Shown here: positions 1 to 64,000 of the stretch, one piece after another
Layout: each line of letters starts with the position of its first letter
How positions within the stretch are numbered: position 1 is the first letter of the stretch
Source: Acidimicrobiales bacterium
Lineage (GTDB): Bacteria; Actinomycetota; Acidimicrobiia; Acidimicrobiales; SZUA-35
Assembly: GCA_965216205.1 (NCBI GenBank)
Contig: OZ244139.1
Coordinates: forward strand, 3,705,960 to 3,769,959
DNA: 64,000 bases
Direction of reading: 5' to 3'
Position numbers and translations under genes: made by a program
Notes under the pieces: generated by a model
The model's input: only the letters and a program-made list of their open reading frames with translations
What the model was told of the DNA's origin: nothing
The model's database searches: none

Positions 1-507
1 ATCCAGGGCGCCCGCATCGCCGGTGCCGGCCGGGTCATCGCCGTCGACCTGTCGAAGGCGAAGCTGGAGACGGCGCAGATCTGCGGCGCGAGCGACGTGA
101 TCAATGCTTCCGAGGTCGACGACGTCGTGGCTGCGGTGCGGGAGATGACGGGCGGTGGCGTCGACTACGCGTTCGAGGCGATCGGACGGAAGGACACCGT
201 CGAGCAGGTGTGGAAGATGTCCAGGCTCGGTGGCACGTCCGTAGTCATCGGGATGATGCCCTACGGCGAGAAGATCGAGATCACGGGCTACGAGATCTTC
301 ATGATGGAGAAGACGCTGAAGGGGTCGATGATGGGCTCCAACGCGTTCAGGGTCGACATGCCCCGCTACTGCGACATGTACCTCGACGGTCGACTCCTCC
401 TCGACGAGATGATCTCCCACACGATGCCGCTCGACGAGATCAACGACGGCTACGAGTTGATGCGCAAGGGCGAATCGAACCGGGCGGTCATCGACTTCAG
501 CGCCTAG
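1..507 (+). CDS. Zn-dependent (MDR) alcohol dehydrogenase family protein, C-terminal part; 5' end lies outside the window
   Basis: Frame 1 is open from base 1. The tail (..GGGVDYAFEAIGRKDTVEQ..SVVIGMMP..NRAVIDF) looks like the nucleotide-binding/C-terminal half of MDR dehydrogenases. Confidence 0.8.
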   Translation: MQGARIAGAGRVIAVDLSKAKLETAQICGASDVINASEVDDVVAAVREMTGGGVDYAFEAIGRKDTVEQVWKMSRLGGTSVVIGMMPYGEKIEITGYEIFMMEKTLKGSMMGSNAFRVDMPRYCDMYLDGRLLLDEMISHTMPLDEINDGYELMRKGESNRAVIDFSA

Positions 508-520
508 ACCGGCCGGGGCG

Positions 521-1294
521 CTACGACTGCCTGCGGTCGGCTTGGGGGAGGGTCGGGGGGCCAGCGAACGCCTGGGCGATCTTCATCCAGCCTGTCGCCA
601 GGTCACCCGTCGTCGCCAGGTCGACGTCGTCGAGGTGGCGGCGCTGGGTGACGACGAGGCAGAAGTCGAGGGCCGGGCCCGTCACCCGGTCGGCGGCATC
701 CTCTGGCCCCCAGGTCCACACGTCGCCCGACGGGGCGGTGAGCTCCACCCGGACGTCGCCATCCGGCACGGTCTCACCCCGGTTGACGTAGCTCCAACCT
801 CGGGTGCTCACACCGATGTGGGCCACGTGGCGGAGCCGATCGCTCGGCGGCCAGGGTGCGCCGAGCGCATCGGCCACGTCCTGGCCGTGCGACCAGGTCT
901 CCATGAGCCGGGCGGTGGCGAACGAGAGCGCGCTCATGTCGGGACCGAACCACGGGATCCGATCCTTCGGGGCCCGGGCCCGGAACGCGTCGAGCATCTT
1001 CGAGCGCTCGTCGCGCCACCAGGCCAGCACGTCGGCCCCGGACCTGCCGACCCGGGAGCCGAAGACCGTGTCGAAGCCGCCGTGGGCCATGTTGGCCTTC
1101 GCCTCCTGGAAGCCGTCGGCATCGGTGACCGCCAGCGACGCTGCCATGTCGGCCTGGATGAGATGGACGATGGTGTCGGCGACATCCCAGCCCTCGGCGG
1201 CGGTCTGGGTGGTCCACTGGGCTTCGGTCGCGTCGGCGACCACTCGATCGAGGGCGTCGTGCTCGGCGGCCAGGTCGTTGCAGATGTCTTCCAC
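521..1294 (-). CDS. mycothiol-dependent maleylpyruvate-isomerase-family (DinB-fold, TIGR03084-like) protein
   Basis: The last 257 codons of ORF 521..2536 read VEDICNDLAAEHDALD..WSHGQDVADALG... The upstream part of that ORF is Arg/Pro/Gly noise antisense to the DUF302 gene. The start is placed at in-frame GTG 1294 and is uncertain. Confidence 0.65.
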   Translation of the reverse strand: MEDICNDLAAEHDALDRVVADATEAQWTTQTAAEGWDVADTIVHLIQADMAASLAVTDADGFQEAKANMAHGGFDTVFGSRVGRSGADVLAWWRDERSKMLDAFRARAPKDRIPWFGPDMSALSFATARLMETWSHGQDVADALGAPWPPSDRLRHVAHIGVSTRGWSYVNRGETVPDGDVRVELTAPSGDVWTWGPEDAADRVTGPALDFCLVVTQRRHLDDVDLATTGDLATGWMKIAQAFAGPPTLPQADRRQS

Positions 1295-1362
1295 GCTGCG
1301 ATCGTAGATCAGCGCCGCGGGTGCGGCGAGCGGGGCCGATCGCCCTCCTCGGGCCGCTTCGT

Positions 1363-2337
1363 CTAACCCGTCGGCGCGGTGATCGGCCCGGAGGTCGCCG
1401 CGGTCAGGAAGTTCTCGATCGCCGTCTCGGCTGACGCGAGCTGCCGGTTGCGGAGGCGATGTCGGGTTCTCAGCAACGACACGTCGTTGGTGGTGACCTG
1501 GGTTCGCCCGTCCTCGTCCTCCCAGATGAGGAACTTCAGTGGCAGGTCGATCCCGGCGGTCGGTCGGCTCTGCATGAGGGGCGTGCCGAGCTGGGGATTG
1601 CCGAACACCACGAGCCGGGTGGGCCGCAGATCGATACCGACGCCGGCCGCCCCAGCCTGGTGATTCACCTCGAACGCGATGCTGGCCGGCGATGCCCCGA
1701 TCGCGGCGCGGAGCCGTTCGTAGGTCTCGTCGAACCCTGCGTCGCTGGGAACGGTGACGGTGGCGGGATTGGACCGGAATCGCTGGAATCGGAAGGATCG
1801 CTCGTCGACGTCGCGGCCGGTGGCGATGCCGCTCAGCGTGCGCAGCGCGCCGGCGATCGTGTCGAGCTGGGGCAGGTCGCCCAGATCGTGCCGCGCCTCC
1901 AGATACGTCGCGTCGTTGAAGCCGACCCACACGCGGCCCCGCCACTCGAAGACCTGCAGTTTCTGGGGCAGGTCGAGGCCGACGACCTGGTTCTCGGCCA
2001 TGAGCGGACTGCCGAGGGCGGGGTTGCCGAACACGGCGACCCGGTTCGAATCGAGCTCGAGACCGACCGAGGCGGCTGCGGCACCGTGGTCGATCGTGGC
2101 GATGCGTGTGATGTTCGGGTTGGTGTCGAGGGCGGCCAGCAGGGTGTCCCAGGTCTCGTCGGCTGACCGGTCGCTCTCGACGATCACCATGCCGGGCACC
2201 GACGGCGCGCGGTGTCGCTGACCGCCGGCCGATGCCGCTGGCGCCGCCACCGCCACGACCAGGACCGCGGCCAGGCATGCGGTCACCACCCGTCGGATCG
2301 ACCGATCGGTTGTCCGTCGTCGCTCCCACCGTTCCAT
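1363..2337 (-). CDS. secreted protein with two tandem DUF302 domains
   Basis: It has a signal-like N-terminus (..AVLVVAVAAPAASA). Two similar halves follow, each with FGNPxLGxPLM..GxDLPxK motifs. ATG 2337 is preceded by GAGGAG. Confidence 0.7.
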   Translation of the reverse strand: MERWERRRTTDRSIRRVVTACLAAVLVVAVAAPAASAGGQRHRAPSVPGMVIVESDRSADETWDTLLAALDTNPNITRIATIDHGAAAASVGLELDSNRVAVFGNPALGSPLMAENQVVGLDLPQKLQVFEWRGRVWVGFNDATYLEARHDLGDLPQLDTIAGALRTLSGIATGRDVDERSFRFQRFRSNPATVTVPSDAGFDETYERLRAAIGASPASIAFEVNHQAGAAGVGIDLRPTRLVVFGNPQLGTPLMQSRPTAGIDLPLKFLIWEDEDGRTQVTTNDVSLLRTRHRLRNRQLASAETAIENFLTAATSGPITAPTG

Positions 2338-2409
2338 CAGCCGCTCCTCGATCGTCCCGCGTCGCCACACCGTAACGTCTCGATCCGGGCTCGCCTCGGT
2401 GGCCGAGCG

Positions 2410-2670
2410 CTACTCGTCGGCGCGTTCGGTGACGAGGCCGTACTTCGCCAGCAGCGAGGGAGGCGGGATGCTCGAGCTCTCCCGGTGGACCGACCCGTCC
2501 CGTAGGATCACGAGACAGGGCAGACCGGTCAGCCACCGCAGGTCGTCGCCCTCGGGGGTGGCCAGCCAGCCCCGGTCGTAGGCGGTCAACCGCCAGGTTC
2601 GATCGGCGAGCTCGGGAATGGAGTCCCGTGCGTACGCCTCGGCCGCGGCAGCGGCGTCGACCTCGTTCAT
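2410..2670 (-). CDS. small acidic protein, candidate immunity protein for the upstream toxin
   Basis: The 86-codon ORF starts 25 nt after the toxin stop and has its own GAGGAG SD. The assignment rests on position only. Confidence 0.45.
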   Translation of the reverse strand: MNEVDAAAAAEAYARDSIPELADRTWRLTAYDRGWLATPEGDDLRWLTGLPCLVILRDGSVHRESSSIPPPSLLAKYGLVTERADE

Positions 2671-2695
2671 CGAGCAGCTCCTCTCACCGTCTCGC

Positions 2696-4132
2696 TCATC
2701 GGGGCGTGCCGTCGGGTCCGATGAAGATCACGATCGAATCGACGACGTGGTCACCATAGGGAGGTGGCCAGGTGGCTGTCTCGCCGGCCTGCCCATCGAG
2801 CCACCTGATGATGCCGCCGTCGTTGACGGCGTTGTAGGCGTGGGCACCGCCGGTGTCCCACACCGATGTGATGATCGCGGACGAGCCGGGTCCGAGATCG
2901 GTGAGCTGCTCGTGGATCTCGTCGATCGACGCCGGCCGGAACGAACCGCCGGTCCAGTCCTCCAGGCGATCCGGCGGGAGGCCGATCGCGCCGGGGTCGG
3001 CCAGCGGCGCAGCGACCGCGTCGTCGCCGCGCCAGTTCGCCTCGGTCGCCCTGGCACAGTCGACGCAGTTGTTGTTGCGGCCAGGCTGTCCGGGGCCGTC
3101 TCCATTGATGTGCTCGATCCAGCCCTCGGGTGCCTCGAACGGCCCGACCCGATGGGACGTGATCGGATCCGGTGTTCCCCAGCCGGTCTCGGCGAGCCGG
3201 AACTCGGCGAGCTCGGGAAAGGGCCCTGCAGCCAGCGGCCGCGGCCCCGGCGACGGATCGATCGCCGTCGAGACGACCCGCCGGCCGACGGAGACCGGCA
3301 GCGCTGCCGTCACCGCTTCGGCGGCGAGCTCGGGCAACATCGTGCCGAGCCAGCGATAGCGATCGTCGCGGAACTGCTCCCAGCCGACGGTGGACCGGGC
3401 CAACGCATCGGGGTCGTACACGAGGTCGTGAGCGGCGGCGCCGATCCCGGCTCTGAGCTCGTCACCCGGACGGCGGTCGAACATCGACTCGAACGCGTCG
3501 TCGCCCCCCGGTGTGACGCCCACCAGGAGGCCGCCGACCGCGGTGCCGATCCCGGCGACACCGCTGCCCACGCCCTGACCGGCTCGCCACCAGTTGTGGG
3601 CGAACCGCTCGGGGTCGTCGATGAGCAGGCGGCTCTGGTATCCCGTTCCGAACTCGGTGTCGGTGAGCAGCTCCAGTACACCAGGCCCCTCGACCCGGAA
3701 TCGGTCGAGCAGCTCGGGCGAAGGCCGACCGGTGGTCCCGGCCCGCCACAGGCCGACGACGAAGCTGTCGGTGTCGGGGTCGAGCCAGGGGATGCGACCA
3801 CGCTCGTCGGTCCTCGACCGTGGCCAGACGACCGGGCCGAGTGCTGTTCCTCCTGTGCCCGAGACGACGGTGAGCGGGCCGTCGGCGGTGAGCAGCGACC
3901 GCCGGGTGTCGTCGACGATGGTGGCGGTCTCGGCAACGCTCGCTCGGACGCGCCCGAGCCGATCGAGGCCATCGGCCCATGGGGCGCGGGACCCACAGGC
4001 GGCGCGGACGGTCTCGTGCAGCACCCGGACCGACCGCAACGCCCGCCCGAACGTGTCGGCGACGGCGGCGCCGGACCCGGCGAGGTCCGCGAGCCGGCCG
4101 GGATCGGCTCGCACCGCGACCCCGCCGCTCAC
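2696..4132 (-). CDS. polymorphic toxin with C-terminal papain-fold glutamine-deamidase-type domain
   Basis: The C-terminus (..GQPGRNNNCVDCARATEANWRG...GGAHAYNAVNDG..) matches the Cys/His core I recall for the toxin glutamine deamidase (Tox-PL1-like) domain. There is a Gly-rich hydrophobic segment mid-protein. The GTG start overlaps the upstream stop (GTGA). Confidence 0.65.
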   Translation of the reverse strand: MSGGVAVRADPGRLADLAGSGAAVADTFGRALRSVRVLHETVRAACGSRAPWADGLDRLGRVRASVAETATIVDDTRRSLLTADGPLTVVSGTGGTALGPVVWPRSRTDERGRIPWLDPDTDSFVVGLWRAGTTGRPSPELLDRFRVEGPGVLELLTDTEFGTGYQSRLLIDDPERFAHNWWRAGQGVGSGVAGIGTAVGGLLVGVTPGGDDAFESMFDRRPGDELRAGIGAAAHDLVYDPDALARSTVGWEQFRDDRYRWLGTMLPELAAEAVTAALPVSVGRRVVSTAIDPSPGPRPLAAGPFPELAEFRLAETGWGTPDPITSHRVGPFEAPEGWIEHINGDGPGQPGRNNNCVDCARATEANWRGDDAVAAPLADPGAIGLPPDRLEDWTGGSFRPASIDEIHEQLTDLGPGSSAIITSVWDTGGAHAYNAVNDGGIIRWLDGQAGETATWPPPYGDHVVDSIVIFIGPDGTPR

Positions 4133-4572
4133 GAGCCGCTCCCCGCGAGCACGTCCACCGTCGGCTCATAGCCAGGGCCCCGGGGGATCGCGACCGGCGG
4201 TGGGGGCGTCGCCGGCGGGCCGCCGGGTCCGGCGGTGACGGCGAGGAGCCACCGCTGGCGACGGACCTCGTCGGCCGCATCGGCCCAGGCCATCGCCCAC
4301 CGATCGGCCTCGGCCCGGAGCGCCGCCACCGTCGCGTCGCTGTCGCGCCGCTCGGCGGCAACCCGCTCGTCGACGCGGTTCCGGGCCGGACCAGACCAGG
4401 CGGCGAGCGCCTCGTCGGCCCGCGTCCGGTAGACGCCGAAGGCCTCGGCCCAGTCGTCGGCGAGCGCGGCCAGGCGGCGGGCGAGGAGGAGAGCGCCGTC
4501 GAAGTCGAACACGACGGGCAGGTCGAGCGCGGAGGTATCGGCGATGTCGGGCCGGATCGAGGGGGTCGACAC
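4129..4572 (-). CDS. helical WXG-motif protein (WXG100-like helper or secretion partner candidate)
   Basis: Two predicted helices flank ..ALAAWSGPA.. (W-x-G), followed by a Pro-rich tail. GTG 4572 has a GGAG 6 nt upstream. The stop overlaps the toxin start. Confidence 0.45.
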   Translation of the reverse strand: MSTPSIRPDIADTSALDLPVVFDFDGALLLARRLAALADDWAEAFGVYRTRADEALAAWSGPARNRVDERVAAERRDSDATVAALRAEADRWAMAWADAADEVRRQRWLLAVTAGPGGPPATPPPPVAIPRGPGYEPTVDVLAGSGS

Positions 4573-4851
4573 GAAGAGCTCCCGGTTCACGGTGCGGGGA
4601 GAACCCCGCGGGAACGGCTGTCGTGCAACCGGGCAGATCCACAGTGGCCGTGGTGCTGAAGGCACCTGCGGCCGGATCGATCCGCTCGGTGCCGGTTGCC
4701 GAGGCCCGAGCGGTGCGGCCCCAACCTACGACCCGCCGTCGCGGGATCCAACCCGTCGATCCGAACCGTGTCGGGTGCGCCGGCGAGCGGCCCGGCGGCA
4801 ACTAACCTGGGCGCCGTGATCGACTGGGCGGGCCTCGGAGACAACCTCTCG

Positions 4852-5562
4852 ATGACGGTTGGCGAACTGAGCGACGGCACGCTGATCAGGCTGTTCTGGG
4901 CTGCGGTGGCGGTGAGCCTGGTGCTGCCGCGGCTGCCCTATGGGCGGTCGCTGCTCTACCCCTTCGCCCTGCTCAGCACCTGGGCCCACGAGCTCGGCCA
5001 TGGTCTGACGGCGCTGGCGGCCGGCGGGTCGTTCAAGCGGCTGGAGGTGCACCGCAACCTCGACGGCCTCGCCTTCTCGAGCGGCGTCGGCCGTTTCGGC
5101 CGTGCGGTGGTGGCTGCCGGCGGCCTCCTGGCGCCAGCGGTCGTCGGCGGCTTGTTCATCGTGCTCGGTTCGCGGGAGAGCACGGCGCCGTTCATCCTCA
5201 CCGGTCTGGCGATCGCCGTGCTGGTATCGGTCCTGCTGTTCGTGCGGAACACGTTCGGCTGGATCTCGCTCGGCGTGACCGGTCTGGTGCTCATCCCGAT
5301 CGCACTCCGGGCCCCTGAGCTGGTTCGGATCTTCGTCGCCCAGTTGATCGGCATCCAGTTCTGCGTGGCCAGTTGGGGCAGCCTCGACTACATGTTCACG
5401 AAGAACTTCCACCGCAACGACGGCACCCTCACCGACTCCGACACGCAGACCATCGCCAACGTTCTCCTGCTCCCCTACTGGTTCTGGGGAGCCCTGATCG
5501 CCGCGTTCTCGCTCCTCATCCTCGGTTTCTCGTTCTGGGTGGCCTGGATCCGTCCGCTGTGA
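4852..5562 (+). CDS. M50-family (M50B-like) integral membrane metallopeptidase
   Basis: An HELGH zinc motif sits within a multi-TM protein. ATG 4852 is chosen as the start; an upstream GTG is also possible. Confidence 0.75.
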   Translation: MTVGELSDGTLIRLFWAAVAVSLVLPRLPYGRSLLYPFALLSTWAHELGHGLTALAAGGSFKRLEVHRNLDGLAFSSGVGRFGRAVVAAGGLLAPAVVGGLFIVLGSRESTAPFILTGLAIAVLVSVLLFVRNTFGWISLGVTGLVLIPIALRAPELVRIFVAQLIGIQFCVASWGSLDYMFTKNFHRNDGTLTDSDTQTIANVLLLPYWFWGALIAAFSLLILGFSFWVAWIRPL

Positions 5563-5581
5563 GTTGGTAGTTGTAGCGCCC

Positions 5582-6028
5582 ATGCTGATCGACGACATCC
5601 GGGAAGACCTCACCGCGGCGATGAAAGCGAAGGACCGGGTACGGCTACGGTCGCTGCGAGCGATCATCGCCGCCGTGCAGGAGGCCCAGGTCGCCGGTGC
5701 CGAGGCGACCACGTTGACCGACGACGAGGTCCAGCGGGTGATCTCCGCCCAGGTGAAGCGACGGATCGAGGCGGCCGAGGCCTTCGACGAGGCGGGCCGG
5801 GCCGAGCGGGCGGCCGACGAGCGGGCGGAGCAGGCGGTGCTCGAGGCCTACCTACCGGCCGCGTTGACCGAGGCAGAGCTGGAATCGCTGGTGACCGGGA
5901 AGCTGGCCGAGGGAGGTTGGACCACGAAGGCCGACATGGGCCAGGCGATGAAGGCGATCAACGCCGAGGTCGCCGGTCGAGCCGACGGCCGGACGGTCGC
6001 CGAGCTGGTCAAGTCGAAGCTCGCCTGA
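5582..6028 (+). CDS. GatB/YqeY domain protein
   Basis: MLIDDIREDLTAAMKAKD..LRAIIAAV..EAYLP..L.. is the typical YqeY pattern. Confidence 0.85.
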   Translation: MLIDDIREDLTAAMKAKDRVRLRSLRAIIAAVQEAQVAGAEATTLTDDEVQRVISAQVKRRIEAAEAFDEAGRAERAADERAEQAVLEAYLPAALTEAELESLVTGKLAEGGWTTKADMGQAMKAINAEVAGRADGRTVAELVKSKLA

Positions 6029-6089
6029 GGCCGGGGGCCACGGCCACGGGGCAGGACGGAGACGCACCGAGACTCGCCGCTCGTGCCGC

Positions 6090-7220
6090 TCAGTGGGCTG
6101 CCGATGGCTCCGGGTGCTCGACCCGACCGTCGACGTGGCGGGCGAAGCGGCCGACGTCCCGCTCGTGGACCGGATCGTCGGCCGGCCACGGCCAACCACC
6201 GAAACCCGTGCGCCGGTAGTCGTCCATGGCCGCCATGATCTCGGGCTCGTCGTTCATGACGAACGGTCCGTACCGGACCACGGGCTCACCGATCGGCCGT
6301 CCCTGCAGGATCAGGCATGCCGAGCGGTCACCGTCGGTGCGGAGCCCGACCGCCCGGTCGGTGACCAGTTCGGCCCCCGATGACGACTCCAGCGCCTCGC
6401 CCTCGCCGTCCGCCGGCCCGCTACCAGCTGCGGTGCCCACGTCGTCGACGGTGACGCCAGCCCCCTCGAAGACATAGATGGCCCGCCTCGCCAACGGTGC
6501 TGGCGGCAGCACCACACGGCCGTCGCCGGTGAGCTCGATGTGCCAGATCGCCACGTGGGCATCGGGTCGGGCGGCCCACGAGTTCGGGGGCGGGGCGAGA
6601 CCCACCGTCGTGCCAGCGCCCGCCGGTCCACCCCGGTCGTCGCCTGCCGGTTGGCCGAACTCGCCGGCGATCACGGTGACCTCGGCCGCTCCCCCGCCGT
6701 CGGGTGCGGGGATCGTCACCACCGGGGTGTCCTCGCGCCAGAGCATCGTGAAGTAGGGGTCGACCAGCTTGTCGGTCGCCGGCAGGTTGAGCCAGATCTG
6801 GAACAGCTCGAGCGGATTCGGCTCGTCGCCGCTGAGGAGCGGGAACATCTCGGCGTGCACGATGCCGCCCCCAGCCGTCATCCACTGGGTGTCGCCCCGC
6901 CCGAAGCGAGCCGTCGCGCCGAGCGAGTCGGCGTGGTCGATGAACCCCCTCCGCACGTGGGTGACCGTCTCGAACCCGCGATGGGGATGCTGGGGGAAGC
7001 CGGGGACCGTCGAGCCGTGGTACATGTTCCAGCCATCGATGCCGTCGAAGTCCATGCCGATGCGGCGCCCGTCGAGCGGCTCGCTCGGGCCGAGGTCCGG
7101 ATTCCCGCTCGGGTAGTGATCGAGGTGGTGGGCCACGAACAGGAACGGGTCGATCGTCGGCCACTGGCTGCCGATCGGGAACCGCTGGCGCAGAGGTCCT
7201 GCGAGTCGGATGGAGGTCAT
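6090..7220 (-). CDS. pirin family protein
   Basis: It carries the FPQHPHRGFETVTHV cupin metal motif and has a pirin-like length. Confidence 0.85.
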   Translation of the reverse strand: MTSIRLAGPLRQRFPIGSQWPTIDPFLFVAHHLDHYPSGNPDLGPSEPLDGRRIGMDFDGIDGWNMYHGSTVPGFPQHPHRGFETVTHVRRGFIDHADSLGATARFGRGDTQWMTAGGGIVHAEMFPLLSGDEPNPLELFQIWLNLPATDKLVDPYFTMLWREDTPVVTIPAPDGGGAAEVTVIAGEFGQPAGDDRGGPAGAGTTVGLAPPPNSWAARPDAHVAIWHIELTGDGRVVLPPAPLARRAIYVFEGAGVTVDDVGTAAGSGPADGEGEALESSSGAELVTDRAVGLRTDGDRSACLILQGRPIGEPVVRYGPFVMNDEPEIMAAMDDYRRTGFGGWPWPADDPVHERDVGRFARHVDGRVEHPEPSAAH

Positions 7221-7324
7221 GACGACAACGATAGAGCGGATCGCTCCCGAGATTTTCGTATCTCGGGCCCACTCGGCGAGTCATCAGTGAGGTAGGGCGG
7301 CGCGAACACGGAGGAGCGGAACGG

Positions 7325-8056
7325 ATGCCGGCGAGTGAGACCACGATCGAGCTGCGGTTGCTCGGCGGCTTCGGCTTGACGATCGACGGTGTCGGCGTCG
7401 AGATCACGCCCTCGGCCCAGCGGCTCCTCGCCTTCATCGCACTGACACCGCGCGGCGCGGAGCGGTGCTTCACCGCCTTCCAGCTCTGGCCCGAGCACGA
7501 CGAGCACCGGGCCAAGGCCAACCTCCGCTCGGCGCTCTGGCGGCTGGGCAAGGCATCGCCAGACCTGATCGAGGCCACGAAGTCACGCCTCCGCCTCGCC
7601 GAGGCGGTGTGGGTCGACGTCCGCCACGGGATCGTCGATCTCCAGGTCGCCGCCGGGGATTCGATCGCCGCCTGCACGCTGCCGTTCCAGGAGCTCGATT
7701 CCGACCTCCTCCCCGACTGGTACGACGACTGGCTCACCGTGGAACGGGAGCGCCTCCGCCAATTCAGACTCGGCTCACTCGAAGAGGGTGCGTCCGCTGC
7801 GCTCGAGCGGGGCCGACCGGGCCAGGCCATCCAGTTGGCGCTGGCCGCCCTGAGCATCGATCCGCTGCGGGAGAGCGCCCATCGGCTCGTGGCTGCCGCC
7901 CACATCGAGAACGGCAACCTGGCCGACGCCCGCCGCCAATACGAGCTGTTCGGTGACCTGGCAGGCGCTGAGCTCGGCTGCGGGCCGTCGAAGCTGTTCG
8001 CCGCACTGCTCCGCGAGGCGATCGGCGGCTCCCGACCCGTGCTGGTGGCCGTCTGA
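7325..8056 (+). CDS. SARP/AfsR-type transcriptional regulator (winged-helix plus BTAD)
   Basis: Supported by LRLLGGFGLTIDG.., ..ANLRSALWRL.., and C-terminal BTAD-like helices (..RESAHRLVAAAHIENGNLADARRQYE..). Confidence 0.75.
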   Translation: MPASETTIELRLLGGFGLTIDGVGVEITPSAQRLLAFIALTPRGAERCFTAFQLWPEHDEHRAKANLRSALWRLGKASPDLIEATKSRLRLAEAVWVDVRHGIVDLQVAAGDSIAACTLPFQELDSDLLPDWYDDWLTVERERLRQFRLGSLEEGASAALERGRPGQAIQLALAALSIDPLRESAHRLVAAAHIENGNLADARRQYELFGDLAGAELGCGPSKLFAALLREAIGGSRPVLVAV

Positions 8057-8088
8057 CGCCTACCCGCCGCCGCTCGGCCGGAGCAGCG

Positions 8089-8403
8089 GTGTCCGAGGTG
8101 GCCGTCGCCGTCGGCTACAGCCAGCGTCAACTCCAGCGCCGATCGACCCGCTGGTTCGGCTACGGGCCGAAGCACCTCGCCTCGGTGTGCCGACTACAGC
8201 GAGCACTCTCGCTCGGCCGCGCTGGGCTCTCCGCATCGGATGCGGCCGTAGCGGCTGGCTACGCCGACCAGGCCCACCTGGCCCGCGACGCTCGGCGTCT
8301 CGCTGGCGCGACGTTCACCGAACTGGTCGAGCCGGCCGTCCGTTCGGCTCAGGAAGTCGCGCCTGGCGGGGAGTCCTGGGCGGCGGTCGACAGCGTTGCG
8401 TAG
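8089..8403 (+). CDS. AraC-type HTH domain only (possible gene remnant)
   Basis: ..VGYSQRQLQRR..FGYGPKHLASVCRLQRAL.....AGYADQAHLARDARRLAG.. is the C-terminal HTH_18-like half of AraC regulators. No sensor domain is present. The 3' end overlaps the convergent VOC gene. Confidence 0.45.
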   Translation: MSEVAVAVGYSQRQLQRRSTRWFGYGPKHLASVCRLQRALSLGRAGLSASDAAVAAGYADQAHLARDARRLAGATFTELVEPAVRSAQEVAPGGESWAAVDSVA

Positions 8404-8777
8404 AGGTCGACCGCGTTGCCGTCGGGATCGCGCAGCGTCGCATAGCGCTGGCCCCAAGGTGCATCCCACGGCGCGACGTGCCCGGCGAATCCTTCGGCGG
8501 TCATCGCGGCGTAGACCGCGTCGACCTCGTTCGGTTCGACACAGCGGAACGCCAGGGCGGCCCGATGGCCGCCCGACGGCGGAGTCCAGCCGGGATCGAA
8601 GGACGTGACGACGTCGCGGGTGTCCCACATGATCCGCATCCCGGATGGGAGGGTCGCCTCGACGTGCCCTCCGCCCTCGTCGCTGCTCTCGGGGACGGTG
8701 AGCCCGAGAGCACGGTAGAAGCGAAGGGTGGCGTCGAGGTCGTCGACGACGAACCCGATGGCGTCGAGTAGGGGCAT
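8349..8777 (-). CDS. VOC/glyoxalase family protein
   Basis: MPLLDAIGFVVDDLDATLRFYRALG...RDPDGNAVDLY is the typical VOC fold pattern. The start is ATG 8777. Confidence 0.8.
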   Translation of the reverse strand: MPLLDAIGFVVDDLDATLRFYRALGLTVPESSDEGGGHVEATLPSGMRIMWDTRDVVTSFDPGWTPPSGGHRAALAFRCVEPNEVDAVYAAMTAEGFAGHVAPWDAPWGQRYATLRDPDGNAVDLYATLSTAAQDSPPGATS

Positions 8778-8856
8778 GTTCTCCACGCTACGCCGGCCGA
8801 ACCGATGCGGTCTTTGACGAATCGGACACATCCACCATGACCTCCGACCACGGCGA

Positions 8857-8959
8857 CTGGCAGCAATCCGCACCGCGGGCGGGCGCAGAATCTGCCAGAG
8901 CGAGCCGAGGACCACCACTGGCAGCAATCTGCACCGAGAACGGGCGTGGAATCTGCCAG
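8857..8959. repeat. two tandem copies (61-bp period) of a CTGGCAG...CTGCCAG-ended intergenic element
   Basis: CTGGCAG occurs at 8857 and 8918, and CTGCCAG at 8892 and 8953. This is the same element family as 52433..52539, in the opposite orientation. Confidence 0.7.
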
Positions 8960-8990
8960 AGGCGGAGCGGGCGGCCGGGCTGCTGGCCGG

Positions 8991-10301
8991 TCAGGACGTC
9001 GGTGCGTCCTGGCCCTGGACGACGACCCGGCTCCGGGACAGTGGCCGGGGAGCTGCGGTTCGGGTGCCGGCGGCCACCTTGCGGGCGGGGGTCGGACGTC
9101 GATCTGGTCCCGACGTCGGCTCCGGTCGCGGGAGCCAGATCGTGACGTCGCCACCGTCGCGGCTGACCACGCCGATCGAGCCGGTGTGGGCTTCCATCAG
9201 GGTCCTGGCGATGGCGAGGCCGAGGCCGGCGCCGCCCGGGGCGCTTCGGGCATCGTCGGCCTGGGTGAACCGCTCGAACGCGCGCTCGACGAACGACTCG
9301 GGGAACCCGGGGCCCTCGTCGAGCACGGCGACACGGACCTCGTCGTCGGTCGATCGATCCTCGATCGTGACCACGCCGCTCTCCGGCGAGAAGCGGATGG
9401 CGTTGTCGAACAGGTTCCGCAGCACTCGACCCAGCGCGCCGTCGTCGCCGACGACCCGGATCGGCCCGTCCAGGTCGCTGATGAACCGGACCCCCTTGGC
9501 AGAGGCGAGCGGCTCGACCGCCTCCACCGCCTCGTCGATGAGTTCGGCCAGGTCGAGGTGCTCGTGGTCGAGGGCGAGGCTGCCCGAGTCGGCCCTGGCC
9601 AGCAGGAACAGGTCACCGACGAGGCGTTCGAGGGCCAGGACGTTGCTGCGGATGGCACAGAGGTGGTCGTCGGGATCGCCGACACCGTCGGACAGTCCGT
9701 CGACCGACACGAGGAGAGACGCGAGCGGTGTCCGCAGATCATGACTGAGCGCGCTGACCACGGCCCGCCGTTCCTCGTCGGCGGCCTCCCGCTCGGTCTC
9801 CGCCCGCGCCAGCGACCGGTTCAGCTCGTCGACCGTTGCGGCCAGGCGACCGATCTCGTCGTCGCGGTCGATCTCGGTCCTCGTCGAGCGGTCACCCCGG
9901 GCAACCGAATCCACGGCCTTTGCGATCACGCCCAGATCACGGGCGATCGGCCGGGCCAGCCGGAGACCTACGACGATCGCGGCCGCGCCGGAGCAGGCGG
10001 CCACGAGCAGGGCGTACCAGATGTCGCGACCCGACAGGGTCATCGCCCCGGTGCCGATCAGGCTCGCCAGGATCGCGAGCGCCGGGCCGATCAGGGCGAG
10101 GGCCGGCACGCCGTAGCGGAGCGGGAGCCGACGCATGACGGGCGGGAGGACCACGGCCGCCACGACCGACACGACGATCACGGCGGTGACGAACAGCGCC
10201 ACCGACGGTCCGTCCTCCATGACCGGCGACGCGGTCGCCGCGACCGATGACAGTGCTCCCGGTGACAGTGCTCCCGATGACAGTGCTGCGGGCGAGATCA
10301 C
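8991..10301 (-). CDS. sensor histidine kinase (TM, HAMP, HisKA, HATPase)
   Basis: It has the H-box LSHDLRTPL and N/G boxes (..NLFDNAIRF.., ..GGAGLGLAI..). The start is uncertain: GTG 10301 or ATG 10220. Confidence 0.85.
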   Translation of the reverse strand: MISPAALSSGALSPGALSSVAATASPVMEDGPSVALFVTAVIVVSVVAAVVLPPVMRRLPLRYGVPALALIGPALAILASLIGTGAMTLSGRDIWYALLVAACSGAAAIVVGLRLARPIARDLGVIAKAVDSVARGDRSTRTEIDRDDEIGRLAATVDELNRSLARAETEREAADEERRAVVSALSHDLRTPLASLLVSVDGLSDGVGDPDDHLCAIRSNVLALERLVGDLFLLARADSGSLALDHEHLDLAELIDEAVEAVEPLASAKGVRFISDLDGPIRVVGDDGALGRVLRNLFDNAIRFSPESGVVTIEDRSTDDEVRVAVLDEGPGFPESFVERAFERFTQADDARSAPGGAGLGLAIARTLMEAHTGSIGVVSRDGGDVTIWLPRPEPTSGPDRRPTPARKVAAGTRTAAPRPLSRSRVVVQGQDAPTS

Positions 10302-10349
10302 CGCGCCATTCTCCCATGGATCGGTGACCGGCTCCGGGCGGCGTCGGTC

Positions 10350-11051
10350 TCAACCATCGAACCGATAGCCGATCCCGTAGACGGTGACGATGTGATCGGG
10401 GGTGCCGGGATCGTCCTCGATTGCTCGACGCAGCCGCCGGACGTGCACCGTCACGGTGCCGGGATCCTGCCACTCCGAGCTGGAGCCCCAGACGTCGCGG
10501 AGCAGATCCTGGCGGCTCATGACCTCCCCGGGGGTCGACGCCAATCGCACGAGCAGGTCGAACTCCTTCGGTCGCAGCTCGATCATCTCGCCCGCCTTCG
10601 TGACCTGGCGCGAGGCGACCTCCACCCGGACGTCGCCGAACTCGATGACAGGCGGGCCGGACGGACGGGACCGTCGCAGCACCGCCCGGACCCGAGCTGC
10701 GATCTCCCGAGGCGAGGCGGGCTTCGCCACGTAGTCGTCGGCGCCGAGCTCGAGACCGGCGACCCGGTCGGGTTCCTCGCCACGGGCACTGAGCAGGATG
10801 ACCGGCACCTCGTCGCCGCCGGCCCGCAGCCGCTGGAGCACCTCGAGGCCGCTCACCTCGGGCAGCATCAGATCCAGCACGACGGCGTCGGGCCGCTTCA
10901 CCCCGAGCTCCACGAGCGCCTGCTTGCCGTCGGCGGCCGAGCGGACCGAGAACCCCTCCCGCTCGAGATACGTGGCCACGACCTCCCGAACGTGCGGCTC
11001 GTCGTCGACGATCAGGACGTCGGGCTTCGGGCCGGCGGACACGCTGGTCAC
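10350..11051 (-). CDS. OmpR-family response regulator
   Basis: The receiver domain reads VLIVDDE...DLMLP...ADDYVAKP and is followed by a winged-helix output (..YGIGYRF). The start is a GTG at 11051 or 11042. Confidence 0.85.
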   Translation of the reverse strand: MTSVSAGPKPDVLIVDDEPHVREVVATYLEREGFSVRSAADGKQALVELGVKRPDAVVLDLMLPEVSGLEVLQRLRAGGDEVPVILLSARGEEPDRVAGLELGADDYVAKPASPREIAARVRAVLRRSRPSGPPVIEFGDVRVEVASRQVTKAGEMIELRPKEFDLLVRLASTPGEVMSRQDLLRDVWGSSSEWQDPGTVTVHVRRLRRAIEDDPGTPDHIVTVYGIGYRFDG

Positions 11052-11241
11052 GGTAGCCGCCGACCCAGGACCGGGTGTCGACCACGATCCGTCGGAGCCA
11101 TCGGAGCGCCGGAGCACGGGCATCATGGCCCCACCGAACCACACCCCCGCTCGGGATCGTCCGGCCGCAGCGAGAGTTCACGACCCGTTAAGGATCGCAA
11201 CGGTGCCCGCCGATGTTCGACGACCAGCGGTGAGGATCGTT

Positions 11242-11778
11242 CTACGGGTTGGACCAGCGGCCGGTCGAACGGAGGTGATCGACGACCAGCGGCAGGGCGA
11301 GCTGGCGGGAGTCTGGGCAGACGTCCCGCCCGTCGAGCCAGCCGTCGATCTCGGCCAGCGGGACACGGTCCACGGCCACCACTTCGCCGTCGTCGAAGTG
11401 GAGGTCACCGTCGTGGATCGCCACGAACACCCGGCCGACGACGCGACCGTCAGCGGCGTCGTAGGCCACGTCGCCGAGGTCGACGAGGTCGACCCCCCGG
11501 ACGCCTGCCTCCTCGGCCAGTTCCCGTCGGGCGGCATCCTCCCAGGCCTCCCCCACCCCGGCGATGCCGCCGAAGGCGAGATCCCAGTACGACGGATAGA
11601 CGTCCTTCCAGTCGGCCCGCTGGTGCACGACCAACTCGCCGGCAGTGGTGGCGACCACGACGTAGGTGCAGCGATGGCGGAGGTTGCCCGCCCGGATCTC
11701 ACCCCGCGTCACGACGTCGATCACGGTGCCGTCGACCTCGACGACCTCGACGAGCTCGGTGGAGGGATCGCCAGGCAC
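11242..11778 (-). CDS. NUDIX hydrolase
   Basis: It carries the Nudix box GGIAGVGEAWEDAARRELAEEAGV. Confidence 0.85.
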   Translation of the reverse strand: MPGDPSTELVEVVEVDGTVIDVVTRGEIRAGNLRHRCTYVVVATTAGELVVHQRADWKDVYPSYWDLAFGGIAGVGEAWEDAARRELAEEAGVRGVDLVDLGDVAYDAADGRVVGRVFVAIHDGDLHFDDGEVVAVDRVPLAEIDGWLDGRDVCPDSRQLALPLVVDHLRSTGRWSNP

Positions 11779-11791
11779 GGCTCGTCGGTCG

Positions 11792-13009
11792 TCAGCTCAG
11801 CGCATCGCGCACCTCGGCCGCCGGTGATCCCGAGGCGATGTGCTGGCGGGCGAGGATGGCTTGACGGGGCCGGTTCCAGCAGAGCGCGCCGGTGACGTTC
11901 CCGTCGTCGTCGAGGTAGATCTGAGCGAACCGGTGCTCCTCGTGCGTGCCCTGCAGCAGTTCGACGTTCGGGGCGGGCACACCGGCGAGCTGGATCTTGC
12001 GGTCGTACTGGTCCGACCAGAACCACGGGACGGGCTCGTAGGGCTCGACGCTCGAACCAGCGGCGTGAGCCAGCAGCCGCTTCGCCCCGTAGCCCCCCAT
12101 CTCGACGGCGTTGTCCCACTGCTCCACCCTCGTGAGCCGACCCCCGAAGCGCCGGTTCGGCCACCGGGCGACGTCACCGACCGCCACCACCCCCGGCGCG
12201 GCGAGGCAGGTCTCGTCGGTCACCACCCCGTCGTCGAGGGTGAGGCCGGCGCCTTCGAGCCACTCGGTGTTCGGGGTCACGCCGATCCCGACGACGGCCA
12301 CCGACGCGTCGATCGTCGTCCCGTCGTCGAGCTCGACCGCCCGGAGGCGGCCGGTGTCGTCGGTGGCGACACCGGCCACACCGGTCCCGAGCCGGACATC
12401 CACGCCGTGGCTTCGATGCAGGTCGGCGATCGCCATCCCGGCCGCTTCGTCGAGGACCCTGGTGAGCGGTGCCGGCGCCGCCTCGATGATGGACACGTCG
12501 AGGCCCCTCGTCCTGGCCGACGCCGCCACCTCGGCCCCGATGAACCCGCAGCCGATCACGACCACCCGGTCGGGGCCCCGCTCGAGGTCGGCCTTGAGGG
12601 CGGTGGCGTCGTCGAGAGTGCGGAGGAGGTGAACGCCGGCGACGGCGGCGCCGGGAAGGGTCCGGGGCCGGGCTCCCGTGGCGATGATCACGCCGTCGGC
12701 CGCGATCTCCCGGCCGTCGTCGAGACTGACCGTGCCGCCGCTCGACCCGTCGGACAGCGCGAACCCGACGGCCGATCGGCCGAGCTCCCAGGTGACACCC
12801 AACTCGTCGGGGTCGGCGGCGGGCCGCAGGCGGAGCTTGGCGTCGTCGTAGGGCCCGACGAGCACCTCCTTCGAGAGCGGGGGCCGGTCATAGGGGTAGT
12901 GGGGCTCATCCCCGATGAGCGTCAGCTCACCGCCGTGGCCCTGGCGACGCAGGGTCTGCGCCGCATGGGTGCCGGCCAGCGACGCGCCGACGATCGCGAT
13001 CCGCTCCAC
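11792..13009 (-). CDS. FAD-dependent ferredoxin reductase (pyridine nucleotide-disulfide oxidoreductase)
   Basis: The N-terminus reads IAIVGASLAGTHAA..YDRPPLSKE, and a second Rossmann motif reads VVVIGCGFIGAE. Confidence 0.85.
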   Translation of the reverse strand: MERIAIVGASLAGTHAAQTLRRQGHGGELTLIGDEPHYPYDRPPLSKEVLVGPYDDAKLRLRPAADPDELGVTWELGRSAVGFALSDGSSGGTVSLDDGREIAADGVIIATGARPRTLPGAAVAGVHLLRTLDDATALKADLERGPDRVVVIGCGFIGAEVAASARTRGLDVSIIEAAPAPLTRVLDEAAGMAIADLHRSHGVDVRLGTGVAGVATDDTGRLRAVELDDGTTIDASVAVVGIGVTPNTEWLEGAGLTLDDGVVTDETCLAAPGVVAVGDVARWPNRRFGGRLTRVEQWDNAVEMGGYGAKRLLAHAAGSSVEPYEPVPWFWSDQYDRKIQLAGVPAPNVELLQGTHEEHRFAQIYLDDDGNVTGALCWNRPRQAILARQHIASGSPAAEVRDALS

Positions 13010-13019
13010 CGGGCGGCGC

Positions 13020-13217
13020 TCAGTCGACGTCTTCGAGCGTGATCGCCTGCTTCGGGCAGCGCTCGACCGCTTCCTTGACCTTCTCGTGCAGCTCGGCCGG
13101 CGGGTTCTCGTTCAGGACGTAGAGGAAGTCGTCGTCGCGGACCTCGAACACCTCTGGTGCGATGGCCATGCACACGGCGTTGCTCTCACACAGATCGAAA
13201 TCGACGACGACTTTCAT
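13020..13217 (-). CDS. small single-cluster ferredoxin (P450-partner type)
   Basis: This 65-aa protein has C..AVC...CP motifs (DLCESNAVCMAIAPEVF...ERCPKQAI). Confidence 0.85.
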   Translation of the reverse strand: MKVVVDFDLCESNAVCMAIAPEVFEVRDDDFLYVLNENPPAELHEKVKEAVERCPKQAITLEDVD

Positions 13218-13302
13218 GGTCCGCTCCGTTCGCTCGGTGGTTCGCCGACCCCCAGGGCGGGTCGCCTCGGCTCGGCGCTGCTCGCCGGTGAGGGTAGTCC
13301 GA

Positions 13303-13992
13303 TCAGACCTCAGCGGCGAGGCGGAGAACCTCGTCCGGATCGAAGAAGCCGCGCCAACCCTGGATCGGCGCGCCCCGCGGGTCGACGAGGATGGCCGTGG
13401 GCTGTCCGGTGATCTCGTAGTAGATCCAGCTCGCGAACGTCTCGTCCCAGATCATGAGCGGGGTCGTCGCCCCCGTGCTGTCGAGGAAGTCCTCGGCCAG
13501 GGCGAGGCTGTCCTGGGCGCCCATGCCGACCACCCGCACCTCGTCGCCGTGCTGCTGAGCGAACTGCTCAACGGCCGGGCCCTCGGCCCGGCAGACGGGT
13601 CAATGCGGCGCCCAGAACCACAGGAGCACGGGCCGGTCGCCACCGCCGAGCTCGTCGGCCAGGTTGAGCGTGGAGCCGTCGGCGATGTCGACCACCTCGA
13701 GATCGGGGAAGAAGTTCTCCACCGGGGCGTCGTCGTCCGCCGAGTCGTCATCCGCCGACGCACCCTCGTCGGACCTGCCGGCCTCAGAGCCGTCAGCGGA
13801 TTCGTCATCGGCCGGTCCACCGTCGGCGGGGGCAGCGACGGTGGACGCGGACTCGGAATCCTGCGCCGTCGCTGCACCGGTGGCTTCGTTCGGCTCGGTG
13901 GCGTCGCTACCGCACGCGGCGGCCGACACGGCCACCGCCACGATGCTTGCGACGAGCCTGCGGCGTGGTCGAGCGCGTAGTATTTCGGGCAT
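13303..13992 (-). CDS. TlpA/ResA-like thioredoxin-fold lipoprotein interrupted by one in-frame TGA (13602..13600) at the first Cys of the CxxC motif: selenoprotein candidate or pseudogene
   Basis: ORFs 13600..13992 and 13303..13539 share one frame. Read through, the product is lipobox AVSAAAC, an acidic linker, ..LLWFWAPH-TGA-PVCRAEGP.., then ..GQPTAILVD.. (cis-Pro loop). Confidence 0.6.
13574..13592 (-). other. SECIS-like hairpin candidate downstream of the in-frame TGA
   Basis: The mRNA reads UGA CCCGUCU GCCGGGCC GAG GGCCCGGC. That is a perfect 8-bp GC stem starting 7 nt after UGA, with a G-initiated apical loop. Confidence 0.4.
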
Positions 13993-14236
13993 GGCGTGTC
14001 CTAACCGACCGGTGGTGCGGCTGATTCCGCCCCGTGGGAAGTCCCTGGGTGGCCGCTCTTGGCAACGTATCGATCCTCGTGTCGTCGCCGTCGCCGTCGA
14101 TCTGAACAAGTCATGAACCCTGTCGCGAGCATCGGGCGGCGACCGGCCGTCGTCCGACAGACTGGTTGAGGAGCCAACGTCGAGGAGACCGACCCATCGG
14201 ACCAGCCGAGAATGGAATCGTCGACCTGCGAACCGG

Positions 14237-15925
14237 ATGGAGAGTGCAGTGACCGCAACCGATGAGCCAACGGGCGAGAGCGCTCCCGCCGTGGAACGGA
14301 CCCGGGGCGATGGGTCCGGTGGTGGCGAACCGACGATCTCGGCGTTCCGCGCCGGGTTCGCCGGTCTCCTGGCCGGCGCCGCGGCCCTCAGCGCCGGCGA
14401 GCTGGTCGCCTCGCTCTTCGCACCGCGGCCGGGCCCGGTGATCGCAGTCGCCAACCGGGTGATCGACTACGCGCCGTCGTGGTTCATCGAGTTCGGCAAG
14501 GCGGTCTTCGGACTGGCCGACAAGCCGGCGCTCGTGCTCGGCACGGTGATCATCGCGCTGATCCTCGCCACCGGCTTCGGCGTGGCCGCCAGGCGCCGGG
14601 CCCGCATCGGTGTCTACGGGATCGGCGGCTTCGGCCTGCTCGGCATGCTCGCCATCGCGGGCGATGCACAGGCCGGCTGGGGCACCGCGATTCCCGTGTC
14701 GGTCATCGCGGTGCTCGCCGGTGTCGTCACCCTGTTCTGGCTCCTGAGGCGAGGCGGTGGCAGCCCGGCAGGCGCGTCGTCACCGGTCGATGGCGCCGAT
14801 CCCGGCGTGTCGGTCGTGACCGACTCGCCGACCGACCCCGCCCTGACCCGGCGGAGCTTCCTGAACGTCGCCGGTGCGGTCGGCGCCTCAGCTGCCATCG
14901 CCGCCGCCGGTGCCAACCTGATCCGGTCGAGGAGCACCGCCAGCGACGCCCGTGACGCGGTGGAGCTCGACTCGCAGTTCGCCGGCACGAACCTGCAGGC
15001 CGATCTGGCGGCGGCCGAGTCGAGCACGGTCGCTGGAACGCCTGGCATCACCCCACTCGTCATTCCCAACGACCGGTTCTACGAGATCGACACCGCCATC
15101 CTGAAGCCGCAGGTCGATCCCGCCAACTGGCAGCTCACGATCGGTGGCATGGTCGAGCGCGAGGTCAGCTACACCTACGACCAGTTGCTCGATCGGGCGA
15201 ACCTGGTCGAGCCGGTCACCCTGTCCTGTGTCTCCAACGAGGTCGGCGGCGACCTCGTCGGCAACGCGATCTGGCAGGGCGTGGCCCTCACGGAACTGCT
15301 CGACGAGGCCGGCGTCCTCGACGGCGCCACCCAGATCGCCAGCCGCTCGGTCGACGGCTGGACCTGTGGCTTCCCCACCGAGCTCGCCTACGACGGGCGG
15401 ACGGCGATGGTTGCGATCGCCATGAACGATGAGCCGCTCCCGGTCAACCACGGTTTCCCCGCCCGGCTCGTCGTCTCCGGGTTGTACGGCTACGTGTCGG
15501 CCACCAAGTGGGTCTCGGAGATCCGGCTGACCACCCTGGAGGCATTCGACGGCTACTGGATCCCGAAGGGCTGGTCGAAGCTGGGACCGGTCAAGACACA
15601 GTCGAGGATCGACACCCCCCGTCTGGGCACGCCGGTCACCGCCGGGGAGGTGGTGCCGATCGCCGGCGTCGCCTGGGCCCCGAACATCGGCATCGAACGG
15701 GTCGAGGTGCAGATCGACTCCGGCGAGTGGCAGGAAGCCGAGCTCGGTGTGTCGCTCGGGAGCAACGCCTGGCGTCAGTGGGTGCTGCCCTGGACCGCCG
15801 AGGAGGGACGCCACGTGATCCGGGTGCGGGCCACCGACGCCAGCGGCTACACCCAGACCTCGGACATCACCCCGCCGGCTCCGAGCGGCGCAACCGGCTG
15901 GCACCAGATCACCGTCACTGCCTGA
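14237..15925 (+). CDS. molybdopterin-dependent oxidoreductase (sulfite-oxidase/MsrP-like fold) with N-terminal multi-TM region
   Basis: After the TM segments comes a Tat-like RRSFLN motif, then ..ITPLVIPNDRFYEID.., ..LSCVSNEVGG.. and a C-terminal Ig-like dimerisation part. Confidence 0.8.
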   Translation: MESAVTATDEPTGESAPAVERTRGDGSGGGEPTISAFRAGFAGLLAGAAALSAGELVASLFAPRPGPVIAVANRVIDYAPSWFIEFGKAVFGLADKPALVLGTVIIALILATGFGVAARRRARIGVYGIGGFGLLGMLAIAGDAQAGWGTAIPVSVIAVLAGVVTLFWLLRRGGGSPAGASSPVDGADPGVSVVTDSPTDPALTRRSFLNVAGAVGASAAIAAAGANLIRSRSTASDARDAVELDSQFAGTNLQADLAAAESSTVAGTPGITPLVIPNDRFYEIDTAILKPQVDPANWQLTIGGMVEREVSYTYDQLLDRANLVEPVTLSCVSNEVGGDLVGNAIWQGVALTELLDEAGVLDGATQIASRSVDGWTCGFPTELAYDGRTAMVAIAMNDEPLPVNHGFPARLVVSGLYGYVSATKWVSEIRLTTLEAFDGYWIPKGWSKLGPVKTQSRIDTPRLGTPVTAGEVVPIAGVAWAPNIGIERVEVQIDSGEWQEAELGVSLGSNAWRQWVLPWTAEEGRHVIRVRATDASGYTQTSDITPPAPSGATGWHQITVTA

Positions 15926-15953
15926 TCCTCGATCGGCCGTCCGACCACACCGC

Positions 15954-17216
15954 TCAGGGCAGGAACGCCGTCGGGTTGGTCGGTGTGCCGTCGTGGCGGA
16001 TCTCGAAGTGGAGGTGGTTGCCGGTGGCGGTTCCCGTGGCACCGACCAGGCCGACGATGTCGCCCCGCTGCACGACCGCGCCCTCCGCTGCGTTGATCTG
16101 GCTCATGTGGGCGTAGAGGCTGCTGAGGCCATCGCCGTGATCGACGATCACGGTCTGCCCGTACCCGCCGCGGTAGCCGGCGAAGATCACCACCCCGTTG
16201 GTTGTGGCGGCGATCGGAGTTCCCCGGGGTGCGCCGATGTCCAACCCGGTGTGGAGCTTCCGGGTGCCGTAGACGGGATGCACCCGATAGCCGTAGGGGC
16301 TGGTGACCGTTCCGTTGATCGGCCACTGGTAGCCGAGCGCCGACGGCTCCCGGGGTAGTGGCGTGGCCGGCGCCGGGGTGGCAGCGGACCCGGAGCGGCC
16401 CTGGTTGATGAGCCGCTGGATGGCCTCGTCCTCGGCGGCATAGGCCGAGAGCTCGCTCTCCCAGCGGGCGATCCGGGCCTGGGCCTCCGAGCGCAATCTG
16501 AGCTGCACGGCCTCCTGCTCGCGGAGCTGCTCGAGCTCGGCCTGGAGCTCGGCCTCGATCGCCGCCGCGTCGCGCTCGGCCTCCTCGGCCTCGAGCTGGG
16601 CCACCCGTCGATCCTCGTAGATGCCCCGCAGGTGTTCCAGGAGGTCGGCGGTCGAGGTGTTCGCCTGCTCGAGCAGTTGGGTCTGGCGAACTGCCCGGTT
16701 CATGTTGCGATCGGTGAAGAACACGCCGGGATCGTCGTCGCCGGTCTTGAACCCTTCGACGGCCTGGGCCAGGAGTTTCTCCTCGATCGACGCCTGCTCC
16801 TCATCCGACGCCGCCAGCTCGACGGATGCGGTCTCCAGCGTGCTGCGGGCGACATCCAACCGGCTGCGCGCGGCGTCGATCTTCGACTGCGTCTCCTGGG
16901 CCGTCTCGTTGATGGCCTGCAACCCGGCGAGGATCTCCTCGTCGGCCGCTCTCGCTTCGTTCAGGTTGCCGGCGGCTGCCGCCCGGCGGCGACGATCCTC
17001 GGCGCTGAGCGTCGTCGGCGTCGCCATGCTCGTCGTGGCCGATTCGTCCTCGACGGTGGTGGAGCTGTCATCGGCCGGTGCCGTCGTCGTGGTCTCGGCC
17101 CCTGACGGGAACACCGACGCAGCGATCGCCAGCGCCACCACGGCCGCGACCAGCGACGGTGCCCGCCCCGATCGTCTCCGATTCCTGATTTCGCTTCGAC
17201 GCGCCGATGCGTCCAC
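15954..17216 (-). CDS. M23 family metallopeptidase with coiled-coil N-terminal region
   Basis: The C-terminus has ..HTGLDIGAPRGTPI..GQTVIVDHGDGLSSLYAHM..GNHLHFEI... GTG 17216 has a GGAG 6 nt upstream. Confidence 0.85.
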   Translation of the reverse strand: MDASARRSEIRNRRRSGRAPSLVAAVVALAIAASVFPSGAETTTTAPADDSSTTVEDESATTSMATPTTLSAEDRRRRAAAAGNLNEARAADEEILAGLQAINETAQETQSKIDAARSRLDVARSTLETASVELAASDEEQASIEEKLLAQAVEGFKTGDDDPGVFFTDRNMNRAVRQTQLLEQANTSTADLLEHLRGIYEDRRVAQLEAEEAERDAAAIEAELQAELEQLREQEAVQLRLRSEAQARIARWESELSAYAAEDEAIQRLINQGRSGSAATPAPATPLPREPSALGYQWPINGTVTSPYGYRVHPVYGTRKLHTGLDIGAPRGTPIAATTNGVVIFAGYRGGYGQTVIVDHGDGLSSLYAHMSQINAAEGAVVQRGDIVGLVGATGTATGNHLHFEIRHDGTPTNPTAFLP

Positions 17217-17419
17217 GCTGCTCCGCCTGAGTTCCGTGTTCGAGGCCGTCTCGGGATCCAACCGGCTACCCCTCCGAAGTGGAACGACACGAGGCCGACA
17301 TCGGACTGTAATGGCTAGCGGCCGAAGATGGAACCTCGCCCGACCAGTAGGGTCGAGCGAGGTCGCGCACCAACGTCCCAACCCCACGTCTCAACGAGCG
17401 CGACGACAGAGGAGCAGCG

Positions 17420-17935
17420 GTGAACGAAGCGGTCGACCCCGAACGCGAGACCCTGGACTGGGCGACCTATGGGCGGGCGGTGAGAGAACTCGCCCAGCAG
17501 GTCGCCGACAGCGGATTCCGCCCCGACATCATCCTCGCGATCGCACGGGGTGGGCTGTTCGCGGCCGGATCGCTCGGCTACGCCCTCTCCGTGAAGAACC
17601 TGTTCGTCATGAACCTGGAGTTCTATACCGGCGTCGGCGAGCGGCTCGATATGCCTGTTGTTCTCCCACCCTATCTGGACAAGCTTGATCTCACAGACGC
17701 ACGAATACTTGTCGTTGATGATGTCGCCGACACCGGGCATACGCTGAAAGTAGTTCATGAATTCTGCCAAGACGTTGTCTCCGAAAGTATGACCGCCGTA
17801 CTCTATGAGAAGTCACACTCGGTGGTGAAGGCGGACTTCGTTTGGAAGCGAACGGACCTCTGGATCAATTTTCCCTGGTCAACCGAGCCTCCAGTGGTGG
17901 AAGAGCCCGGCAAGGAAAGCGTGCGAGAAGCATAA
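17420..17935 (+). CDS. phosphoribosyltransferase (purine PRT-like)
   Basis: It carries the PRPP-binding loop ILVVDDVADTGHT. The 3' half has markedly lower GC (see findings). Confidence 0.8.
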   Translation: MNEAVDPERETLDWATYGRAVRELAQQVADSGFRPDIILAIARGGLFAAGSLGYALSVKNLFVMNLEFYTGVGERLDMPVVLPPYLDKLDLTDARILVVDDVADTGHTLKVVHEFCQDVVSESMTAVLYEKSHSVVKADFVWKRTDLWINFPWSTEPPVVEEPGKESVREA

Positions 17936-18009
17936 GCCGCAACAAGCATGGCCATATAGAGCAAATTCGGGGGATGTTCTTTTAGTCCATTTCATCTATT
18001 GTTGATGGG

Positions 18010-20043
18010 ATGGAGGCCACTGCAATGATCAAGCGGATTGTTTCTGGAGTATTCCTACTGATCGCGCTCGGCGCCCTCGGTCTGATCCTGGCCGGCGCGC
18101 TCACGAGTGGTGAACAGTTGATCGTGCGGTTCCTCACCGCGATCGTCGTCGCCTCGCTGTGTCTGTACGTCATCAGCGACCTGCGACTGCACGCCGACGA
18201 CAACGCCGCCAGGTCGTCTGCCCGCCGCCCGCCCACCGAAGCCGCGACGCGACGCGGCCCTGCGCCGAACGCGCTCCCTCCGAACAGCACCGCGGCGTTC
18301 ATGGCAACCGTCACCGGCAAGCGCTCGGCGAACACCTCCAGTCGCCTCGCTCCCTCCGCCGATGGCGAGGCCGCGTTCCCGTCGGACGCCGCTGACCGGG
18401 CCGACGCCCCGGGATTCGCCGGTGTGGGGTCGGCCTGGGTCGACGCCGCGACCGGGACGTCCGACGGCGAGGCCGACGGTGACCACGAAAGTGACGGTCG
18501 GCACGCCCCCGAGCACCCAGCGGCCACCGTTGCGCCCGGCTCGACCTCCGCCTATGCCGACGACGACGTCGACGCCGGCGAGTGGCCCCACCTCCCGGTC
18601 CAAGCGGCACCAGCGGATGAGCGCCGCAAGCATGGCCTCGCGACGATCTTCACCCCACAGGACGGGGAGGAGGCAGCAGACACCGAGTTCGAGGAGGCCC
18701 CACAGGCGCTCGCAGCGAACGACCACTATCGCCCGCCGATCGCTCCCCGATACCCCACGCCGAACCTCACCTCGATCACCGGCGGAGCGTTCAGCACCCA
18801 CAGCGACGCTGCGGCGGCCGACGAGCCAGCGACCGACCGGCCATCGACCGACGATGACGGCGCAGACGACGAGGGCACGGACGAGCCGGCCAACCGGTCG
18901 GTGAACGCCGAACCCAGCGCTGCGGTGAGCGACCACGCCGACGCTGCCGTGCACGTTCCCGACGCCGAGCACGTTCCAGACGCCGAGCACGTTGCCGGCG
19001 CCGACCAGGTCGGCGCTGCCGAGCACGGCGATGCGACCGACGATGTCCGGATCGACGAACCGCACGCCGACGATCACACCGGCGACGATCACCCGGACGA
19101 TCTGCTCGGCGATGAGGCGTACGACGACGAAGCCTGGGAAGGCGTCGACGGGCTGCACGCCGACGACGCGACCCTGGAGCACGAGCGGGCGGCCGACCAT
19201 GCTGCCGCCGACGACGAGGACACCGGCGACCACGACGACACCATCGGTGGCGAGTGGGTGACCGATGACGGGTGCGCGAGCGATGACGGGTGGGTGAGCG
19301 ACGTCGATGCCGATGCCGACCGGGTGAGCGGTGCGGTCATCGACGACGAGCGCGCCGGCGACGATACCGGGTCCTGGGCCGACGAGGACGACGCCGCCGA
19401 ACAGGTGGCCGCGGCGTCCGCCCTCGGCGAGGCGGACGGACCGTCCGATGACCTCGCTGCCGAGGGAACCCGGGCCGACGCCGACCTCGACGAGATCGAG
19501 TCGATGACCGCCATGGCCGCCGAGCCCGAGACCGGATCGACCCCGGCGCTCCAGGCCACATCCGGGCTGGAAGCGGCAGCGCAGGCAAGGGCTCGGGTGA
19601 TCGAACTACTCGCCGGCGAGCACGGGGCGAGCGAGCTGGAAGCCGCCATCGAAGCAGGCGAGCTCGAGACAATCAGCTCGCTCATGGCCGACGGCACCCT
19701 GTCCACCAGGGGACCGATCTCCGACCACGACGTGCGAACGATGGTGTTCGTGGCGTTCACGTCGAACGAGCTGCGGAAGATCCTGCTCGCAGGCGGCCGG
19801 CTCGACGGCGAGTTCGATCGCTTCGAGTTGGACACGGCCGACTCGTTCAGCAGCGACGGCGTGCTCGACCCTGACACCGACAGCCCAGCGGATCTCCCGC
19901 CGGCCGTGCTGGCCGCATCCGAGGCCGCAGCCACCAATGGCTCGGAAGTCGATGAGCGCGACTCGGCCACGGCAGGCGACACCCCCGACTTCGACCGCGA
20001 GCCCCTCCCGACCGGCCGGCACCAGCCGGTCACCGCCCGCTGA
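18010..20043 (+). CDS. membrane-anchored, highly acidic Asp/Ala-rich low-complexity protein, function unknown
   Basis: Two N-terminal TM helices are followed by about 450 aa of D/A/E-rich sequence with short repeats (HVPDAEHVPDAEHV). The final ~150 aa are more ordinary in composition. Confidence 0.5.
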   Translation: MEATAMIKRIVSGVFLLIALGALGLILAGALTSGEQLIVRFLTAIVVASLCLYVISDLRLHADDNAARSSARRPPTEAATRRGPAPNALPPNSTAAFMATVTGKRSANTSSRLAPSADGEAAFPSDAADRADAPGFAGVGSAWVDAATGTSDGEADGDHESDGRHAPEHPAATVAPGSTSAYADDDVDAGEWPHLPVQAAPADERRKHGLATIFTPQDGEEAADTEFEEAPQALAANDHYRPPIAPRYPTPNLTSITGGAFSTHSDAAAADEPATDRPSTDDDGADDEGTDEPANRSVNAEPSAAVSDHADAAVHVPDAEHVPDAEHVAGADQVGAAEHGDATDDVRIDEPHADDHTGDDHPDDLLGDEAYDDEAWEGVDGLHADDATLEHERAADHAAADDEDTGDHDDTIGGEWVTDDGCASDDGWVSDVDADADRVSGAVIDDERAGDDTGSWADEDDAAEQVAAASALGEADGPSDDLAAEGTRADADLDEIESMTAMAAEPETGSTPALQATSGLEAAAQARARVIELLAGEHGASELEAAIEAGELETISSLMADGTLSTRGPISDHDVRTMVFVAFTSNELRKILLAGGRLDGEFDRFELDTADSFSSDGVLDPDTDSPADLPPAVLAASEAAATNGSEVDERDSATAGDTPDFDREPLPTGRHQPVTAR

Positions 20044-20072
20044 GCGCCCGCCGAGCCAGGTCAGTCAGGGCG

Positions 20073-21338
20073 TCATTTGTAGGAGGCCTGCGATTCCTTC
20101 CAGGAACCCCCGTCGGCCCGGGGTTCCTTCGGCAGGCCGAGCACCCGCTCGCCGATGATGTTGCGCTGCACCTCGGAGGTGCCCGCGTAGATCGTGCCCG
20201 GCCGGGCGACGAGGAAACTGCTCATCCAGTTGGCCGGGGTGTTCTCGATGCCGATCGCGGGAGCGCCGATGCCGACCCTTGTCTCGTCGCCGAACCCGAC
20301 CATGCCGTCGGCCCCCATCATGTTCATCGCCGCTTCGGTGATGCGGTGGTGATGGTGGCTCCAGAAGAGCTTGCCGATCGATGACTCGGGTCCTGGCTGC
20401 TGCCCCGCGAGGAACCGGGTGAGGGCCTGCATCCCCCGGTACTTCATGATCTGGACGGTCGTGTAGAAGCGGGCGATGTCCTGCCGGACGAGGGGGTCGT
20501 CGATCTTGCCCTGCTTGCGGGCCATGTCGACGAAGAGCTCGTACTCCGCGCCGAACGACAACGCCGTGGTGGTGGCGCCGACCCCGCGCTCGTAGCCGAG
20601 GAGGGTGTTGCCCACCGCCCACCCGTTGTTGACCCCGCCGAGCACGTTGTCCTTGGGACAGGTGGCGTCGGTGAAGAACACCTCGTTGAAGTGGTCGTGA
20701 CGGGCGATGTTGGTGATCGGCCGCATCTCCACGCCGGGCTGCTCGGTCGACATGAGCAGGAAGGAGATCCCCTTGTGCTTCGGCACGTCGGGATCGGTCC
20801 TGGCGAGGACGAAGATCATGTTGGCGGTCTGGCCGCTGGAGGTCCAGATCTTCTGGCCGTTCACGATCCACTGATCACCGTCGAGCTCGGCCTTGCAGCC
20901 GAGGTTGGCGAGGTCGGAGCCGGCGTTGGGCTCGGAGTAGCCCTGGCACCAGACGTCCTCCCCGGACAGGATCCGCGGGATGAAGTGCTGCTTCTGCTCC
21001 TCGGAGCCCCAGGCCAGGATGGTGTTGCCCACCATCCCGATGCTGAACCCATCGTTGGGGCCCGACGTCGGCACACCGCGCTTGGCGAACTCCTCGTTCA
21101 TGACGACCTGTTCCAGGTGGGTCAGTCCCCCGCCCCCGTACTCGGCCGGCCAGTTGGGCGCGAGGAGCTTGTTGTCGCGCAACGTCTCCCGCCACTCGTT
21201 CTGGAACCGGGTTCTGGCTTCACCGTCGAGCGCGCCGATGCCCTGCCAGTTGCTCGGCAGGTACTCGTCGAGGAAGGCGGTGATCTTCTCGCGGTACTGC
21301 TCGGTCTCCGGTGGATAGGTCGGTTGCATGGGCACCAC
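20073..21338 (-). CDS. acyl-CoA dehydrogenase
   Basis: The ACAD pattern runs full length (..GYSEPNAGSD..WTS..; C-terminal ..IYAGTSEVQRNII..). Confidence 0.9.
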   Translation of the reverse strand: MVPMQPTYPPETEQYREKITAFLDEYLPSNWQGIGALDGEARTRFQNEWRETLRDNKLLAPNWPAEYGGGGLTHLEQVVMNEEFAKRGVPTSGPNDGFSIGMVGNTILAWGSEEQKQHFIPRILSGEDVWCQGYSEPNAGSDLANLGCKAELDGDQWIVNGQKIWTSSGQTANMIFVLARTDPDVPKHKGISFLLMSTEQPGVEMRPITNIARHDHFNEVFFTDATCPKDNVLGGVNNGWAVGNTLLGYERGVGATTTALSFGAEYELFVDMARKQGKIDDPLVRQDIARFYTTVQIMKYRGMQALTRFLAGQQPGPESSIGKLFWSHHHHRITEAAMNMMGADGMVGFGDETRVGIGAPAIGIENTPANWMSSFLVARPGTIYAGTSEVQRNIIGERVLGLPKEPRADGGSWKESQASYK

Positions 21339-21404
21339 CGTATTTCAGGACACCGGTACCGGCCATTCCCTCCACGAAACTGGAACCCGGTAACGTCGGG
21401 CGCG

Positions 21405-22220
21405 ATGGCTCCTTCGCACCGTGCCGATCAGATCCCGGATCACACGCCCACCCACGAGGTCTTCGCACTCAAGTACGCCGAGCGGGACGCCCGCCGGCCG
21501 GACCACTTCATCGGTGGCGATCCCCACGATGCGCCGATGCCGATGGACTACTACGTCTGGGCGATCGTCGGCGAGAACGGCCTCTGGGTGGTCGACACCG
21601 GCTTCGAGCAGTCGGATGCCGACCGACGGAAGCGGACCCTCGTGCGTTCCGTCACCGAAGCGCTCGCCACGATCGGGATCGCCGCGGCCGACGTCGAGCA
21701 GGTGATCCTCACCCACCTCCACTACGACCACGTCGGCGGCTTCGACCAGTTCCCGAGCGCCCGATTCCACCTGCAGGACACGGAGATGAGCTACGCCACG
21801 GGTCGGGCCATGACCCACCCGGCGATCGCCCACTCGTTCACCGCCGACCACATCGCGAGCATTGTCCACGCCGTGTTCGGTGGCCGTGTCGTCTTCCACG
21901 ACGGCGACGCCGAACTGGCGCCCGGGCTGTCGATCCATCACATCGGCGGCCACACGAAGGGTTTGCAGGTCGTGCGGGTGTGGACGACCGATGGGTGGCT
22001 GGTGCTGGCCTCAGACGCCAGCCACTACTACGAGAACATGACGAGCGGCCGACCGTTCCCGATCGTGTACGACCTCGGCGACATGCTCGACGGCCACCGA
22101 CGGTGCTTCGAGCTCGCCAGTGCCCCGGAGCTCGTCGTTCCGGGCCACGATCCTCTCGTCCTCGAGCGATTCCCCCCGGCCCGCCCTGGCCTCGACGGCA
22201 TCGCCGCCCGCCTCGCCTGA
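21405..22220 (+). CDS. MBL-fold metallo-hydrolase (N-acyl-homoserine-lactonase-like)
   Basis: It has the THLHYDHVGG motif and downstream His/Asp ligands. ATG 21405 lies within the longer ORF 20691..22220. Confidence 0.8.
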   Translation: MAPSHRADQIPDHTPTHEVFALKYAERDARRPDHFIGGDPHDAPMPMDYYVWAIVGENGLWVVDTGFEQSDADRRKRTLVRSVTEALATIGIAAADVEQVILTHLHYDHVGGFDQFPSARFHLQDTEMSYATGRAMTHPAIAHSFTADHIASIVHAVFGGRVVFHDGDAELAPGLSIHHIGGHTKGLQVVRVWTTDGWLVLASDASHYYENMTSGRPFPIVYDLGDMLDGHRRCFELASAPELVVPGHDPLVLERFPPARPGLDGIAARLA

Positions 22221-22236
22221 CACCCGCACGGGCTGG

Positions 22237-23547
22237 TCAGAGGTTGGCGGTGGCGAGGTCCAGGTACTCGGCGAATTTCTCCTGAGCTGCCGCCTGCTTG
22301 CGGGTGTAGTGCTCGCTGGGCACGTCGACGGGCTGGTAGTCCTTCAGGATCTTGCGGGCGACCGTCACCTTGTGGACCTCATCGGGCCCGTCGTAGATGC
22401 GGGCGGCTCGCGCTGCTCGGTACATCGATTCGAGCGGCAGGTCGGTGGTGAACCCGAGCGCGCCATGGACCTGGATGGCCCGGTCGATCACGTTGTAGAG
22501 CACCTTCGCCCCGTACCACTTGATGATCGCGATCTCCATCCGCGACGCGGACGCCCCGTACTTGTCCATGTGCCACGCCGCCTGGAGCGTGAGGAGCCGG
22601 GCGGCCCGCATCTCGGCCTCCGACTCGGCCACCCAGTCCTGCACCATCTGCTTCTCGGCGAGGTAGCTGCCGTGGGCGTAGCGGCTGACCGCTCGTTCGC
22701 AGAGCATGTCGAACGCCCGTCGCGACTGCCCGAGCCAGCGCATCGCGTGGTGGATCCGGCCCGGTCCGAGCCGCTTCTGGGCGAGCACGAAGCCCTGGCC
22801 GACACCGTCGTCGCCGCCGACCAGGTTGGCGTGGGGCACCCTGACGTTGTCGTACACGATCTCGGAGTGACCGCCCGGTTCGCCGGTCTCGTGGTCGGGG
22901 TGCGACATCACCGGGACATCGCGCACGACGTTCAACCCCGGGGTGTCGGTGGGCACCACGAACATCGAGGAGCCCTGGTAGGGATGGACGTCGGGGTTGG
23001 TCACCACCATCGAGATGAGGATGTCGGCGGTCGACCCGTTCGACGTGAACCACTTCCGACCGTTGATCACCCACTCGTCGCCGTCCCGGACCGCGTTGGT
23101 CTTGAGGAGCTTCGGGTCGGACCCTGCCGTGTCGGGCTCGGTCATCGAGAACGCGCTGCGGATCTTGCCGTCGAGCAACGGCTGCATCCACTTCTCCTTC
23201 TGCTCATCGGTCGCACCGACGGCGAGGAGCTCGGCGTTGCCGGTGTCGGGTGCGTTGACCCCGAAGATGCGGGGGGCGAACGCCGACTTGCCGAGGATCT
23301 CGTTCATCAGGCCGAGCTTGACCTGCCCGAACCCGAGCCCACCGAGCTCGGGTGGCAGATGGGTGGCCCACAGGCCCTGCTCCTTGACCTGCTCCTTCAG
23401 TGGGGCCGTGATCTCGTCGATCTTGTCGCGATCTCGCTGGATCTCCCGCGGGAGCCCCTCCAACGGATAGATCTCCTCGACCAGGAGCTGGCGCATCCAG
23501 TCGAGCTTCGCTTCGAAGTCGGGGTCGGTTTCGAAATCCCAGGCCAT
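22237..23547 (-). CDS. acyl-CoA dehydrogenase
   Basis: ACAD motifs are present (..FSMTEPDTAGSD..; C-terminal ..IYDGPDEVH..). Confidence 0.9.
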   Translation of the reverse strand: MAWDFETDPDFEAKLDWMRQLLVEEIYPLEGLPREIQRDRDKIDEITAPLKEQVKEQGLWATHLPPELGGLGFGQVKLGLMNEILGKSAFAPRIFGVNAPDTGNAELLAVGATDEQKEKWMQPLLDGKIRSAFSMTEPDTAGSDPKLLKTNAVRDGDEWVINGRKWFTSNGSTADILISMVVTNPDVHPYQGSSMFVVPTDTPGLNVVRDVPVMSHPDHETGEPGGHSEIVYDNVRVPHANLVGGDDGVGQGFVLAQKRLGPGRIHHAMRWLGQSRRAFDMLCERAVSRYAHGSYLAEKQMVQDWVAESEAEMRAARLLTLQAAWHMDKYGASASRMEIAIIKWYGAKVLYNVIDRAIQVHGALGFTTDLPLESMYRAARAARIYDGPDEVHKVTVARKILKDYQPVDVPSEHYTRKQAAAQEKFAEYLDLATANL

Positions 23548-23626
23548 GGTGAACTCCAGTCAGAGATGAGCGGGCGAGCGGTGCTTCGTCTGCAACGCGT
23601 GTTCAGATGTCTTCAGATAGTAGGGA

Positions 23627-24772
23627 TCAGCCGACGGCGCCGGCGGCTCGAAGCGAGGCGATGTCGTCGGCGACCCAGCCCCAATCGGCGAGGATCTCGT
23701 CGGTGTGCTGGCCGGGATCGGGCACCGGGCCCTGGACCTCGCCGGGGGTGCGGCTGAACCGGGGCGCCGGGCCGGGTTGCACCACGCCTTCCAGCTCGAT
23801 GAACGTTCCCCGCTTCGCGTTGTGGGGATGGTCGGGCGCTTCGGCCATCGACAGGACGGGGGCGAAGCACACGTCGGACCCCTCCATGATCTCGCACCAC
23901 TCGTCGCGGGTCTTCGACAAGAACAGCTCGGTGAGGCGCATCTTGTGCTCCGTCCACCGGGCCCGGTCGTTGCGGTTGGGGATGTCGTCCTCGGTCAGAC
24001 CGAGCTTCTCCAGCAGCTCCGCATGGAACTTGCCCTCGATCGATCCGATCGAGATCCACTTGCCGTCGCTGCATTCGTAGGTCCCGTAGAAGTGGGCGCC
24101 CGAGTCGAGCATGTTCGAGCCGCGCTCGTCGCTCCATGAACCGGAACCGTGGATGCCGTAGATCGCGCTCAGCAGCGAGGCGGCCCCGTCGACCATCGCC
24201 GCGTCGATGACCTGCCCCTGCCCGGAGGTGCGGGCCTCGATGATGCCGGCGCACACCCCGAACGCCAGATACAGCGCACCGCCACCGAAGTCGCCAACGA
24301 GGTTCAAGGGCGGCACCGGTGGGCCGCCGGCGGTGCCGATGGCGTGGAGCGCACCGCTCAGGGCGATGTAGTTGATGTCGTGACCCGCGGCGTGGGCGAG
24401 CGGGCCGTCTTGACCCCATCCGGTCATGCGCCCGTACACGAGGCGCGGGTTGCGGGCGAGGCACACGTCGGGACCGAGGCCGAGCCGGTCGGTGACTCCG
24501 GGGCGGAACCCCTCGATGAGGGCGTCGGCCTGCTCGACGAGGGCGAGCACCACCTCCACCCCGTCCGGGTTCTTGAGGTCGACGCCGATCGAGCGGCGAC
24601 CCCGGTTCAGCACGTTGTACTTGCGGCCCCGGTCGATGCCGAGGTCGGCGGGAGCGAGCCGGTCGACCCGGATGACCTCGGCCCCGAGGTCGGCGAGCAG
24701 CATCGCGCACATCGGACCCGGACCGATCCCGGCGAGTTCGATCACCTTCACACCATCGAGTGGTCCGCTCAT
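23627..24772 (-). CDS. family III CoA-transferase (CaiB/BaiF; alpha-methylacyl-CoA racemase-like)
   Basis: The sequence [38 protein letters not shown] is typical of the family. Confidence 0.9.
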
Positions 24773-24837
24773 CGTTGCCTCTTTCTGCGTTCTGTCTGCT
24801 CTTCTCTGCGCGGTCAACCACAAGTTAGGGTCTCGGC

Positions 24838-25935
24838 ATGCGAGCAGCCATTCTCAGAGACGGTGCGATGGTGGTCGACGAGATCGACGATCTGAGCCCG
24901 GCGCCGGGCCAGGTGCTGGTGGAGACGGTCGCCTGCGGGATCTGTGGCAGCGACCTCCACACCGTCGATCACGCCCACGAGATGGTCGAGGTCGCGCTCG
25001 ATGGTGGAAGCTCCACGTTCACGTTCGACCCCGACCGCGACCTGGTGATGGGCCACGAGCTGGCGGTACGGGTCCTCGACGTCGGCGACGGTGTCACCGG
25101 TGTCGTGCCCGGCGCCGAGGCGGCGGCGATGCCGATGCTCAACGCCGACGGTCGGATCGCGGTGCCGGGTTACGACAACGACTACCCCGGTGGCTATTCG
25201 GAGCGGATGCTGCTCGACCCCGGAGCGCTGCTGCCGGTGCCCAACGGGCTCGACCCCCGACTCGCAGCGCTGACCGAACCGCTGGCGGTCGGCCTGCACG
25301 CCGTCAACCAGTCGTCGATCGGTGAGGCGGCGGGCGGCACCTCGAACCGCGACACCACGAGGCGGCCGGCGATCGTCATCGGGGCCGGCCCGGTCGGGCT
25401 GTCGGTCATCGCCTCGTTGGCCCTGACCGGCACCGAGCCGATCGTGGCGTCCGATTTCTCCCCTCGTCGCCGTGCCCTGGCCGCCGAGCTCGGCGCCCAC
25501 GTGGTGCTCGATCCCGGCACCGCCACCGATCGCCAGGCCGGGTTCGAGCAGGCGGTGCAGGCCCTGTCCGACGAGGGTGCGCTCGACGACGGCGCCCCAC
25601 CGGTGGTGTTCGAGGCCGTCGGGGTGCCGGGCATGATCGACATGGCGATGACCGGCGTGCCCCCGGCGAGCGAGTTGGTGGTCGTCGGGGTGTGCATGGA
25701 GCACGACTCGTTCCGCCCGATGATGGGCATCTTCAAGCGGCTGACCGTGAAGTTCGTGCTCGGCTGGTCGCCCGACGAGTTCGCCCAATCGCTCCGGAAC
25801 CTCGCCGAAGGTCGTATCGACGGCACCAAGCTCGTCACCGGCGAGGTCGGCCTCGACGAGGTGCCCGCATCCTTCGCCGCGCTCGCCGACCCGGAGGAGC
25901 ACGTCAAGATCCTGGTCCGCCCGAACGGTTCGTGA
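24838..25935 (+). CDS. zinc-binding alcohol dehydrogenase (MDR family)
   Basis: Supported by ..CGICGSDLH.. and a Rossmann motif (IGAGPVGL). Confidence 0.85.
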
Positions 25936-25969
25936 CCACCGGCCACAGCGACGCTGATCGGCCGCGTGC

Positions 25970-26359
25970 TCACCGGAGCGGGGCGGCACGCAGCGTGTAG
26001 AGGTCGGCGTCGAGGAGGATCGTTCGCACAACCCAGATGTGGAGGACGACGCTGGCCACGAGGAACCCGATCGAGAGCGACACGATGAACCCGCCGCGCC
26101 GTCCGGTCACCCGCCAGACCCCGTAGGCGACGAGCCCCAGCACCACGCCGGCGGGGAGCACCAGCAACGCCACGATCGGCACGACGAACCACGGTCCGGG
26201 GATCACGCCGGTGCCGGCGGAGTGGTCGAGCACGTCGAACTTCAACCATGTGTAGGCGATGCCGCTGACGAAGTTGAAGGCGACGACGAAGGCCGAGAAG
26301 ACGGCCAGGACGATGGTCGCCGTTCCCTTCGCCACCACCGCGATGCTTCTGGTCGTCAC
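25970..26359 (-). CDS. small integral membrane protein, unknown function
   Basis: It has four hydrophobic helices and I recognise no family. Confidence 0.5.
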   Translation of the reverse strand: MTTRSIAVVAKGTATIVLAVFSAFVVAFNFVSGIAYTWLKFDVLDHSAGTGVIPGPWFVVPIVALLVLPAGVVLGLVAYGVWRVTGRRGGFIVSLSIGFLVASVVLHIWVVRTILLDADLYTLRAAPLR

Positions 26360-26458
26360 GGCCGTGAGACTACTGGGGCGGGCTCGGCCGACTGGGTCGG
26401 ACCGACCTGATCGGGTGGACCCGATCGGGCCGCGGATCGGGCTGGGTCAACCCGTTGC

Positions 26459-29400
26459 TCAGCGAGGAACGAGCCAGAACGTCAGGCCGAGGTCGGCCTC
26501 GTGCTGCGGAGCGGTCGCGGAGCCGGGGGGCCGATCGCCCGGATCGAAGGAGCCGGGATCGTGGTCGACGACCTCGATCGCGAGCACCGCGTCGGCCACC
26601 TCGTTGCGATGGTCGTGCAGGGCGTTGGCCATCTCCCCCTCCGCAACGATGTGCAGCCGGATCCGGTCGCTGACCTCCAGCCCGGCGTCCTTGCGGGCGG
26701 TCTGGATCAGGCGGATGGCTTCTCGAGCCAGACCAGCGCGACGGAGCTCGGTGGTGATGGTGGTGTCGAGGGCGATCGTCAGGCCGTTCTGGCTGATCAC
26801 CGCCCAGCCGATGCGAGGGACCTCGCTGAGCGTGACCTCATCGCCGGTGATCTCGGTCGGCTCGCCGTCGACGTCGACGGTGGCCGAGCCGGTGGCCCGG
26901 ATCGCCGCCGCCAGCTCGGCAGGGTCTGCGGCGACCACCGCCGCGGCCGCTTGTTGGGTGCGGGATCCGAACCGCTTGCCGAGGGCCCGGAAGTCGGGCT
27001 TCACCTCGAGCTCCACCACCTCGCCGGCTGAGCCGAGCGGCTCGATCCGGCCGACGTTGAGCTCGTCGGCGACCTCGGCAGCCAGCTCGTCGGAGAGGCG
27101 ACGACCGCCCGGTAGAGCGAGCACGGCCCGAGCCAGCGGCTGGCGGATCTTGATCTTGGCGGCTTGGCGGACCGCTCGGCCGGCCTCCACCGCCTGGCGG
27201 GCCAACACCATGTCGGCTCGGAGGGTCTCCGCCACCGACGGAGCGCCCTGCCCACCGGCATCGCCGGTCGGGAAGTCGGCCAGGTGGACCGACATCGGCG
27301 CGTCGCCGTGGGCCGGCTCGAACCCGGGCACGACCGCGGCTCGCCACACCCGTTCGGTCACGAACGGAACGAACGGTGCCAGGAGTCGGGTGGTCGTGTC
27401 GAGGCAGGTGTGGAGGGTGCTGAGAGCGGCTGGATCGCCGGCCCAGAACCGGGCGCGACCCCGGCGGACGTACCAGTTCGAGAGGTCGTCGATGAACTGG
27501 GCCAGGGCCCGGCCGGCGCCAGCGGTGTCGAAGTTCTCGAGTTGGGTGTCGACCGCTGTGGCGACGTGATCGAGCTCGGCCAGCACCCACCGGTCGAGCA
27601 CGGGCCGTTCGGCCACCGGGCCGGCGTCAGCGTGTGACCAGTCGGACGTCGAGGCGTAGAGCGTGAAGAAGGCAGCGGTGTTCCAGTAGGTGAGCAGGAC
27701 CCGCCGCACGATCTCCCGGAGCGGCTCGTCGCTGATCCTCCGGGCCGACCACGGCGATCCCGAGCAGAGCATGAACCAGCGGAGCGCGTCGGCGCCGTGA
27801 GCGTCCATGAGCGGCATCGGTTCGAGCACGTTGCCGAGATGCTTGCTCATCTTGCGACCATCGGCGGCCATGATGTGACCCAGGCAGACCACGTTCTCGT
27901 AGGACGACCGGTCGAACACCAGCGTCCCGACCACCATGAGCGTGTAGAACCATCCCCTGGTCTGGTCGATGGCCTCGCAGATGAACTGAGCCGGGTAGGA
28001 ATCCTCGAACTCCTCGACGGAGCCGGGCCGGTGGGGGTAGCCGAGCTGGGCGAACGGCATGGCCCCGGAGTCGAACCAGGCGTCGATCACCTCTGGCACC
28101 CGGGTGGCGGTGCCGCCACAGGACGGGCAGGGGAACGTGATCTCGTCGATGAAGGGACGATGGGGGTCGAGATCCGAGAGGTCGCGCCCGGCGAGGCGGC
28201 CGAGGTCGGCTCTCGACTCGACCCACGTGTGGTGCTCCCGATCACAGATCCACACCGGGAGCGGGGTTCCCCAGTACCGGTTGCGGGACAGCGCCCAGTC
28301 GACGTTGTTGGCCAGCCAGTCGCCGTAGCGACCGTGCTTGATGTGATCCGGGTACCAGTTGGTGCGCTCGTTCTCCTGCTCGAGCTCGGCGATCCGCTCT
28401 GTGGTCCGGATGTACCACGACAACTGGGCGTAGTACATGAGGCGGGTGTGGCAACGCCAGCAGTGGGGGTAGGGGTGGGCGTGGTCGACGCTGCGAAGGA
28501 GCAGGCCCCGCCGGTCGAGGTCCGCCATCAGCGCCGGGTTGGCGTCGGTGAAGAACATGCCACCGACGAGCTCGACCGACGGCTCGAAGTGCCCGTCGGG
28601 GGTGATCGGGTTGACCACCGGCAAGTCGAACCGGCGGCACGCGGCGAGGTCCTCGGCCCCGAAGGCCGGGGCGAGGTGGACCAGGCCGGTACCGTCCTCG
28701 ACGGTCACGTAGTCGGCGGTGATGACCACGTGGGCGTCAGGGACGGGTACCAGGTCGAACGGCGGCACGTAGCCGACCTTCTCGAGCTCGGCGCCGGGCA
28801 GGAGCGCCAGCACCTCGACATCGGCGACGTCGGCCGCTCCGTGTTCGGGGATCGGCGACGCGTCACCGGCCTGCTCGTCGTCGGCGACGTCGGTGCCGAG
28901 GACCGAGGACACCAGCGCTTCGGCGAGCAGGAACGTGCCGCTGCCGGTCCGGACGATCGCGTAGGTGATCTCGGGATGGACGGCCACCGCGGTGTTGGAG
29001 ACCAGCGTCCAGGGCGTGGTCGTCCACACGAGCAGCTCCACGTCGGCGATTCCCGCCACCTCGCCGACGACGGGGAACCGAACGTAGACCGAGGGATCGA
29101 TCACGTCCTCGTAGCCTTGCGCCACCTCGTGATCCGACAGCCCGGTGCCGCACCGCGGGCAGTAGGGAGCCACACGGTGGTCCTGGGTGAGCAGGCCCAT
29201 CTCGGCGATCCTGGCCAGCGCCCACCACTCGGCTTCGATGTAGTCGGGGGCCATCGTCCAGTAGGCGGCGTCGACGTCGACCCAGTAGCCCATTCGCTCG
29301 GTCATGGCGGTGAAGTCGTCGACGTGCCGCTGCACCGAGCGGCGACAGTGCTCGTTGAACGTCTCGATCCCGATCCGCTCGATGTCCGGCTTTCCCGCCA

Positions 29401-29719
29401 GCCCGAGCTCCTTCTCGACCGCGATCTCCACCGGCAACCCGTGACAGTCCCACCCTGCCTGGCGAGGCACGTGGTAGCCCTTCATCGTCCGGTAGCGGGG
29501 GAAGACGTCCTTGAAGGCCCTCGCTTCGACGTGATGCGTGCCCGGGTTGCCGTTGGCCGTCGGTGGCCCTTCGTAGAACGACCACCGTGGACCGTCGGCG
29601 GTGCGGGCGACGCTGGCCGCGAAGATGTCGTTGGCGGCCCACCACTCGAGAATCTCCTGCTCCATCGCCGGCAGGTCGACGTGTGTGGGCAGCGACGTGA
29701 AGTCGTGACGATCGGGCAC
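26459..29719 (-). CDS. ileS: isoleucine--tRNA ligase (long, type-2 form)
   Basis: Class I synthetase signatures are present (..PPTANGNPGTHH.., KMSKHLGN), with CP1 editing and C-terminal extensions. The start is placed at GTG 29719, with GGAG 6 nt upstream. Confidence 0.95.
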   Translation of the reverse strand: MPDRHDFTSLPTHVDLPAMEQEILEWWAANDIFAASVARTADGPRWSFYEGPPTANGNPGTHHVEARAFKDVFPRYRTMKGYHVPRQAGWDCHGLPVEIAVEKELGLAGKPDIERIGIETFNEHCRRSVQRHVDDFTAMTERMGYWVDVDAAYWTMAPDYIEAEWWALARIAEMGLLTQDHRVAPYCPRCGTGLSDHEVAQGYEDVIDPSVYVRFPVVGEVAGIADVELLVWTTTPWTLVSNTAVAVHPEITYAIVRTGSGTFLLAEALVSSVLGTDVADDEQAGDASPIPEHGAADVADVEVLALLPGAELEKVGYVPPFDLVPVPDAHVVITADYVTVEDGTGLVHLAPAFGAEDLAACRRFDLPVVNPITPDGHFEPSVELVGGMFFTDANPALMADLDRRGLLLRSVDHAHPYPHCWRCHTRLMYYAQLSWYIRTTERIAELEQENERTNWYPDHIKHGRYGDWLANNVDWALSRNRYWGTPLPVWICDREHHTWVESRADLGRLAGRDLSDLDPHRPFIDEITFPCPSCGGTATRVPEVIDAWFDSGAMPFAQLGYPHRPGSVEEFEDSYPAQFICEAIDQTRGWFYTLMVVGTLVFDRSSYENVVCLGHIMAADGRKMSKHLGNVLEPMPLMDAHGADALRWFMLCSGSPWSARRISDEPLREIVRRVLLTYWNTAAFFTLYASTSDWSHADAGPVAERPVLDRWVLAELDHVATAVDTQLENFDTAGAGRALAQFIDDLSNWYVRRGRARFWAGDPAALSTLHTCLDTTTRLLAPFVPFVTERVWRAAVVPGFEPAHGDAPMSVHLADFPTGDAGGQGAPSVAETLRADMVLARQAVEAGRAVRQAAKIKIRQPLARAVLALPGGRRLSDELAAEVADELNVGRIEPLGSAGEVVELEVKPDFRALGKRFGSRTQQAAAAVVAADPAELAAAIRATGSATVDVDGEPTEITGDEVTLSEVPRIGWAVISQNGLTIALDTTITTELRRAGLAREAIRLIQTARKDAGLEVSDRIRLHIVAEGEMANALHDHRNEVADAVLAIEVVDHDPGSFDPGDRPPGSATAPQHEADLGLTFWLVPR

Positions 29720-29850
29720 GCGGAACTCCGGTGATGACGAGACGGGTGGGCGGGACCACGGGCCGAGCCGGCGATCCGGCGACGAAACCGCCACCGGCGC
29801 GGCGAGGGGCCGAGCGGTCTACCGGCGGTCCAGGTTACCTCGGCGTCCGG

Positions 29851-31254
29851 TCAGCAGCCGATGCCGAGCCAGACCGGGATGTCGCGCGGGGTGCCGGCCA
29901 CCGCCGCCGTGCCGCCGACGTTGAACTCGGCCGAGCCGCCGCCGTCGAACTTGATCAGGTCCTCGTAGCCGGCGGCGGTCGCCCAGTCGACGAGCTGGGG
30001 AACCGTCAGCGACGCGGTGCCGCCGAAGATGAGCCGCTTGGTCTCGTGGTCGATGGCCACGAACGTGTGCCGGTACGTCTGGTAGGTGTAGGGGTCGTTG
30101 GCGACGTCGGAGCTGAAGTCGGGGTCGCGCTGCCCGTCGATGATCAACGGGATCCCGGCGGCTGCCCACACCCACTCCGAGGGGTCCACCCGCTCGTTCG
30201 GCTCGAGGTCCCGCAGGTACGGGGAGGTCTCGGCCGATGCGTGCCACGACTCGATCACCGTTCGGCCGTTGTGGTAGGCGACGCTGTTGAGGCGCGTGTG
30301 GTGAGGCCCGAGCGTCTGGCCCGGCCACACCTCCACCACGCTCTTCGGCGACGGGTCGAACCGCAGGCCGAACACGCCGCGGTCGGTGCGGTCCGATGAG
30401 CCCTTGGCCCCTCGGCCATCCACGATGCCGATGCCGAGCACGCCGGGGTTGGCTCGATCCTTCTCCGCCGGCACCAGCCAGTTCCCGTTGATCGAGGCGA
30501 CCGAGCACCGGTTCACGCCGGTCTCGAAGACCGGCCTCGTCAGGTCGACCTCGACGCCGCTGATCGACCCGCTGCCCCAGGTGACCCCGATCGACTTGTA
30601 GCCGTTGGCCGACATGGTGGCGCTCGCCAGCGGCACGAGCTTGGCCTCCTGGCACGACGACACTGCGGCCGACTCCGCAGGGTAGATGCTGTGACAGGTG
30701 TCGGTGAGCCGCAGGTACTCCTTCAGCTCGGCGAAGTTGACCATCATGTCCCACCGGGTGAGGGCGCCCGAGCTGAGGAGCCCGGTCCAGTAGTCGCGAC
30801 CGCCGGCGTCCGGCGTGCGACACAGCACGTTGCCGTACACCAGGTCGACGTACTGGGCGTGGCTGAGGTTGCCGTAGCGGGCGACGAACTCGTCGCTCGT
30901 GGCGAACTGGAAGGCGAGGGCGGACAGCGAGGCGCCGTTGGCCCTGGTCCTGGCCCAGTAGTCGAAGCCACCCTGGTCGGGTTGCCGGAGGAAGAAGGCC
31001 TGGTAGAGGCGCCACACCCGGGCGTGACCGGCCGAGTACGCCACCTGGCCACCGAAGTCGGCGGCCGGTGCGGCGATCGCGCAGGCGTTCGCCTGGGGCG
31101 TCGAGTTCACGATTGCGGCGGCGACCGCGGCGTCGACCGTCGGACCGGCTGTGCCGTCGACCGTCGTCGTGCTGTCGGCGGCAGCGGGGGTCACCAGGGG
31201 CTGGACGCCGAGGACCACGGCCAACACGATGAGGATTCGGGCGAACGTTGCCAT
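29851..31254 (-). CDS. secreted protein with DUF4214 repeats and a phosphodiester-glycosidase (NAGPA/DUF2233-like) domain
   Basis: A signal peptide is followed by ..GGFDYWA..SDEF.. and ..GGRDYW.. DUF4214-type repeats. The C-terminus ends ..KFDGGGSAEF... Confidence 0.65.
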   Translation of the reverse strand: MATFARILIVLAVVLGVQPLVTPAAADSTTTVDGTAGPTVDAAVAAAIVNSTPQANACAIAAPAADFGGQVAYSAGHARVWRLYQAFFLRQPDQGGFDYWARTRANGASLSALAFQFATSDEFVARYGNLSHAQYVDLVYGNVLCRTPDAGGRDYWTGLLSSGALTRWDMMVNFAELKEYLRLTDTCHSIYPAESAAVSSCQEAKLVPLASATMSANGYKSIGVTWGSGSISGVEVDLTRPVFETGVNRCSVASINGNWLVPAEKDRANPGVLGIGIVDGRGAKGSSDRTDRGVFGLRFDPSPKSVVEVWPGQTLGPHHTRLNSVAYHNGRTVIESWHASAETSPYLRDLEPNERVDPSEWVWAAAGIPLIIDGQRDPDFSSDVANDPYTYQTYRHTFVAIDHETKRLIFGGTASLTVPQLVDWATAAGYEDLIKFDGGGSAEFNVGGTAAVAGTPRDIPVWLGIGC

Positions 31255-31390
31255 GGCGGCCTTCCGGTGGGGTCGCGGCGCGAGGACGTGTGAACTCGCG
31301 GTATCGGCGCCCGACGGCCGGCCCTTGAGCGGGCTGTGGCACCGGTAGGTGGTAGTGACCGGGCGAGATCGGCTCGGCTACCGTCGCGAC

Positions 31391-32440
31391 ATGCTGATCG
31401 AACGGATCGAATCGAAGTGGATCGACGCCTTCGCCGCGACATTCGAGATGTGCGGCGTCGGCTCGGGCGACGTGTGCGCCGTGCTGTCGGAGAGCCAGAG
31501 TCGGGAGATCAATGTTCAGCTCAGCGAGCTCGCCCTGCAACGGCTCGGGGCGCAGGTCTTCCACGTCCGTATCCCCACGCCGGCCCAGACCGCCCCGGTG
31601 CCCATCCGATCCACCGGGGCGTCCGACGCGATCGGCGGGATCCAGCCGGTGATCGCGGCGCTGGCGTCGTCGACGCTGGTGGCCGACTGCACCGTGGAGG
31701 GTCTCCTCCACGCCCCCGAGCTGCCGGCGATCCTCGGCGACGGCGCCCGGGTGCTGATGGTGTCGAACGAGCATCCCGAGCTCCTCGAGCGCATGCGGCC
31801 CGATCCCGCGCTCGAGGAGCGGGTGAAGCTCGGCACGAAGATGCTCCGGGCGGCGGAGACGATGACGGTTACCTCCCCGGGCGGGACCGACCTCACGATC
31901 GACGTGGCCAAGGCACCCGCCGGTTCGAGCTGGGGCTACACGGCCCGCCCGGGGACGATCGCCCACTGGCCGGGCGGGCTGTGCCTCTGCTTTCCCGCCG
32001 CAGGCTCGGTCAACGGCACCCTCGTGCTCGACCACGGCGACGTGAACCTCACGTTCAAGCGGTACATGGAGTCGCCGGTGCGGCTGACGATCGTCGACGA
32101 CTACATCACCGACATCGAGGGCGACGGGCTCGACGCCGCCCTCATGACCAGCTACTTCGAGGCCTGGGGCGACAAGGAGGCCTACGCGGTGTCGCACGTG
32201 GGTTGGGGCATGAACACCGCGGCGCGGTGGGACGCGCTCACCATGTACGACAAGTCACAGGTGAACGGCACCGAGCTTCGGGCCTTCGGCGGCAACTTCC
32301 TCTACTCGACCGGCGCCAACGAGGTGGCCGGGCGACACACGCTCGGCCACTTCGACCTGCCGATGCGGCGCTGCACCGTCGCGCTCGACGGTACCGATGT
32401 GGTGACCGACGGGGTGCTCCAGGGCGACCTCGCCCCCTGA
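31391..32440 (+). CDS. M29/aminopeptidase-T-like fold protein (2,5-dihydroxypyridine dioxygenase NicX-like)
   Basis: Overall similarity by eye to the NicX / leucyl aminopeptidase-T family (..HVGWGMN..GNFLYSTG..H.D). The assignment is moderate. Confidence 0.6.
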   Translation: MLIERIESKWIDAFAATFEMCGVGSGDVCAVLSESQSREINVQLSELALQRLGAQVFHVRIPTPAQTAPVPIRSTGASDAIGGIQPVIAALASSTLVADCTVEGLLHAPELPAILGDGARVLMVSNEHPELLERMRPDPALEERVKLGTKMLRAAETMTVTSPGGTDLTIDVAKAPAGSSWGYTARPGTIAHWPGGLCLCFPAAGSVNGTLVLDHGDVNLTFKRYMESPVRLTIVDDYITDIEGDGLDAALMTSYFEAWGDKEAYAVSHVGWGMNTAARWDALTMYDKSQVNGTELRAFGGNFLYSTGANEVAGRHTLGHFDLPMRRCTVALDGTDVVTDGVLQGDLAP

Positions 32441-32524
32441 CCGGCGTCTGCGTCGCGGACGGGTGTGCCGGGCTGCTGCGGTGCGCCGTCCGGATCGACA
32501 TGGCGTGGCCTAGTGTTGTCGGCC

Positions 32525-33085
32525 ATGAACAACTCGGCATCCCGGCTCGTGCTGATGGGCCTCGGTATCGGCACCGTGCTCGCGCTGCTCGGCTGGCTGG
32601 CGTTCGGCTTCTTCGGGATCCAGGCGGCCTTCACCGACACCGAGGTCGACGAGGGCGGACCGGTGTTCGCCAGCGAGGCCGAGGAGGCCGAGTTCGACGA
32701 GGCGATGGAGGAGGCGGAGGCAAACCCCACCGAGACCGACGAGGACATGCCGGAGACCGAGGCCGAGGCCGAGATCGTGACGGTCGCCAGCGGGACCTTC
32801 ACCGGGGTGTCCCGCTACGACGTGTCCGGCGACGCCCTGGTGCTGAACGACGGCACCGAGCAGCGATTCCTCCGCCTCGAGAACTTCGAGTCGTCGAACG
32901 GTCCGGATCTGAACGTGTACCTGCGGGCCGAGGACGGGAGCTTCGTCGACCTCGGTGACCTGAAGGGCAACATCGGCGACCAGAACTACGAGATCCCGAC
33001 CACGGTCGATCTCGAGGTCCACAACAAGGTGGAGATCTGGTGCGTCCGCTTCGACGTGGAGTTCGGGAACGCCGTGCTCAGCTGA
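32525..33085 (+). CDS. membrane-anchored DM13 domain protein
   Basis: An N-terminal TM and an acidic linker precede ..G.F.G.....SG.A.......R.LRLE.F....GPDL.VYL... and a C-terminal IWC..F... motif typical of DM13. Confidence 0.65.
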   Translation: MNNSASRLVLMGLGIGTVLALLGWLAFGFFGIQAAFTDTEVDEGGPVFASEAEEAEFDEAMEEAEANPTETDEDMPETEAEAEIVTVASGTFTGVSRYDVSGDALVLNDGTEQRFLRLENFESSNGPDLNVYLRAEDGSFVDLGDLKGNIGDQNYEIPTTVDLEVHNKVEIWCVRFDVEFGNAVLS

Positions 33086-33114
33086 GCCGGGCTGCAAGGC
33101 ACTCGGCCCGGCTC
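33084..33114. terminator. hairpin between convergent genes (bidirectional terminator candidate)
   Basis: GAGCCGGGC, a 13-nt loop, then GCCCGGCTC: a perfect 9-bp stem. Confidence 0.5.
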
Positions 33115-33148
33115 CGCTTGAGCCGAACCAGGTCGAGCGGCCCGCCCG

Positions 33149-34900
33149 TCAGGGCATCTCGACGATCGTGACCGCGCCGGTGTCGCCATCGACCTCGATC
33201 GTGGCCCCGTCGGGGATCCGCTTCGTAGCATCGGTTACCGACACGACACAGGGTATGCCGAGCTCGCGGCTGACGATGATCGCGTGGCTGAGCGGCGCAC
33301 CGACGTCGACGACCACCCCGGCCGCGGGAACGAACAACGGCGTCCACGACGGATCGGTGATCGGGGCCACGAGGATGTCGCCGGGGGACAGCGCGGTCGG
33401 GTCGTGGGAGTTCGTGACGACCCTGGCGATCCCGCGGGCTTTCCCGGGGCAGCCCGGTACGCCCTGGAGCGCATCACCGGCCGAGACGGCCTCGATGGCC
33501 ACGGCGTCGCGGGCCGGGTAGGTCGACATCGGTGGCGCCTCGCCCACGAACAGGAACGGCTCCTGCAGGTTCTTGACATCGCCCATGAGCGTCTCCCGCT
33601 CGACGAGCTTGTCGTGGTAGCCGTCGGGCGAGTCGAGAAAATCGTAGACCTCGCTGCGCTCGAGCATGCCGTAGGAGTTCACATGGGGGAACGTCCCGGC
33701 CTCGACGCAGCGCCGGCCCCACTCCCGCGCCGCCATACGGCCCTCGTGGATGAGCTTGATGCAGTTGGTCTTGGTCCGCTCCCGGCCCGGCATGAACACG
33801 GTTGCCGAATGCAGCGCCGCCTGGAACTGGCCCTGGGTCTCGGGGTCTTCGGCGAGCATGGCCACGATCTGGTCACCGATCGTCTTGCGCTCCGCTGCCC
33901 TGGCGTCATTCGACGCCTGCGGGGCAGCGCCGGCGTCGGCGAGGCGCATACGGTCGATGGCGGCGAGGGCGAGGTCGGGGTTGGTCTCCCACGTCGGCGA
34001 GCGGGTCTCCCACTCGTTCGGGCCACGGGAGCCGTATGAGAACAGGAACGAGTCGAACGCCTCGACGAACGAGGTGACCGCACCGTCGGTGCTGGCCCGC
34101 AGCCGGGCATCGAGGCCCGAGATGCCCTCGTCGAACTCGCGCTGGAGCGATGCCGAGGCGGCGACCTGGCGCCCCAGGTCCCACATGGCCATCGACGGTG
34201 CCGCCGATTCGACGTCGCCCACACCGGCGATCAGCTTGAGGGTCGCCTCGGGCATGCCGACCGCCTCGGCCACCTTGGCGATGATGCCCATCGGAACCGA
34301 TGCGAGGAACGTGATGTAGATGTGCTGGGCGAAGAGCTGCCCGAAGTGGTCGTCCATGAGCTGGAAGAAGTAGTCGATCAGTTCACGGTCCGACATCGCA
34401 GCGAGGTCGGGACGGTTCGCCCGGAGCGCGTTGACCATCTGCTCGTCGGCGGCGACGTCGGGAAGGTCAGGGGTGGTGAGGGTCCACTGGAACGTGGCGC
34501 CGATCTTCTCGGTGAGCTCCGGCCGATCGTCGCCGGGACCGGGGATGAACTCGGGAACACCGGGAGCATCGCCGAAGAACGCATCGTCGATGTCCTTGTA
34601 GGTCATCCCCGGGGCGCGGTGGCCGAGCATCCGGAGCGCGGACGCGTTCAGGTAGCCGTAGCCGCCGGTGACGCCGAGAAAGACGGCCCGGTCGGGAGCG
34701 ACCTCGTCGGCCGTGATCACCCCTATCCGCTCGTAGGCGACACGGAACCCCTCCTCCGCGCCACCGATGCCGTCGGCGTGCTCGAACCAACCGAAGGTGA
34801 GGGGGGCGACGGGGTCCGGGAAGACCTCACCGATGTTCGCCCTGGTGTAGAACGAGAACTTCTCGTCGGGTGTCGTCTCCACGAGCCACTTGTCGACCAT
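33149..34900 (-). CDS. PEP-utilizing enzyme family protein (mobile phosphohistidine domain at the C-terminus)
   Basis: The C-terminus ..GKARGIARVV......L.PGDILVAP.TDPSWTPLF..AAGVVVDVGAPLSHAAIVSRELGIP.V is the typical PEP-utilizers swivel domain. Confidence 0.75.
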   Translation of the reverse strand: MVDKWLVETTPDEKFSFYTRANIGEVFPDPVAPLTFGWFEHADGIGGAEEGFRVAYERIGVITADEVAPDRAVFLGVTGGYGYLNASALRMLGHRAPGMTYKDIDDAFFGDAPGVPEFIPGPGDDRPELTEKIGATFQWTLTTPDLPDVAADEQMVNALRANRPDLAAMSDRELIDYFFQLMDDHFGQLFAQHIYITFLASVPMGIIAKVAEAVGMPEATLKLIAGVGDVESAAPSMAMWDLGRQVAASASLQREFDEGISGLDARLRASTDGAVTSFVEAFDSFLFSYGSRGPNEWETRSPTWETNPDLALAAIDRMRLADAGAAPQASNDARAAERKTIGDQIVAMLAEDPETQGQFQAALHSATVFMPGRERTKTNCIKLIHEGRMAAREWGRRCVEAGTFPHVNSYGMLERSEVYDFLDSPDGYHDKLVERETLMGDVKNLQEPFLFVGEAPPMSTYPARDAVAIEAVSAGDALQGVPGCPGKARGIARVVTNSHDPTALSPGDILVAPITDPSWTPLFVPAAGVVVDVGAPLSHAIIVSRELGIPCVVSVTDATKRIPDGATIEVDGDTGAVTIVEMP

Positions 34901-35008
34901 CCGGTGCGTTCTCCAATCCGGTGCATCTGCGTCGGATGGACGCTACTCGCTCAACGTGTTCGCCGCCCGGTTCATCCCGGTGTGGTCGAACCGGGGAGAC
35001 TGTCGCTC

Positions 35009-35812
35009 GTGGCGAGTTCATCGTGGGAAGCAGCCACCCGACGGCAGTACGACGACGAGACGAACCTGGCGGCCCGCCAGGCACTGTTCGAGCACCTGAT
35101 CGAGGCCACGCCCCTGGCCCCGCCGCTCGACGATCTCGCCTCGCTGGAGGGGCAGCGGGTGCTCGATGTCGGGTGCGGCAACGGCCAGTTCCTGGCTGCA
35201 GCCGTGAACGGCGGCGCCCGGACCGTCGGCTGCGATCTGTCGCTCGGTATGGCGCGGGCGGCGAAGATCGCCTCGAACGGCCTCGTGGCCCAGGCCGATG
35301 CCCACCGGCTCCCGATCGCCAGCGGCACGATCGACACGGTGCTGGCCCTGTGGATGCTGTATCACGTCGACGACAAGCCCACCGCGCTCGCCGAGATCGC
35401 CCGGGTGCTCCGGCCCGGCGGCCTGCTGGTGGCGGCGACGAACTCCGGCGACGACGGCGACATCGACGGCCTGGTGTGCGCCGCGCTCTCGACGGTGCTC
35501 GGTCGGACGGTCGACGACTGGCACGCTCCGCTGTCCTTCACCGCCGAGAACGGGGCGGCGATCATCGGCGACGTCTTCGGCGACGACGCGGTGGCGACCC
35601 ACCCGTTCGGCACCGCGTTCGCGGTCGACGATGCCGCGGTGCTGGTGGGCTACGCCGGCTCGATGTTGGGCCCGATGCACGAGCATCACGGCGACTTCGA
35701 CGACGAGGCGCTGCTCCGGGCGGTCGGCGAGCGATGCGACCAGGCGATCGCCGAAGACGGCTCGCTCCGCATCGAGCGCGGCGGGGCGGTGTTCATCGGC
35801 CACCGCCGCTGA
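35009..35812 (+). CDS. class I SAM-dependent methyltransferase
   Basis: It has the VLDVGCGNG motif I and ..LRPGGLLV... The GTG 35009 start is uncertain. Confidence 0.75.
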   Translation: MASSSWEAATRRQYDDETNLAARQALFEHLIEATPLAPPLDDLASLEGQRVLDVGCGNGQFLAAAVNGGARTVGCDLSLGMARAAKIASNGLVAQADAHRLPIASGTIDTVLALWMLYHVDDKPTALAEIARVLRPGGLLVAATNSGDDGDIDGLVCAALSTVLGRTVDDWHAPLSFTAENGAAIIGDVFGDDAVATHPFGTAFAVDDAAVLVGYAGSMLGPMHEHHGDFDDEALLRAVGERCDQAIAEDGSLRIERGGAVFIGHRR

Positions 35813-35907
35813 TCGCACCGAGGGCGGTGCGCCGGCGGCCGACCGGATCGGCGGTGGGATGGGCGGTGGCCCTTGCGCCCCGTCGACCGCCGGGCCAGGC
35901 TTGCCGG

Positions 35908-36735
35908 ATGTCAGCGTCCGACGCGCCTCTCGACACCTACCACAAGGACCATTGGGTGGAGATCGAGCCCGACCGGTTCGACCGGTACGAGGCGCTGTTC
36001 GAGCTCGACGACCGTCGGGCCGACATCGTGCTCGGGCCGGTGCGGGTCGAGCCGGGCGAGACGATCGTCGACTTCGGCTGCGGTCCCGGCTACGTGGCCA
36101 CCCACCTGGCTCGGCTCGCCGGCCCCGACGGTCGCGTCCACGCCGTCGACGTGAACGAGCAGTTCGTGGCCCGCACCCGAGAGCTGGCCGACGAGACCGG
36201 CCGGGGGCACCAGATCACGGTCCACCACTCCCCCGACGAGCGGCTCCCCCTCGAGGATGGACTGGCCGACCGGGTGTATGCCAAGAACGTGCTCGAGTAC
36301 GTGCCCGATCTCGACGGCGTGCTGGGGGAGCTGCACCGCGTGCTCCGGGTGGGCGGTCGCATGGTCGCCTCCGACTCCGACTTCGGGTTCGTGGTCATCG
36401 AGCCGCTGGCACCAGCGGAGATCACCGAGCTGTTCGACGCGGCGGCCCCGGCGTTCAAGGAGCCGAACGTCGGGCGCAAGCTCCGGGCCGCCTACCTGCG
36501 GGCCGGCTTCACCGACGTCGACGTCGCCGTCACAGCGGCGGTCGACACGGCCGGGCGTATGCGGAGCGTGATCGAGAACATGCTCGGCTACGGGCTGAAG
36601 TTCGATCGCATCACCGAAGGGCGAGCGGCCGAGCTCCGATCGCGGGTGGACGACGCCATCGCCGACGGCACCTTCCTCGCCGTGCTCCCCCAGTGGTGGG
36701 TCACCGGCACGAAGGCCGACAGCGACCTCCAATAG
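35908..36735 (+). CDS. class I SAM-dependent methyltransferase
   Basis: It has the IVDFGCGPG motif I and ..LRVGGRMV... The start is ATG 35908. Confidence 0.8.
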   Translation: MSASDAPLDTYHKDHWVEIEPDRFDRYEALFELDDRRADIVLGPVRVEPGETIVDFGCGPGYVATHLARLAGPDGRVHAVDVNEQFVARTRELADETGRGHQITVHHSPDERLPLEDGLADRVYAKNVLEYVPDLDGVLGELHRVLRVGGRMVASDSDFGFVVIEPLAPAEITELFDAAAPAFKEPNVGRKLRAAYLRAGFTDVDVAVTAAVDTAGRMRSVIENMLGYGLKFDRITEGRAAELRSRVDDAIADGTFLAVLPQWWVTGTKADSDLQ

Positions 36736-36970
36736 CCCGAGCTTCGTCGACTCGTAAATCGCTCGCCAGGGCCCATACTTCGACGTACCGTGACCTGCAG
36801 GGGCCGAGCGCCAGGGGAAAAGAAGCAACACCTGAGCCTTGTCTTCATCCAAGAGATCTGAGCGCAACTCTTCTCGGAGCGTTTCCTTCGTGTCGTTCCT
36901 CTTCGGCGCTCGGCCTTCGCACGACCACCGGGCTCGTCGGGGCGGCAGTGCCTGTTGGCGCGGCGCGCCC

Positions 36971-37054
36971 GACCGACGTTCAGACCGTAGTGACCGACCA
37001 GACCGCAACGACCGACCAGACCGCAACGACCGACCAGACCGCAACGACCGACCA
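36971..37054. repeat. array of nine GACCG-initiated 9-mers, including 3.5 perfect copies of the 18-mer GACCGACCAGACCGCAAC
   Basis: GACCG occurs at 36971, 36983, 36992, 37001, 37010, 37019, 37028, 37037 and 37046. The array ends 1 nt before the AGGAGG SD of the SPFH gene. Confidence 0.85.
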
Positions 37055-37073
37055 CAGGAGGCGGTGAATCAGC

Positions 37074-37931
37074 ATGACAGAGACAACGAACAGCTGCGTC
37101 GTCCACGAGGGCCACGTCGGACTGCTCTACGAGAGCGGTCGGTTCGAGCGGGTTCTCGTGCCGGGCGCCCACGCGCTCGACCACCGGGGCTGGTTCGCCC
37201 GCACCTTCCGGACCGCCGACCGACCCGATCGTTCGGTCCGATATGTCGACATGCGGGAGCGGTCGATCACGATCAAGGGTCAGGAGATCCTCACGGCCGA
37301 CAAGGTCGCGATCCGGGTCAGCCTGCTCGTCTACCTCCAGGTCACCGACCCGGTACGGGCAATGCACCAGGTCGAGACGTTCGAGGACCGGGTCTACGAG
37401 GATGTCCAGCTCGCGGCCCGACGGTTCCTGGCGAGCCGGGAGCTCGACGCGATCCTCACCGACCGGAACGAGATCTCCGACGCGGTGCGCGACGAGGTCC
37501 GGGAGGCAGCGACCGGCTACGGCGTCGAGGTGCTCCGAGCCGACGTGAAGGACCTGGTCTTCCCGGGCAACCTCCGCGACATCATGAACCAGGTGCTCGA
37601 GACCGAGCGTCGAGCCGAGGCCCGCCTGGTCGAGGCCCGTCGTGACGCCGAGGCGGGCCGTATCCAGACCGAGGCGGAGCACGAGAAGGCTCGGATCGCA
37701 CTCGACATGGCCAACGCGGCGGCACGGTCCAAGGCCGAGCTCCAGGCGGATCTCGATCGGCTCACGCTCAACGCCGATCTGGAGAAGGCGCAGGCACTGG
37801 CCGCCAACCCTGGCCTGCTTCGCCTCCGGGAGCTGCAGGCGCTCGAGGCGATGGCGGCATCGGGTGCACGGTTCGCCATCGGCCTCGACCGGGGCGGCCT
37901 CGACAGCTTCTTCGACGGTGACGACGACTGA
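37074..37931 (+). CDS. SPFH/band-7 (slipin-type) domain protein
   Basis: The SPFH core reads ..ITIKGQEILTADKVAIRVSLLVYLQVTDP..VEVLRADVKDLVFP... A coiled-coil tail follows. There is no obvious N-terminal TM helix. Confidence 0.85.
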   Translation: MTETTNSCVVHEGHVGLLYESGRFERVLVPGAHALDHRGWFARTFRTADRPDRSVRYVDMRERSITIKGQEILTADKVAIRVSLLVYLQVTDPVRAMHQVETFEDRVYEDVQLAARRFLASRELDAILTDRNEISDAVRDEVREAATGYGVEVLRADVKDLVFPGNLRDIMNQVLETERRAEARLVEARRDAEAGRIQTEAEHEKARIALDMANAAARSKAELQADLDRLTLNADLEKAQALAANPGLLRLRELQALEAMAASGARFAIGLDRGGLDSFFDGDDD

Positions 37932-37957
37932 TCGAGCCGTCGAAGCACAGGCGGACA

Positions 37958-37992
37958 GGCGCCGGGCGGGGGTTCACGCTCCGCCCGGCGCC
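37958..37992. terminator. GC-rich hairpin between convergent genes (bidirectional terminator candidate)
   Basis: GGCGCCGGGCGG, an 11-nt loop, then CCGCCCGGCGCC: a perfect 12-bp stem. Confidence 0.55.
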
Positions 37993-38006
37993 GCCGCGCC
38001 TGGCCG

Positions 38007-39608
38007 TCAGAGGAGTAGCGAGCCGTCGCGCCGGAGCTGTGCTTGGGCGTCGTCGATCACCGATCGGAGACCGTCGATCAGTCCGTCGCGGCGACGTTCG
38101 CCGAGCCACAGGTCCTGGATGTCGCGGTACGACTGACGGACTTCGCGGGCGAGGCGGCTGGTCGACGCGACCGAATCGTTGGTGAACGTGTCGAGGCCTG
38201 CGAGATCGGCGTAGCGATTCACGCCGGCCTCGCCGTCGAGTGCCTCCTCGACGAGCTGGGTCAGCTCGCCATGCAATCTGCCGGTCAGCCCGGCGGTGAC
38301 GCCGTGGTCGAGTATCGCGTCGAGCGCCTCCCGAACGTCCTCGGTCTCGGCCGCGATCTTGCGGGCGGTGACCTGCGAGAGCCGTCGGCCACCGCCGGTC
38401 GTCGCCTCGGCGGCGACGTAGGTGCGCTCCTCGATGCCGAGGGCGTCGAAGAGTTGCGTCCCGCCGTCGTCGACGGTGAGGGATCCACCGGCCTTGGACT
38501 CGAGCCGGATCTGTCCGTTCGGTAGGAGGCGGGCGTTGACGCCGTTCGCGCTGCCAAGGGCGACCAGGAGCGTGTTGACGGTGTCTGTCGAGGGGTCGAG
38601 GGCGATGATCGTGCCGTTGACGGTCACGGTGCCGGCGGTGACCACCGCGAACTGTGCGAGGTCCGACAGGGGCTTGTCGACGTCGGCCGCCTCGCCCCGG
38701 ACCGGACCGAGGCCATCGAGCTTGAGGGCGGCGACGAAACCGGAACTGTCGTTCTCGAGCCGGACCTCGCTGTCGCTCCCCGCCGTGTTGCCGGTGATCG
38801 TCACCCGATCGGCGACGCTGTCGTAGCTGGCGGTCACGCCGGCAGCCGAGTTGTCGATGCGGTCCAGCACGTCGTTCAGCGAGTCGCCGGCGTTGACGGC
38901 GATGGTGACGCCGTTGAGGTCGAAGCTTCCGTCGTTGATGGTGAAGCCGGCGTCGAGCTGCGCCGCCTCGGTTCCGGCGCCATTGAACGCCTTCGTCGGA
39001 TCGAGCGAGGTGCCGACCGATGTCGACACATCGATCGTGAACGTGTCGCCGTTCTCGAAGTCGCCCGCTCCGAAGGTGAGCTCGAGCCCGTTGGTCATCG
39101 CGAAGGTCTCGCCCGGTGTGAGGCCGGTGACCGTGAGCCGGTCGATCTCGTTGCCTGCGCCATCGCGGATGAAGATCCGGGTGGGGAAGCCGGTCCCGAG
39201 CGGACCGAGGTCGACGGTGGCGGTGAGCGTGTCATCCCCCTGCGAACCGTCGTAGGTGCCGGTCACCGCGATGCTGCGCGTGGAGCCGCCGGTCCACGCC
39301 GGGGTGCGGGAGCTGTAGGAGGTCGGTGTCGTGTTGACCTCGGTGTGCGAGCTCAGGGTCGCTGCGGTCCCGGTCGTCGACAGTCCGAGGGCGATCGAGT
39401 CGACGAATGCCACACCGGCCGCCGTGGTGCCGCCCCGCTGGAGTCGCGCCGAGCGGAGCACGTTGCGGAAGTCGACCAGCTCGTCCTCGAGGCGCTCCAG
39501 CTGCGCGGTCAGCTTGTAGCGCGAGGGTGGCGGCGGCGCCTCCACCGGCCGCGGCCGCACCTGGAACCGACCCGGATCCAAGCCCACGGGTCTAACGACA
39601 ATCCGCAT
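38007..39608 (-). CDS. protein with repeated flagellin-hook IN-type motifs (FliD-like central region), not in a flagellar context
   Basis: ..GSFDLNGVTIAVNAGDSLNDVLDRIDNSAAGVTASYDSVADRVTITG.. and ..GTVTVNGTIIALDPSTDTVNTLL..GVNARLLPNGQIRLES.. resemble the IN motif of FliD/flagellins. The termini do not look like FliD_N/FliD_C. The start is uncertain. Confidence 0.6.
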   Translation of the reverse strand: MRIVVRPVGLDPGRFQVRPRPVEAPPPPSRYKLTAQLERLEDELVDFRNVLRSARLQRGGTTAAGVAFVDSIALGLSTTGTAATLSSHTEVNTTPTSYSSRTPAWTGGSTRSIAVTGTYDGSQGDDTLTATVDLGPLGTGFPTRIFIRDGAGNEIDRLTVTGLTPGETFAMTNGLELTFGAGDFENGDTFTIDVSTSVGTSLDPTKAFNGAGTEAAQLDAGFTINDGSFDLNGVTIAVNAGDSLNDVLDRIDNSAAGVTASYDSVADRVTITGNTAGSDSEVRLENDSSGFVAALKLDGLGPVRGEAADVDKPLSDLAQFAVVTAGTVTVNGTIIALDPSTDTVNTLLVALGSANGVNARLLPNGQIRLESKAGGSLTVDDGGTQLFDALGIEERTYVAAEATTGGGRRLSQVTARKIAAETEDVREALDAILDHGVTAGLTGRLHGELTQLVEEALDGEAGVNRYADLAGLDTFTNDSVASTSRLAREVRQSYRDIQDLWLGERRRDGLIDGLRSVIDDAQAQLRRDGSLLL

Positions 39609-39724
39609 CGCTGCCTGTCGCTAGTGGGAGACGCATGATCCCTCCTATCGACAATCGCGATGGGTCTCTTGAACGGCCGCTCAAACGAGCACTGGCATCC
39701 GCACTCGTGAGGCTGCGAATGCGT

Positions 39725-40403
39725 TCAGCGGTGGGGCATCGGGCGCTCGACGCCCGAGGGGTCGCCGCGACCGAGCGACGTCTCGTCGAACATGAGCGAC
39801 TCGACGTCGCTGTGCCGATACCGACGAAAGGTGCCACGGCGGACGCCGGAGTACGCGTCGGAGTACACGATCCAGACCCGAATCTCAGCGACGTCAGACT
39901 CGGCCTCGTCCCTGGACGTAACCGAACCGGGCCTCAACTCGAAGACGTCGTCGATGCTGTCGAATGTCGTCTGCGGAAACAGAACTCGCACTGGTGCCAT
40001 CGCGTCGACGTCCAGCGCCAGGGCCACGGTCTTGCGATGCTTCGGACCCCACGAAGTCGCCTCCGAGCACATCGAGGCGAACGATTTCGTTGTTCGTCTC
40101 CCGTCTCAGTTGGGGGAGATAGAAGTAGGCGTGAATCTGCACATCGACCACGCTTCGTTTTCCCCGTTGGTTCTGGAGCTTCAGTCGGTAGTCGATCGAC
40201 CTACCGTCCGGCCCGGGCGACCTGCTGACGAACGATGAGAGGCCGACCGAGGGTCGAAGAGCGTGGTTTATCGCCAACCAAGCCAGAAGAGAAGTGGTAA
40301 CCCCGAATAGCACGCTCATCAGCACAGCCACCATCAGCTCGAACGTAGCCGGCGTGCCGGGCCACCTCGACGGAGCGATGAGGAGGCGCCGGTCCGTGCG
40401 CAT
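39725..40403 (-). pseudogene. membrane-anchored orphan protein split by an apparent +1 frameshift at a G4 run (40050..40047)
   Basis: ORF 39894..40403 is protein-like up to ..EIVRLDVLGGDFVG. ORF 39725..40072 is protein-like from ..PKHRKTVALALDVD... The remainders of both ORFs are Arg/Gly noise. The region has low GC. Confidence 0.45.
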
Positions 40404-40430
40404 GCGCGGCTCTCGATGTCGCGCCGAAAC

Positions 40431-40498
40431 CGGTTCCGCGGAACCGTTTCCGGGTCTGAAGTCGCGTGTCGACTACCTCAAGCGGTTCCGCGGAACCG
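40431..40498. promoter_or_regulatory. two identical 16-bp perfect palindromes CGGTTCCGCGGAACCG, 52 bp apart (operator-like)
   Basis: The copies lie at 40431..40446 and 40483..40498, between the orphan gene start (40403) and tRNA-Ala (40642). Confidence 0.5.
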
Positions 40499-40640
40499 GT
40501 TCTAGCCGTCGTTGCGTCACGATCGTCTCTGAGACACCGGGTGGACCAACGGGCTTTGCATGAACCTGGTGCAGAGTTGCGGCTGAACATCGATTGCGGT
40601 GGAGCGACCCGTAGGCCGCCGAACCAAGGGGCGAACAGAC

Positions 40641-40715
<75 letters not shown>

Positions 40716-40777
40716 GAAGGGACGACCTACGATAGCCGGCCGAGCGCCCGCTCGGACCCGATATCTCGGCGGCCGAG

Positions 40778-41341
40778 CTACCCGTCCGACACGTCGACAT
40801 GTTGGGGGCAGATCGCCGTCACCGCAGCGGCCATGATGAGCGGCGTGTCCTCACCGAAGCCAGCCGCCAGCAGACGGCTGATCTCGGCGTCGACGGTGGT
40901 GCCGTTGTCGAAATCACGGCAGATCGTCAATCCCCGCTCGTAGATCTCCTGCTCGCCGATGCTCTCGACCAGGTCGCTGCCTTCCAGCGCTGCGTAGAAG
41001 TCGGAGGTGGCGGGATCGATCTCGTCGAACGGCCGGTAGTCGGACGGCTCTTCCGAAGCGGCCTCGTCGCCAGCGCCAGACTCGTCGGCGTCACCGGCCT
41101 CGTCGCCAGCATCAGAACCATCGGCGTCTGCACCCTCTGCGTCGGCGCGAGCAGCGTCCGCCGGATCGTCGGCGGCAGCTGAGCTGTCCGACGTATCGGC
41201 GTCAGCAGCAGCGGGGTCAGCCGCAGTGGTGTCCGCGGTCTCGTCGCCGTCGTCGCTGCCGCAGGAGACGAGCAGTACGAGGCTGGCGAGCACCGCGACG
41301 AGGAGACCGGCTGCGGAGTGATGCTTGGACACGTTCGGCAT
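40778..41341 (-). CDS. lipoprotein with acidic linker and DUF732-like C-terminal domain
   Basis: It has the lipobox LLVSC and a D/A-rich linker. The C-terminus has paired Cys (..LTICRDF...AAVTAICPQH). Confidence 0.6.
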   Translation of the reverse strand: MPNVSKHHSAAGLLVAVLASLVLLVSCGSDDGDETADTTAADPAAADADTSDSSAAADDPADAARADAEGADADGSDAGDEAGDADESGAGDEAASEEPSDYRPFDEIDPATSDFYAALEGSDLVESIGEQEIYERGLTICRDFDNGTTVDAEISRLLAAGFGEDTPLIMAAAVTAICPQHVDVSDG

Positions 41342-41399
41342 AGGCCGGTCACGCTAGGGCACGGTCGCAGCGAACGGCGGTCGCGGCCGGGGCAACCGG

Positions 41400-42386
41400 T
41401 CAGCTCTGGTTGACCGCCTTCTGAGGCGCCGGGCCGAGATCCGTATCGTCGTCGAGGGCGGACTCGATGTGGATCGGCTGCGGCTTCCGCCGCGACCGAG
41501 CCGACGACGGCGTGTCCTTGGCCGCCCGGGTGAAGATCGGTTCAGCAGCTCCTGTGCGCTTGTCCCGAGCCTTCTTCTTCGCCTTCGCCTTTCGCGCCTT
41601 CGACTTCGACTTCGACTTCGACGCCTTCGTGGTGGCGGTCTCCGCCTCGCCCGCCACCTCACGCCGCGTCTCATGCGTTGCCGGCTCCGCTGTGGTCGCA
41701 GCGGCCTCCGCCACCGGCGCAGTGTCGTCGGCCCACTCGAGTTGGGAGGCCAGGTCGTCGACCGACATCGCCACGACGGCGGCCGGGGCGGTCGCATCGG
41801 CAGGCGTCGCCACCCGCTCGACGTCCTCCCACGCTTCATTGATCAGATCCGACACATACGACGTCACGCCGACCATCTCGGCCTCGTCCTCCGGTCCGAG
41901 GAGCGTCACCACCCCGGTTCGCCCGAGCTGGATGTCGTCGCGTCTGCCCGTCGAGCGCTCCCGCCGTTGGGCCGCGAGCGCGAGCCTCGTGCGACGCTCC
42001 TCCACGATCCGACCGCCGAGGCGGGTGGCGAACGACAGGTGGGCCACGAGCAACGCGAGCATCGTGCCGAAGAGGTGGACGAAGCGACCTTTGAGTGCGA
42101 TGGCGAGGAAGAACGACACGAACGCGGCGATCAGCGTTGCCAGCGTGAGCTGGCGACGGCGTCCCTCGACGGTCGGGTTCCACCACCGTGCGATCGCCAC
42201 CCCGGCCTTCGCCGTGGATCGCCGCCACAGCGACTCGTGCCCCCAGAAGTCGACGTCGCCGGGTCCTTCGTCACCGTCGACCGCCGAGTCGAAGGCGTCC
42301 GACGTGAGCGCCGGGCGGCTCAGGAGCCACAGCCACGCGAGCAGCAAACCGCCGGCACCGAAGAGCTGGAGGACGACGACCATCAC
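41400..42386 (-). CDS. membrane protein with basic Lys-rich tail, unknown function
   Basis: It has several TM helices and the tail ..KSKSKSKARKAKAKKKARDK... The start codon region overlaps the moaC stop. Confidence 0.55.
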   Translation of the reverse strand: MMVVVLQLFGAGGLLLAWLWLLSRPALTSDAFDSAVDGDEGPGDVDFWGHESLWRRSTAKAGVAIARWWNPTVEGRRRQLTLATLIAAFVSFFLAIALKGRFVHLFGTMLALLVAHLSFATRLGGRIVEERRTRLALAAQRRERSTGRRDDIQLGRTGVVTLLGPEDEAEMVGVTSYVSDLINEAWEDVERVATPADATAPAAVVAMSVDDLASQLEWADDTAPVAEAAATTAEPATHETRREVAGEAETATTKASKSKSKSKARKAKAKKKARDKRTGAAEPIFTRAAKDTPSSARSRRKPQPIHIESALDDDTDLGPAPQKAVNQS

Positions 42387-42892
42387 ATGGACGGTTCGTC
42401 ACGGACGCCGACGTCGGCCGTGCGGCGGTACGGCCCCGACTTGCCACCGGTCTTCTCCCACAGCGCGATCTCGCCGATCTCCATCGCCTTGTCGGCCGAC
42501 TTGCACATGTCGTAGATCGTGAGCGCAGCGACCGAGCAGGCCGTCAGTGCCTCCATCTCCACCCCGGTGCGGTCGACCGTGTCGACCTGCGACTCCACCT
42601 CGATGTAGTCGTCCTTGATGTCGAAGTTCACCTGGACCGCGCCGATCGTGACCGAGTGGCAGAGCGGCAGCAGGTCGGCGGTCCGCTTCGCCGCCTGGAT
42701 GGCAGCGACCCGGGCGACCGCCAGCACATCGCCCTTGGTCACGGCGCCACGCGCCACCAACGACGTGGTCTCCGGCTGCATGTACACCCGACCACGAGCG
42801 ACCGCACGCCGGAACGTGGGCTCCTTCGGTGTGACGTCGACCATTCTCGCTCGGCCCAGGGGGTCCAGATGGGTCAGTTCTCGCTCGGCCAC
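42383..42892 (-). CDS. moaC: cyclic pyranopterin monophosphate synthase MoaC
   Basis: ..THLDPLGRARMVDV..K..T.R.A.A......KGDVL..A..AGI.AAK....LIPLCH.. is typical of MoaC. Confidence 0.93.
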   Translation of the reverse strand: MAERELTHLDPLGRARMVDVTPKEPTFRRAVARGRVYMQPETTSLVARGAVTKGDVLAVARVAAIQAAKRTADLLPLCHSVTIGAVQVNFDIKDDYIEVESQVDTVDRTGVEMEALTACSVAALTIYDMCKSADKAMEIGEIALWEKTGGKSGPYRRTADVGVRDEPSM

Positions 42893-43006
42893 GCATTCAA
42901 CCTAGTGCAATTCGCGCGGAACGGGAGGTTTCCACCACCCATGGAGCCGCGGTTTCTGGATCGGGTCGCGTGGCCAGCCAGGCCGACGCTGCGCGCAGGT
43001 TGGCGC

Positions 43007-43990
43007 TCAGCCGCCGAGCTGGCTCATCGACTTCGACGGACGCAGGAAATGGACCTGGCCGATGGCGTGACCCGCCCACTTCCGGTCGACCTCGCCAGCG
43101 ATCGCAGCGATCAGATCGTCGTCGGAACCGCCGCCCCGGAGGATCCTCCGGATGTCGACGTGATCGAGGGCGAACAGGCAGTTGCGGATCTGACCCTCGG
43201 CGGTCAAGCGAATCCGGTCGCAACTGTCGCAGAAGGGTTCGTTCACGCTGGCGATGATCCCGAACTCGCCGAGGCCGTCGCGGTAGACGAACCGCTCGGC
43301 CGGGCTGCCGTCGCGGGCGACCGGGTCGAAATCGAAGTACTCGGAGGCGACGGCGAGGATCTCGTTGTAGGAGACGACCCGCTCGGCCGACCACTCGCCC
43401 TGGGCGTCGAGCGGCATGAACTCGATGAACCGGACGACGACGCCCCTGGCCCGACCCAGGTCGAGGAAGTCGATCACCTCGTCGTCGTTGATGCCCCGCA
43501 TGAGGACGGCGTTGATCTTCACCGGATCGAAACCGGCCCTGACCGCAGCGTCGATCCCGTCGAGGACCGCGTCGAGCGAGTCGCGCCTGGTCAGCTCCAG
43601 GAACCGGTCGGCCCGAAGCGTGTCGAGGCTGATGTTCAGCCGGTTCAGCCCGGCCGCCCGGAGATCGTCGGCGCTCTGGGCCAGGGTGGCGGCGTTGGTG
43701 GTCATCGAGAGGTCGACGCCGAGGTCGGCGAGCTGCGCGACCAGTACCGGCAACCTGGCCCGCACGGTCGGCTCGCCACCGGTGAGACGGATCGAGGTCA
43801 CCCCGCACCGTTCGACCAGTACCCGGGCCACCCGGCTGATCTCCTCGAACGTGAGCAGATCGGAGCGATCGAGCCATTCCATGCCCTCCGACGGCATGCA
43901 GTACTGGCACCGGAAGTTGCAGCGGTCGGTCACCGAGATCCGGAGATCGGTGTGGACCCGGCCGAATCGGTCGATGAGTTCGGTAGACAC
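43007..43990 (-). CDS. moaA: GTP 3',8-cyclase MoaA (radical SAM)
   Basis: It has the CNFRCQYCMP radical-SAM motif and the C-terminal ..CDSCDRIRLTAEG... Confidence 0.93.
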   Translation of the reverse strand: MSTELIDRFGRVHTDLRISVTDRCNFRCQYCMPSEGMEWLDRSDLLTFEEISRVARVLVERCGVTSIRLTGGEPTVRARLPVLVAQLADLGVDLSMTTNAATLAQSADDLRAAGLNRLNISLDTLRADRFLELTRRDSLDAVLDGIDAAVRAGFDPVKINAVLMRGINDDEVIDFLDLGRARGVVVRFIEFMPLDAQGEWSAERVVSYNEILAVASEYFDFDPVARDGSPAERFVYRDGLGEFGIIASVNEPFCDSCDRIRLTAEGQIRNCLFALDHVDIRRILRGGGSDDDLIAAIAGEVDRKWAGHAIGQVHFLRPSKSMSQLGG

Positions 43991-44058
43991 CGAGGTCAGG
44001 ATACCGGCCGCCCGACAGTGCGAGCCAGACCCGGCCGGGCGCCTGTCGGAACCACGCC

Positions 44059-45267
44059 CTAACCGAAGTACAGCACGGGCACGGTGGCGCCTGCGTCGAC
44101 CCCGTCGCCGTCGGGGAGGATCGCCAGACCGTTGGCGATCGCCATCGCTGTGAGCTGGTGCGAGCCCTGCCCACCGGCCGACCGGACGTGCCAGGCACCG
44201 TCGCTCTGCTGCGACACCATCACCCGCAGGAAGTGGGTCTTCCCGTCGGGGAACCGCTGGAGGGGCTCATCGGCGATGGCGGTGATCGTCGGCCGATCGG
44301 CGTCGAGCCGGCCCATCATCCTGCGCAGCGCAGGCCGGGCGAACAGCTCGAAGCTCACCATCGACGAGACCGGGTTGCCCGGCAGCCCGAACACCGGCGT
44401 GTTCGACATGACCCCGAACGCCAGCGGCTTGGCCGGCTTGATCGCCACCTGCATCCAGTTGAAGTCGCCCAGCTCGCTGAGGATCTCCTTGACCAGGTCG
44501 TAGTCGCCCATGCTCACCCCACCGGAGGTGATGACGGCGTCGGTCTGGGCGACGCCCTCCTTCAGCGCGGCCCGGATCGCCTTGTCGTTGTCCCGGACGA
44601 GGCCGAGGTCGACGGCGTGGAACCCCGCCTCGGCCACGAGCGACAGCAGCGTCAACCGGTTCGAGTCGCGGATCTGGCCCGGTTGGAGCGGCTCCGGACC
44701 CTCCACCAGCTCGTCGCCGGTCGACATGACCCCCACCCGGGGGCGCCGGTAGACCCGCACCGTCTCCCGGCCGATGCTGGCGAGCACGCCGAGATGGCCC
44801 GGGGTGAGCACGGTGCCGGGATGGAACACCTCGGTGCCGGCCATGATGTCGTCGCCAGCCGGCCGGACGTGGTTCCCCGGCGGGACCTCGTCGAGCACGA
44901 GCACGTCGAACCCGGCGGGCCGGGTGAGCTCCACCATGATCACCGCGTCGGCCCCCTCCGGCATCGGGGCGCCGGTCATGATCCGCATCGCCTCGCCGGC
45001 CTCCAGCGCCCTGGGGGCCACGCCCCCTGCCGGGATCGTCGCCGCCACCGGCAGGGCGACCGGGGCGTCCCTGGAAGCGCCCTTCGTGTCGACGGCCCGG
45101 AGCGCGAACCCGTCCATCGCCGTGTTGGCGAACGGCGGGATCGCCTCGGCCGCGGTCACGGTCTCCGCCAGGACCATGTCCCGGGCGGACGCGATCGGCA
45201 CGTCGACCGCGGAGAGGACGTTGATGTCGCGGTTGATCCGGATCCGGGCCTCTTCCAACGAGATCAT
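44059..45267 (-). CDS. moeA: molybdopterin molybdotransferase MoeA
   Basis: ..ISLEEA.......AAEAIPPF.NTAMDGFA.., ..VITSGGVSMGDYD.., ..LPGNPVSS.. are present. Confidence 0.9.
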   Translation of the reverse strand: MISLEEARIRINRDINVLSAVDVPIASARDMVLAETVTAAEAIPPFANTAMDGFALRAVDTKGASRDAPVALPVAATIPAGGVAPRALEAGEAMRIMTGAPMPEGADAVIMVELTRPAGFDVLVLDEVPPGNHVRPAGDDIMAGTEVFHPGTVLTPGHLGVLASIGRETVRVYRRPRVGVMSTGDELVEGPEPLQPGQIRDSNRLTLLSLVAEAGFHAVDLGLVRDNDKAIRAALKEGVAQTDAVITSGGVSMGDYDLVKEILSELGDFNWMQVAIKPAKPLAFGVMSNTPVFGLPGNPVSSMVSFELFARPALRRMMGRLDADRPTITAIADEPLQRFPDGKTHFLRVMVSQQSDGAWHVRSAGGQGSHQLTAMAIANGLAILPDGDGVDAGATVPVLYFG

Positions 45268-45334
45268 GGAGTCAACGTACCGCGCCGCCGACCCACCTCG
45301 GGAACCGCTGGGACCGGTACAGTTATCGGCCGAA

Positions 45335-45715
45335 ATGCCAATCTACGAGTACAAGTGCAAAGAGTGCGGCGAGCACTTCGAGGTCGAGCAGTCGATCACC
45401 GAGGACTCCCTGACCTCCCTACCGGGCTGTAGCGCCATCGACGGCGACCACGCGCTGAAGAAGGTGTTCAGCGCGATCGGGATCTCGTTCAAGGGCGACG
45501 GCTTCTACAAGAACGACTCACGCCAGTCGTCGCGATCCACGACGAGCAGCAACTCGTCCGAGTCGAGCTCGTCGGACTCGAGCTCGACGTCGGACTCGAG
45601 CTCGTCGAACGGCTCGTCGACATCGGGGTCCTCGTCGTCCGACAAGGGTTCCAGCGACTCGTCTTCCTCGAAGACCTCCTCGTCGTCGACCGGCTCGGGA
45701 GCATCCTCCGACTGA
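45335..45715 (+). CDS. FmdB-family zinc-ribbon protein with long Ser-rich tail
   Basis: MPIYEYKCKECGEHFEV...PGC is followed by about 60 aa of Ser-rich low complexity. Confidence 0.8.
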   Translation: MPIYEYKCKECGEHFEVEQSITEDSLTSLPGCSAIDGDHALKKVFSAIGISFKGDGFYKNDSRQSSRSTTSSNSSESSSSDSSSTSDSSSSNGSSTSGSSSSDKGSSDSSSSKTSSSSTGSGASSD

Positions 45716-45737
45716 TCGGGCCGCCCTGGAGCGCCCA

Positions 45738-46403
45738 GTGGCCACTGCCGCTGAACTGTCACGAACCATCCGCAAGGCGCGGGCCGACCCGCTCCGCGCC
45801 CGTCTGCGGTTCCGACGGCTGACCACCCACCTGGCGGTGACTGCGGCGATCGTGGCAGCGTTCGCCGCCGGATCGAGCGCCCCCGGTGTGGTCGCCGCCT
45901 TGCTCCCGATGCAGTCAGCCGGCGGTCGGGTGTCGCCCGAGCTCCTGGCAGTACCGGTCGCCACCCGCGACCTCCCGGTCGGTCACGTCATCGGCGACGG
46001 CGACCTCGGGACACGAGCAGTGCCCCGCTCCGCGGTACTGGGCGAGGTCGCCGACGACCCTGTCGGCAGGGCCGTCTCCGCCCCCATCCACGAAGGCGAG
46101 CTCGTGACCGAGCGCCGGCTGAGCGCCGGCGGCCGCTTCGGGCTGGCCGACGGTGACGTCGCAGTTGGCGTGGTGCCGCCGCTGGCGGCCGTGCCCATCA
46201 CCGCCGGCGACGTGGTGGCGTTGGTGGCGGTCGGCGTCGATGCGCTCGGCGGGGCTGCGGCCCGACCGTTGGGCCGGGCGAGGGTGGTGGCGGTCGACGA
46301 ACGGGCCGTGACCGTGGCCGTCGCGGAGGAGCTCGCGCCGTTGGTGCTCGAGGCGCAGGCCACCGGCACGGTGGAGATCGCCCTCACGCCCTGGGGTTCG
46401 TAG
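45738..46403 (+). CDS. SAF-domain protein (CpaB/RcpC-like)
   Basis: An N-terminal TM is followed by ..VPVATRDLPVGHVIGDGDL....VP.. typical of SAF domains. Confidence 0.6.
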   Translation: MATAAELSRTIRKARADPLRARLRFRRLTTHLAVTAAIVAAFAAGSSAPGVVAALLPMQSAGGRVSPELLAVPVATRDLPVGHVIGDGDLGTRAVPRSAVLGEVADDPVGRAVSAPIHEGELVTERRLSAGGRFGLADGDVAVGVVPPLAAVPITAGDVVALVAVGVDALGGAAARPLGRARVVAVDERAVTVAVAEELAPLVLEAQATGTVEIALTPWGS

Positions 46404-46441
46404 CCAGCCAGGCCCGGGAGTGGGTTGCGCCGGGAGGCCCG

Positions 46442-47176
46442 TCAGCCCGCGGCCGGATCCTCGATCGAGGGCACGATGCGAGGGGTCCACGGCCGGGGCT
46501 TGTCGTAGTGGTGGCCGACGATCTGTGCGCTGGCGAGCCCAGCGAGGAACTCGGCCGGGCCGTCGAAGTCGGGCATGACCACGTAGCCGGCCCCGAGGGC
46601 GCCGGGCACGTGGGCGTCGCTCCCGGCCCCCACGCAGAGCCCGTGACGCTCGCCGTACTCGACCGCCTGACGGTTCAGCGACTGGAGGCTCGTCTTCGAG
46701 TTGTGTCCCTCGATCGCATCGACCAGGCCCTCGGCGACGAGCTCGTCGATCTCCTCGGCCCGGAGGCAGTTGCGCATCGGATCGAACGGGTGCGGGATGT
46801 AGACGACGCCGCCCTGCTCGCGGATCCTGCGGGCTGCGTCGAGAAGCGGTATCCCCATCGGGATCCGCTCGGACAGGAACAGGCCGATCAGTTCGCCCTG
46901 GCCGACCCGGAGCTCCTCACCGACGATCACCCGACAGCTCAGTTGATCGGTGAGGGCCTGGGCGCCGGCGATCACGTTGTGGTCGGTGATGCAGAGTACG
47001 TCGATGCCCGACTCGTCGACCGCCGCGATCAGCTCGTCGGGGGTGGTGGTGCAATCGCCGGACCACATCGTGTGGCTGTGACAGTCGACCCGAACCCAAC
47101 CGTCGGGGATCGGGTCTCCCAGGTGGGGATGACGTTCGAGAGCGGCCGGTGCCGGCCCGGCGGATGGGACGCGCAC
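46442..47176 (-). CDS. PHP-domain metal-dependent phosphoesterase
   Basis: Supported by ..VDCHSHTMWSGDC.., ..LCITDHN.. and ..IPHPFD... The start is placed at GTG 47176 just after the pmbA stop and is uncertain. Confidence 0.75.
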   Translation of the reverse strand: MRVPSAGPAPAALERHPHLGDPIPDGWVRVDCHSHTMWSGDCTTTPDELIAAVDESGIDVLCITDHNVIAGAQALTDQLSCRVIVGEELRVGQGELIGLFLSERIPMGIPLLDAARRIREQGGVVYIPHPFDPMRNCLRAEEIDELVAEGLVDAIEGHNSKTSLQSLNRQAVEYGERHGLCVGAGSDAHVPGALGAGYVVMPDFDGPAEFLAGLASAQIVGHHYDKPRPWTPRIVPSIEDPAAG

Positions 47177-47178
47177 CG

Positions 47179-48525
47179 CTAGATGCCCGACAGCGCCACG
47201 TCGCCGATCACCAGCGAAGGTGTGCTCACCCCGCTCGGCAGGTGGGTCACGTCGGCCCCGACCCGCGTCACGTCGAGGAGGAGCCGCTGCAGCGTCGAAC
47301 CCACGGTGCACTCGTTGACCGGTTCGGCCAGCTCACCGTCGCGGATCAAGCGGCCGGTCACCCCCACCGAGAAGTCGCCGGACACCGGGTTCACGCCGCT
47401 GTGCAGGCCCGCCAGGCTGAACACGAGCAGGCCGAGCTCGCAGCCGGCGATGAACTCGTCGAGCGAGCCGTCGCCGGGGTCGACCTCGAGGGCGTGCAGG
47501 CCAGGCGAGGGGAGGCCCCGGGTGCCCCGCACCGCAGAGCCGGTCGAGCCGGCGCCCGAGCGGCGACCCGTGTAGGAATCGTGGAGGAAACCCTGGAGCA
47601 CGCCACCGGTCACGAGCGGGACCCGGCGGCAGGCCAGGCCCTCCCCGTCGTAGGCATCGGCCCCCAGCGAATCGGGGTTGGTGGCGTCGTCGGCGAAGCT
47701 GAGGATCGGTGCCGCCACCTCGGAGCCGACCCGGTCGGCGAACGGTGAGCGGCCCTTGAGTACCCGGTCGCCCGTCATGGTGCCAGCGACGAGGCCGAGC
47801 ACGGTCGCCGCGAGGTGGGGATCGAGCACGAGATCGACCTTGGCCGAGGACGGCTTGACCGACCCGAGCAGGTCGACGGTGTGGCTGACGGCCCGCCCGA
47901 CGACGCGGTCGAGGTCGAGGAGACCCGGCTCGCGGGCCCCGTCCCAGGCGAACCCGGTCTGGGTGCGGTCGCCCTCGGCGGCCAGCGCCTGCACCGACAC
48001 GTTGGACGACGTCGCCCGGGTCGACGATGCGATCCCGGCGGTCGACGCCAGCGCGACCGCCGCGTCGCTGTCGCTGTAGGCGGCGACCCGCACACCGGTG
48101 ATCCGCTCGTCGGCGGCCCGGATCCGGCGCTCGACCTCGAGCGCGATGCCCACCTTGGTGTCGATGTCGGTGGCGGCCACCTCGGGCCGCCAGAGGTCGA
48201 TGTCCACCGCCTCGACGCCGTCGGGTTGGGCGATGCCGACGTAGGGGTCCGCCTCGGCGAACACCGCGTTGTCGCGGGCGTCGGCCAGCATGTCGGCGAT
48301 CACGTCGTCGTCGAGGGAACCGGCGCTGGCGAATCCCTCCCGACCGTCGACGAGCACCCGGATCCCGATCGCGGCGTTGTCGGCGGTCGTCAACGACTCG
48401 AGCTCGCCCTCGTAGACCCGCACCGAGCACGACCGGCCCCACGAGCAGGCGACCTCGATCTCCTCGCCGTCGACCGCCTGCTCGACGACCCGGGCGGCGA
48501 TCTTCTCCAGATCCTCGACGTTCAC
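47179..48525 (-). CDS. pmbA: TldD/PmbA family metalloprotease, PmbA-type subunit
   Basis: Family pattern is visible throughout. GTG 48525 overlaps the tldD stop (GTGA). Confidence 0.85.
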   Translation of the reverse strand: MNVEDLEKIAARVVEQAVDGEEIEVACSWGRSCSVRVYEGELESLTTADNAAIGIRVLVDGREGFASAGSLDDDVIADMLADARDNAVFAEADPYVGIAQPDGVEAVDIDLWRPEVAATDIDTKVGIALEVERRIRAADERITGVRVAAYSDSDAAVALASTAGIASSTRATSSNVSVQALAAEGDRTQTGFAWDGAREPGLLDLDRVVGRAVSHTVDLLGSVKPSSAKVDLVLDPHLAATVLGLVAGTMTGDRVLKGRSPFADRVGSEVAAPILSFADDATNPDSLGADAYDGEGLACRRVPLVTGGVLQGFLHDSYTGRRSGAGSTGSAVRGTRGLPSPGLHALEVDPGDGSLDEFIAGCELGLLVFSLAGLHSGVNPVSGDFSVGVTGRLIRDGELAEPVNECTVGSTLQRLLLDVTRVGADVTHLPSGVSTPSLVIGDVALSGI

Positions 48526-49934
48526 GCTGCGGTGCCCCCGATCGTGAGCTCCGCCACCCGGAGGGTCGGCACGCCGTCGCCCACCGGCACGCCCTGGCCG
48601 TCCTTGCCACACGTCCCCGGCGGGCCCATCTCGAAGTCGTTCCCTACCGCCTCGATCTGGCGGAGCACGGTGGGACCGTTCCCGATCAACTGGCCCTCCC
48701 GCAGGGGTGCGGTCAGCTCGCCGTTCTCGATGAGGTAGGCCTCGACCATGCCGAACACGAAGTCGCCGGACGCCGTGTTGACCTGACCGCCGCCGAGTCG
48801 GGCCACGTAGACGCCGTCGTCGACGCTGGCGATGATGTCGGCCGGGTCGGTGTCACCCCCGCTCAGGTAGGTGTTGGTCATGCGGACCATCGGCAGGTGG
48901 CGGTAGCTCTGGCGGCGGCCGTTGCCCGACGGGACCCGCCCCTCCTCCCGCGCCCGAATCCCGTCCCACAGGTAGTCGACGAGGACACCGTCCTCGATCA
49001 GCACGTTGCGGGCCGCCGGGGCGCCCTCGTCGTCGATCGCGTAGCGACCCCACTCGTCGGCCATGGTGCCGTCGTCGACCAGGGTCACGAGCGGCGACGC
49101 CACCTGCTCCCCCATCCGCCCGGCGAAGGCCGAGGCGTTCTTGCGGACGAGGTCGGCCTCGAGGCCATGGCCGCACGCCTCGTGGAACAGCACCCCGCCC
49201 GAGCCGGGTCCGATGACCACCGGCAGGGTGCCGGACGGGGCGGGGCGGGCCCGGAGCTTCGTCAGCGCCCGGTTGGCGGCTCGAGCGGCGAGCTGCTCCA
49301 CGTCGTAGCGGTCGAACAGCTCGAAACCGATCGAGAGCCCGACCGACTCGACACCGGTCTGCAGGCCCGCGTCGCCCGACGCCACGCACTGCACGCTGAA
49401 CCGGGTGCGGGTCTGGTCGTCGGTGGCGAGCACGCCATCGGAGTTGGCCACCAGGATCCGGCGCCGGGCATCGGCGTAACCGGCGCTGACCTGGGTGATG
49501 GCGGCATCGGTCGACCGGGCGACGTCCTCGGCCCGCCGGAGCAGCTCCACCTTGGTGACCTTGTCGATGTCCTCCGGCGGGATTCGCACCGGACCCGGTG
49601 TGGTGTCGACGGCGGCGATCGTGGGCGCGCCACCATCGCCGCTGGTGTCGAGCGCGTCGGCTGCGGCCTTGGCCGCCCGGGCCAGGCCGCGGGCGGAGAG
49701 ATCCGAGGTGTGGGCGAACCCGACCGACGAGCCGGCCAGCACCCGGATGCCGGCACCCCGGTCTCGGCCGGAGGCGAGGCGTTCGATCCGACCGTCGTCG
49801 AGCCCGACCGAGTCGCGCCGCTCGTCCTCCACGAACACCTCGGCGAACGAGGCCCCGCCGGACATCGCGACGGCGAGCGCCTGCTCCACCGCGGCTCGGT
49901 CGACGATCTCCTGGGACTGGTTCGGGCCGGTCAT
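48522..49934 (-). CDS. tldD: TldD family metalloprotease
   Basis: It has the ..VLFHEACGHGLEAD.. HExxxH motif and a full-length family pattern. Confidence 0.9.
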   Translation of the reverse strand: MTGPNQSQEIVDRAAVEQALAVAMSGGASFAEVFVEDERRDSVGLDDGRIERLASGRDRGAGIRVLAGSSVGFAHTSDLSARGLARAAKAAADALDTSGDGGAPTIAAVDTTPGPVRIPPEDIDKVTKVELLRRAEDVARSTDAAITQVSAGYADARRRILVANSDGVLATDDQTRTRFSVQCVASGDAGLQTGVESVGLSIGFELFDRYDVEQLAARAANRALTKLRARPAPSGTLPVVIGPGSGGVLFHEACGHGLEADLVRKNASAFAGRMGEQVASPLVTLVDDGTMADEWGRYAIDDEGAPAARNVLIEDGVLVDYLWDGIRAREEGRVPSGNGRRQSYRHLPMVRMTNTYLSGGDTDPADIIASVDDGVYVARLGGGQVNTASGDFVFGMVEAYLIENGELTAPLREGQLIGNGPTVLRQIEAVGNDFEMGPPGTCGKDGQGVPVGDGVPTLRVAELTIGGTAA

Positions 49935-50071
49935 CGAATCAACGTTAGTGATGGGTGACGGCGATGGGCGAGCCGGATGGGCTCGGCAACCTGGTCACCG
50001 CACTCCCGTCCGGTCCGGTTCTCCGGTGTCGAAGGTTGACCCACCCCCGTCGGCGAGGCACCGTAGTGACC

Positions 50072-50452
50072 ATGGCAGCGGAACCAGGGCTTGCGGCTAC
50101 ACGGTCGCTCACCGTCGGAGCGGATGACACGGCGATCGCCGTGGGATCGGGGTCGGTCGAGGTGCTCGCCACCCCCCGCCTCATCGCGCTCTGCGAGGCG
50201 GCGACCATCGCCGCGCTGGCGGGTCACCTGCAGGACGGCGAGACCTCGGTGGGGGTCGAGGTGAGGCTGGACCACGTGGCGGCCTCGCCGATCGGTCGGC
50301 GGGTGGCGGCCGAGGCGACCCTCGAGAAGGTCACGGGTAGGAAGCTCTTCTTCACGGTCAGCGCCCATGATGATCGGGGTTTGATCGCCGCCGGGAAGGT
50401 CACGAGGGTCGTCGTGAACGAGGCGGCGTTCATGGCGAAGTGCACCGACTAG
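50072..50452 (+). CDS. hotdog-fold thioesterase (fluoroacetyl-CoA-thioesterase-like)
   Basis: ..VGSGSVEVLATP.LIALCE.A......G..SVGV.V.L.H.AA.P.G.. is typical of the family. The start is ATG 50072. Confidence 0.7.
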   Translation: MAAEPGLAATRSLTVGADDTAIAVGSGSVEVLATPRLIALCEAATIAALAGHLQDGETSVGVEVRLDHVAASPIGRRVAAEATLEKVTGRKLFFTVSAHDDRGLIAAGKVTRVVVNEAAFMAKCTD

Positions 50453-50542
50453 GTCGGGCCTGCGGAGCAGGAGAAAGATCCGCTCCTCGACATCCCGCCG
50501 AACGGTGCGGAGCGATACCGTTGCTGTCGAGGTAGGAGAATC

Positions 50543-52420
50543 ATGCTTCTCGATTCCATCAGCCAGCCCAGCGACGTCAAGCGTCTGAGTCAGCGTCAGC
50601 TCGTCGAGCTGTGCGAGGAGCTGCGAGAGCGGATAATCGAAACGGTGAATGCCACGGGCGGACACCTCGGATCGAACCTCGGGATCGTGGAGCTCACCGT
50701 CGCCCTCCATCGCGTTCTCTCGTCGCCCGACGACATCATCCTGTTCGACACCGGCCACCAGACCTACACCCACAAGCTCCTGACCGGCCGCCAGGACGGC
50801 TTCGCCGAGCTCCGCCAGGCGGGCGGGATGTCGGGCTATCCGAGCCGGGTCGAGTCGGCGCACGACTGGATCGAGAACAGCCACGCGTCGACGGTTCTCG
50901 GCTACGCCCACGGTCTGGCGACCGCCAGGGGGCTGGTCGACCCCGACGACAAGCGGCGGATCGTGGCGATACTCGGCGACGGATCCCTCACCGGCGGGAT
51001 GGCGTTCGAGGGTCTCAACAACCTGGGGCATGCGGGGGCGAACGTGACGATCGTCCTCAACGACAACGGCCGCTCGTACGCCCCCACGGTGTCGCTGCTG
51101 TCGGAGAGCCTGGTCAAGATCCGGTCCAACCCCGTGTACATGCGGCGCCAACGGCGATTGGAGAGCTGGACCGGGCGGCTCCCGCTGATCGGGAAGCTGT
51201 CATTGACCGGCATCCGGGCCTCGAAGGCGGCGATCCGCGAGGCGTTCGAGCCACAGGCGTTCTTCGAGCCGCTCGGCGTGCGCTACATGGGCCCCTTCGA
51301 CGGCCACGACATCCCCGAGCTCGAGACCGCCCTCGTCAACGCCGGCAAGTTCGACGGGCCGGTCGTCCTCCACGTCAAGACGCAGAAGGGTCGCGGGTAC
51401 CCGCCGGCGGAGAACGATCACATCAAGGCGATGCACGATGCGTCACCCCGCTTCCTCGACGATGAGCTGCAGGTTGCGGTCGCCCCCGGCGAGAAGCGCG
51501 ACAGCTACACCGAGGCGTTCACCGAGAGCCTGGTGAAGCTCGCCGACGAGCACCCCGAGGTGGTGGCGATCACCGCTGCCATGCCCGACTCGACGGGGCT
51601 GTTGCCGTTCCGCCAGCGGTTCCCCGACCGGTGCTTCGACGTCGGCATCGCCGAGCAGCACGCCGTGACCGCCGCGGCGGGGATGGCGATGGGCGGCCTT
51701 CGGCCGGTCGTCGCCGTCTACTCGACGTTCCTCACCCGGGCGTTCGATCAGACCAACCTCGACGTCGGCCTCCACGACCTCCCGGTCATCCTGTGCCTCG
51801 ACCGGGCGGGGATCACCGGCCCCGACGGCCCGTCGCACTACGGGATCCTCGATCTCGTGCTGCTGTCGAAGGTCCCGGGGATGACGATCCTCTGCCCGTC
51901 GTCGTATCAGGAGCTCCAGCAGATGCTGCAGGACGCCTACGAGCTCGACGGGCCGGTGGCGATCCGGTGGCCCCGGACCGCGGCGCCGAGCGTGCCGCCC
52001 GAGGGGGTCGGGATCGGGCTCGCCGCCCGCCAGGTCCGGAGCGGGAGCCGGGTGTGCCTGATCGGTGTCGGCAAGATGCTCGGGGCTGTCGACGAGGCCG
52101 CCGAACTGCTTTCGGCATCGGGCGTCGAGGCGACCGTGTGGGATCCGCGGGTGGTCAAGCCACTCGACCCGGCCATGCTCGCCGACGCGGCTCGGCACGA
52201 GCTCGTCGTCTCGATCGAGGACGGCCTGGCCGAGGGCGGGATCGGCGCCAACATCGCCCGCGAGCTCGCCACCAGCGACGCCACCGTCCTGGCCCTCGGC
52301 GTGCCCACCGCCTACATCCCCCACAACAACGACGGCGACGCCATCCTCGCCGACCTCGGCCTCGACGGCCAGGGCGTCGCCCACACGGTCAGCGAAGCGC
52401 TCTCCCCCACCAGCAGCTGA
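50543..52420 (+). CDS. dxs: 1-deoxy-D-xylulose-5-phosphate synthase
   Basis: GGHLGSNLG, the ThDP motif GDGSLTGGMAFEGLNN, and ..GIAEQHAVT.. are present. Confidence 0.95.
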   Translation: MLLDSISQPSDVKRLSQRQLVELCEELRERIIETVNATGGHLGSNLGIVELTVALHRVLSSPDDIILFDTGHQTYTHKLLTGRQDGFAELRQAGGMSGYPSRVESAHDWIENSHASTVLGYAHGLATARGLVDPDDKRRIVAILGDGSLTGGMAFEGLNNLGHAGANVTIVLNDNGRSYAPTVSLLSESLVKIRSNPVYMRRQRRLESWTGRLPLIGKLSLTGIRASKAAIREAFEPQAFFEPLGVRYMGPFDGHDIPELETALVNAGKFDGPVVLHVKTQKGRGYPPAENDHIKAMHDASPRFLDDELQVAVAPGEKRDSYTEAFTESLVKLADEHPEVVAITAAMPDSTGLLPFRQRFPDRCFDVGIAEQHAVTAAAGMAMGGLRPVVAVYSTFLTRAFDQTNLDVGLHDLPVILCLDRAGITGPDGPSHYGILDLVLLSKVPGMTILCPSSYQELQQMLQDAYELDGPVAIRWPRTAAPSVPPEGVGIGLAARQVRSGSRVCLIGVGKMLGAVDEAAELLSASGVEATVWDPRVVKPLDPAMLADAARHELVVSIEDGLAEGGIGANIARELATSDATVLALGVPTAYIPHNNDGDAILADLGLDGQGVAHTVSEALSPTSS

Positions 52421-52432
52421 CCCACCCGCCGC

Positions 52433-52539
52433 CTCTGGCAGCTTCCACGCCCGCCCCCGGTGCACAACGCTGCCAGAGCGAGCAGTCGCCGGTCTCTGGC
52501 AGCTTCCACGCCCACCCCCGGTGCAAAACGCTGCCAAAG
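52433..52539. repeat. two tandem copies (61-bp period) of a CTCTGGCAGC...GCTGCCAGAG-ended intergenic element
   Basis: The arms lie at 52433/52469 and 52494/52530. The 28-nt interior is 20/28 identical, by hand alignment, to the reverse complement of the 8864..8891 interior. Confidence 0.7.
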
Positions 52540-52565
52540 GTGGGGCGGCGATTCTGCGGTCGGGG

Positions 52566-52931
52566 TCAGGTGTCGTCCACGGCGAGGTCGCGGAGCTCGT
52601 CGAGCGTCGCGTACTCGAGCATCGCGGCGTGGGTGGCGGCGAGCACGAGGCGGGGTGCGGCGCCGGCGTCCCTCGCCTCGACCCACCGCGAGGCGCACAG
52701 GCACCAGCGGTCGCCCGGGGTCAACCCCTCGAATCCGAAGGCCGGGTTGGGTGTGCTCAGGTCGTTGCCGACCGACGCGCTGAACGCCAGGAACTCCTCG
52801 GTCACCTCGGCGCACGCCACGTGCACCCCGACGTCGCCGCCACCGGTGTTACAGCAACCATCCCGGTAGAAGCCCGTGAGCGGATCGTTCGAACACGGTT
52901 CGAGCTCGGTACCCAACACGTTGCGCGCCAT
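52566..52931 (-). CDS. DUF2237 family protein
   Basis: MARNVLGTELEPCS.DP.TGFYRDGCCNTG..D.G.H..CA.. is the typical DUF2237 signature. Confidence 0.75.
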   Translation of the reverse strand: MARNVLGTELEPCSNDPLTGFYRDGCCNTGGGDVGVHVACAEVTEEFLAFSASVGNDLSTPNPAFGFEGLTPGDRWCLCASRWVEARDAGAAPRLVLAATHAAMLEYATLDELRDLAVDDT

Positions 52932-52991
52932 CGACCCAGTATGTTCGATGCCGGTACCCGACCGCGGCGCCTGCGGGTTAGATTTGCCGCC

Positions 52992-53924
52992 GTGCCGAAC
53001 CACCGCCCTCCACCGGTTGCGGCCGTAGCGATCGTGGCGGCGCTCGCCCTCCTCGCCACGGCCTGCGGGACGACGGGAGCCGAGGAGCCGACCACGATGT
53101 CGCTCCGCTTGGTGCCCAGCGATGGCGGGTCCGACGGCGGTTCCGACGAATCGGGCGACAGCGGAACCGGCGATGGCGGAACCGGCGATGGCTCCGGTGA
53201 TGGTGAGTCGACCACCGCGGTGACACCACCGGACTGGCTTGGCTCCCGACCTCTCCCCACAACCGACGACGGCAGCGTGGTGCCCCAGACGACCCCCGAG
53301 GAGCTCGTCGACCGTCGGTTCATCACCACCGACACGCTGGCGCCACCGGCGGGCGACGCGTTCGAGTCGAGCATCGAGCCGCTCGCCGGCGAGCCGCTCG
53401 ACCGATCGACCTGGACCGCCGACTGCCCGGTCACGGTCGACGAGCTCCGCTACCTCACGATGAGCTTCTGGGGCTTCGACGATCGGCCCCACACCGGCGA
53501 GATGATCGTGAACGCGTCGGTCGCCGAGGACGTGGTGGCTGTGTTCGAACGCCTCTACGAGGTCCGCTTCCCCATCGAGGAGATGCGGATCGTCACCCGG
53601 GCCGACCTCGACGCCGCCCCCACCGGCGACGGCAACATGACCACGGCGTTCGTGTGCCGGAAGGTGGTCGGCGGGAGCGACGAGTTCTCACAGCACGCCT
53701 TCGGGCTGGCGGTCGACATCAACCCGTTCCAGAACCCCTACATCAAGGGTGACGTGGTGCTCCCCGAACTGGCCACGAGCTACACGGACCGGTCGGAGCC
53801 CAAGCCGGGCATGCACCTCGAAGGCGGTCCCGCAGTTGCAGCATTCGACGAGATCGGCTGGGGTTGGGGCGGTCGCTGGCGGACCTTGAAGGACTACCAG
53901 CACTTCTCGCTCAACAGTCGCTGA
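52992..53924 (+). CDS. M15-family (VanY/D-Ala-D-Ala carboxypeptidase-like) lipoprotein peptidase
   Basis: It has the lipobox LLATAC and a Gly/Asp/Ser linker. The C-terminus has ..SQHAFGLAVDINP.. and ..GWGWGGRW....DYQHF... Confidence 0.75.
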   Translation: MPNHRPPPVAAVAIVAALALLATACGTTGAEEPTTMSLRLVPSDGGSDGGSDESGDSGTGDGGTGDGSGDGESTTAVTPPDWLGSRPLPTTDDGSVVPQTTPEELVDRRFITTDTLAPPAGDAFESSIEPLAGEPLDRSTWTADCPVTVDELRYLTMSFWGFDDRPHTGEMIVNASVAEDVVAVFERLYEVRFPIEEMRIVTRADLDAAPTGDGNMTTAFVCRKVVGGSDEFSQHAFGLAVDINPFQNPYIKGDVVLPELATSYTDRSEPKPGMHLEGGPAVAAFDEIGWGWGGRWRTLKDYQHFSLNSR

Positions 53925-53969
53925 CCGTCGTCCGGGCACAGTCCGGCGGCAAACCAGGGGGTTCGGAAC

Positions 53970-56231
53970 ATGAACGGTGTGACGGTCGAGGAGTCGACCC
54001 CGCAGTGGGATCCGCCGGCCCGGCCGCCGGCCGGTGCACCCAACGTGGTGGTGATCGTGCTCGACGACACCGGCTTCGCCCACCTCGGCTGCTACGGCTC
54101 CGACATCGACACGCCCGCCATCGACCGGCTGGCGGCCGGAGGCCTCCGCTACACCAACTTCCACACCACGGCGCTGTGCTCCCCCACCAGGGCCTGCCTG
54201 CTGACCGGACGCAACCACCACTCGGTGGGCATGCGGTTCATCTCGAACATCGACACCGGGTTCTCCAACGCCCGGGGGGCGATCGCCCCCAGCGCGGCGA
54301 CCATGGCCGAGATGCTGCGGGCCCACGGCTACGGCACGTTCGCTCTCGGCAAGTGGCACCTGGCGACCCTCGAGGACTGCTCGCCGGCCGGGCCGATGAC
54401 GAACTGGCCGCTCCAGCGTGGCTTCGACCGCTACTACGGCTTCATGGGCGGCGCCACCGACCAGTTCTCACCAGAGCTGACGATCGACAACCACCCGATC
54501 GACCCGCCGCTGGAGGACGGCTACCACGTGTCGGAGGACCTGGTGGACCAGGCGATCGCCATGATCACCGCCCATCAGGGCTCGTCTCCCGGCAACCGGT
54601 TCTTCACCTACCTCGCCTTCGGGGCCACCCACTCGCCCCACCAGGCGCCGCCGGACTATGTGGCGAAGTACCAGGGTCGCTACGACGACGGCTGGGATGC
54701 CGTGCGCGAGCGCTGGTTCGCGAAGCAGGTGGCCACCGGAGTCGTGCCGGAGGGGACCACCCTGGCCCCCCGGAATCCGGGCGTGGAGCCGTGGGACTCG
54801 CTCGACGACGACGCCAAGGCCCTCTACTGCCGGATGCAGGAGGCGTTCGCCGGGTTCCTTGATCACACCGACGACCAGATCGGCCGGCTCGTCGACTTCC
54901 TCGAGGCCAACGAACTGCTCGACGACACGATGATCGTGCTCCTGTCCGACAACGGCGCCAGCCGGGAGGGCGGTCGTCACGGCACCCTCAACGAATTGGC
55001 GTTCTTCAACGAGATGCCGTCGCCGGTGACCGAGATGGTCGACCGGGTCGACGAGATCGGCGGGCCGAACATCTACAACAACTACCCGTGGGGCTGGGCC
55101 CAGGTCGGCAACACCCCGCTCCGGTACTTCAAGTCGAACACGTACGAGGGCGGCATCCGCGATCCGCTGATCATCCACTGGCCCGACGGGATCGCCGACG
55201 GTGGCGGTCTCCGCGATCAGTACCACCACGTGTCCGATGTGCTGCCCACGATCCTCGAGTGCATCGGGATCGACGCGCCGACCAGCTATCACGGCGTTCC
55301 CCAGCAGCCGGTGGAGGGCACCAGCTTCCGGTACACCTTCGACGCGCCCGATGCACCGACGGCGAAATCGACCCAGTACTACGAGATGGTCGGCCACCGG
55401 GCGATCTGGCACGGCGGGTGGAAGGCGGTGACGCTGCACCGTCGGGGCACGCCGTTCGACGAGGACCAGTGGTCGCTCTACCACACCGACGAGGACTTCT
55501 CGGAGTGCAACGACGTCGCCGCCGAACACCCGGAGAAGCTCCGTGAGCTGGTGGATCGGTGGTGGGTGGAGGCCGGCCGCTACAACGTGCTCCCCCTCGA
55601 CGATCGGGGCGCGGCGGAGCTGTTCGTGATCCGCCGGCCCGGGCACCAACCGCCGGGTCCGATCCAACGGTTCCTCCCGGCAACCCCGCATCTCGAGCGG
55701 AGCAAGACGCCCGACATCCGCAACCGGTCGTTCGAGATCCGGGCCCGGGTGTCCCGGGCGGCGGACGGCGCGCCGGGTGCCGAGGACGGGGTGCTGGCGG
55801 CGTGCGGGGCCCGGACGGGCGGCTATACGTTCTTCGTGCAGGACGACCGGCTGTGGTTCGTCTACAACCACCTCGGCACGATGTACGAGATCGCCGGCGA
55901 CGAGCCGCTCCCCAGCGGCGAGGTCGAGCTCGCGGTCCGCTACGCGAAGACCGGCGAGCATCGGGGCACCGCCGAGCTGCTGGTCCGGGCGTGGGGCGGT
56001 GGCGACGAGCGCTCGCTCGGGTCGGGGCCGGTCGAGACCCTCCCCTACCGCCAGACCACCTACGGGATGGACATCGGCTGCGACGCCGGTCCCACCGTCT
56101 CCCCCCGCTACCAGGGCCCGTTCCCCTACCAGGGGATCCTCCACGACGTGTGCTACGAGCTGCAGGACGACCGCGACGATCTCGAACGGGCGGCCGAGGT
56201 GGAGCTGGCCAACCAACTCGCCGACCAGTAG
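53970..56231 (+). CDS. arylsulfatase (formylglycine-dependent sulfatase family)
   Basis: It has the CSPTRACLLTGRNHH sulfatase signature and a long C-terminal domain. Confidence 0.9.
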   Translation: MNGVTVEESTPQWDPPARPPAGAPNVVVIVLDDTGFAHLGCYGSDIDTPAIDRLAAGGLRYTNFHTTALCSPTRACLLTGRNHHSVGMRFISNIDTGFSNARGAIAPSAATMAEMLRAHGYGTFALGKWHLATLEDCSPAGPMTNWPLQRGFDRYYGFMGGATDQFSPELTIDNHPIDPPLEDGYHVSEDLVDQAIAMITAHQGSSPGNRFFTYLAFGATHSPHQAPPDYVAKYQGRYDDGWDAVRERWFAKQVATGVVPEGTTLAPRNPGVEPWDSLDDDAKALYCRMQEAFAGFLDHTDDQIGRLVDFLEANELLDDTMIVLLSDNGASREGGRHGTLNELAFFNEMPSPVTEMVDRVDEIGGPNIYNNYPWGWAQVGNTPLRYFKSNTYEGGIRDPLIIHWPDGIADGGGLRDQYHHVSDVLPTILECIGIDAPTSYHGVPQQPVEGTSFRYTFDAPDAPTAKSTQYYEMVGHRAIWHGGWKAVTLHRRGTPFDEDQWSLYHTDEDFSECNDVAAEHPEKLRELVDRWWVEAGRYNVLPLDDRGAAELFVIRRPGHQPPGPIQRFLPATPHLERSKTPDIRNRSFEIRARVSRAADGAPGAEDGVLAACGARTGGYTFFVQDDRLWFVYNHLGTMYEIAGDEPLPSGEVELAVRYAKTGEHRGTAELLVRAWGGGDERSLGSGPVETLPYRQTTYGMDIGCDAGPTVSPRYQGPFPYQGILHDVCYELQDDRDDLERAAEVELANQLADQ

Positions 56232-56236
56232 GCACT

Positions 56237-56309
56237 CCGCACACCGGTGCCAGACACTTCGTGCCGGGGTCGCCCCGAGCCGCACGAAGTGTCTGGCACC
56301 GGTGTGCGG
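56237..56309. repeat. 28-bp perfect inverted repeat with a 17-nt spacer, between convergent genes
   Basis: CCGCACACCGGTGCCAGACACTTCGTGC (56237..56264) is the exact reverse complement of 56282..56309. The spacer itself contains a CGGGG-TCG-CCCCG mini-hairpin. Confidence 0.85.
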
Positions 56310-56312
56310 GGG

Positions 56313-58049
56313 TCAGGCTGGGACGTCGGTGAGGAGCTTTCCGGCTTCGACGGTGACGATGCGGGTGAGGCGAACGGTCGACCGGAAGGCGCGGTCGTGG
56401 GTGATCAGGAGCAGGGTTCCTGCGAAGTGGTCCAGCGCCTGCTCGAGTTGCTCGATAGCGGGGAGGTCGAGGTGGTTGGTCGGTTCGTCGAGGACGAGGG
56501 TGTTGACACCGGTGGCCTGGAACGTGGCCAGCACCGCCCTGGTCCGCTCTCCCGGTGACCAGTCGCTCGATGGCCTCGACAGGTGCTCGGCTTCGAGGCC
56601 GAACTTGGCGAGCACGCTGCGGGCCTCGCTGGCCACCAGCCCGGTCTCGGACCGGAAGCGGTCGAGGAAGGTGCCGGTGGTGACGGACGGCGACCCGACG
56701 AGGCGAAGCCGCTGCTGATCGAGCCGGCCGATCACCACCGACCGGCCGAGCCGCTGTGTGCCAGCGTCGAGTGGGAGCTCGCCGAGGAGGGCCCGCACCA
56801 GGGTGGTCTTCCCCTGGCCGTTGGCGCCGTCGATCGCCAGGCGGTCGCCGGCGGCGACCGTGAGCGTGATCGGGCCGAGCTCGAACGAGCCGAGCGCCAC
56901 CCGCCCCTCGTGGAGCTCGGCCACCAGGTCGCCCGAGCGCTCCGCCGCGCCGATCGTGAACTGGAGCTCCCACGGCACCCATGGCTTGTCGACCTGTTCG
57001 AGCCGATCCTTGGCCCGCTCCAGTTGGCTGGCCTTGGCCGCCAAGCCCTCGGACCGCTCGATCCGGGCCGCCCGCAGCGAGCGATCGTTGTCGGGCGGTG
57101 CTGCCTCCCGCTTGACCCCCTTCTCCGCCCACCGGCGCTGCTCTCGGGCCCGCTGGTCGAGGCGGGCCACCTCGGTTCGGAAGTCGTCGTAGCGCTGCTG
57201 GGCGTGACGACGGGCCACCTCCTTGGCCTCGAGGTAGCCCAGCCAGTCGTCGTGGTAGGTCGTGGCCGATCGACTATGAGCGTCGATCTCCACGACGGCG
57301 GTGACGACCCGCTCCAGGAACCGCCGGTCGTGGGAGACCACGACCAGCGGCACCGACGTCGTCGACACGAGCGCTTCGAGCTCTGCCAGGCCGGCCTGAT
57401 CGAGGTCGTTCGTCGGCTCGTCGAGGAGGAGGATGTCGTGCCGTGCGAGGCGAAGGGCAGCCAGACCGAGCCGGCCCCGCTCACCGCCGGACAGCGTCGA
57501 GGCGACCTGGTGGACACCGACACCGATGCCGCCGCCTCCGTCGTCACCACCACCATCGGCTCGATCGTCGGCACCGCCGCCGACGTCGAGCCCCACGGCG
57601 GCGAGCTCGGTCCCGATCCGGGCGGGGAGATCCGGCCCGCCGAGCCGCATCCACCGGTCGAGGGCTGCGGCGTGCTCGTCGATCGCCGCCGACGAACCCG
57701 ACGACAGCGCGTCGGTGGCCCGATCCAGCCGAGCCGACGCCTCGGCCACACCCACACGGCGAGCGAGGTGGTCGGCCAGGCTCTCCCCCGGCTGTGTCTC
57801 GAGCTCCTGGTGGAGCAGCCCGACCGTCGCCTCGGCCGGGGTCGTCGACACCGAGCCGGCGACGGGACTCAGCTCGCCGGCGAGCACCCGCAGGAGGGTG
57901 GACTTCCCCGCCCCGTTCGGACCGACCAGGCCGATCCGGTCCCCGGGGCCGACCGCGACCGACACGTCGACCAGAACCGTGTTGCCGGCGAGCTCGACGG
58001 TCAGGCCGGTCGCACGGAGCTGAGCCGAGCCGGCGGTGGCTGCCATCAT
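56313..58049 (-). CDS. ABC-F family ATPase (two ABC domains, no TM domain)
   Basis: There are two Walker A sites (GPNGAGKST, GANGQGKTT) and two signature motifs (LSGGERGR, WSPGERTR). The start is ATG 58049. Confidence 0.9.
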   Translation of the reverse strand: MMAATAGSAQLRATGLTVELAGNTVLVDVSVAVGPGDRIGLVGPNGAGKSTLLRVLAGELSPVAGSVSTTPAEATVGLLHQELETQPGESLADHLARRVGVAEASARLDRATDALSSGSSAAIDEHAAALDRWMRLGGPDLPARIGTELAAVGLDVGGGADDRADGGGDDGGGGIGVGVHQVASTLSGGERGRLGLAALRLARHDILLLDEPTNDLDQAGLAELEALVSTTSVPLVVVSHDRRFLERVVTAVVEIDAHSRSATTYHDDWLGYLEAKEVARRHAQQRYDDFRTEVARLDQRAREQRRWAEKGVKREAAPPDNDRSLRAARIERSEGLAAKASQLERAKDRLEQVDKPWVPWELQFTIGAAERSGDLVAELHEGRVALGSFELGPITLTVAAGDRLAIDGANGQGKTTLVRALLGELPLDAGTQRLGRSVVIGRLDQQRLRLVGSPSVTTGTFLDRFRSETGLVASEARSVLAKFGLEAEHLSRPSSDWSPGERTRAVLATFQATGVNTLVLDEPTNHLDLPAIEQLEQALDHFAGTLLLITHDRAFRSTVRLTRIVTVEAGKLLTDVPA

Positions 58050-58178
58050 CCCGACGTTAGACCACCGGACAGGGCCGCTCGCCCGGGTTTCGGGCGCACG
58101 CGCTGTCCGCCGACGGCCGCCATCGATCGCCACCGCCGCCGATCGGCAACCGTCGAACCGGTCTGCAAGGATGACCCG

Positions 58179-58961
58179 ATGGAGCTGCAGGAGTACCAGG
58201 ACCGCTATTCCACGGCCGAGGTCAGCCGTGACGAGGCCGGGGTGCTGACGGTTCGCATGCACTCCAAGGGCGGGCCGCTCCGATGGGGCGGTCCGCCCCA
58301 TCAGCAACTTCCGGAGCTGTTCAACGCCATCGCATCCGACCGGGAGAACCGGGTGGTCATCCTCACCGGGACCGGCGAGTCGTTCATCGAGTTGCCCGAC
58401 GGCCCGAACCCGCTGGCCGAGGGCCGAGCCAACGCAACCGTGTGGGATCGGATCATCTGGGAGGGCAATCGCCTCGTCGACCAGATGCTCGACATCGAGG
58501 TGCCCATGATCGCCGCGGTCAACGGTCCGGTGACGGTGCACTCGGAGCTGGCGGTGCTGTGCGACGTGGTCCTGGCCGCCGAGCACACCTACTTCCAGGA
58601 TGCGCCCCACTTCCCCGGCGGGCTGGTGCCCGGCGACAGCATGCAGGTCGTGTGGCCCCTCCTGCTCGGACCGAACCGGGGTCGCTACTTCCTGCTCACC
58701 GGCCAGCAGATCGGGGCGGTCGAAGCCAAGGAGTTGGGCGTGGTGGGCGAGGTCCTCCCGGCCGGCGAGCTGCTCCACCGTGCCAACGCCATCGCCGCCG
58801 ACCTGGCGAAGCTCAATCCCATCCTGCTCCGCAACACCCGTCACGCGCTGGTCCGCCCGCTCCGGCGGGCGATGGCCGACGACCTCCACACCGGATTGGC
58901 GCTCGAAGCGATCGCCTCCATGTCGTCACGTGAGTGGTACCGGGATCAGGAACAGGGCTGA
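58179..58961 (+). CDS. enoyl-CoA hydratase/isomerase (crotonase) family protein
   Basis: ..VVILTGTGESF.. and ..PMIAAVNGP.. crotonase motifs are present. The start is ATG 58179. Confidence 0.85.
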   Translation: MELQEYQDRYSTAEVSRDEAGVLTVRMHSKGGPLRWGGPPHQQLPELFNAIASDRENRVVILTGTGESFIELPDGPNPLAEGRANATVWDRIIWEGNRLVDQMLDIEVPMIAAVNGPVTVHSELAVLCDVVLAAEHTYFQDAPHFPGGLVPGDSMQVVWPLLLGPNRGRYFLLTGQQIGAVEAKELGVVGEVLPAGELLHRANAIAADLAKLNPILLRNTRHALVRPLRRAMADDLHTGLALEAIASMSSREWYRDQEQG

Positions 58962-59005
58962 CACCGGGGATTGCGTCGACCGGGCCGAGCGGTGAAGATG
59001 CTTCG

Positions 59006-59791
59006 ATGACCACCAGCGGCTCCCCGACCGACCTGTTCGACCTCACCGGCAAGGTGGCCGTGGTCACCGGCGGCAGCCGGGGCCTCGGCAAGGCGATGGT
59101 GGAGGCGTTCGCTCGCTGTGGCGCCGACGTCGTCATCGCCAGCCGCAAGGCGCCCGCCTGCGAGATGCTGGCACAGGCCGTCACCGAGGAGACCGGCCGT
59201 CGGGCGCTGGGGGTGGCCTGCCACGTCGGGTACTGGGACCAGTGCGACGAACTGGTCGACACTGTCTACGACGAGTTCGGGCGATGCGACGTCCTGGTCA
59301 ACAACGCCGGCATGTCGCCGCTCTACGACTCCCTCGCCGATGTCAGCGAGGCGCTTTTCGACAAGGTCATCGAGGTCAACCTCAAGGGGCCGTTCCGGTT
59401 GTCGGCAGCGTTCGGGGCCCGGATGGCAGCGGCGGACGGAGGCTCGATCATCAACGTCAGCTCGGTGGCCGCGGTGCGGCCGACGCCGAACGAGGCCGCC
59501 TACGGCGCCGCCAAGTCCGGGTTGAACAACCTCACCGTTTCGTTCGCCCGTGAGTACGCGCCGAACGTTCGGGTCAACTGCATCATGCCCGGGCCGTTCA
59601 TGACCGATATCAGCAAGGCGTGGGATCTCGACGACTTCAACGCCAGGGCCGAGAACGACATCCCGCTGCAGCGGGGCGGCGAGCCGGAGGAGGTCGTCGG
59701 CGCAGCGCTGTACTTCGCCAGCGACGCGTCCACCTACACCACGGGCGCCGTGTTGAAAATCGACGGCGGTACGGCATTCGCCCCTGCGTGA
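59006..59791 (+). CDS. short-chain dehydrogenase/reductase (SDR)
   Basis: TGGSRGLG, NNAG, and the YGAAK catalytic motif are present. Confidence 0.9.
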   Translation: MTTSGSPTDLFDLTGKVAVVTGGSRGLGKAMVEAFARCGADVVIASRKAPACEMLAQAVTEETGRRALGVACHVGYWDQCDELVDTVYDEFGRCDVLVNNAGMSPLYDSLADVSEALFDKVIEVNLKGPFRLSAAFGARMAAADGGSIINVSSVAAVRPTPNEAAYGAAKSGLNNLTVSFAREYAPNVRVNCIMPGPFMTDISKAWDLDDFNARAENDIPLQRGGEPEEVVGAALYFASDASTYTTGAVLKIDGGTAFAPA

Positions 59792-60540
59792 GGGCGTCGC
59801 TGCTCGTTGCGCTGGCGGCGGTCGGTTGCTCGGCTGGTACCGGACCAGCAGCCGACCCGGTCCCCACGTCGGAGCCGGCGGGACGGGGAACCGTCGCCCA
59901 GATCATCGTCGAGCGATGCGACGGCGTCGACACCGAGCTGACCGCGGTGGGCGCGACCGTCGACCGGAACCGGCTGGCCACGGTGGCCCACGCCTTCGTC
60001 GACGCCGCATCGCTCACCGTTCTCGACGCCAGCGGGTCGCCGGTGCCGGCAGCGCTCCTCTACCTCGACCAGGAGCGCGACATCGCCATCGTCGAGGTCG
60101 CCGACGACACGGGCGAGTGGTTCTCGCTCGGACCGACCAGGAAGGGAGAGGCGGTCACGGTGCTCGCCCCTACCGGCGACGGCGACGATCCGCCCGATGA
60201 CGACCGCGATGACGACGACGATGACGGCGAGGGTTCGACCGGCGAGGGCGACGGCGACGGTTCGATCGGCGACGGTGACGGGGTCACGGCGATCCCGGCT
60301 TCCGTCGTGCGGATCGTCGACATCTCCGTCGACGGCGTCGGCCTCCGGGCGGGCCTGGAGCTCGACGTCGCGCTGGATCCCGGCCGATCGGGGGCGCCGG
60401 TGATCGACAGCGACGGGGTGATGGTGGGGATGGCGTTCGCCGCCGACCGCAGCGCGGCCACGAGCTGGGCGGTCGCGGCAAACGAGATCGAGGCCGCCCT
60501 CACCGAGACGACGGGCGACCCGATCCAGCTCGGTTGTTAG
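59788..60540 (+). CDS. trypsin-like serine peptidase lipoprotein candidate with an acidic insert
   Basis: Supported by the lipobox AAVGCS, ..TVAHAF.., ..DIAIVEV.. and ..GRSGAPV.. (His/Asp/Ser-like order). The GTG start overlaps the SDR stop. Confidence 0.5.
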   Translation: MRASLLVALAAVGCSAGTGPAADPVPTSEPAGRGTVAQIIVERCDGVDTELTAVGATVDRNRLATVAHAFVDAASLTVLDASGSPVPAALLYLDQERDIAIVEVADDTGEWFSLGPTRKGEAVTVLAPTGDGDDPPDDDRDDDDDDGEGSTGEGDGDGSIGDGDGVTAIPASVVRIVDISVDGVGLRAGLELDVALDPGRSGAPVIDSDGVMVGMAFAADRSAATSWAVAANEIEAALTETTGDPIQLGC

Positions 60541-60567
60541 TCGAGGTCGGCTGGACCCAGCCCCGGC

Positions 60568-61770
60568 CTAGCCCAGCTCGCTGCCGACGATCGACACGAA
60601 GCTCACGCACTCGCCGGGAGCGCCGCCGAGGTTGTGGGTCATGCCGAGCTTCTTGCCGCCCTCGGTGACCGACTTGATCTGCCGATCTTCGGGGGCTTCC
60701 TGGCGGAGCTGGAGCCAGCACTCGAACAGCATCCGGAGGCCCGACGCACCGATCGGATGACCGAAGCTCTTCAGCCCACCGTCGGGGTTGACGGGCAGCT
60801 CGCCGTCGAGGTCGAACGTGCCGGCCAGCACCTCCTTCCACCCGAGCCCACGGTCGGCGAAGCCGAGGTCCTCCATGAGGACGAGCTCGGTCGGGGTGAA
60901 GCAGTCGTGCACCTCCGCCATCGCGATCTCGGCCCGGGGGTCGGTCACGCCGGCCTGGGCGTAGGCGTCGGCCGCGCAGGCCGCCACCTCGTGGAAGGTG
61001 GTGTAGTCGTAATCGGGATCGATCGGGCCAGCCGCCGGGCCCGCGGTGAAGGCGAGCGCTTTCACGTAGAGCGGGTTGTCGGTGTACTTGTGGGCGTCCT
61101 CGGCCCGGACGATGATCGCCGCAGCCGACCCGTCGGACACGCCCGAGCAGTCGAAGATGCCGAGCTGGCCGGCGATCAGCGGGGCGTTGCAGATCGTGTC
61201 CTTGCCGACCTCCTTGCGGAACTGGGCCCGGGGGTTGCGGGCGCCGTTGAAGTGGTTCTTCCAGGCGATCCTGGTGAGGACGTCCTTCATCTCGGCCTCG
61301 TCGACGCCGTACTTCTCGGCGTAGGCGGGGGCGAGGAGCGAGAACATCGCCGGGGCGGTCAGCTCGGGGCGGGTGCCGTCATCGGGGATGGTGGCGCCGG
61401 TGAGACCCGACATGCCGTTGTCCTTCAGCTTCTCCACACCGACCGCGGCGACCATGTCGTAGGCGCCGGAGGCGACCGCGTAGCACGCGTTGCGGAACGC
61501 CTCGGACCCGGTGGCGCACATGTTCTCCACCCGGGTGACCGGCTTGTAGTCGATCTTGAGGGCCCGGCTCAGCGTCAGGCCGCTGACGCCCGACCCGAGG
61601 GTCCCGAACCAGTAGGCGTCGATGTCGTCCTGGTCGATCCCCGCCGAGGCGTAGGCCTCCTGGGTCGCTTCGACCAGCATGTCCTCGACGGACTTGTCCC
61701 AGTGCTCGCCGAACGGGGTGCAGCCCATTCCGACGATGGCCACCTGATCCTTGATGCCTCGTGACGCCAT
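60568..61770 (-). CDS. thiolase-fold protein (SCP-x / archaeal acetoacetyl-CoA-thiolase-like)
   Basis: It has the nucleophile region ..VENMCATGSEAF.., the ..EVHDCFT.. motif, and a C-terminal ..NLGG..... Confidence 0.85.
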   Translation of the reverse strand: MASRGIKDQVAIVGMGCTPFGEHWDKSVEDMLVEATQEAYASAGIDQDDIDAYWFGTLGSGVSGLTLSRALKIDYKPVTRVENMCATGSEAFRNACYAVASGAYDMVAAVGVEKLKDNGMSGLTGATIPDDGTRPELTAPAMFSLLAPAYAEKYGVDEAEMKDVLTRIAWKNHFNGARNPRAQFRKEVGKDTICNAPLIAGQLGIFDCSGVSDGSAAAIIVRAEDAHKYTDNPLYVKALAFTAGPAAGPIDPDYDYTTFHEVAACAADAYAQAGVTDPRAEIAMAEVHDCFTPTELVLMEDLGFADRGLGWKEVLAGTFDLDGELPVNPDGGLKSFGHPIGASGLRMLFECWLQLRQEAPEDRQIKSVTEGGKKLGMTHNLGGAPGECVSFVSIVGSELG

Positions 61771-61853
61771 GATGAGTACTTCCTAACGGTTCTTCTGCGG
61801 TGTAGAGCGGTTCTTCAAGTCTATGGCTGGGCGGGGGTCGCGAGCCAAGCTCC

Positions 61854-63266
61854 CTATGAGTGGGCCGGCCGGGCCTTCCAGAAGTAGTTGTGAACGCCGT
61901 TGGCGGTCAGGAGGCGCCGGAAGGTCATCGAGACCCGGTCGCCGATCTTCACGTCGTCGGGGTCGGCGTCGGTGAGCTGGCACTGGAACCGACCGCCGCC
62001 GTCGAAGTCGATGACCACGGCGATCACGGGCGGTGACAGCGAGTAGGCGAGGCGGTCGATCGTGAAGGTGACCACGGTGGCCCCCACATCGGCCATGGGG
62101 ATGGGCTCCATGTCGTCGACGGCACCACCCTTCACCGACACCCGTTGCGGCGGCAGGTGGACGGCGCCGGTCGATCGATCCTTGGAGCCGATGAACGCGT
62201 ACTTCCAGTCCTCGGACCGGAACGACGGGGGTGCGGCCGGTGGCTCGGGATCGGGTCGGCGCGGGGGCTCCCGGTCGAGGAAGCCACGCCAGGTGAGGAA
62301 CGTGTTGTAGGCGAGCGAGTCGTTGCCGGCCTCGACCTGCTCGGCCACCTTCCGGTCCGGCGTGTAGTCGGCGATGGCGTCGGTGGTGCGGAAGAAGCCG
62401 ACGTCGCAGCCGTCGACCAGGTGGATCACCATGATCAGTTGGCCCGGCTCGGCCTCGTCGAGCACCGATGCGAGCACGAGACCGGCATGGGGGGAGCCGG
62501 TGTTGCCGACGGTGGCGGTGAGGTCGTCGACCACCTTCGCCCCGTCGACCCCGGCGGCTCTGGCCGCGCCCCGCACCGCCCGGGCGTGGAGGCCGGTGAC
62601 GATCACGGCGTCGACGTCGGACGGCTCGAGCTGGGCCTCCTTGAACGCGGCCGTGGTCGCCTCGGTGACCAGCGGCAGGTAGGCGTGCTCGCCGAACCGC
62701 TCCTCCCAGACCCGCGAGTAGTTCCACTCCGGTTGCCGCCACCGATCGAGGAACTCGGCGGTCGACGAGGCGCCACCGACCCACTCGGCGATCACCGGTG
62801 CGTCCTCGTCGGAGCCGATCAGCCAGGCGACCGCGGCATCACCGGTGTTGGCTTCATCGGATGAGCCGGGCCGGCCTGATCGGACATCGCTGGCGAGGAC
62901 CAGATTCGGCCGGCTCCCGCCGAGCGCGGAGCGGAGGGCGGCGTTGACCGACCTCGGCGATCCCGCGACGTCGCCGGCGAAGACGTGCGACGGCAGGTCG
63001 AGGGCGGCGTGGATGACGTTGGCGTTCGTCTTGTCGAGGTAGGGCGGGGTGGTGGTGGCGAAGTAGACGCTGGCCGGCGTGACCGAGTCGCCGACGACCC
63101 GCATCACCGACCGGGCAGCTTCGACGGCCATCGACGTTGCGTCCTCGTCGTAGGACGCGACCGAGCGGGTTCCCCGCCCGCCTCCCGTCCCGAGCGCCTC
63201 GGTGATCGCGCTCTTCTGAAGCCGGTAGTAGGGCAGGTAGGACCCGTAGGCGATGATGCCGCGCAA
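61854..63266 (-). CDS. fusion of an HMG-CoA-synthase-like (condensing-enzyme fold) domain with a C-terminal DUF35 OB-fold domain; catalytic residues apparently missing
   Basis: The N-terminus MRGIIAYGSYLPYYR..SVASYDEDATSMAVEAA.. is HMGCS-like. The C-terminus ..ATVVTFTIDR.....PPVIAVVIDFDGGGRF..Q...D...VKIGDRV is DUF35 OB-like. Confidence 0.75.
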   Translation of the reverse strand: MRGIIAYGSYLPYYRLQKSAITEALGTGGGRGTRSVASYDEDATSMAVEAARSVMRVVGDSVTPASVYFATTTPPYLDKTNANVIHAALDLPSHVFAGDVAGSPRSVNAALRSALGGSRPNLVLASDVRSGRPGSSDEANTGDAAVAWLIGSDEDAPVIAEWVGGASSTAEFLDRWRQPEWNYSRVWEERFGEHAYLPLVTEATTAAFKEAQLEPSDVDAVIVTGLHARAVRGAARAAGVDGAKVVDDLTATVGNTGSPHAGLVLASVLDEAEPGQLIMVIHLVDGCDVGFFRTTDAIADYTPDRKVAEQVEAGNDSLAYNTFLTWRGFLDREPPRRPDPEPPAAPPSFRSEDWKYAFIGSKDRSTGAVHLPPQRVSVKGGAVDDMEPIPMADVGATVVTFTIDRLAYSLSPPVIAVVIDFDGGGRFQCQLTDADPDDVKIGDRVSMTFRRLLTANGVHNYFWKARPAHS

Positions 63267-63323
63267 GGCGAACCCCTCTCTCGCTGTTCACTCGCAGTTC
63301 GATGACGGGGTCAGCTTAGGTGA

Positions 63324-63542
63324 CCGGCCGCCCGAGGGCGGCTTCGAGTTTCGCCTTCGGCCAAACATCGCCCGGCCGCCCGAGGGCGGCTTCGAGTTTC
63401 GCCTTCGGCCAAACATCGCCCGGCCGCCCGAGGGCGGCTTCGAGTTTCGCCTTCGGCCAAACATCGCCCGGCCGCCCGAGGGCGGCTTCGAGTTTCGCCT
63501 TCGGCCAAACATCGCCCGGCCGCCCGAGGGCGGCTTCGAGTT
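63324..63542. repeat. perfect 48-bp tandem repeat, about 4.5 copies (VNTR-like)
   Basis: The unit CGGCCGCCCGAGGGCGGCTTCGAGTTTCGCCTTCGGCCAAACATCGCC starts at 63325, 63373, 63421 and 63469, with a partial copy at 63517. It lies in a divergent intergenic region. Confidence 0.9.
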
Positions 63543-63577
63543 CTGGCCGCGCCTGGTGACGTGTGCGGGGACCCGCG

Positions 63578-63952
63578 ATGATGGTCCACATGAGCAACGA
63601 CGATCGCCCGGCCACCTGGGTCGGTCACGTGCAGGTGAACGCCGTCGACATCGCCGCCTCGGCCGACTTCTACATCTCGCTCGGGATGCGCGAGGTCGCC
63701 CGCCACGAGCAGGTGGCGGTGCTCGAGCTTCGGGGCGGCACACACCTCGTCGTCGCGGAAGGGCCGCCCGCCGAGTGGGCGCCATTCGATCTCATGGTCG
63801 ACGACCTCGAAATCGTCCACGCCGACTGGGCCGCCCGCGGCTACGAACCGACCGAGATCGAGCGCGGCCGCATCCACGACCGGTTCGTCGTGCGCGACCC
63901 GGCCGGCACCGCGGTGACCATCAACAGCTCCCACGTCATCGGCACCGTCTGA
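63578..63952 (+). CDS. VOC/glyoxalase family protein
   Basis: ..WVGHVQVNAVDIAASADFYISLGM...VRDPAGTAVTI is the typical VOC pattern. The start is ambiguous among GTG 63563 and ATG 63578/63581/63590. Confidence 0.7.
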   Translation: MMVHMSNDDRPATWVGHVQVNAVDIAASADFYISLGMREVARHEQVAVLELRGGTHLVVAEGPPAEWAPFDLMVDDLEIVHADWAARGYEPTEIERGRIHDRFVVRDPAGTAVTINSSHVIGTV

Positions 63953-64000
63953 GAGCAATTCGTGGTGTGGGTCCCGGCAGGGCCACGCCGGAGAGGAGCC

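Follow-up and report, generated by a model that had tools for sequence, protein, structure and literature searches.

Results

A single in-frame TGA divides a predicted lipoprotein gene

On the minus strand of the 64-kb window (the whole stretch of DNA analysed), a single frame runs from an ATG at 13992..13990 to a terminal TGA at 13305..13303 and comprises 229 sense codons, one of which is the Sec codon; its sole internal stop is the TGA at 13602..13600. A sequence-only reading of this region had described two half-ORFs in the same minus-strand frame, split solely by this TGA, and translation bears that out. A Shine-Dalgarno-like AGGA lies 6 nt 5′ of the ATG. In the product, MPEILRARPRRRLVASIVAVAVSAAAC-GSD... 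is followed by an acidic linker and by ...RPVLLWFWAPH-(TGA)-PVCRAEGPAVEQF...GQPTAILVDPRG..., and the lipoprotein signal, the acidic linker and the WFWAPH-TGA context that the same reading had described are all present in it. The features of the locus are collected in Table 1.

Table 1. Features of the selenoprotein candidate and its divergent neighbour, in window coordinates
Feature	Position	Strand	Basis
Complete candidate selenoprotein gene	13303..13992	-	Translation; Pfam across TGA; M. tuberculosis DsbF (3IOS) homology
Signal peptide with lipobox, SAAA-C27 (Cys codon 13914..13912)	13912..13992	-	Motif
Acidic low-complexity linker, D/E/S/A/T-rich, residues about 28-90	13723..13911	-	Sequence; homologues similar
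Thioredoxin-fold (TlpA/ResA/DsbE-like) domain, residues about 91-229	13306..13722	-	Pfam, NCBIfam (weak), PDB matches
In-frame TGA, predicted Sec codon (residue 131), first/attacking position of UxxC	13600..13602	-	Alignment
TGC, second/resolving Cys of UxxC (residue 134), invariant in alignments	13591..13593	-	Translation, alignment
Hairpin 1, GCCGGGCC-GAG-GGCCCGGC, perfect 8-bp GC stem	13574..13592	-	Folding, -17.8 kcal/mol alone
Hairpin 2, SECIS-like GUUGAGC-AGUUC-GCUCAGC, loop 13565..13561	13554..13572	-	Conservation, RNAalifold, covariance model
CCC, conserved Pro of Gln-Pro motif (residue 198)	13399..13401	-	Alignment
Divergent membrane-anchored molybdopterin oxidoreductase, 562 aa	14237..15925	+	Pfam Oxidored_molyb 4.5e-38

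The signal peptide begins with a positively charged N-terminus (RARPRRR), followed by a hydrophobic core and the SAAA-C27 lipobox; a hydrophobic segment spans residues 12-29, and an [AS]-A-C-G motif is retained in 16 of 16 N-terminal fragments of homologues. The lipobox motif is the one feature from which we predict a lipid-anchored lipoprotein. Homologues have acidic linkers of a similar kind that vary in length and sequence, and the linker is presumably a flexible tether.

The thioredoxin-fold domain spans the TGA

The window protein was searched against Pfam with Cys in place of the internal stop. Redoxin matched residues 93-181 (35.5 bits against a gathering cut-off of 26.6) and AhpC-TSA (PF00578) residues 93-207 (34.6 against 26), and Thioredoxin_8 (28.4 against 27) and Thioredoxin (27.4 against 23.5) also scored above their cut-offs. 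Because the Pfam matches cross the TGA, neither half-ORF is a complete domain, as had been proposed from the translation of the two halves. The best matches among solved structures were DsbF (Rv1677, 3IOS; E = 4.8e-16 over 106 residues) and DsbE/Mpt53 (Rv2878c, 1LU4; E = 1.7e-8). The UxxC of the window protein aligns to CxxC in these PDB relatives, and the TGA falls on the first CPTC Cys of DsbF; the sequence-only reading had likewise put the TGA at the first Cys of the redox motif. Alignment A1 has Q109 and P110 as invariant positions, and these match the QP of DsbF; Pro198 is at what we take to be the cis-proline loop position of the thioredoxin fold, its cis conformation being assumed from knowledge of that fold.

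All matches to the NCBIfam models for ResA, DsbE (CcmG) and TlpA (NF002854, NF011941/TIGR00385, NF047696) were below the curated cut-offs (38.5 against 170, 38.3 against 359, 37.9 against 123 and 33.9 against 230 bits). Because these scores are so far under the cut-offs, the protein is not a ResA, DsbE or TlpA equivalog. Curated NCBIfam models of thioredoxin-like selenoproteins, such as the HUIPC-motif family NF047660 and SaoT NF040730 (family names from the table in PMC13188914), gave no match at E <= 0.01. Judged by full-domain similarity and active-site context, the window protein is of the actinobacterial DsbE/DsbF (Rv2878c/Rv1677) type.

The TGA is conserved and pairs with Cys in orthologues

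TGA occupies this codon in 42 distinct genes, namely that of the window and 41 others on 36 other contigs (about 34 from GTDB species-representative genomes), mostly of Acidimicrobiia. TAA or TAG was found at the codon in none of the 42, and 29 distinct orthologues have a Cys codon (TGC/TGT) at the same position. An orthologue alignment had been suggested earlier as a way to learn whether relatives carry TGC or TGA here; both occur, and the conserved hairpin described below covaries. The TGA is retained among relatives whose protein identity falls as low as about 40%, and its recurrence at the same codon in 41 genes of other genomes places the feature far beyond chance.

Downstream of the TGA, the reading frame remains open for about 94-104 codons (about 98) in nearly all copies, the exceptions being one with a longer extension (L003) and one that is frameshifted (L063a). 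Over codons 18-98 after the TGA the median dN/dS was 0.31 (36 pairs), and between the window gene and its closest relative (L001) it was 0.36 downstream of the TGA and 0.32 upstream. The 20 codons from the TGA to a GTG at 13539, including the xxC of the motif, are strongly conserved in frame.

A covarying hairpin is present only in the TGA forms

Two hairpins follow the TGA. Hairpin 1 begins 7 nt after the TGA and places its loop 15 nt from the UGA, just outside the published range for bacterial SECIS (bSECIS) elements. It had been singled out in the sequence-only reading as compatible with a SECIS element; the perfect stem is real, but the conserved SECIS-type element is the hairpin at 13572..13554. 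Sec forms fold the hairpin 1 region more stably than Cys forms do (-13.8 versus -6.6 kcal/mol), but only 72.9% of cells are paired in a fixed register. We rejected it as the conserved SECIS on the grounds that its register moves between sequences, that it is not part of the RNAalifold consensus structure and that Cys forms contain weaker versions of it. It is probably a spacer or helper structure of uncertain role.

Hairpin 2 (family consensus GUYGAGC-RGUUY-GCUCRRC) is present in 42 of 42 TGA forms and in 0 of 29 Cys forms, and its helix is exactly what RNAalifold recovered unprompted. In the alignment, 90.8% of cells are paired, versus about 30% in slid controls. Both-sided changes occur at 4 pairs. 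Pair 36-50 is C-G in 32 sequences and U-A in 10 and is broken in none, and the distant homologue L068 compensates two further pairs. Across all 42 sequences, the choice between the synonymous Val codons GTC and GTT goes together with an Arg/Gln switch (CGA/CAA). Synonymous divergence is 0.31 over the 17 hairpin-carrying codons versus 1.14 for the remainder of the gene, and the hairpin employs the Ala codon GCT, which is rare in this 70% GC genome. On a covariance model of the element, typical Sec forms score 63-91 bits, L068 scores 42.9 and Cys forms score at most 35; the window copy, at 89 bits, is third best of all. No second copy was found in the window, where the best other match had 18 bits (E = 0.12).

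Rfam SECIS families gave no match at the gathering score or at E <= 10, which is the normal outcome for SECIS elements of bacteria. The published bSECIS consensus specifies a stem of 4-16 bp, a small apical loop with G then U, a spacing of 16-37 nt and a minimum free energy of -7.5 kcal/mol or lower (PMC13188914). Hairpin 2 agrees with these rules in its 5-nt loop (positions 2-3 are G and U), its stem of 6-7 bp, its loop 34 nt after the UGA and its energy of -10.4 kcal/mol. Like the E. coli fdhF type and the bSECISearch model, it is an in-ORF stem-loop just 3′ of the UGA with G then U in a small loop. It departs from the bSECIS consensus in that the conserved hairpin is separated from the UGA by an extra GC hairpin of high stability; the spacing, close to the upper limit of 37 nt, is as long as it is because this stable hairpin 1 intervenes. 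On the strength of conservation and covariation, hairpin 2 is a conserved SECIS-type element and a candidate SelB site.

Sec and Cys forms have different neighbours

The divergently transcribed molybdopterin oxidoreductase next to the window gene has 4-5 hydrophobic segments and an internal TRRSFL motif, and a neighbour of this kind accompanies the gene at 9 Sec-form loci but at none of the Cys-form loci. The opposite holds for a CcdA-like membrane protein gene, which comes next after the gene in Cys-form orthologues: it adjoins the Cys forms at 16 loci and is present at none of the Sec-form loci. No cytochrome c maturation genes adjoin the window gene.

Sec-insertion genes occur in the lineage

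None of selA, selB, selC and selD was found within the 64-kb window. Approximate E. coli SelA, SelB and SelD queries gave no match there, the SelB query being the only one of the three validated (by a match in L043). Among the loci of relatives, a selB fragment adjoining a Cys-form orthologue passes the TIGR00475 cut-off. SelB searches returned more than 4,000 matches for a 297-aa fragment and about 8,000 for a full-length profile of 19 sequences; among the 120 matches listed per search, many are named SelB and come from Acidimicrobiales or Ilumatobacteraceae MAGs. In three Acidimicrobiales-type MAGs, selA and selB form an operon; in relatives, this pair is flanked by a class A PBP gene on one side and whiB/nfeD on the other. 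No tRNA-Sec was found in the window or in any relative locus examined, and selD was not seen in either. A 91-nt ARAGORN "tRNA-Thr" near selB in one relative locus (L069) is without Rfam support and probably spurious. All four sel genes have been reported in Actinomarinales, an order of the class Acidimicrobiia (bioRxiv 10.64898/2026.04.03.716425).

Discussion

The secreted UxxC selenoprotein that had been proposed for this locus is upheld by the conserved TGA, the Cys orthologues, purifying selection, a covarying hairpin confined to TGA forms, and selA and selB in the lineage. We consider it very probable that the gene encodes a genuine UxxC selenoprotein, a membrane-tethered, extracytoplasmic thiol-disulfide oxidoreductase of the DsbE/DsbF type with Sec as the attacking residue in WFWAPH-U-PVC. 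The UGA would be decoded by SelB-delivered Sec-tRNA(Sec), with SelB recruited by an in-CDS stem-loop whose conserved core would be the 6- to 7-bp hairpin with its A/G-G-U-U-Y loop; the GC-rich hairpin 1 would probably act as spacer or helper between the UGA and this core. The product would be exported and lipid-anchored at Cys27, and the flexible acidic linker would space the domain from the membrane. The selenol may attack substrate disulfides or make selenenylsulfide bonds with substrate thiols, and Cys134 would then resolve the intermediate. Sec insertion in the window's own genome is predicted from its relatives, and the redox direction and substrates of the enzyme are likewise predictions. 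The recoding itself is a solid example of a well-known kind and involves no new mechanism.

The strongest competing explanation, though an improbable one, is that the family is a true Sec family but the window's genome has recently lost the Sec machinery, such that the TGA now terminates a dead gene. Sec-trait loss is common in bacterial evolution (PMC1794560), and the window itself yielded no sel genes. The window copy has nevertheless acquired no second stop, no frameshift and no SECIS damage; its SECIS score is among the highest of all, and its dN/dS relative to the closest relative is the same downstream of the TGA as upstream.

Three further readings are each very improbable. An ordinary nonsense-mutated pseudogene of a Cys-type thioredoxin-like lipoprotein would require just one TGC to TGA change, and gene callers and NCBI do list the N-terminal pieces as short hypothetical proteins. 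Against this, the same TGA stands in 41 other genes across a wide range of identity and never as TAA or TAG, purifying selection acts on downstream ORFs that remain intact, and the covarying hairpin is seen in TGA forms only. Independent decay is rejected because it cannot yield this combination of a conserved TGA, selection and a hairpin specific to the TGA form. A base-call or assembly error at a true TGC codon would also be a matter of one base. Such an error, however, would by coincidence have had to strike a gene of the Sec type: the window gene carries a full hairpin 2, with a score far above that of any Cys form, together with the H-U-P-x-C context and synteny of the TGA subgroup.

The third of these readings has the TGA translated as a residue other than Sec, through reassignment to Trp or Gly, near-cognate read-through or Cys insertion, and the identity of the inserted residue is indeed not identifiable from sequence alone. 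TGA is, however, the main stop in the window, where it terminates 37 of 49 coding-like segments; because it serves as a normal stop, the genetic code is not reassigned. Two other same-frame TGA junctions (at about 10350 on the minus strand and about 32440 on the plus strand) proved to be ordinary gene boundaries. Moreover, the position is that of the redox Cys, a site of known Sec/Cys exchange, and the lineage has SelA and SelB. Least probable of all is a pair of functional products, an N-terminal lipopeptide ending at the TGA and a C-terminal piece starting at GTG 13539: 13303..13539 is listed as an ORF with a GTG start and gene callers sometimes call downstream pieces, but neither piece is a complete thioredoxin fold, Pfam and PDB matches cross the junction, and the 20 codons between TGA and GTG are conserved in frame.

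The window protein can be compared with three groups of known proteins. With DsbF and DsbE it shares an actinobacterial origin, a predicted extracytoplasmic location, a single thioredoxin-like domain, the motif WFW-x-P-x-[C/U]-P-x-C-x-x-E-x-P and the QP loop; it differs from them in having Sec for the first Cys, His for the preceding Trp and a long acidic linker. The M. tuberculosis proteins are in vitro oxidants that fold reduced hirudin, with DsbD (Rv2874) or Rv2877c proposed as membrane partners (PMC3853704). ResA, CcmG (DsbE) and TlpA have in common with the window protein a TlpA-like thioredoxin fold, tethering to the outer face of the membrane and a CxxC-type active site, whereas the window protein scores only 34-38.5 bits against their cut-offs of 123-359 and lacks cytochrome c maturation neighbours. 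Known UxxC families include a Prx-like thiol:disulfide oxidoreductase (PF00578) and a thiol:disulfide interchange protein (PF13098) (Zhang et al. 2006, PMC1794560; table in PMC13188914). These, too, are secreted or periplasmic thioredoxin-fold oxidoreductases with Sec in place of Cys at the first CxxC position, an in-CDS SECIS and Cys orthologues. They have been described mostly from anaerobic Deltaproteobacteria (PMC1794560), whereas the window family has its centre in Acidimicrobiia, with a WFWAPH-U motif and a SECIS sequence of its own.

We found no paper linking selenoproteins with DsbE or DsbF in the literature searched, and for selenocysteine and Acidimicrobiales the sole find there was a 2026 preprint on Actinomarina, in which no thioredoxin-like family is mentioned. 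Neither NCBIfam nor the searched literature yielded the window family; BSepDB supplements lay outside that search and may already list it. We therefore offer only tentatively, as a proposal that we think less likely than not to be right, that this is a family uncatalogued in the sources searched: a cell-surface selenolipoprotein of largely aerobic Acidimicrobiia that had a single origin from a Cys enzyme of the DsbE/DsbF type, gained a two-hairpin SECIS specific to the lineage and thereby lost its coupling to the CcdA-like membrane electron donor, whose gene adjoins Cys-form orthologues but not TGA forms. If so, the uncoupling would imply a changed job, for example as an oxidase or in peroxide or sulfenate handling, rather than as a CcdA-fed reductase. 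In the window's subgroup, that job may, conjecturally, be tied to the membrane-anchored molybdoenzyme encoded next to the gene.

Selenoproteins are considered scarce in Actinomycetota and in aerobes generally. The present family adds a well-supported one to Actinomycetota, with a predicted reactive selenol outside the cell. With 42 Sec and 29 Cys forms that differ in the adjacent CcdA-like gene, this homologue of M. tuberculosis DsbF amounts to a natural experiment, and the contrast lets one ask what advantage Sec gives to a disulfide enzyme outside the cytoplasm. With its invariant loop and covarying stem, hairpin 2 gives a clean lineage SECIS that could be used to find further selenoproteins. 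It had also been anticipated that such genes would be annotated as split genes or pseudogenes. In dozens of Acidimicrobiia genomes gene callers and NCBI do split this gene or cut it short, leaving N-terminal "hypothetical proteins" that end ...WFWAPH. Annotation could be corrected by searching for WFWAPH-TGA-xx-TGY followed by GUYGAGC-RGUUY-GCUC.

Reading frame and conservation of the TGA codon

The minus-strand gene translates as a single open frame of 229 sense codons whose sole internal stop is the TGA, and the lipoprotein signal, acidic linker, and WFWAPH-[TGA] motif that the sequence-only reading had described are all found in the translation. The N terminus is positively charged, then hydrophobic, and ends ...AVSAAA-C27-GSD; an acidic low-complexity stretch of ~60 residues follows, then the redox motif (...RPVLLWFWAPH-[TGA]-PVCRAEGPAVEQF...) and, C-terminal to it, the remainder of the thioredoxin-like domain. 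With Cys put for the stop, Redoxin, AhpC-TSA, Thioredoxin_8, and Thioredoxin (Pfam) pass their gathering scores, with matches that span the TGA. Since the N-terminal signal and an [AS]-A-C-G lipobox are kept in all homologs, the product is, on motif grounds, most likely a lipid-anchored, outward-facing enzyme. Every sequence in the family alignment keeps the Gln-Pro of the cis-proline loop, and Sec and Cys134 are predicted to be the attacking and resolving residues of the redox motif, respectively.

A protein search returned 19 homologs, 16 of which terminate precisely at ...WFWAPH, so in many independent assemblies the gene callers halted at this one codon; two others read ...WFWAPHCSTC..., and the remaining one is a downstream piece. 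We fetched the DNA behind three of the 19 and scanned GTDB species-representative genomes with the family alignment, which yielded 64 loci. Both codons that the sequence-only reading had envisaged for orthologs exist: the first redox codon is TGA in 42 distinct genes (the window gene and 41 others on 36 other contigs) and TGC or TGT in 29 distinct orthologs. Decay of a Cys-type gene into a pseudogene cannot explain this pattern, as the TGA stands at the same codon in all 42 genes, with TAA or TAG in none of these or of the 29 Cys orthologs, and the downstream codons remain open and constrained. The frame continues for ~94-104 codons past the TGA in nearly all TGA genes, the exceptions being L003, with a longer C-terminal extension, and one frameshifted copy in L063 (L numbers denote loci from other genomes). 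Across 36 pairs of the ten closest TGA forms, median dN/dS over codons 18-98 after the TGA is 0.31 (range 0.11-0.54); between the window and its closest relative, L001, it is 0.36, and 0.32 for the region upstream of the TGA. A reassigned code in which TGA is not a stop also fails, because TGA is the ordinary stop codon of the window's genome, closing 37 of 49 coding-like segments in the window, and the two other same-frame pairs split only by a TGA are plain gene ends: one joins an OmpR-type response regulator and a histidine kinase (8991..11177, minus strand), the other two unrelated genes (31349..33085, plus strand). Two separate products on either side of the TGA cannot explain the pattern either. 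A conserved Sec codon with Cys orthologs can account for it, and the proposed UxxC selenoprotein is borne out by the 42 TGA genes, the 29 Cys orthologs, purifying selection downstream, and a hairpin confined to the TGA forms.

Two TGA forms are unusual. The L063 copy carries a perfect SECIS (91 bits) and an apparent frameshift ~35 codons past the TGA, to be explained by an erroneous indel in a long-read MAG or by decay of the paralog. The L003 form, also seen in L004, lacks the acidic linker and has an extra ~130-residue C-terminal extension with no recognized domain; its neighbors in L003 are an rve_3 transposase fragment and the gene for an AbiEii toxin.

Coordinates of features in the window and in compared loci
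Feature	Location	Strand	Details
TGA-containing thioredoxin-fold gene	window 13992..13303	-	
In-frame TGA	window 13602..13600	-	
Hairpin 1	window 13592..13574	-	
Hairpin 2	window 13572..13554	-	GUYGAGC-RGUUY-GCUCRRC; loop 13565..13561
Molybdopterin oxidoreductase, 562 aa	window 14237..15925	+	Oxidored_molyb; 4-5 N-terminal hydrophobic segments
ORF, 677 aa	window 18010..20043	+	coding-like composition
TGA form with C-terminal extension	L003:9698-10690	+	
TGA form with apparent frameshift	L063:6118-6400	+	
CcdA-like membrane protein	L016:6415-7326	+	two Cys: FNPC and ...LSCTIP...
CcdA-like membrane protein	L043:1760-2704	+	same type; also in 14 other Cys-form loci
Partial selB	L043:1-950	-	divergent, beside Cys-form ortholog and CcdA-like partner
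selA-selB operon	L069:8670-11188		
selA-selB operon	L070:8554-11722		
selA-selB operon	L071:8724-11719		

Proposed assignment of the SECIS element

Two hairpins sit directly downstream of the TGA. Hairpin 1 is the perfect 8-bp GC hairpin that had been noted as compatible with a SECIS; it is present (-17.8 kcal/mol), a 71-nt stretch of the window folds better than shuffles (z = -2.4), and mean stability of the hairpin 1 region is -13.8 kcal/mol in TGA forms versus -6.6 kcal/mol in Cys forms. Its register moves between sequences, leaving 72.9% of cells paired at a fixed register, it is absent from the RNAalifold consensus, and weaker versions also occur in Cys forms because the R-A-E-A/G-P codons are self-complementary in GC-rich genomes. 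Hairpin 2 is found in 42/42 TGA forms and 0/29 Cys forms and includes GCT, a rare Ala codon, in a genome of 70% GC. Synonymous divergence is 0.31 over the 17 hairpin-carrying codons versus 1.14 in the rest of the gene. RNAalifold alone recovers exactly the hairpin 2 helix, in which 90.8% of cells are paired, compared with ~30% for slid partners. Covariation, which had been suggested as a check on hairpin 1, is seen in hairpin 2: at pair 36-50, 32 sequences have C-G, 10 have U-A, and none is broken, so that a synonymous change at Val goes together with an exchange of Arg and Gln, and the distant L068 (...FLVYATSG-U-PAC...) has two further pairs exchanged with full compensation and a conserved loop, GGUUC. 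A covariance model gives typical TGA forms 63-91 bits, L068 42.9, and Cys forms 35 or less. The window element matches no Rfam SECIS family, which is typical of bacterial SECIS elements. The bacterial consensus calls for a loop of 3-9 nt whose first two positions contain G, usually followed by G or U, a stem of 4-16 bp, a distance of 16-37 nt from the UGA, and an MFE of -7.5 or lower (PMC13188914). Hairpin 2 satisfies it (loop AGUUC, 6-7 bp, 34 nt, -10.4 kcal/mol) and hairpin 1, spaced at 15 nt, falls just outside the range, from which we infer that hairpin 2 is the SECIS core and would bind SelB; hairpin 1 is treated as a spacer or helper. The original finding is genuine and was correctly interpreted except for which hairpin is the SECIS.

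Selenocysteine machinery

No sel genes were found in the 64-kb window, whose sole tRNA gene is a tRNA-Ala. In L043, from an Acidimicrobiales MAG, a selB fragment scoring above the TIGR00475 cut-off adjoins a Cys-form ortholog, a placement that may be due to chance. Close SelB homologs number in the thousands; among the matches listed, many are named SelB from Acidimicrobiales, Ilumatobacteraceae, or Acidimicrobiaceae MAGs. The selA-selB operons of three MAG contigs share a neighborhood: the upstream genes encode FxsA, a protein with a metallo-beta-lactamase fold, a trypsin-like protease, and a class A PBP, and the downstream genes WhiB, NfeD, and two ArsA-like ATPases. These genes, together with the reported presence of selA, selB, selC, and selD throughout Actinomarinales, class Acidimicrobiia (2026 preprint, bioRxiv 10.64898/2026.04.03.716425), indicate that the lineage decodes Sec, and the intact SECIS and purifying selection downstream of the TGA point to Sec decoding in the window's own genome. 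Neither tRNA-Sec nor selD was seen in the fetched DNA of the loci; a 91-nt 'tRNA-Thr (cgt)' that ARAGORN places ~1 kb downstream of selB (L069:12276-12366, minus strand) lies inside a called ORF, has no tRNA or tRNA-Sec match in Rfam, and is therefore probably spurious. The called SelB of L069 has 395 aa versus ~572 aa elsewhere and may be truncated.

Relatives, history, and gene neighborhood

By sequence, the nearest proteins of known structure are M. tuberculosis DsbF (3IOS, E = 4.8e-16, 106 residues), in which WFWAPWCPTCQGEAP aligns with the window's WFWAPH[U]PVCRAEGP, and then DsbE/Mpt53 (1LU4); ResA, CcmG, and TlpA rank after them among structure matches. Although ResA, DsbE, and TlpA are fold relatives, the window protein scores far below the cut-offs of their NCBIfam equivalog models, and no curated selenoprotein family in NCBIfam matches it. 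UxxC thioredoxin-fold selenoproteins such as "Prx-like thiol:disulfide oxidoreductase" and "thiol:disulfide interchange protein" have long been known (PMC1794560, PMC13188914), as has their mis-annotation; NCBI labels members of the present family truncated hypothetical proteins. This family is also UxxC but is DsbE/DsbF-like and Acidimicrobiia-centered, and it is marked by the motif WFWAPH-U and a SECIS of its own. We found no paper describing it in the literature searched. Its moderate interest lies mainly in annotation, in a clean lineage-specific SECIS, and in the comparison that nature provides between Sec and Cys versions of an extracytoplasmic disulfide enzyme with a relative in M. tuberculosis.

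In a neighbor-joining tree, the TGA forms group in a single broad clade within which a few Cys forms are nested, and a separate large clade holds Cys forms only. The hairpin is common to all TGA forms, so the most economical history would be one Cys-to-Sec conversion followed by diversification, tandem duplications, and some reversions; such conversion is the usual trend of thiol oxidoreductases (PMC1794560). Tandem TGA paralogs, every copy having a TGA and a hairpin 2, occur in L017, L022, L023, L040, L057, and L063 (two or three copies within 0.2-1.6 kb). Two copies in L057 lie ~220 nt apart with identical 72-nt elements, a close pair that may be an assembly duplication.

The gene is followed in 16 Cys-form loci, versus 0 TGA-form loci, by one for a membrane protein of ~300 residues with 5-6 hydrophobic segments and two Cys, one of them in an FNPC motif; neither Pfam nor NCBIfam matches this protein, which by motif looks CcdA/DsbD-like. 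In the window's subgroup, a gene for a membrane-anchored molybdopterin oxidoreductase lies upstream in divergent orientation, and downstream come ferredoxin, ferredoxin reductase, and NUDIX genes. The window molybdoenzyme carries an internal twin-arginine-like TRRSFL motif just before its catalytic domain, which suggests that it faces outward. It adjoins the TGA gene in nine loci, only in this subgroup, and other TGA subgroups are located among unrelated housekeeping genes; no functional partner can be named from the neighborhood. No Pfam family matches the window's 677-aa ORF at E ≤ 0.05. A typical TGA-form gene in an 'uncultured Chloroflexia bacterium' MAG (L046, CAVOYE010000010.1) has neighbors matching those of Acidimicrobiales L038 and L057 and may reflect mis-binning or horizontal transfer. 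Contig JBBQUN010000049.1 (22,370 bp; L014 and L015) was matched in both orientations at mirror-image coordinates (1-11777; 10594-22370 reversed) and looks like an inverted-duplication (palindromic) assembly artifact.
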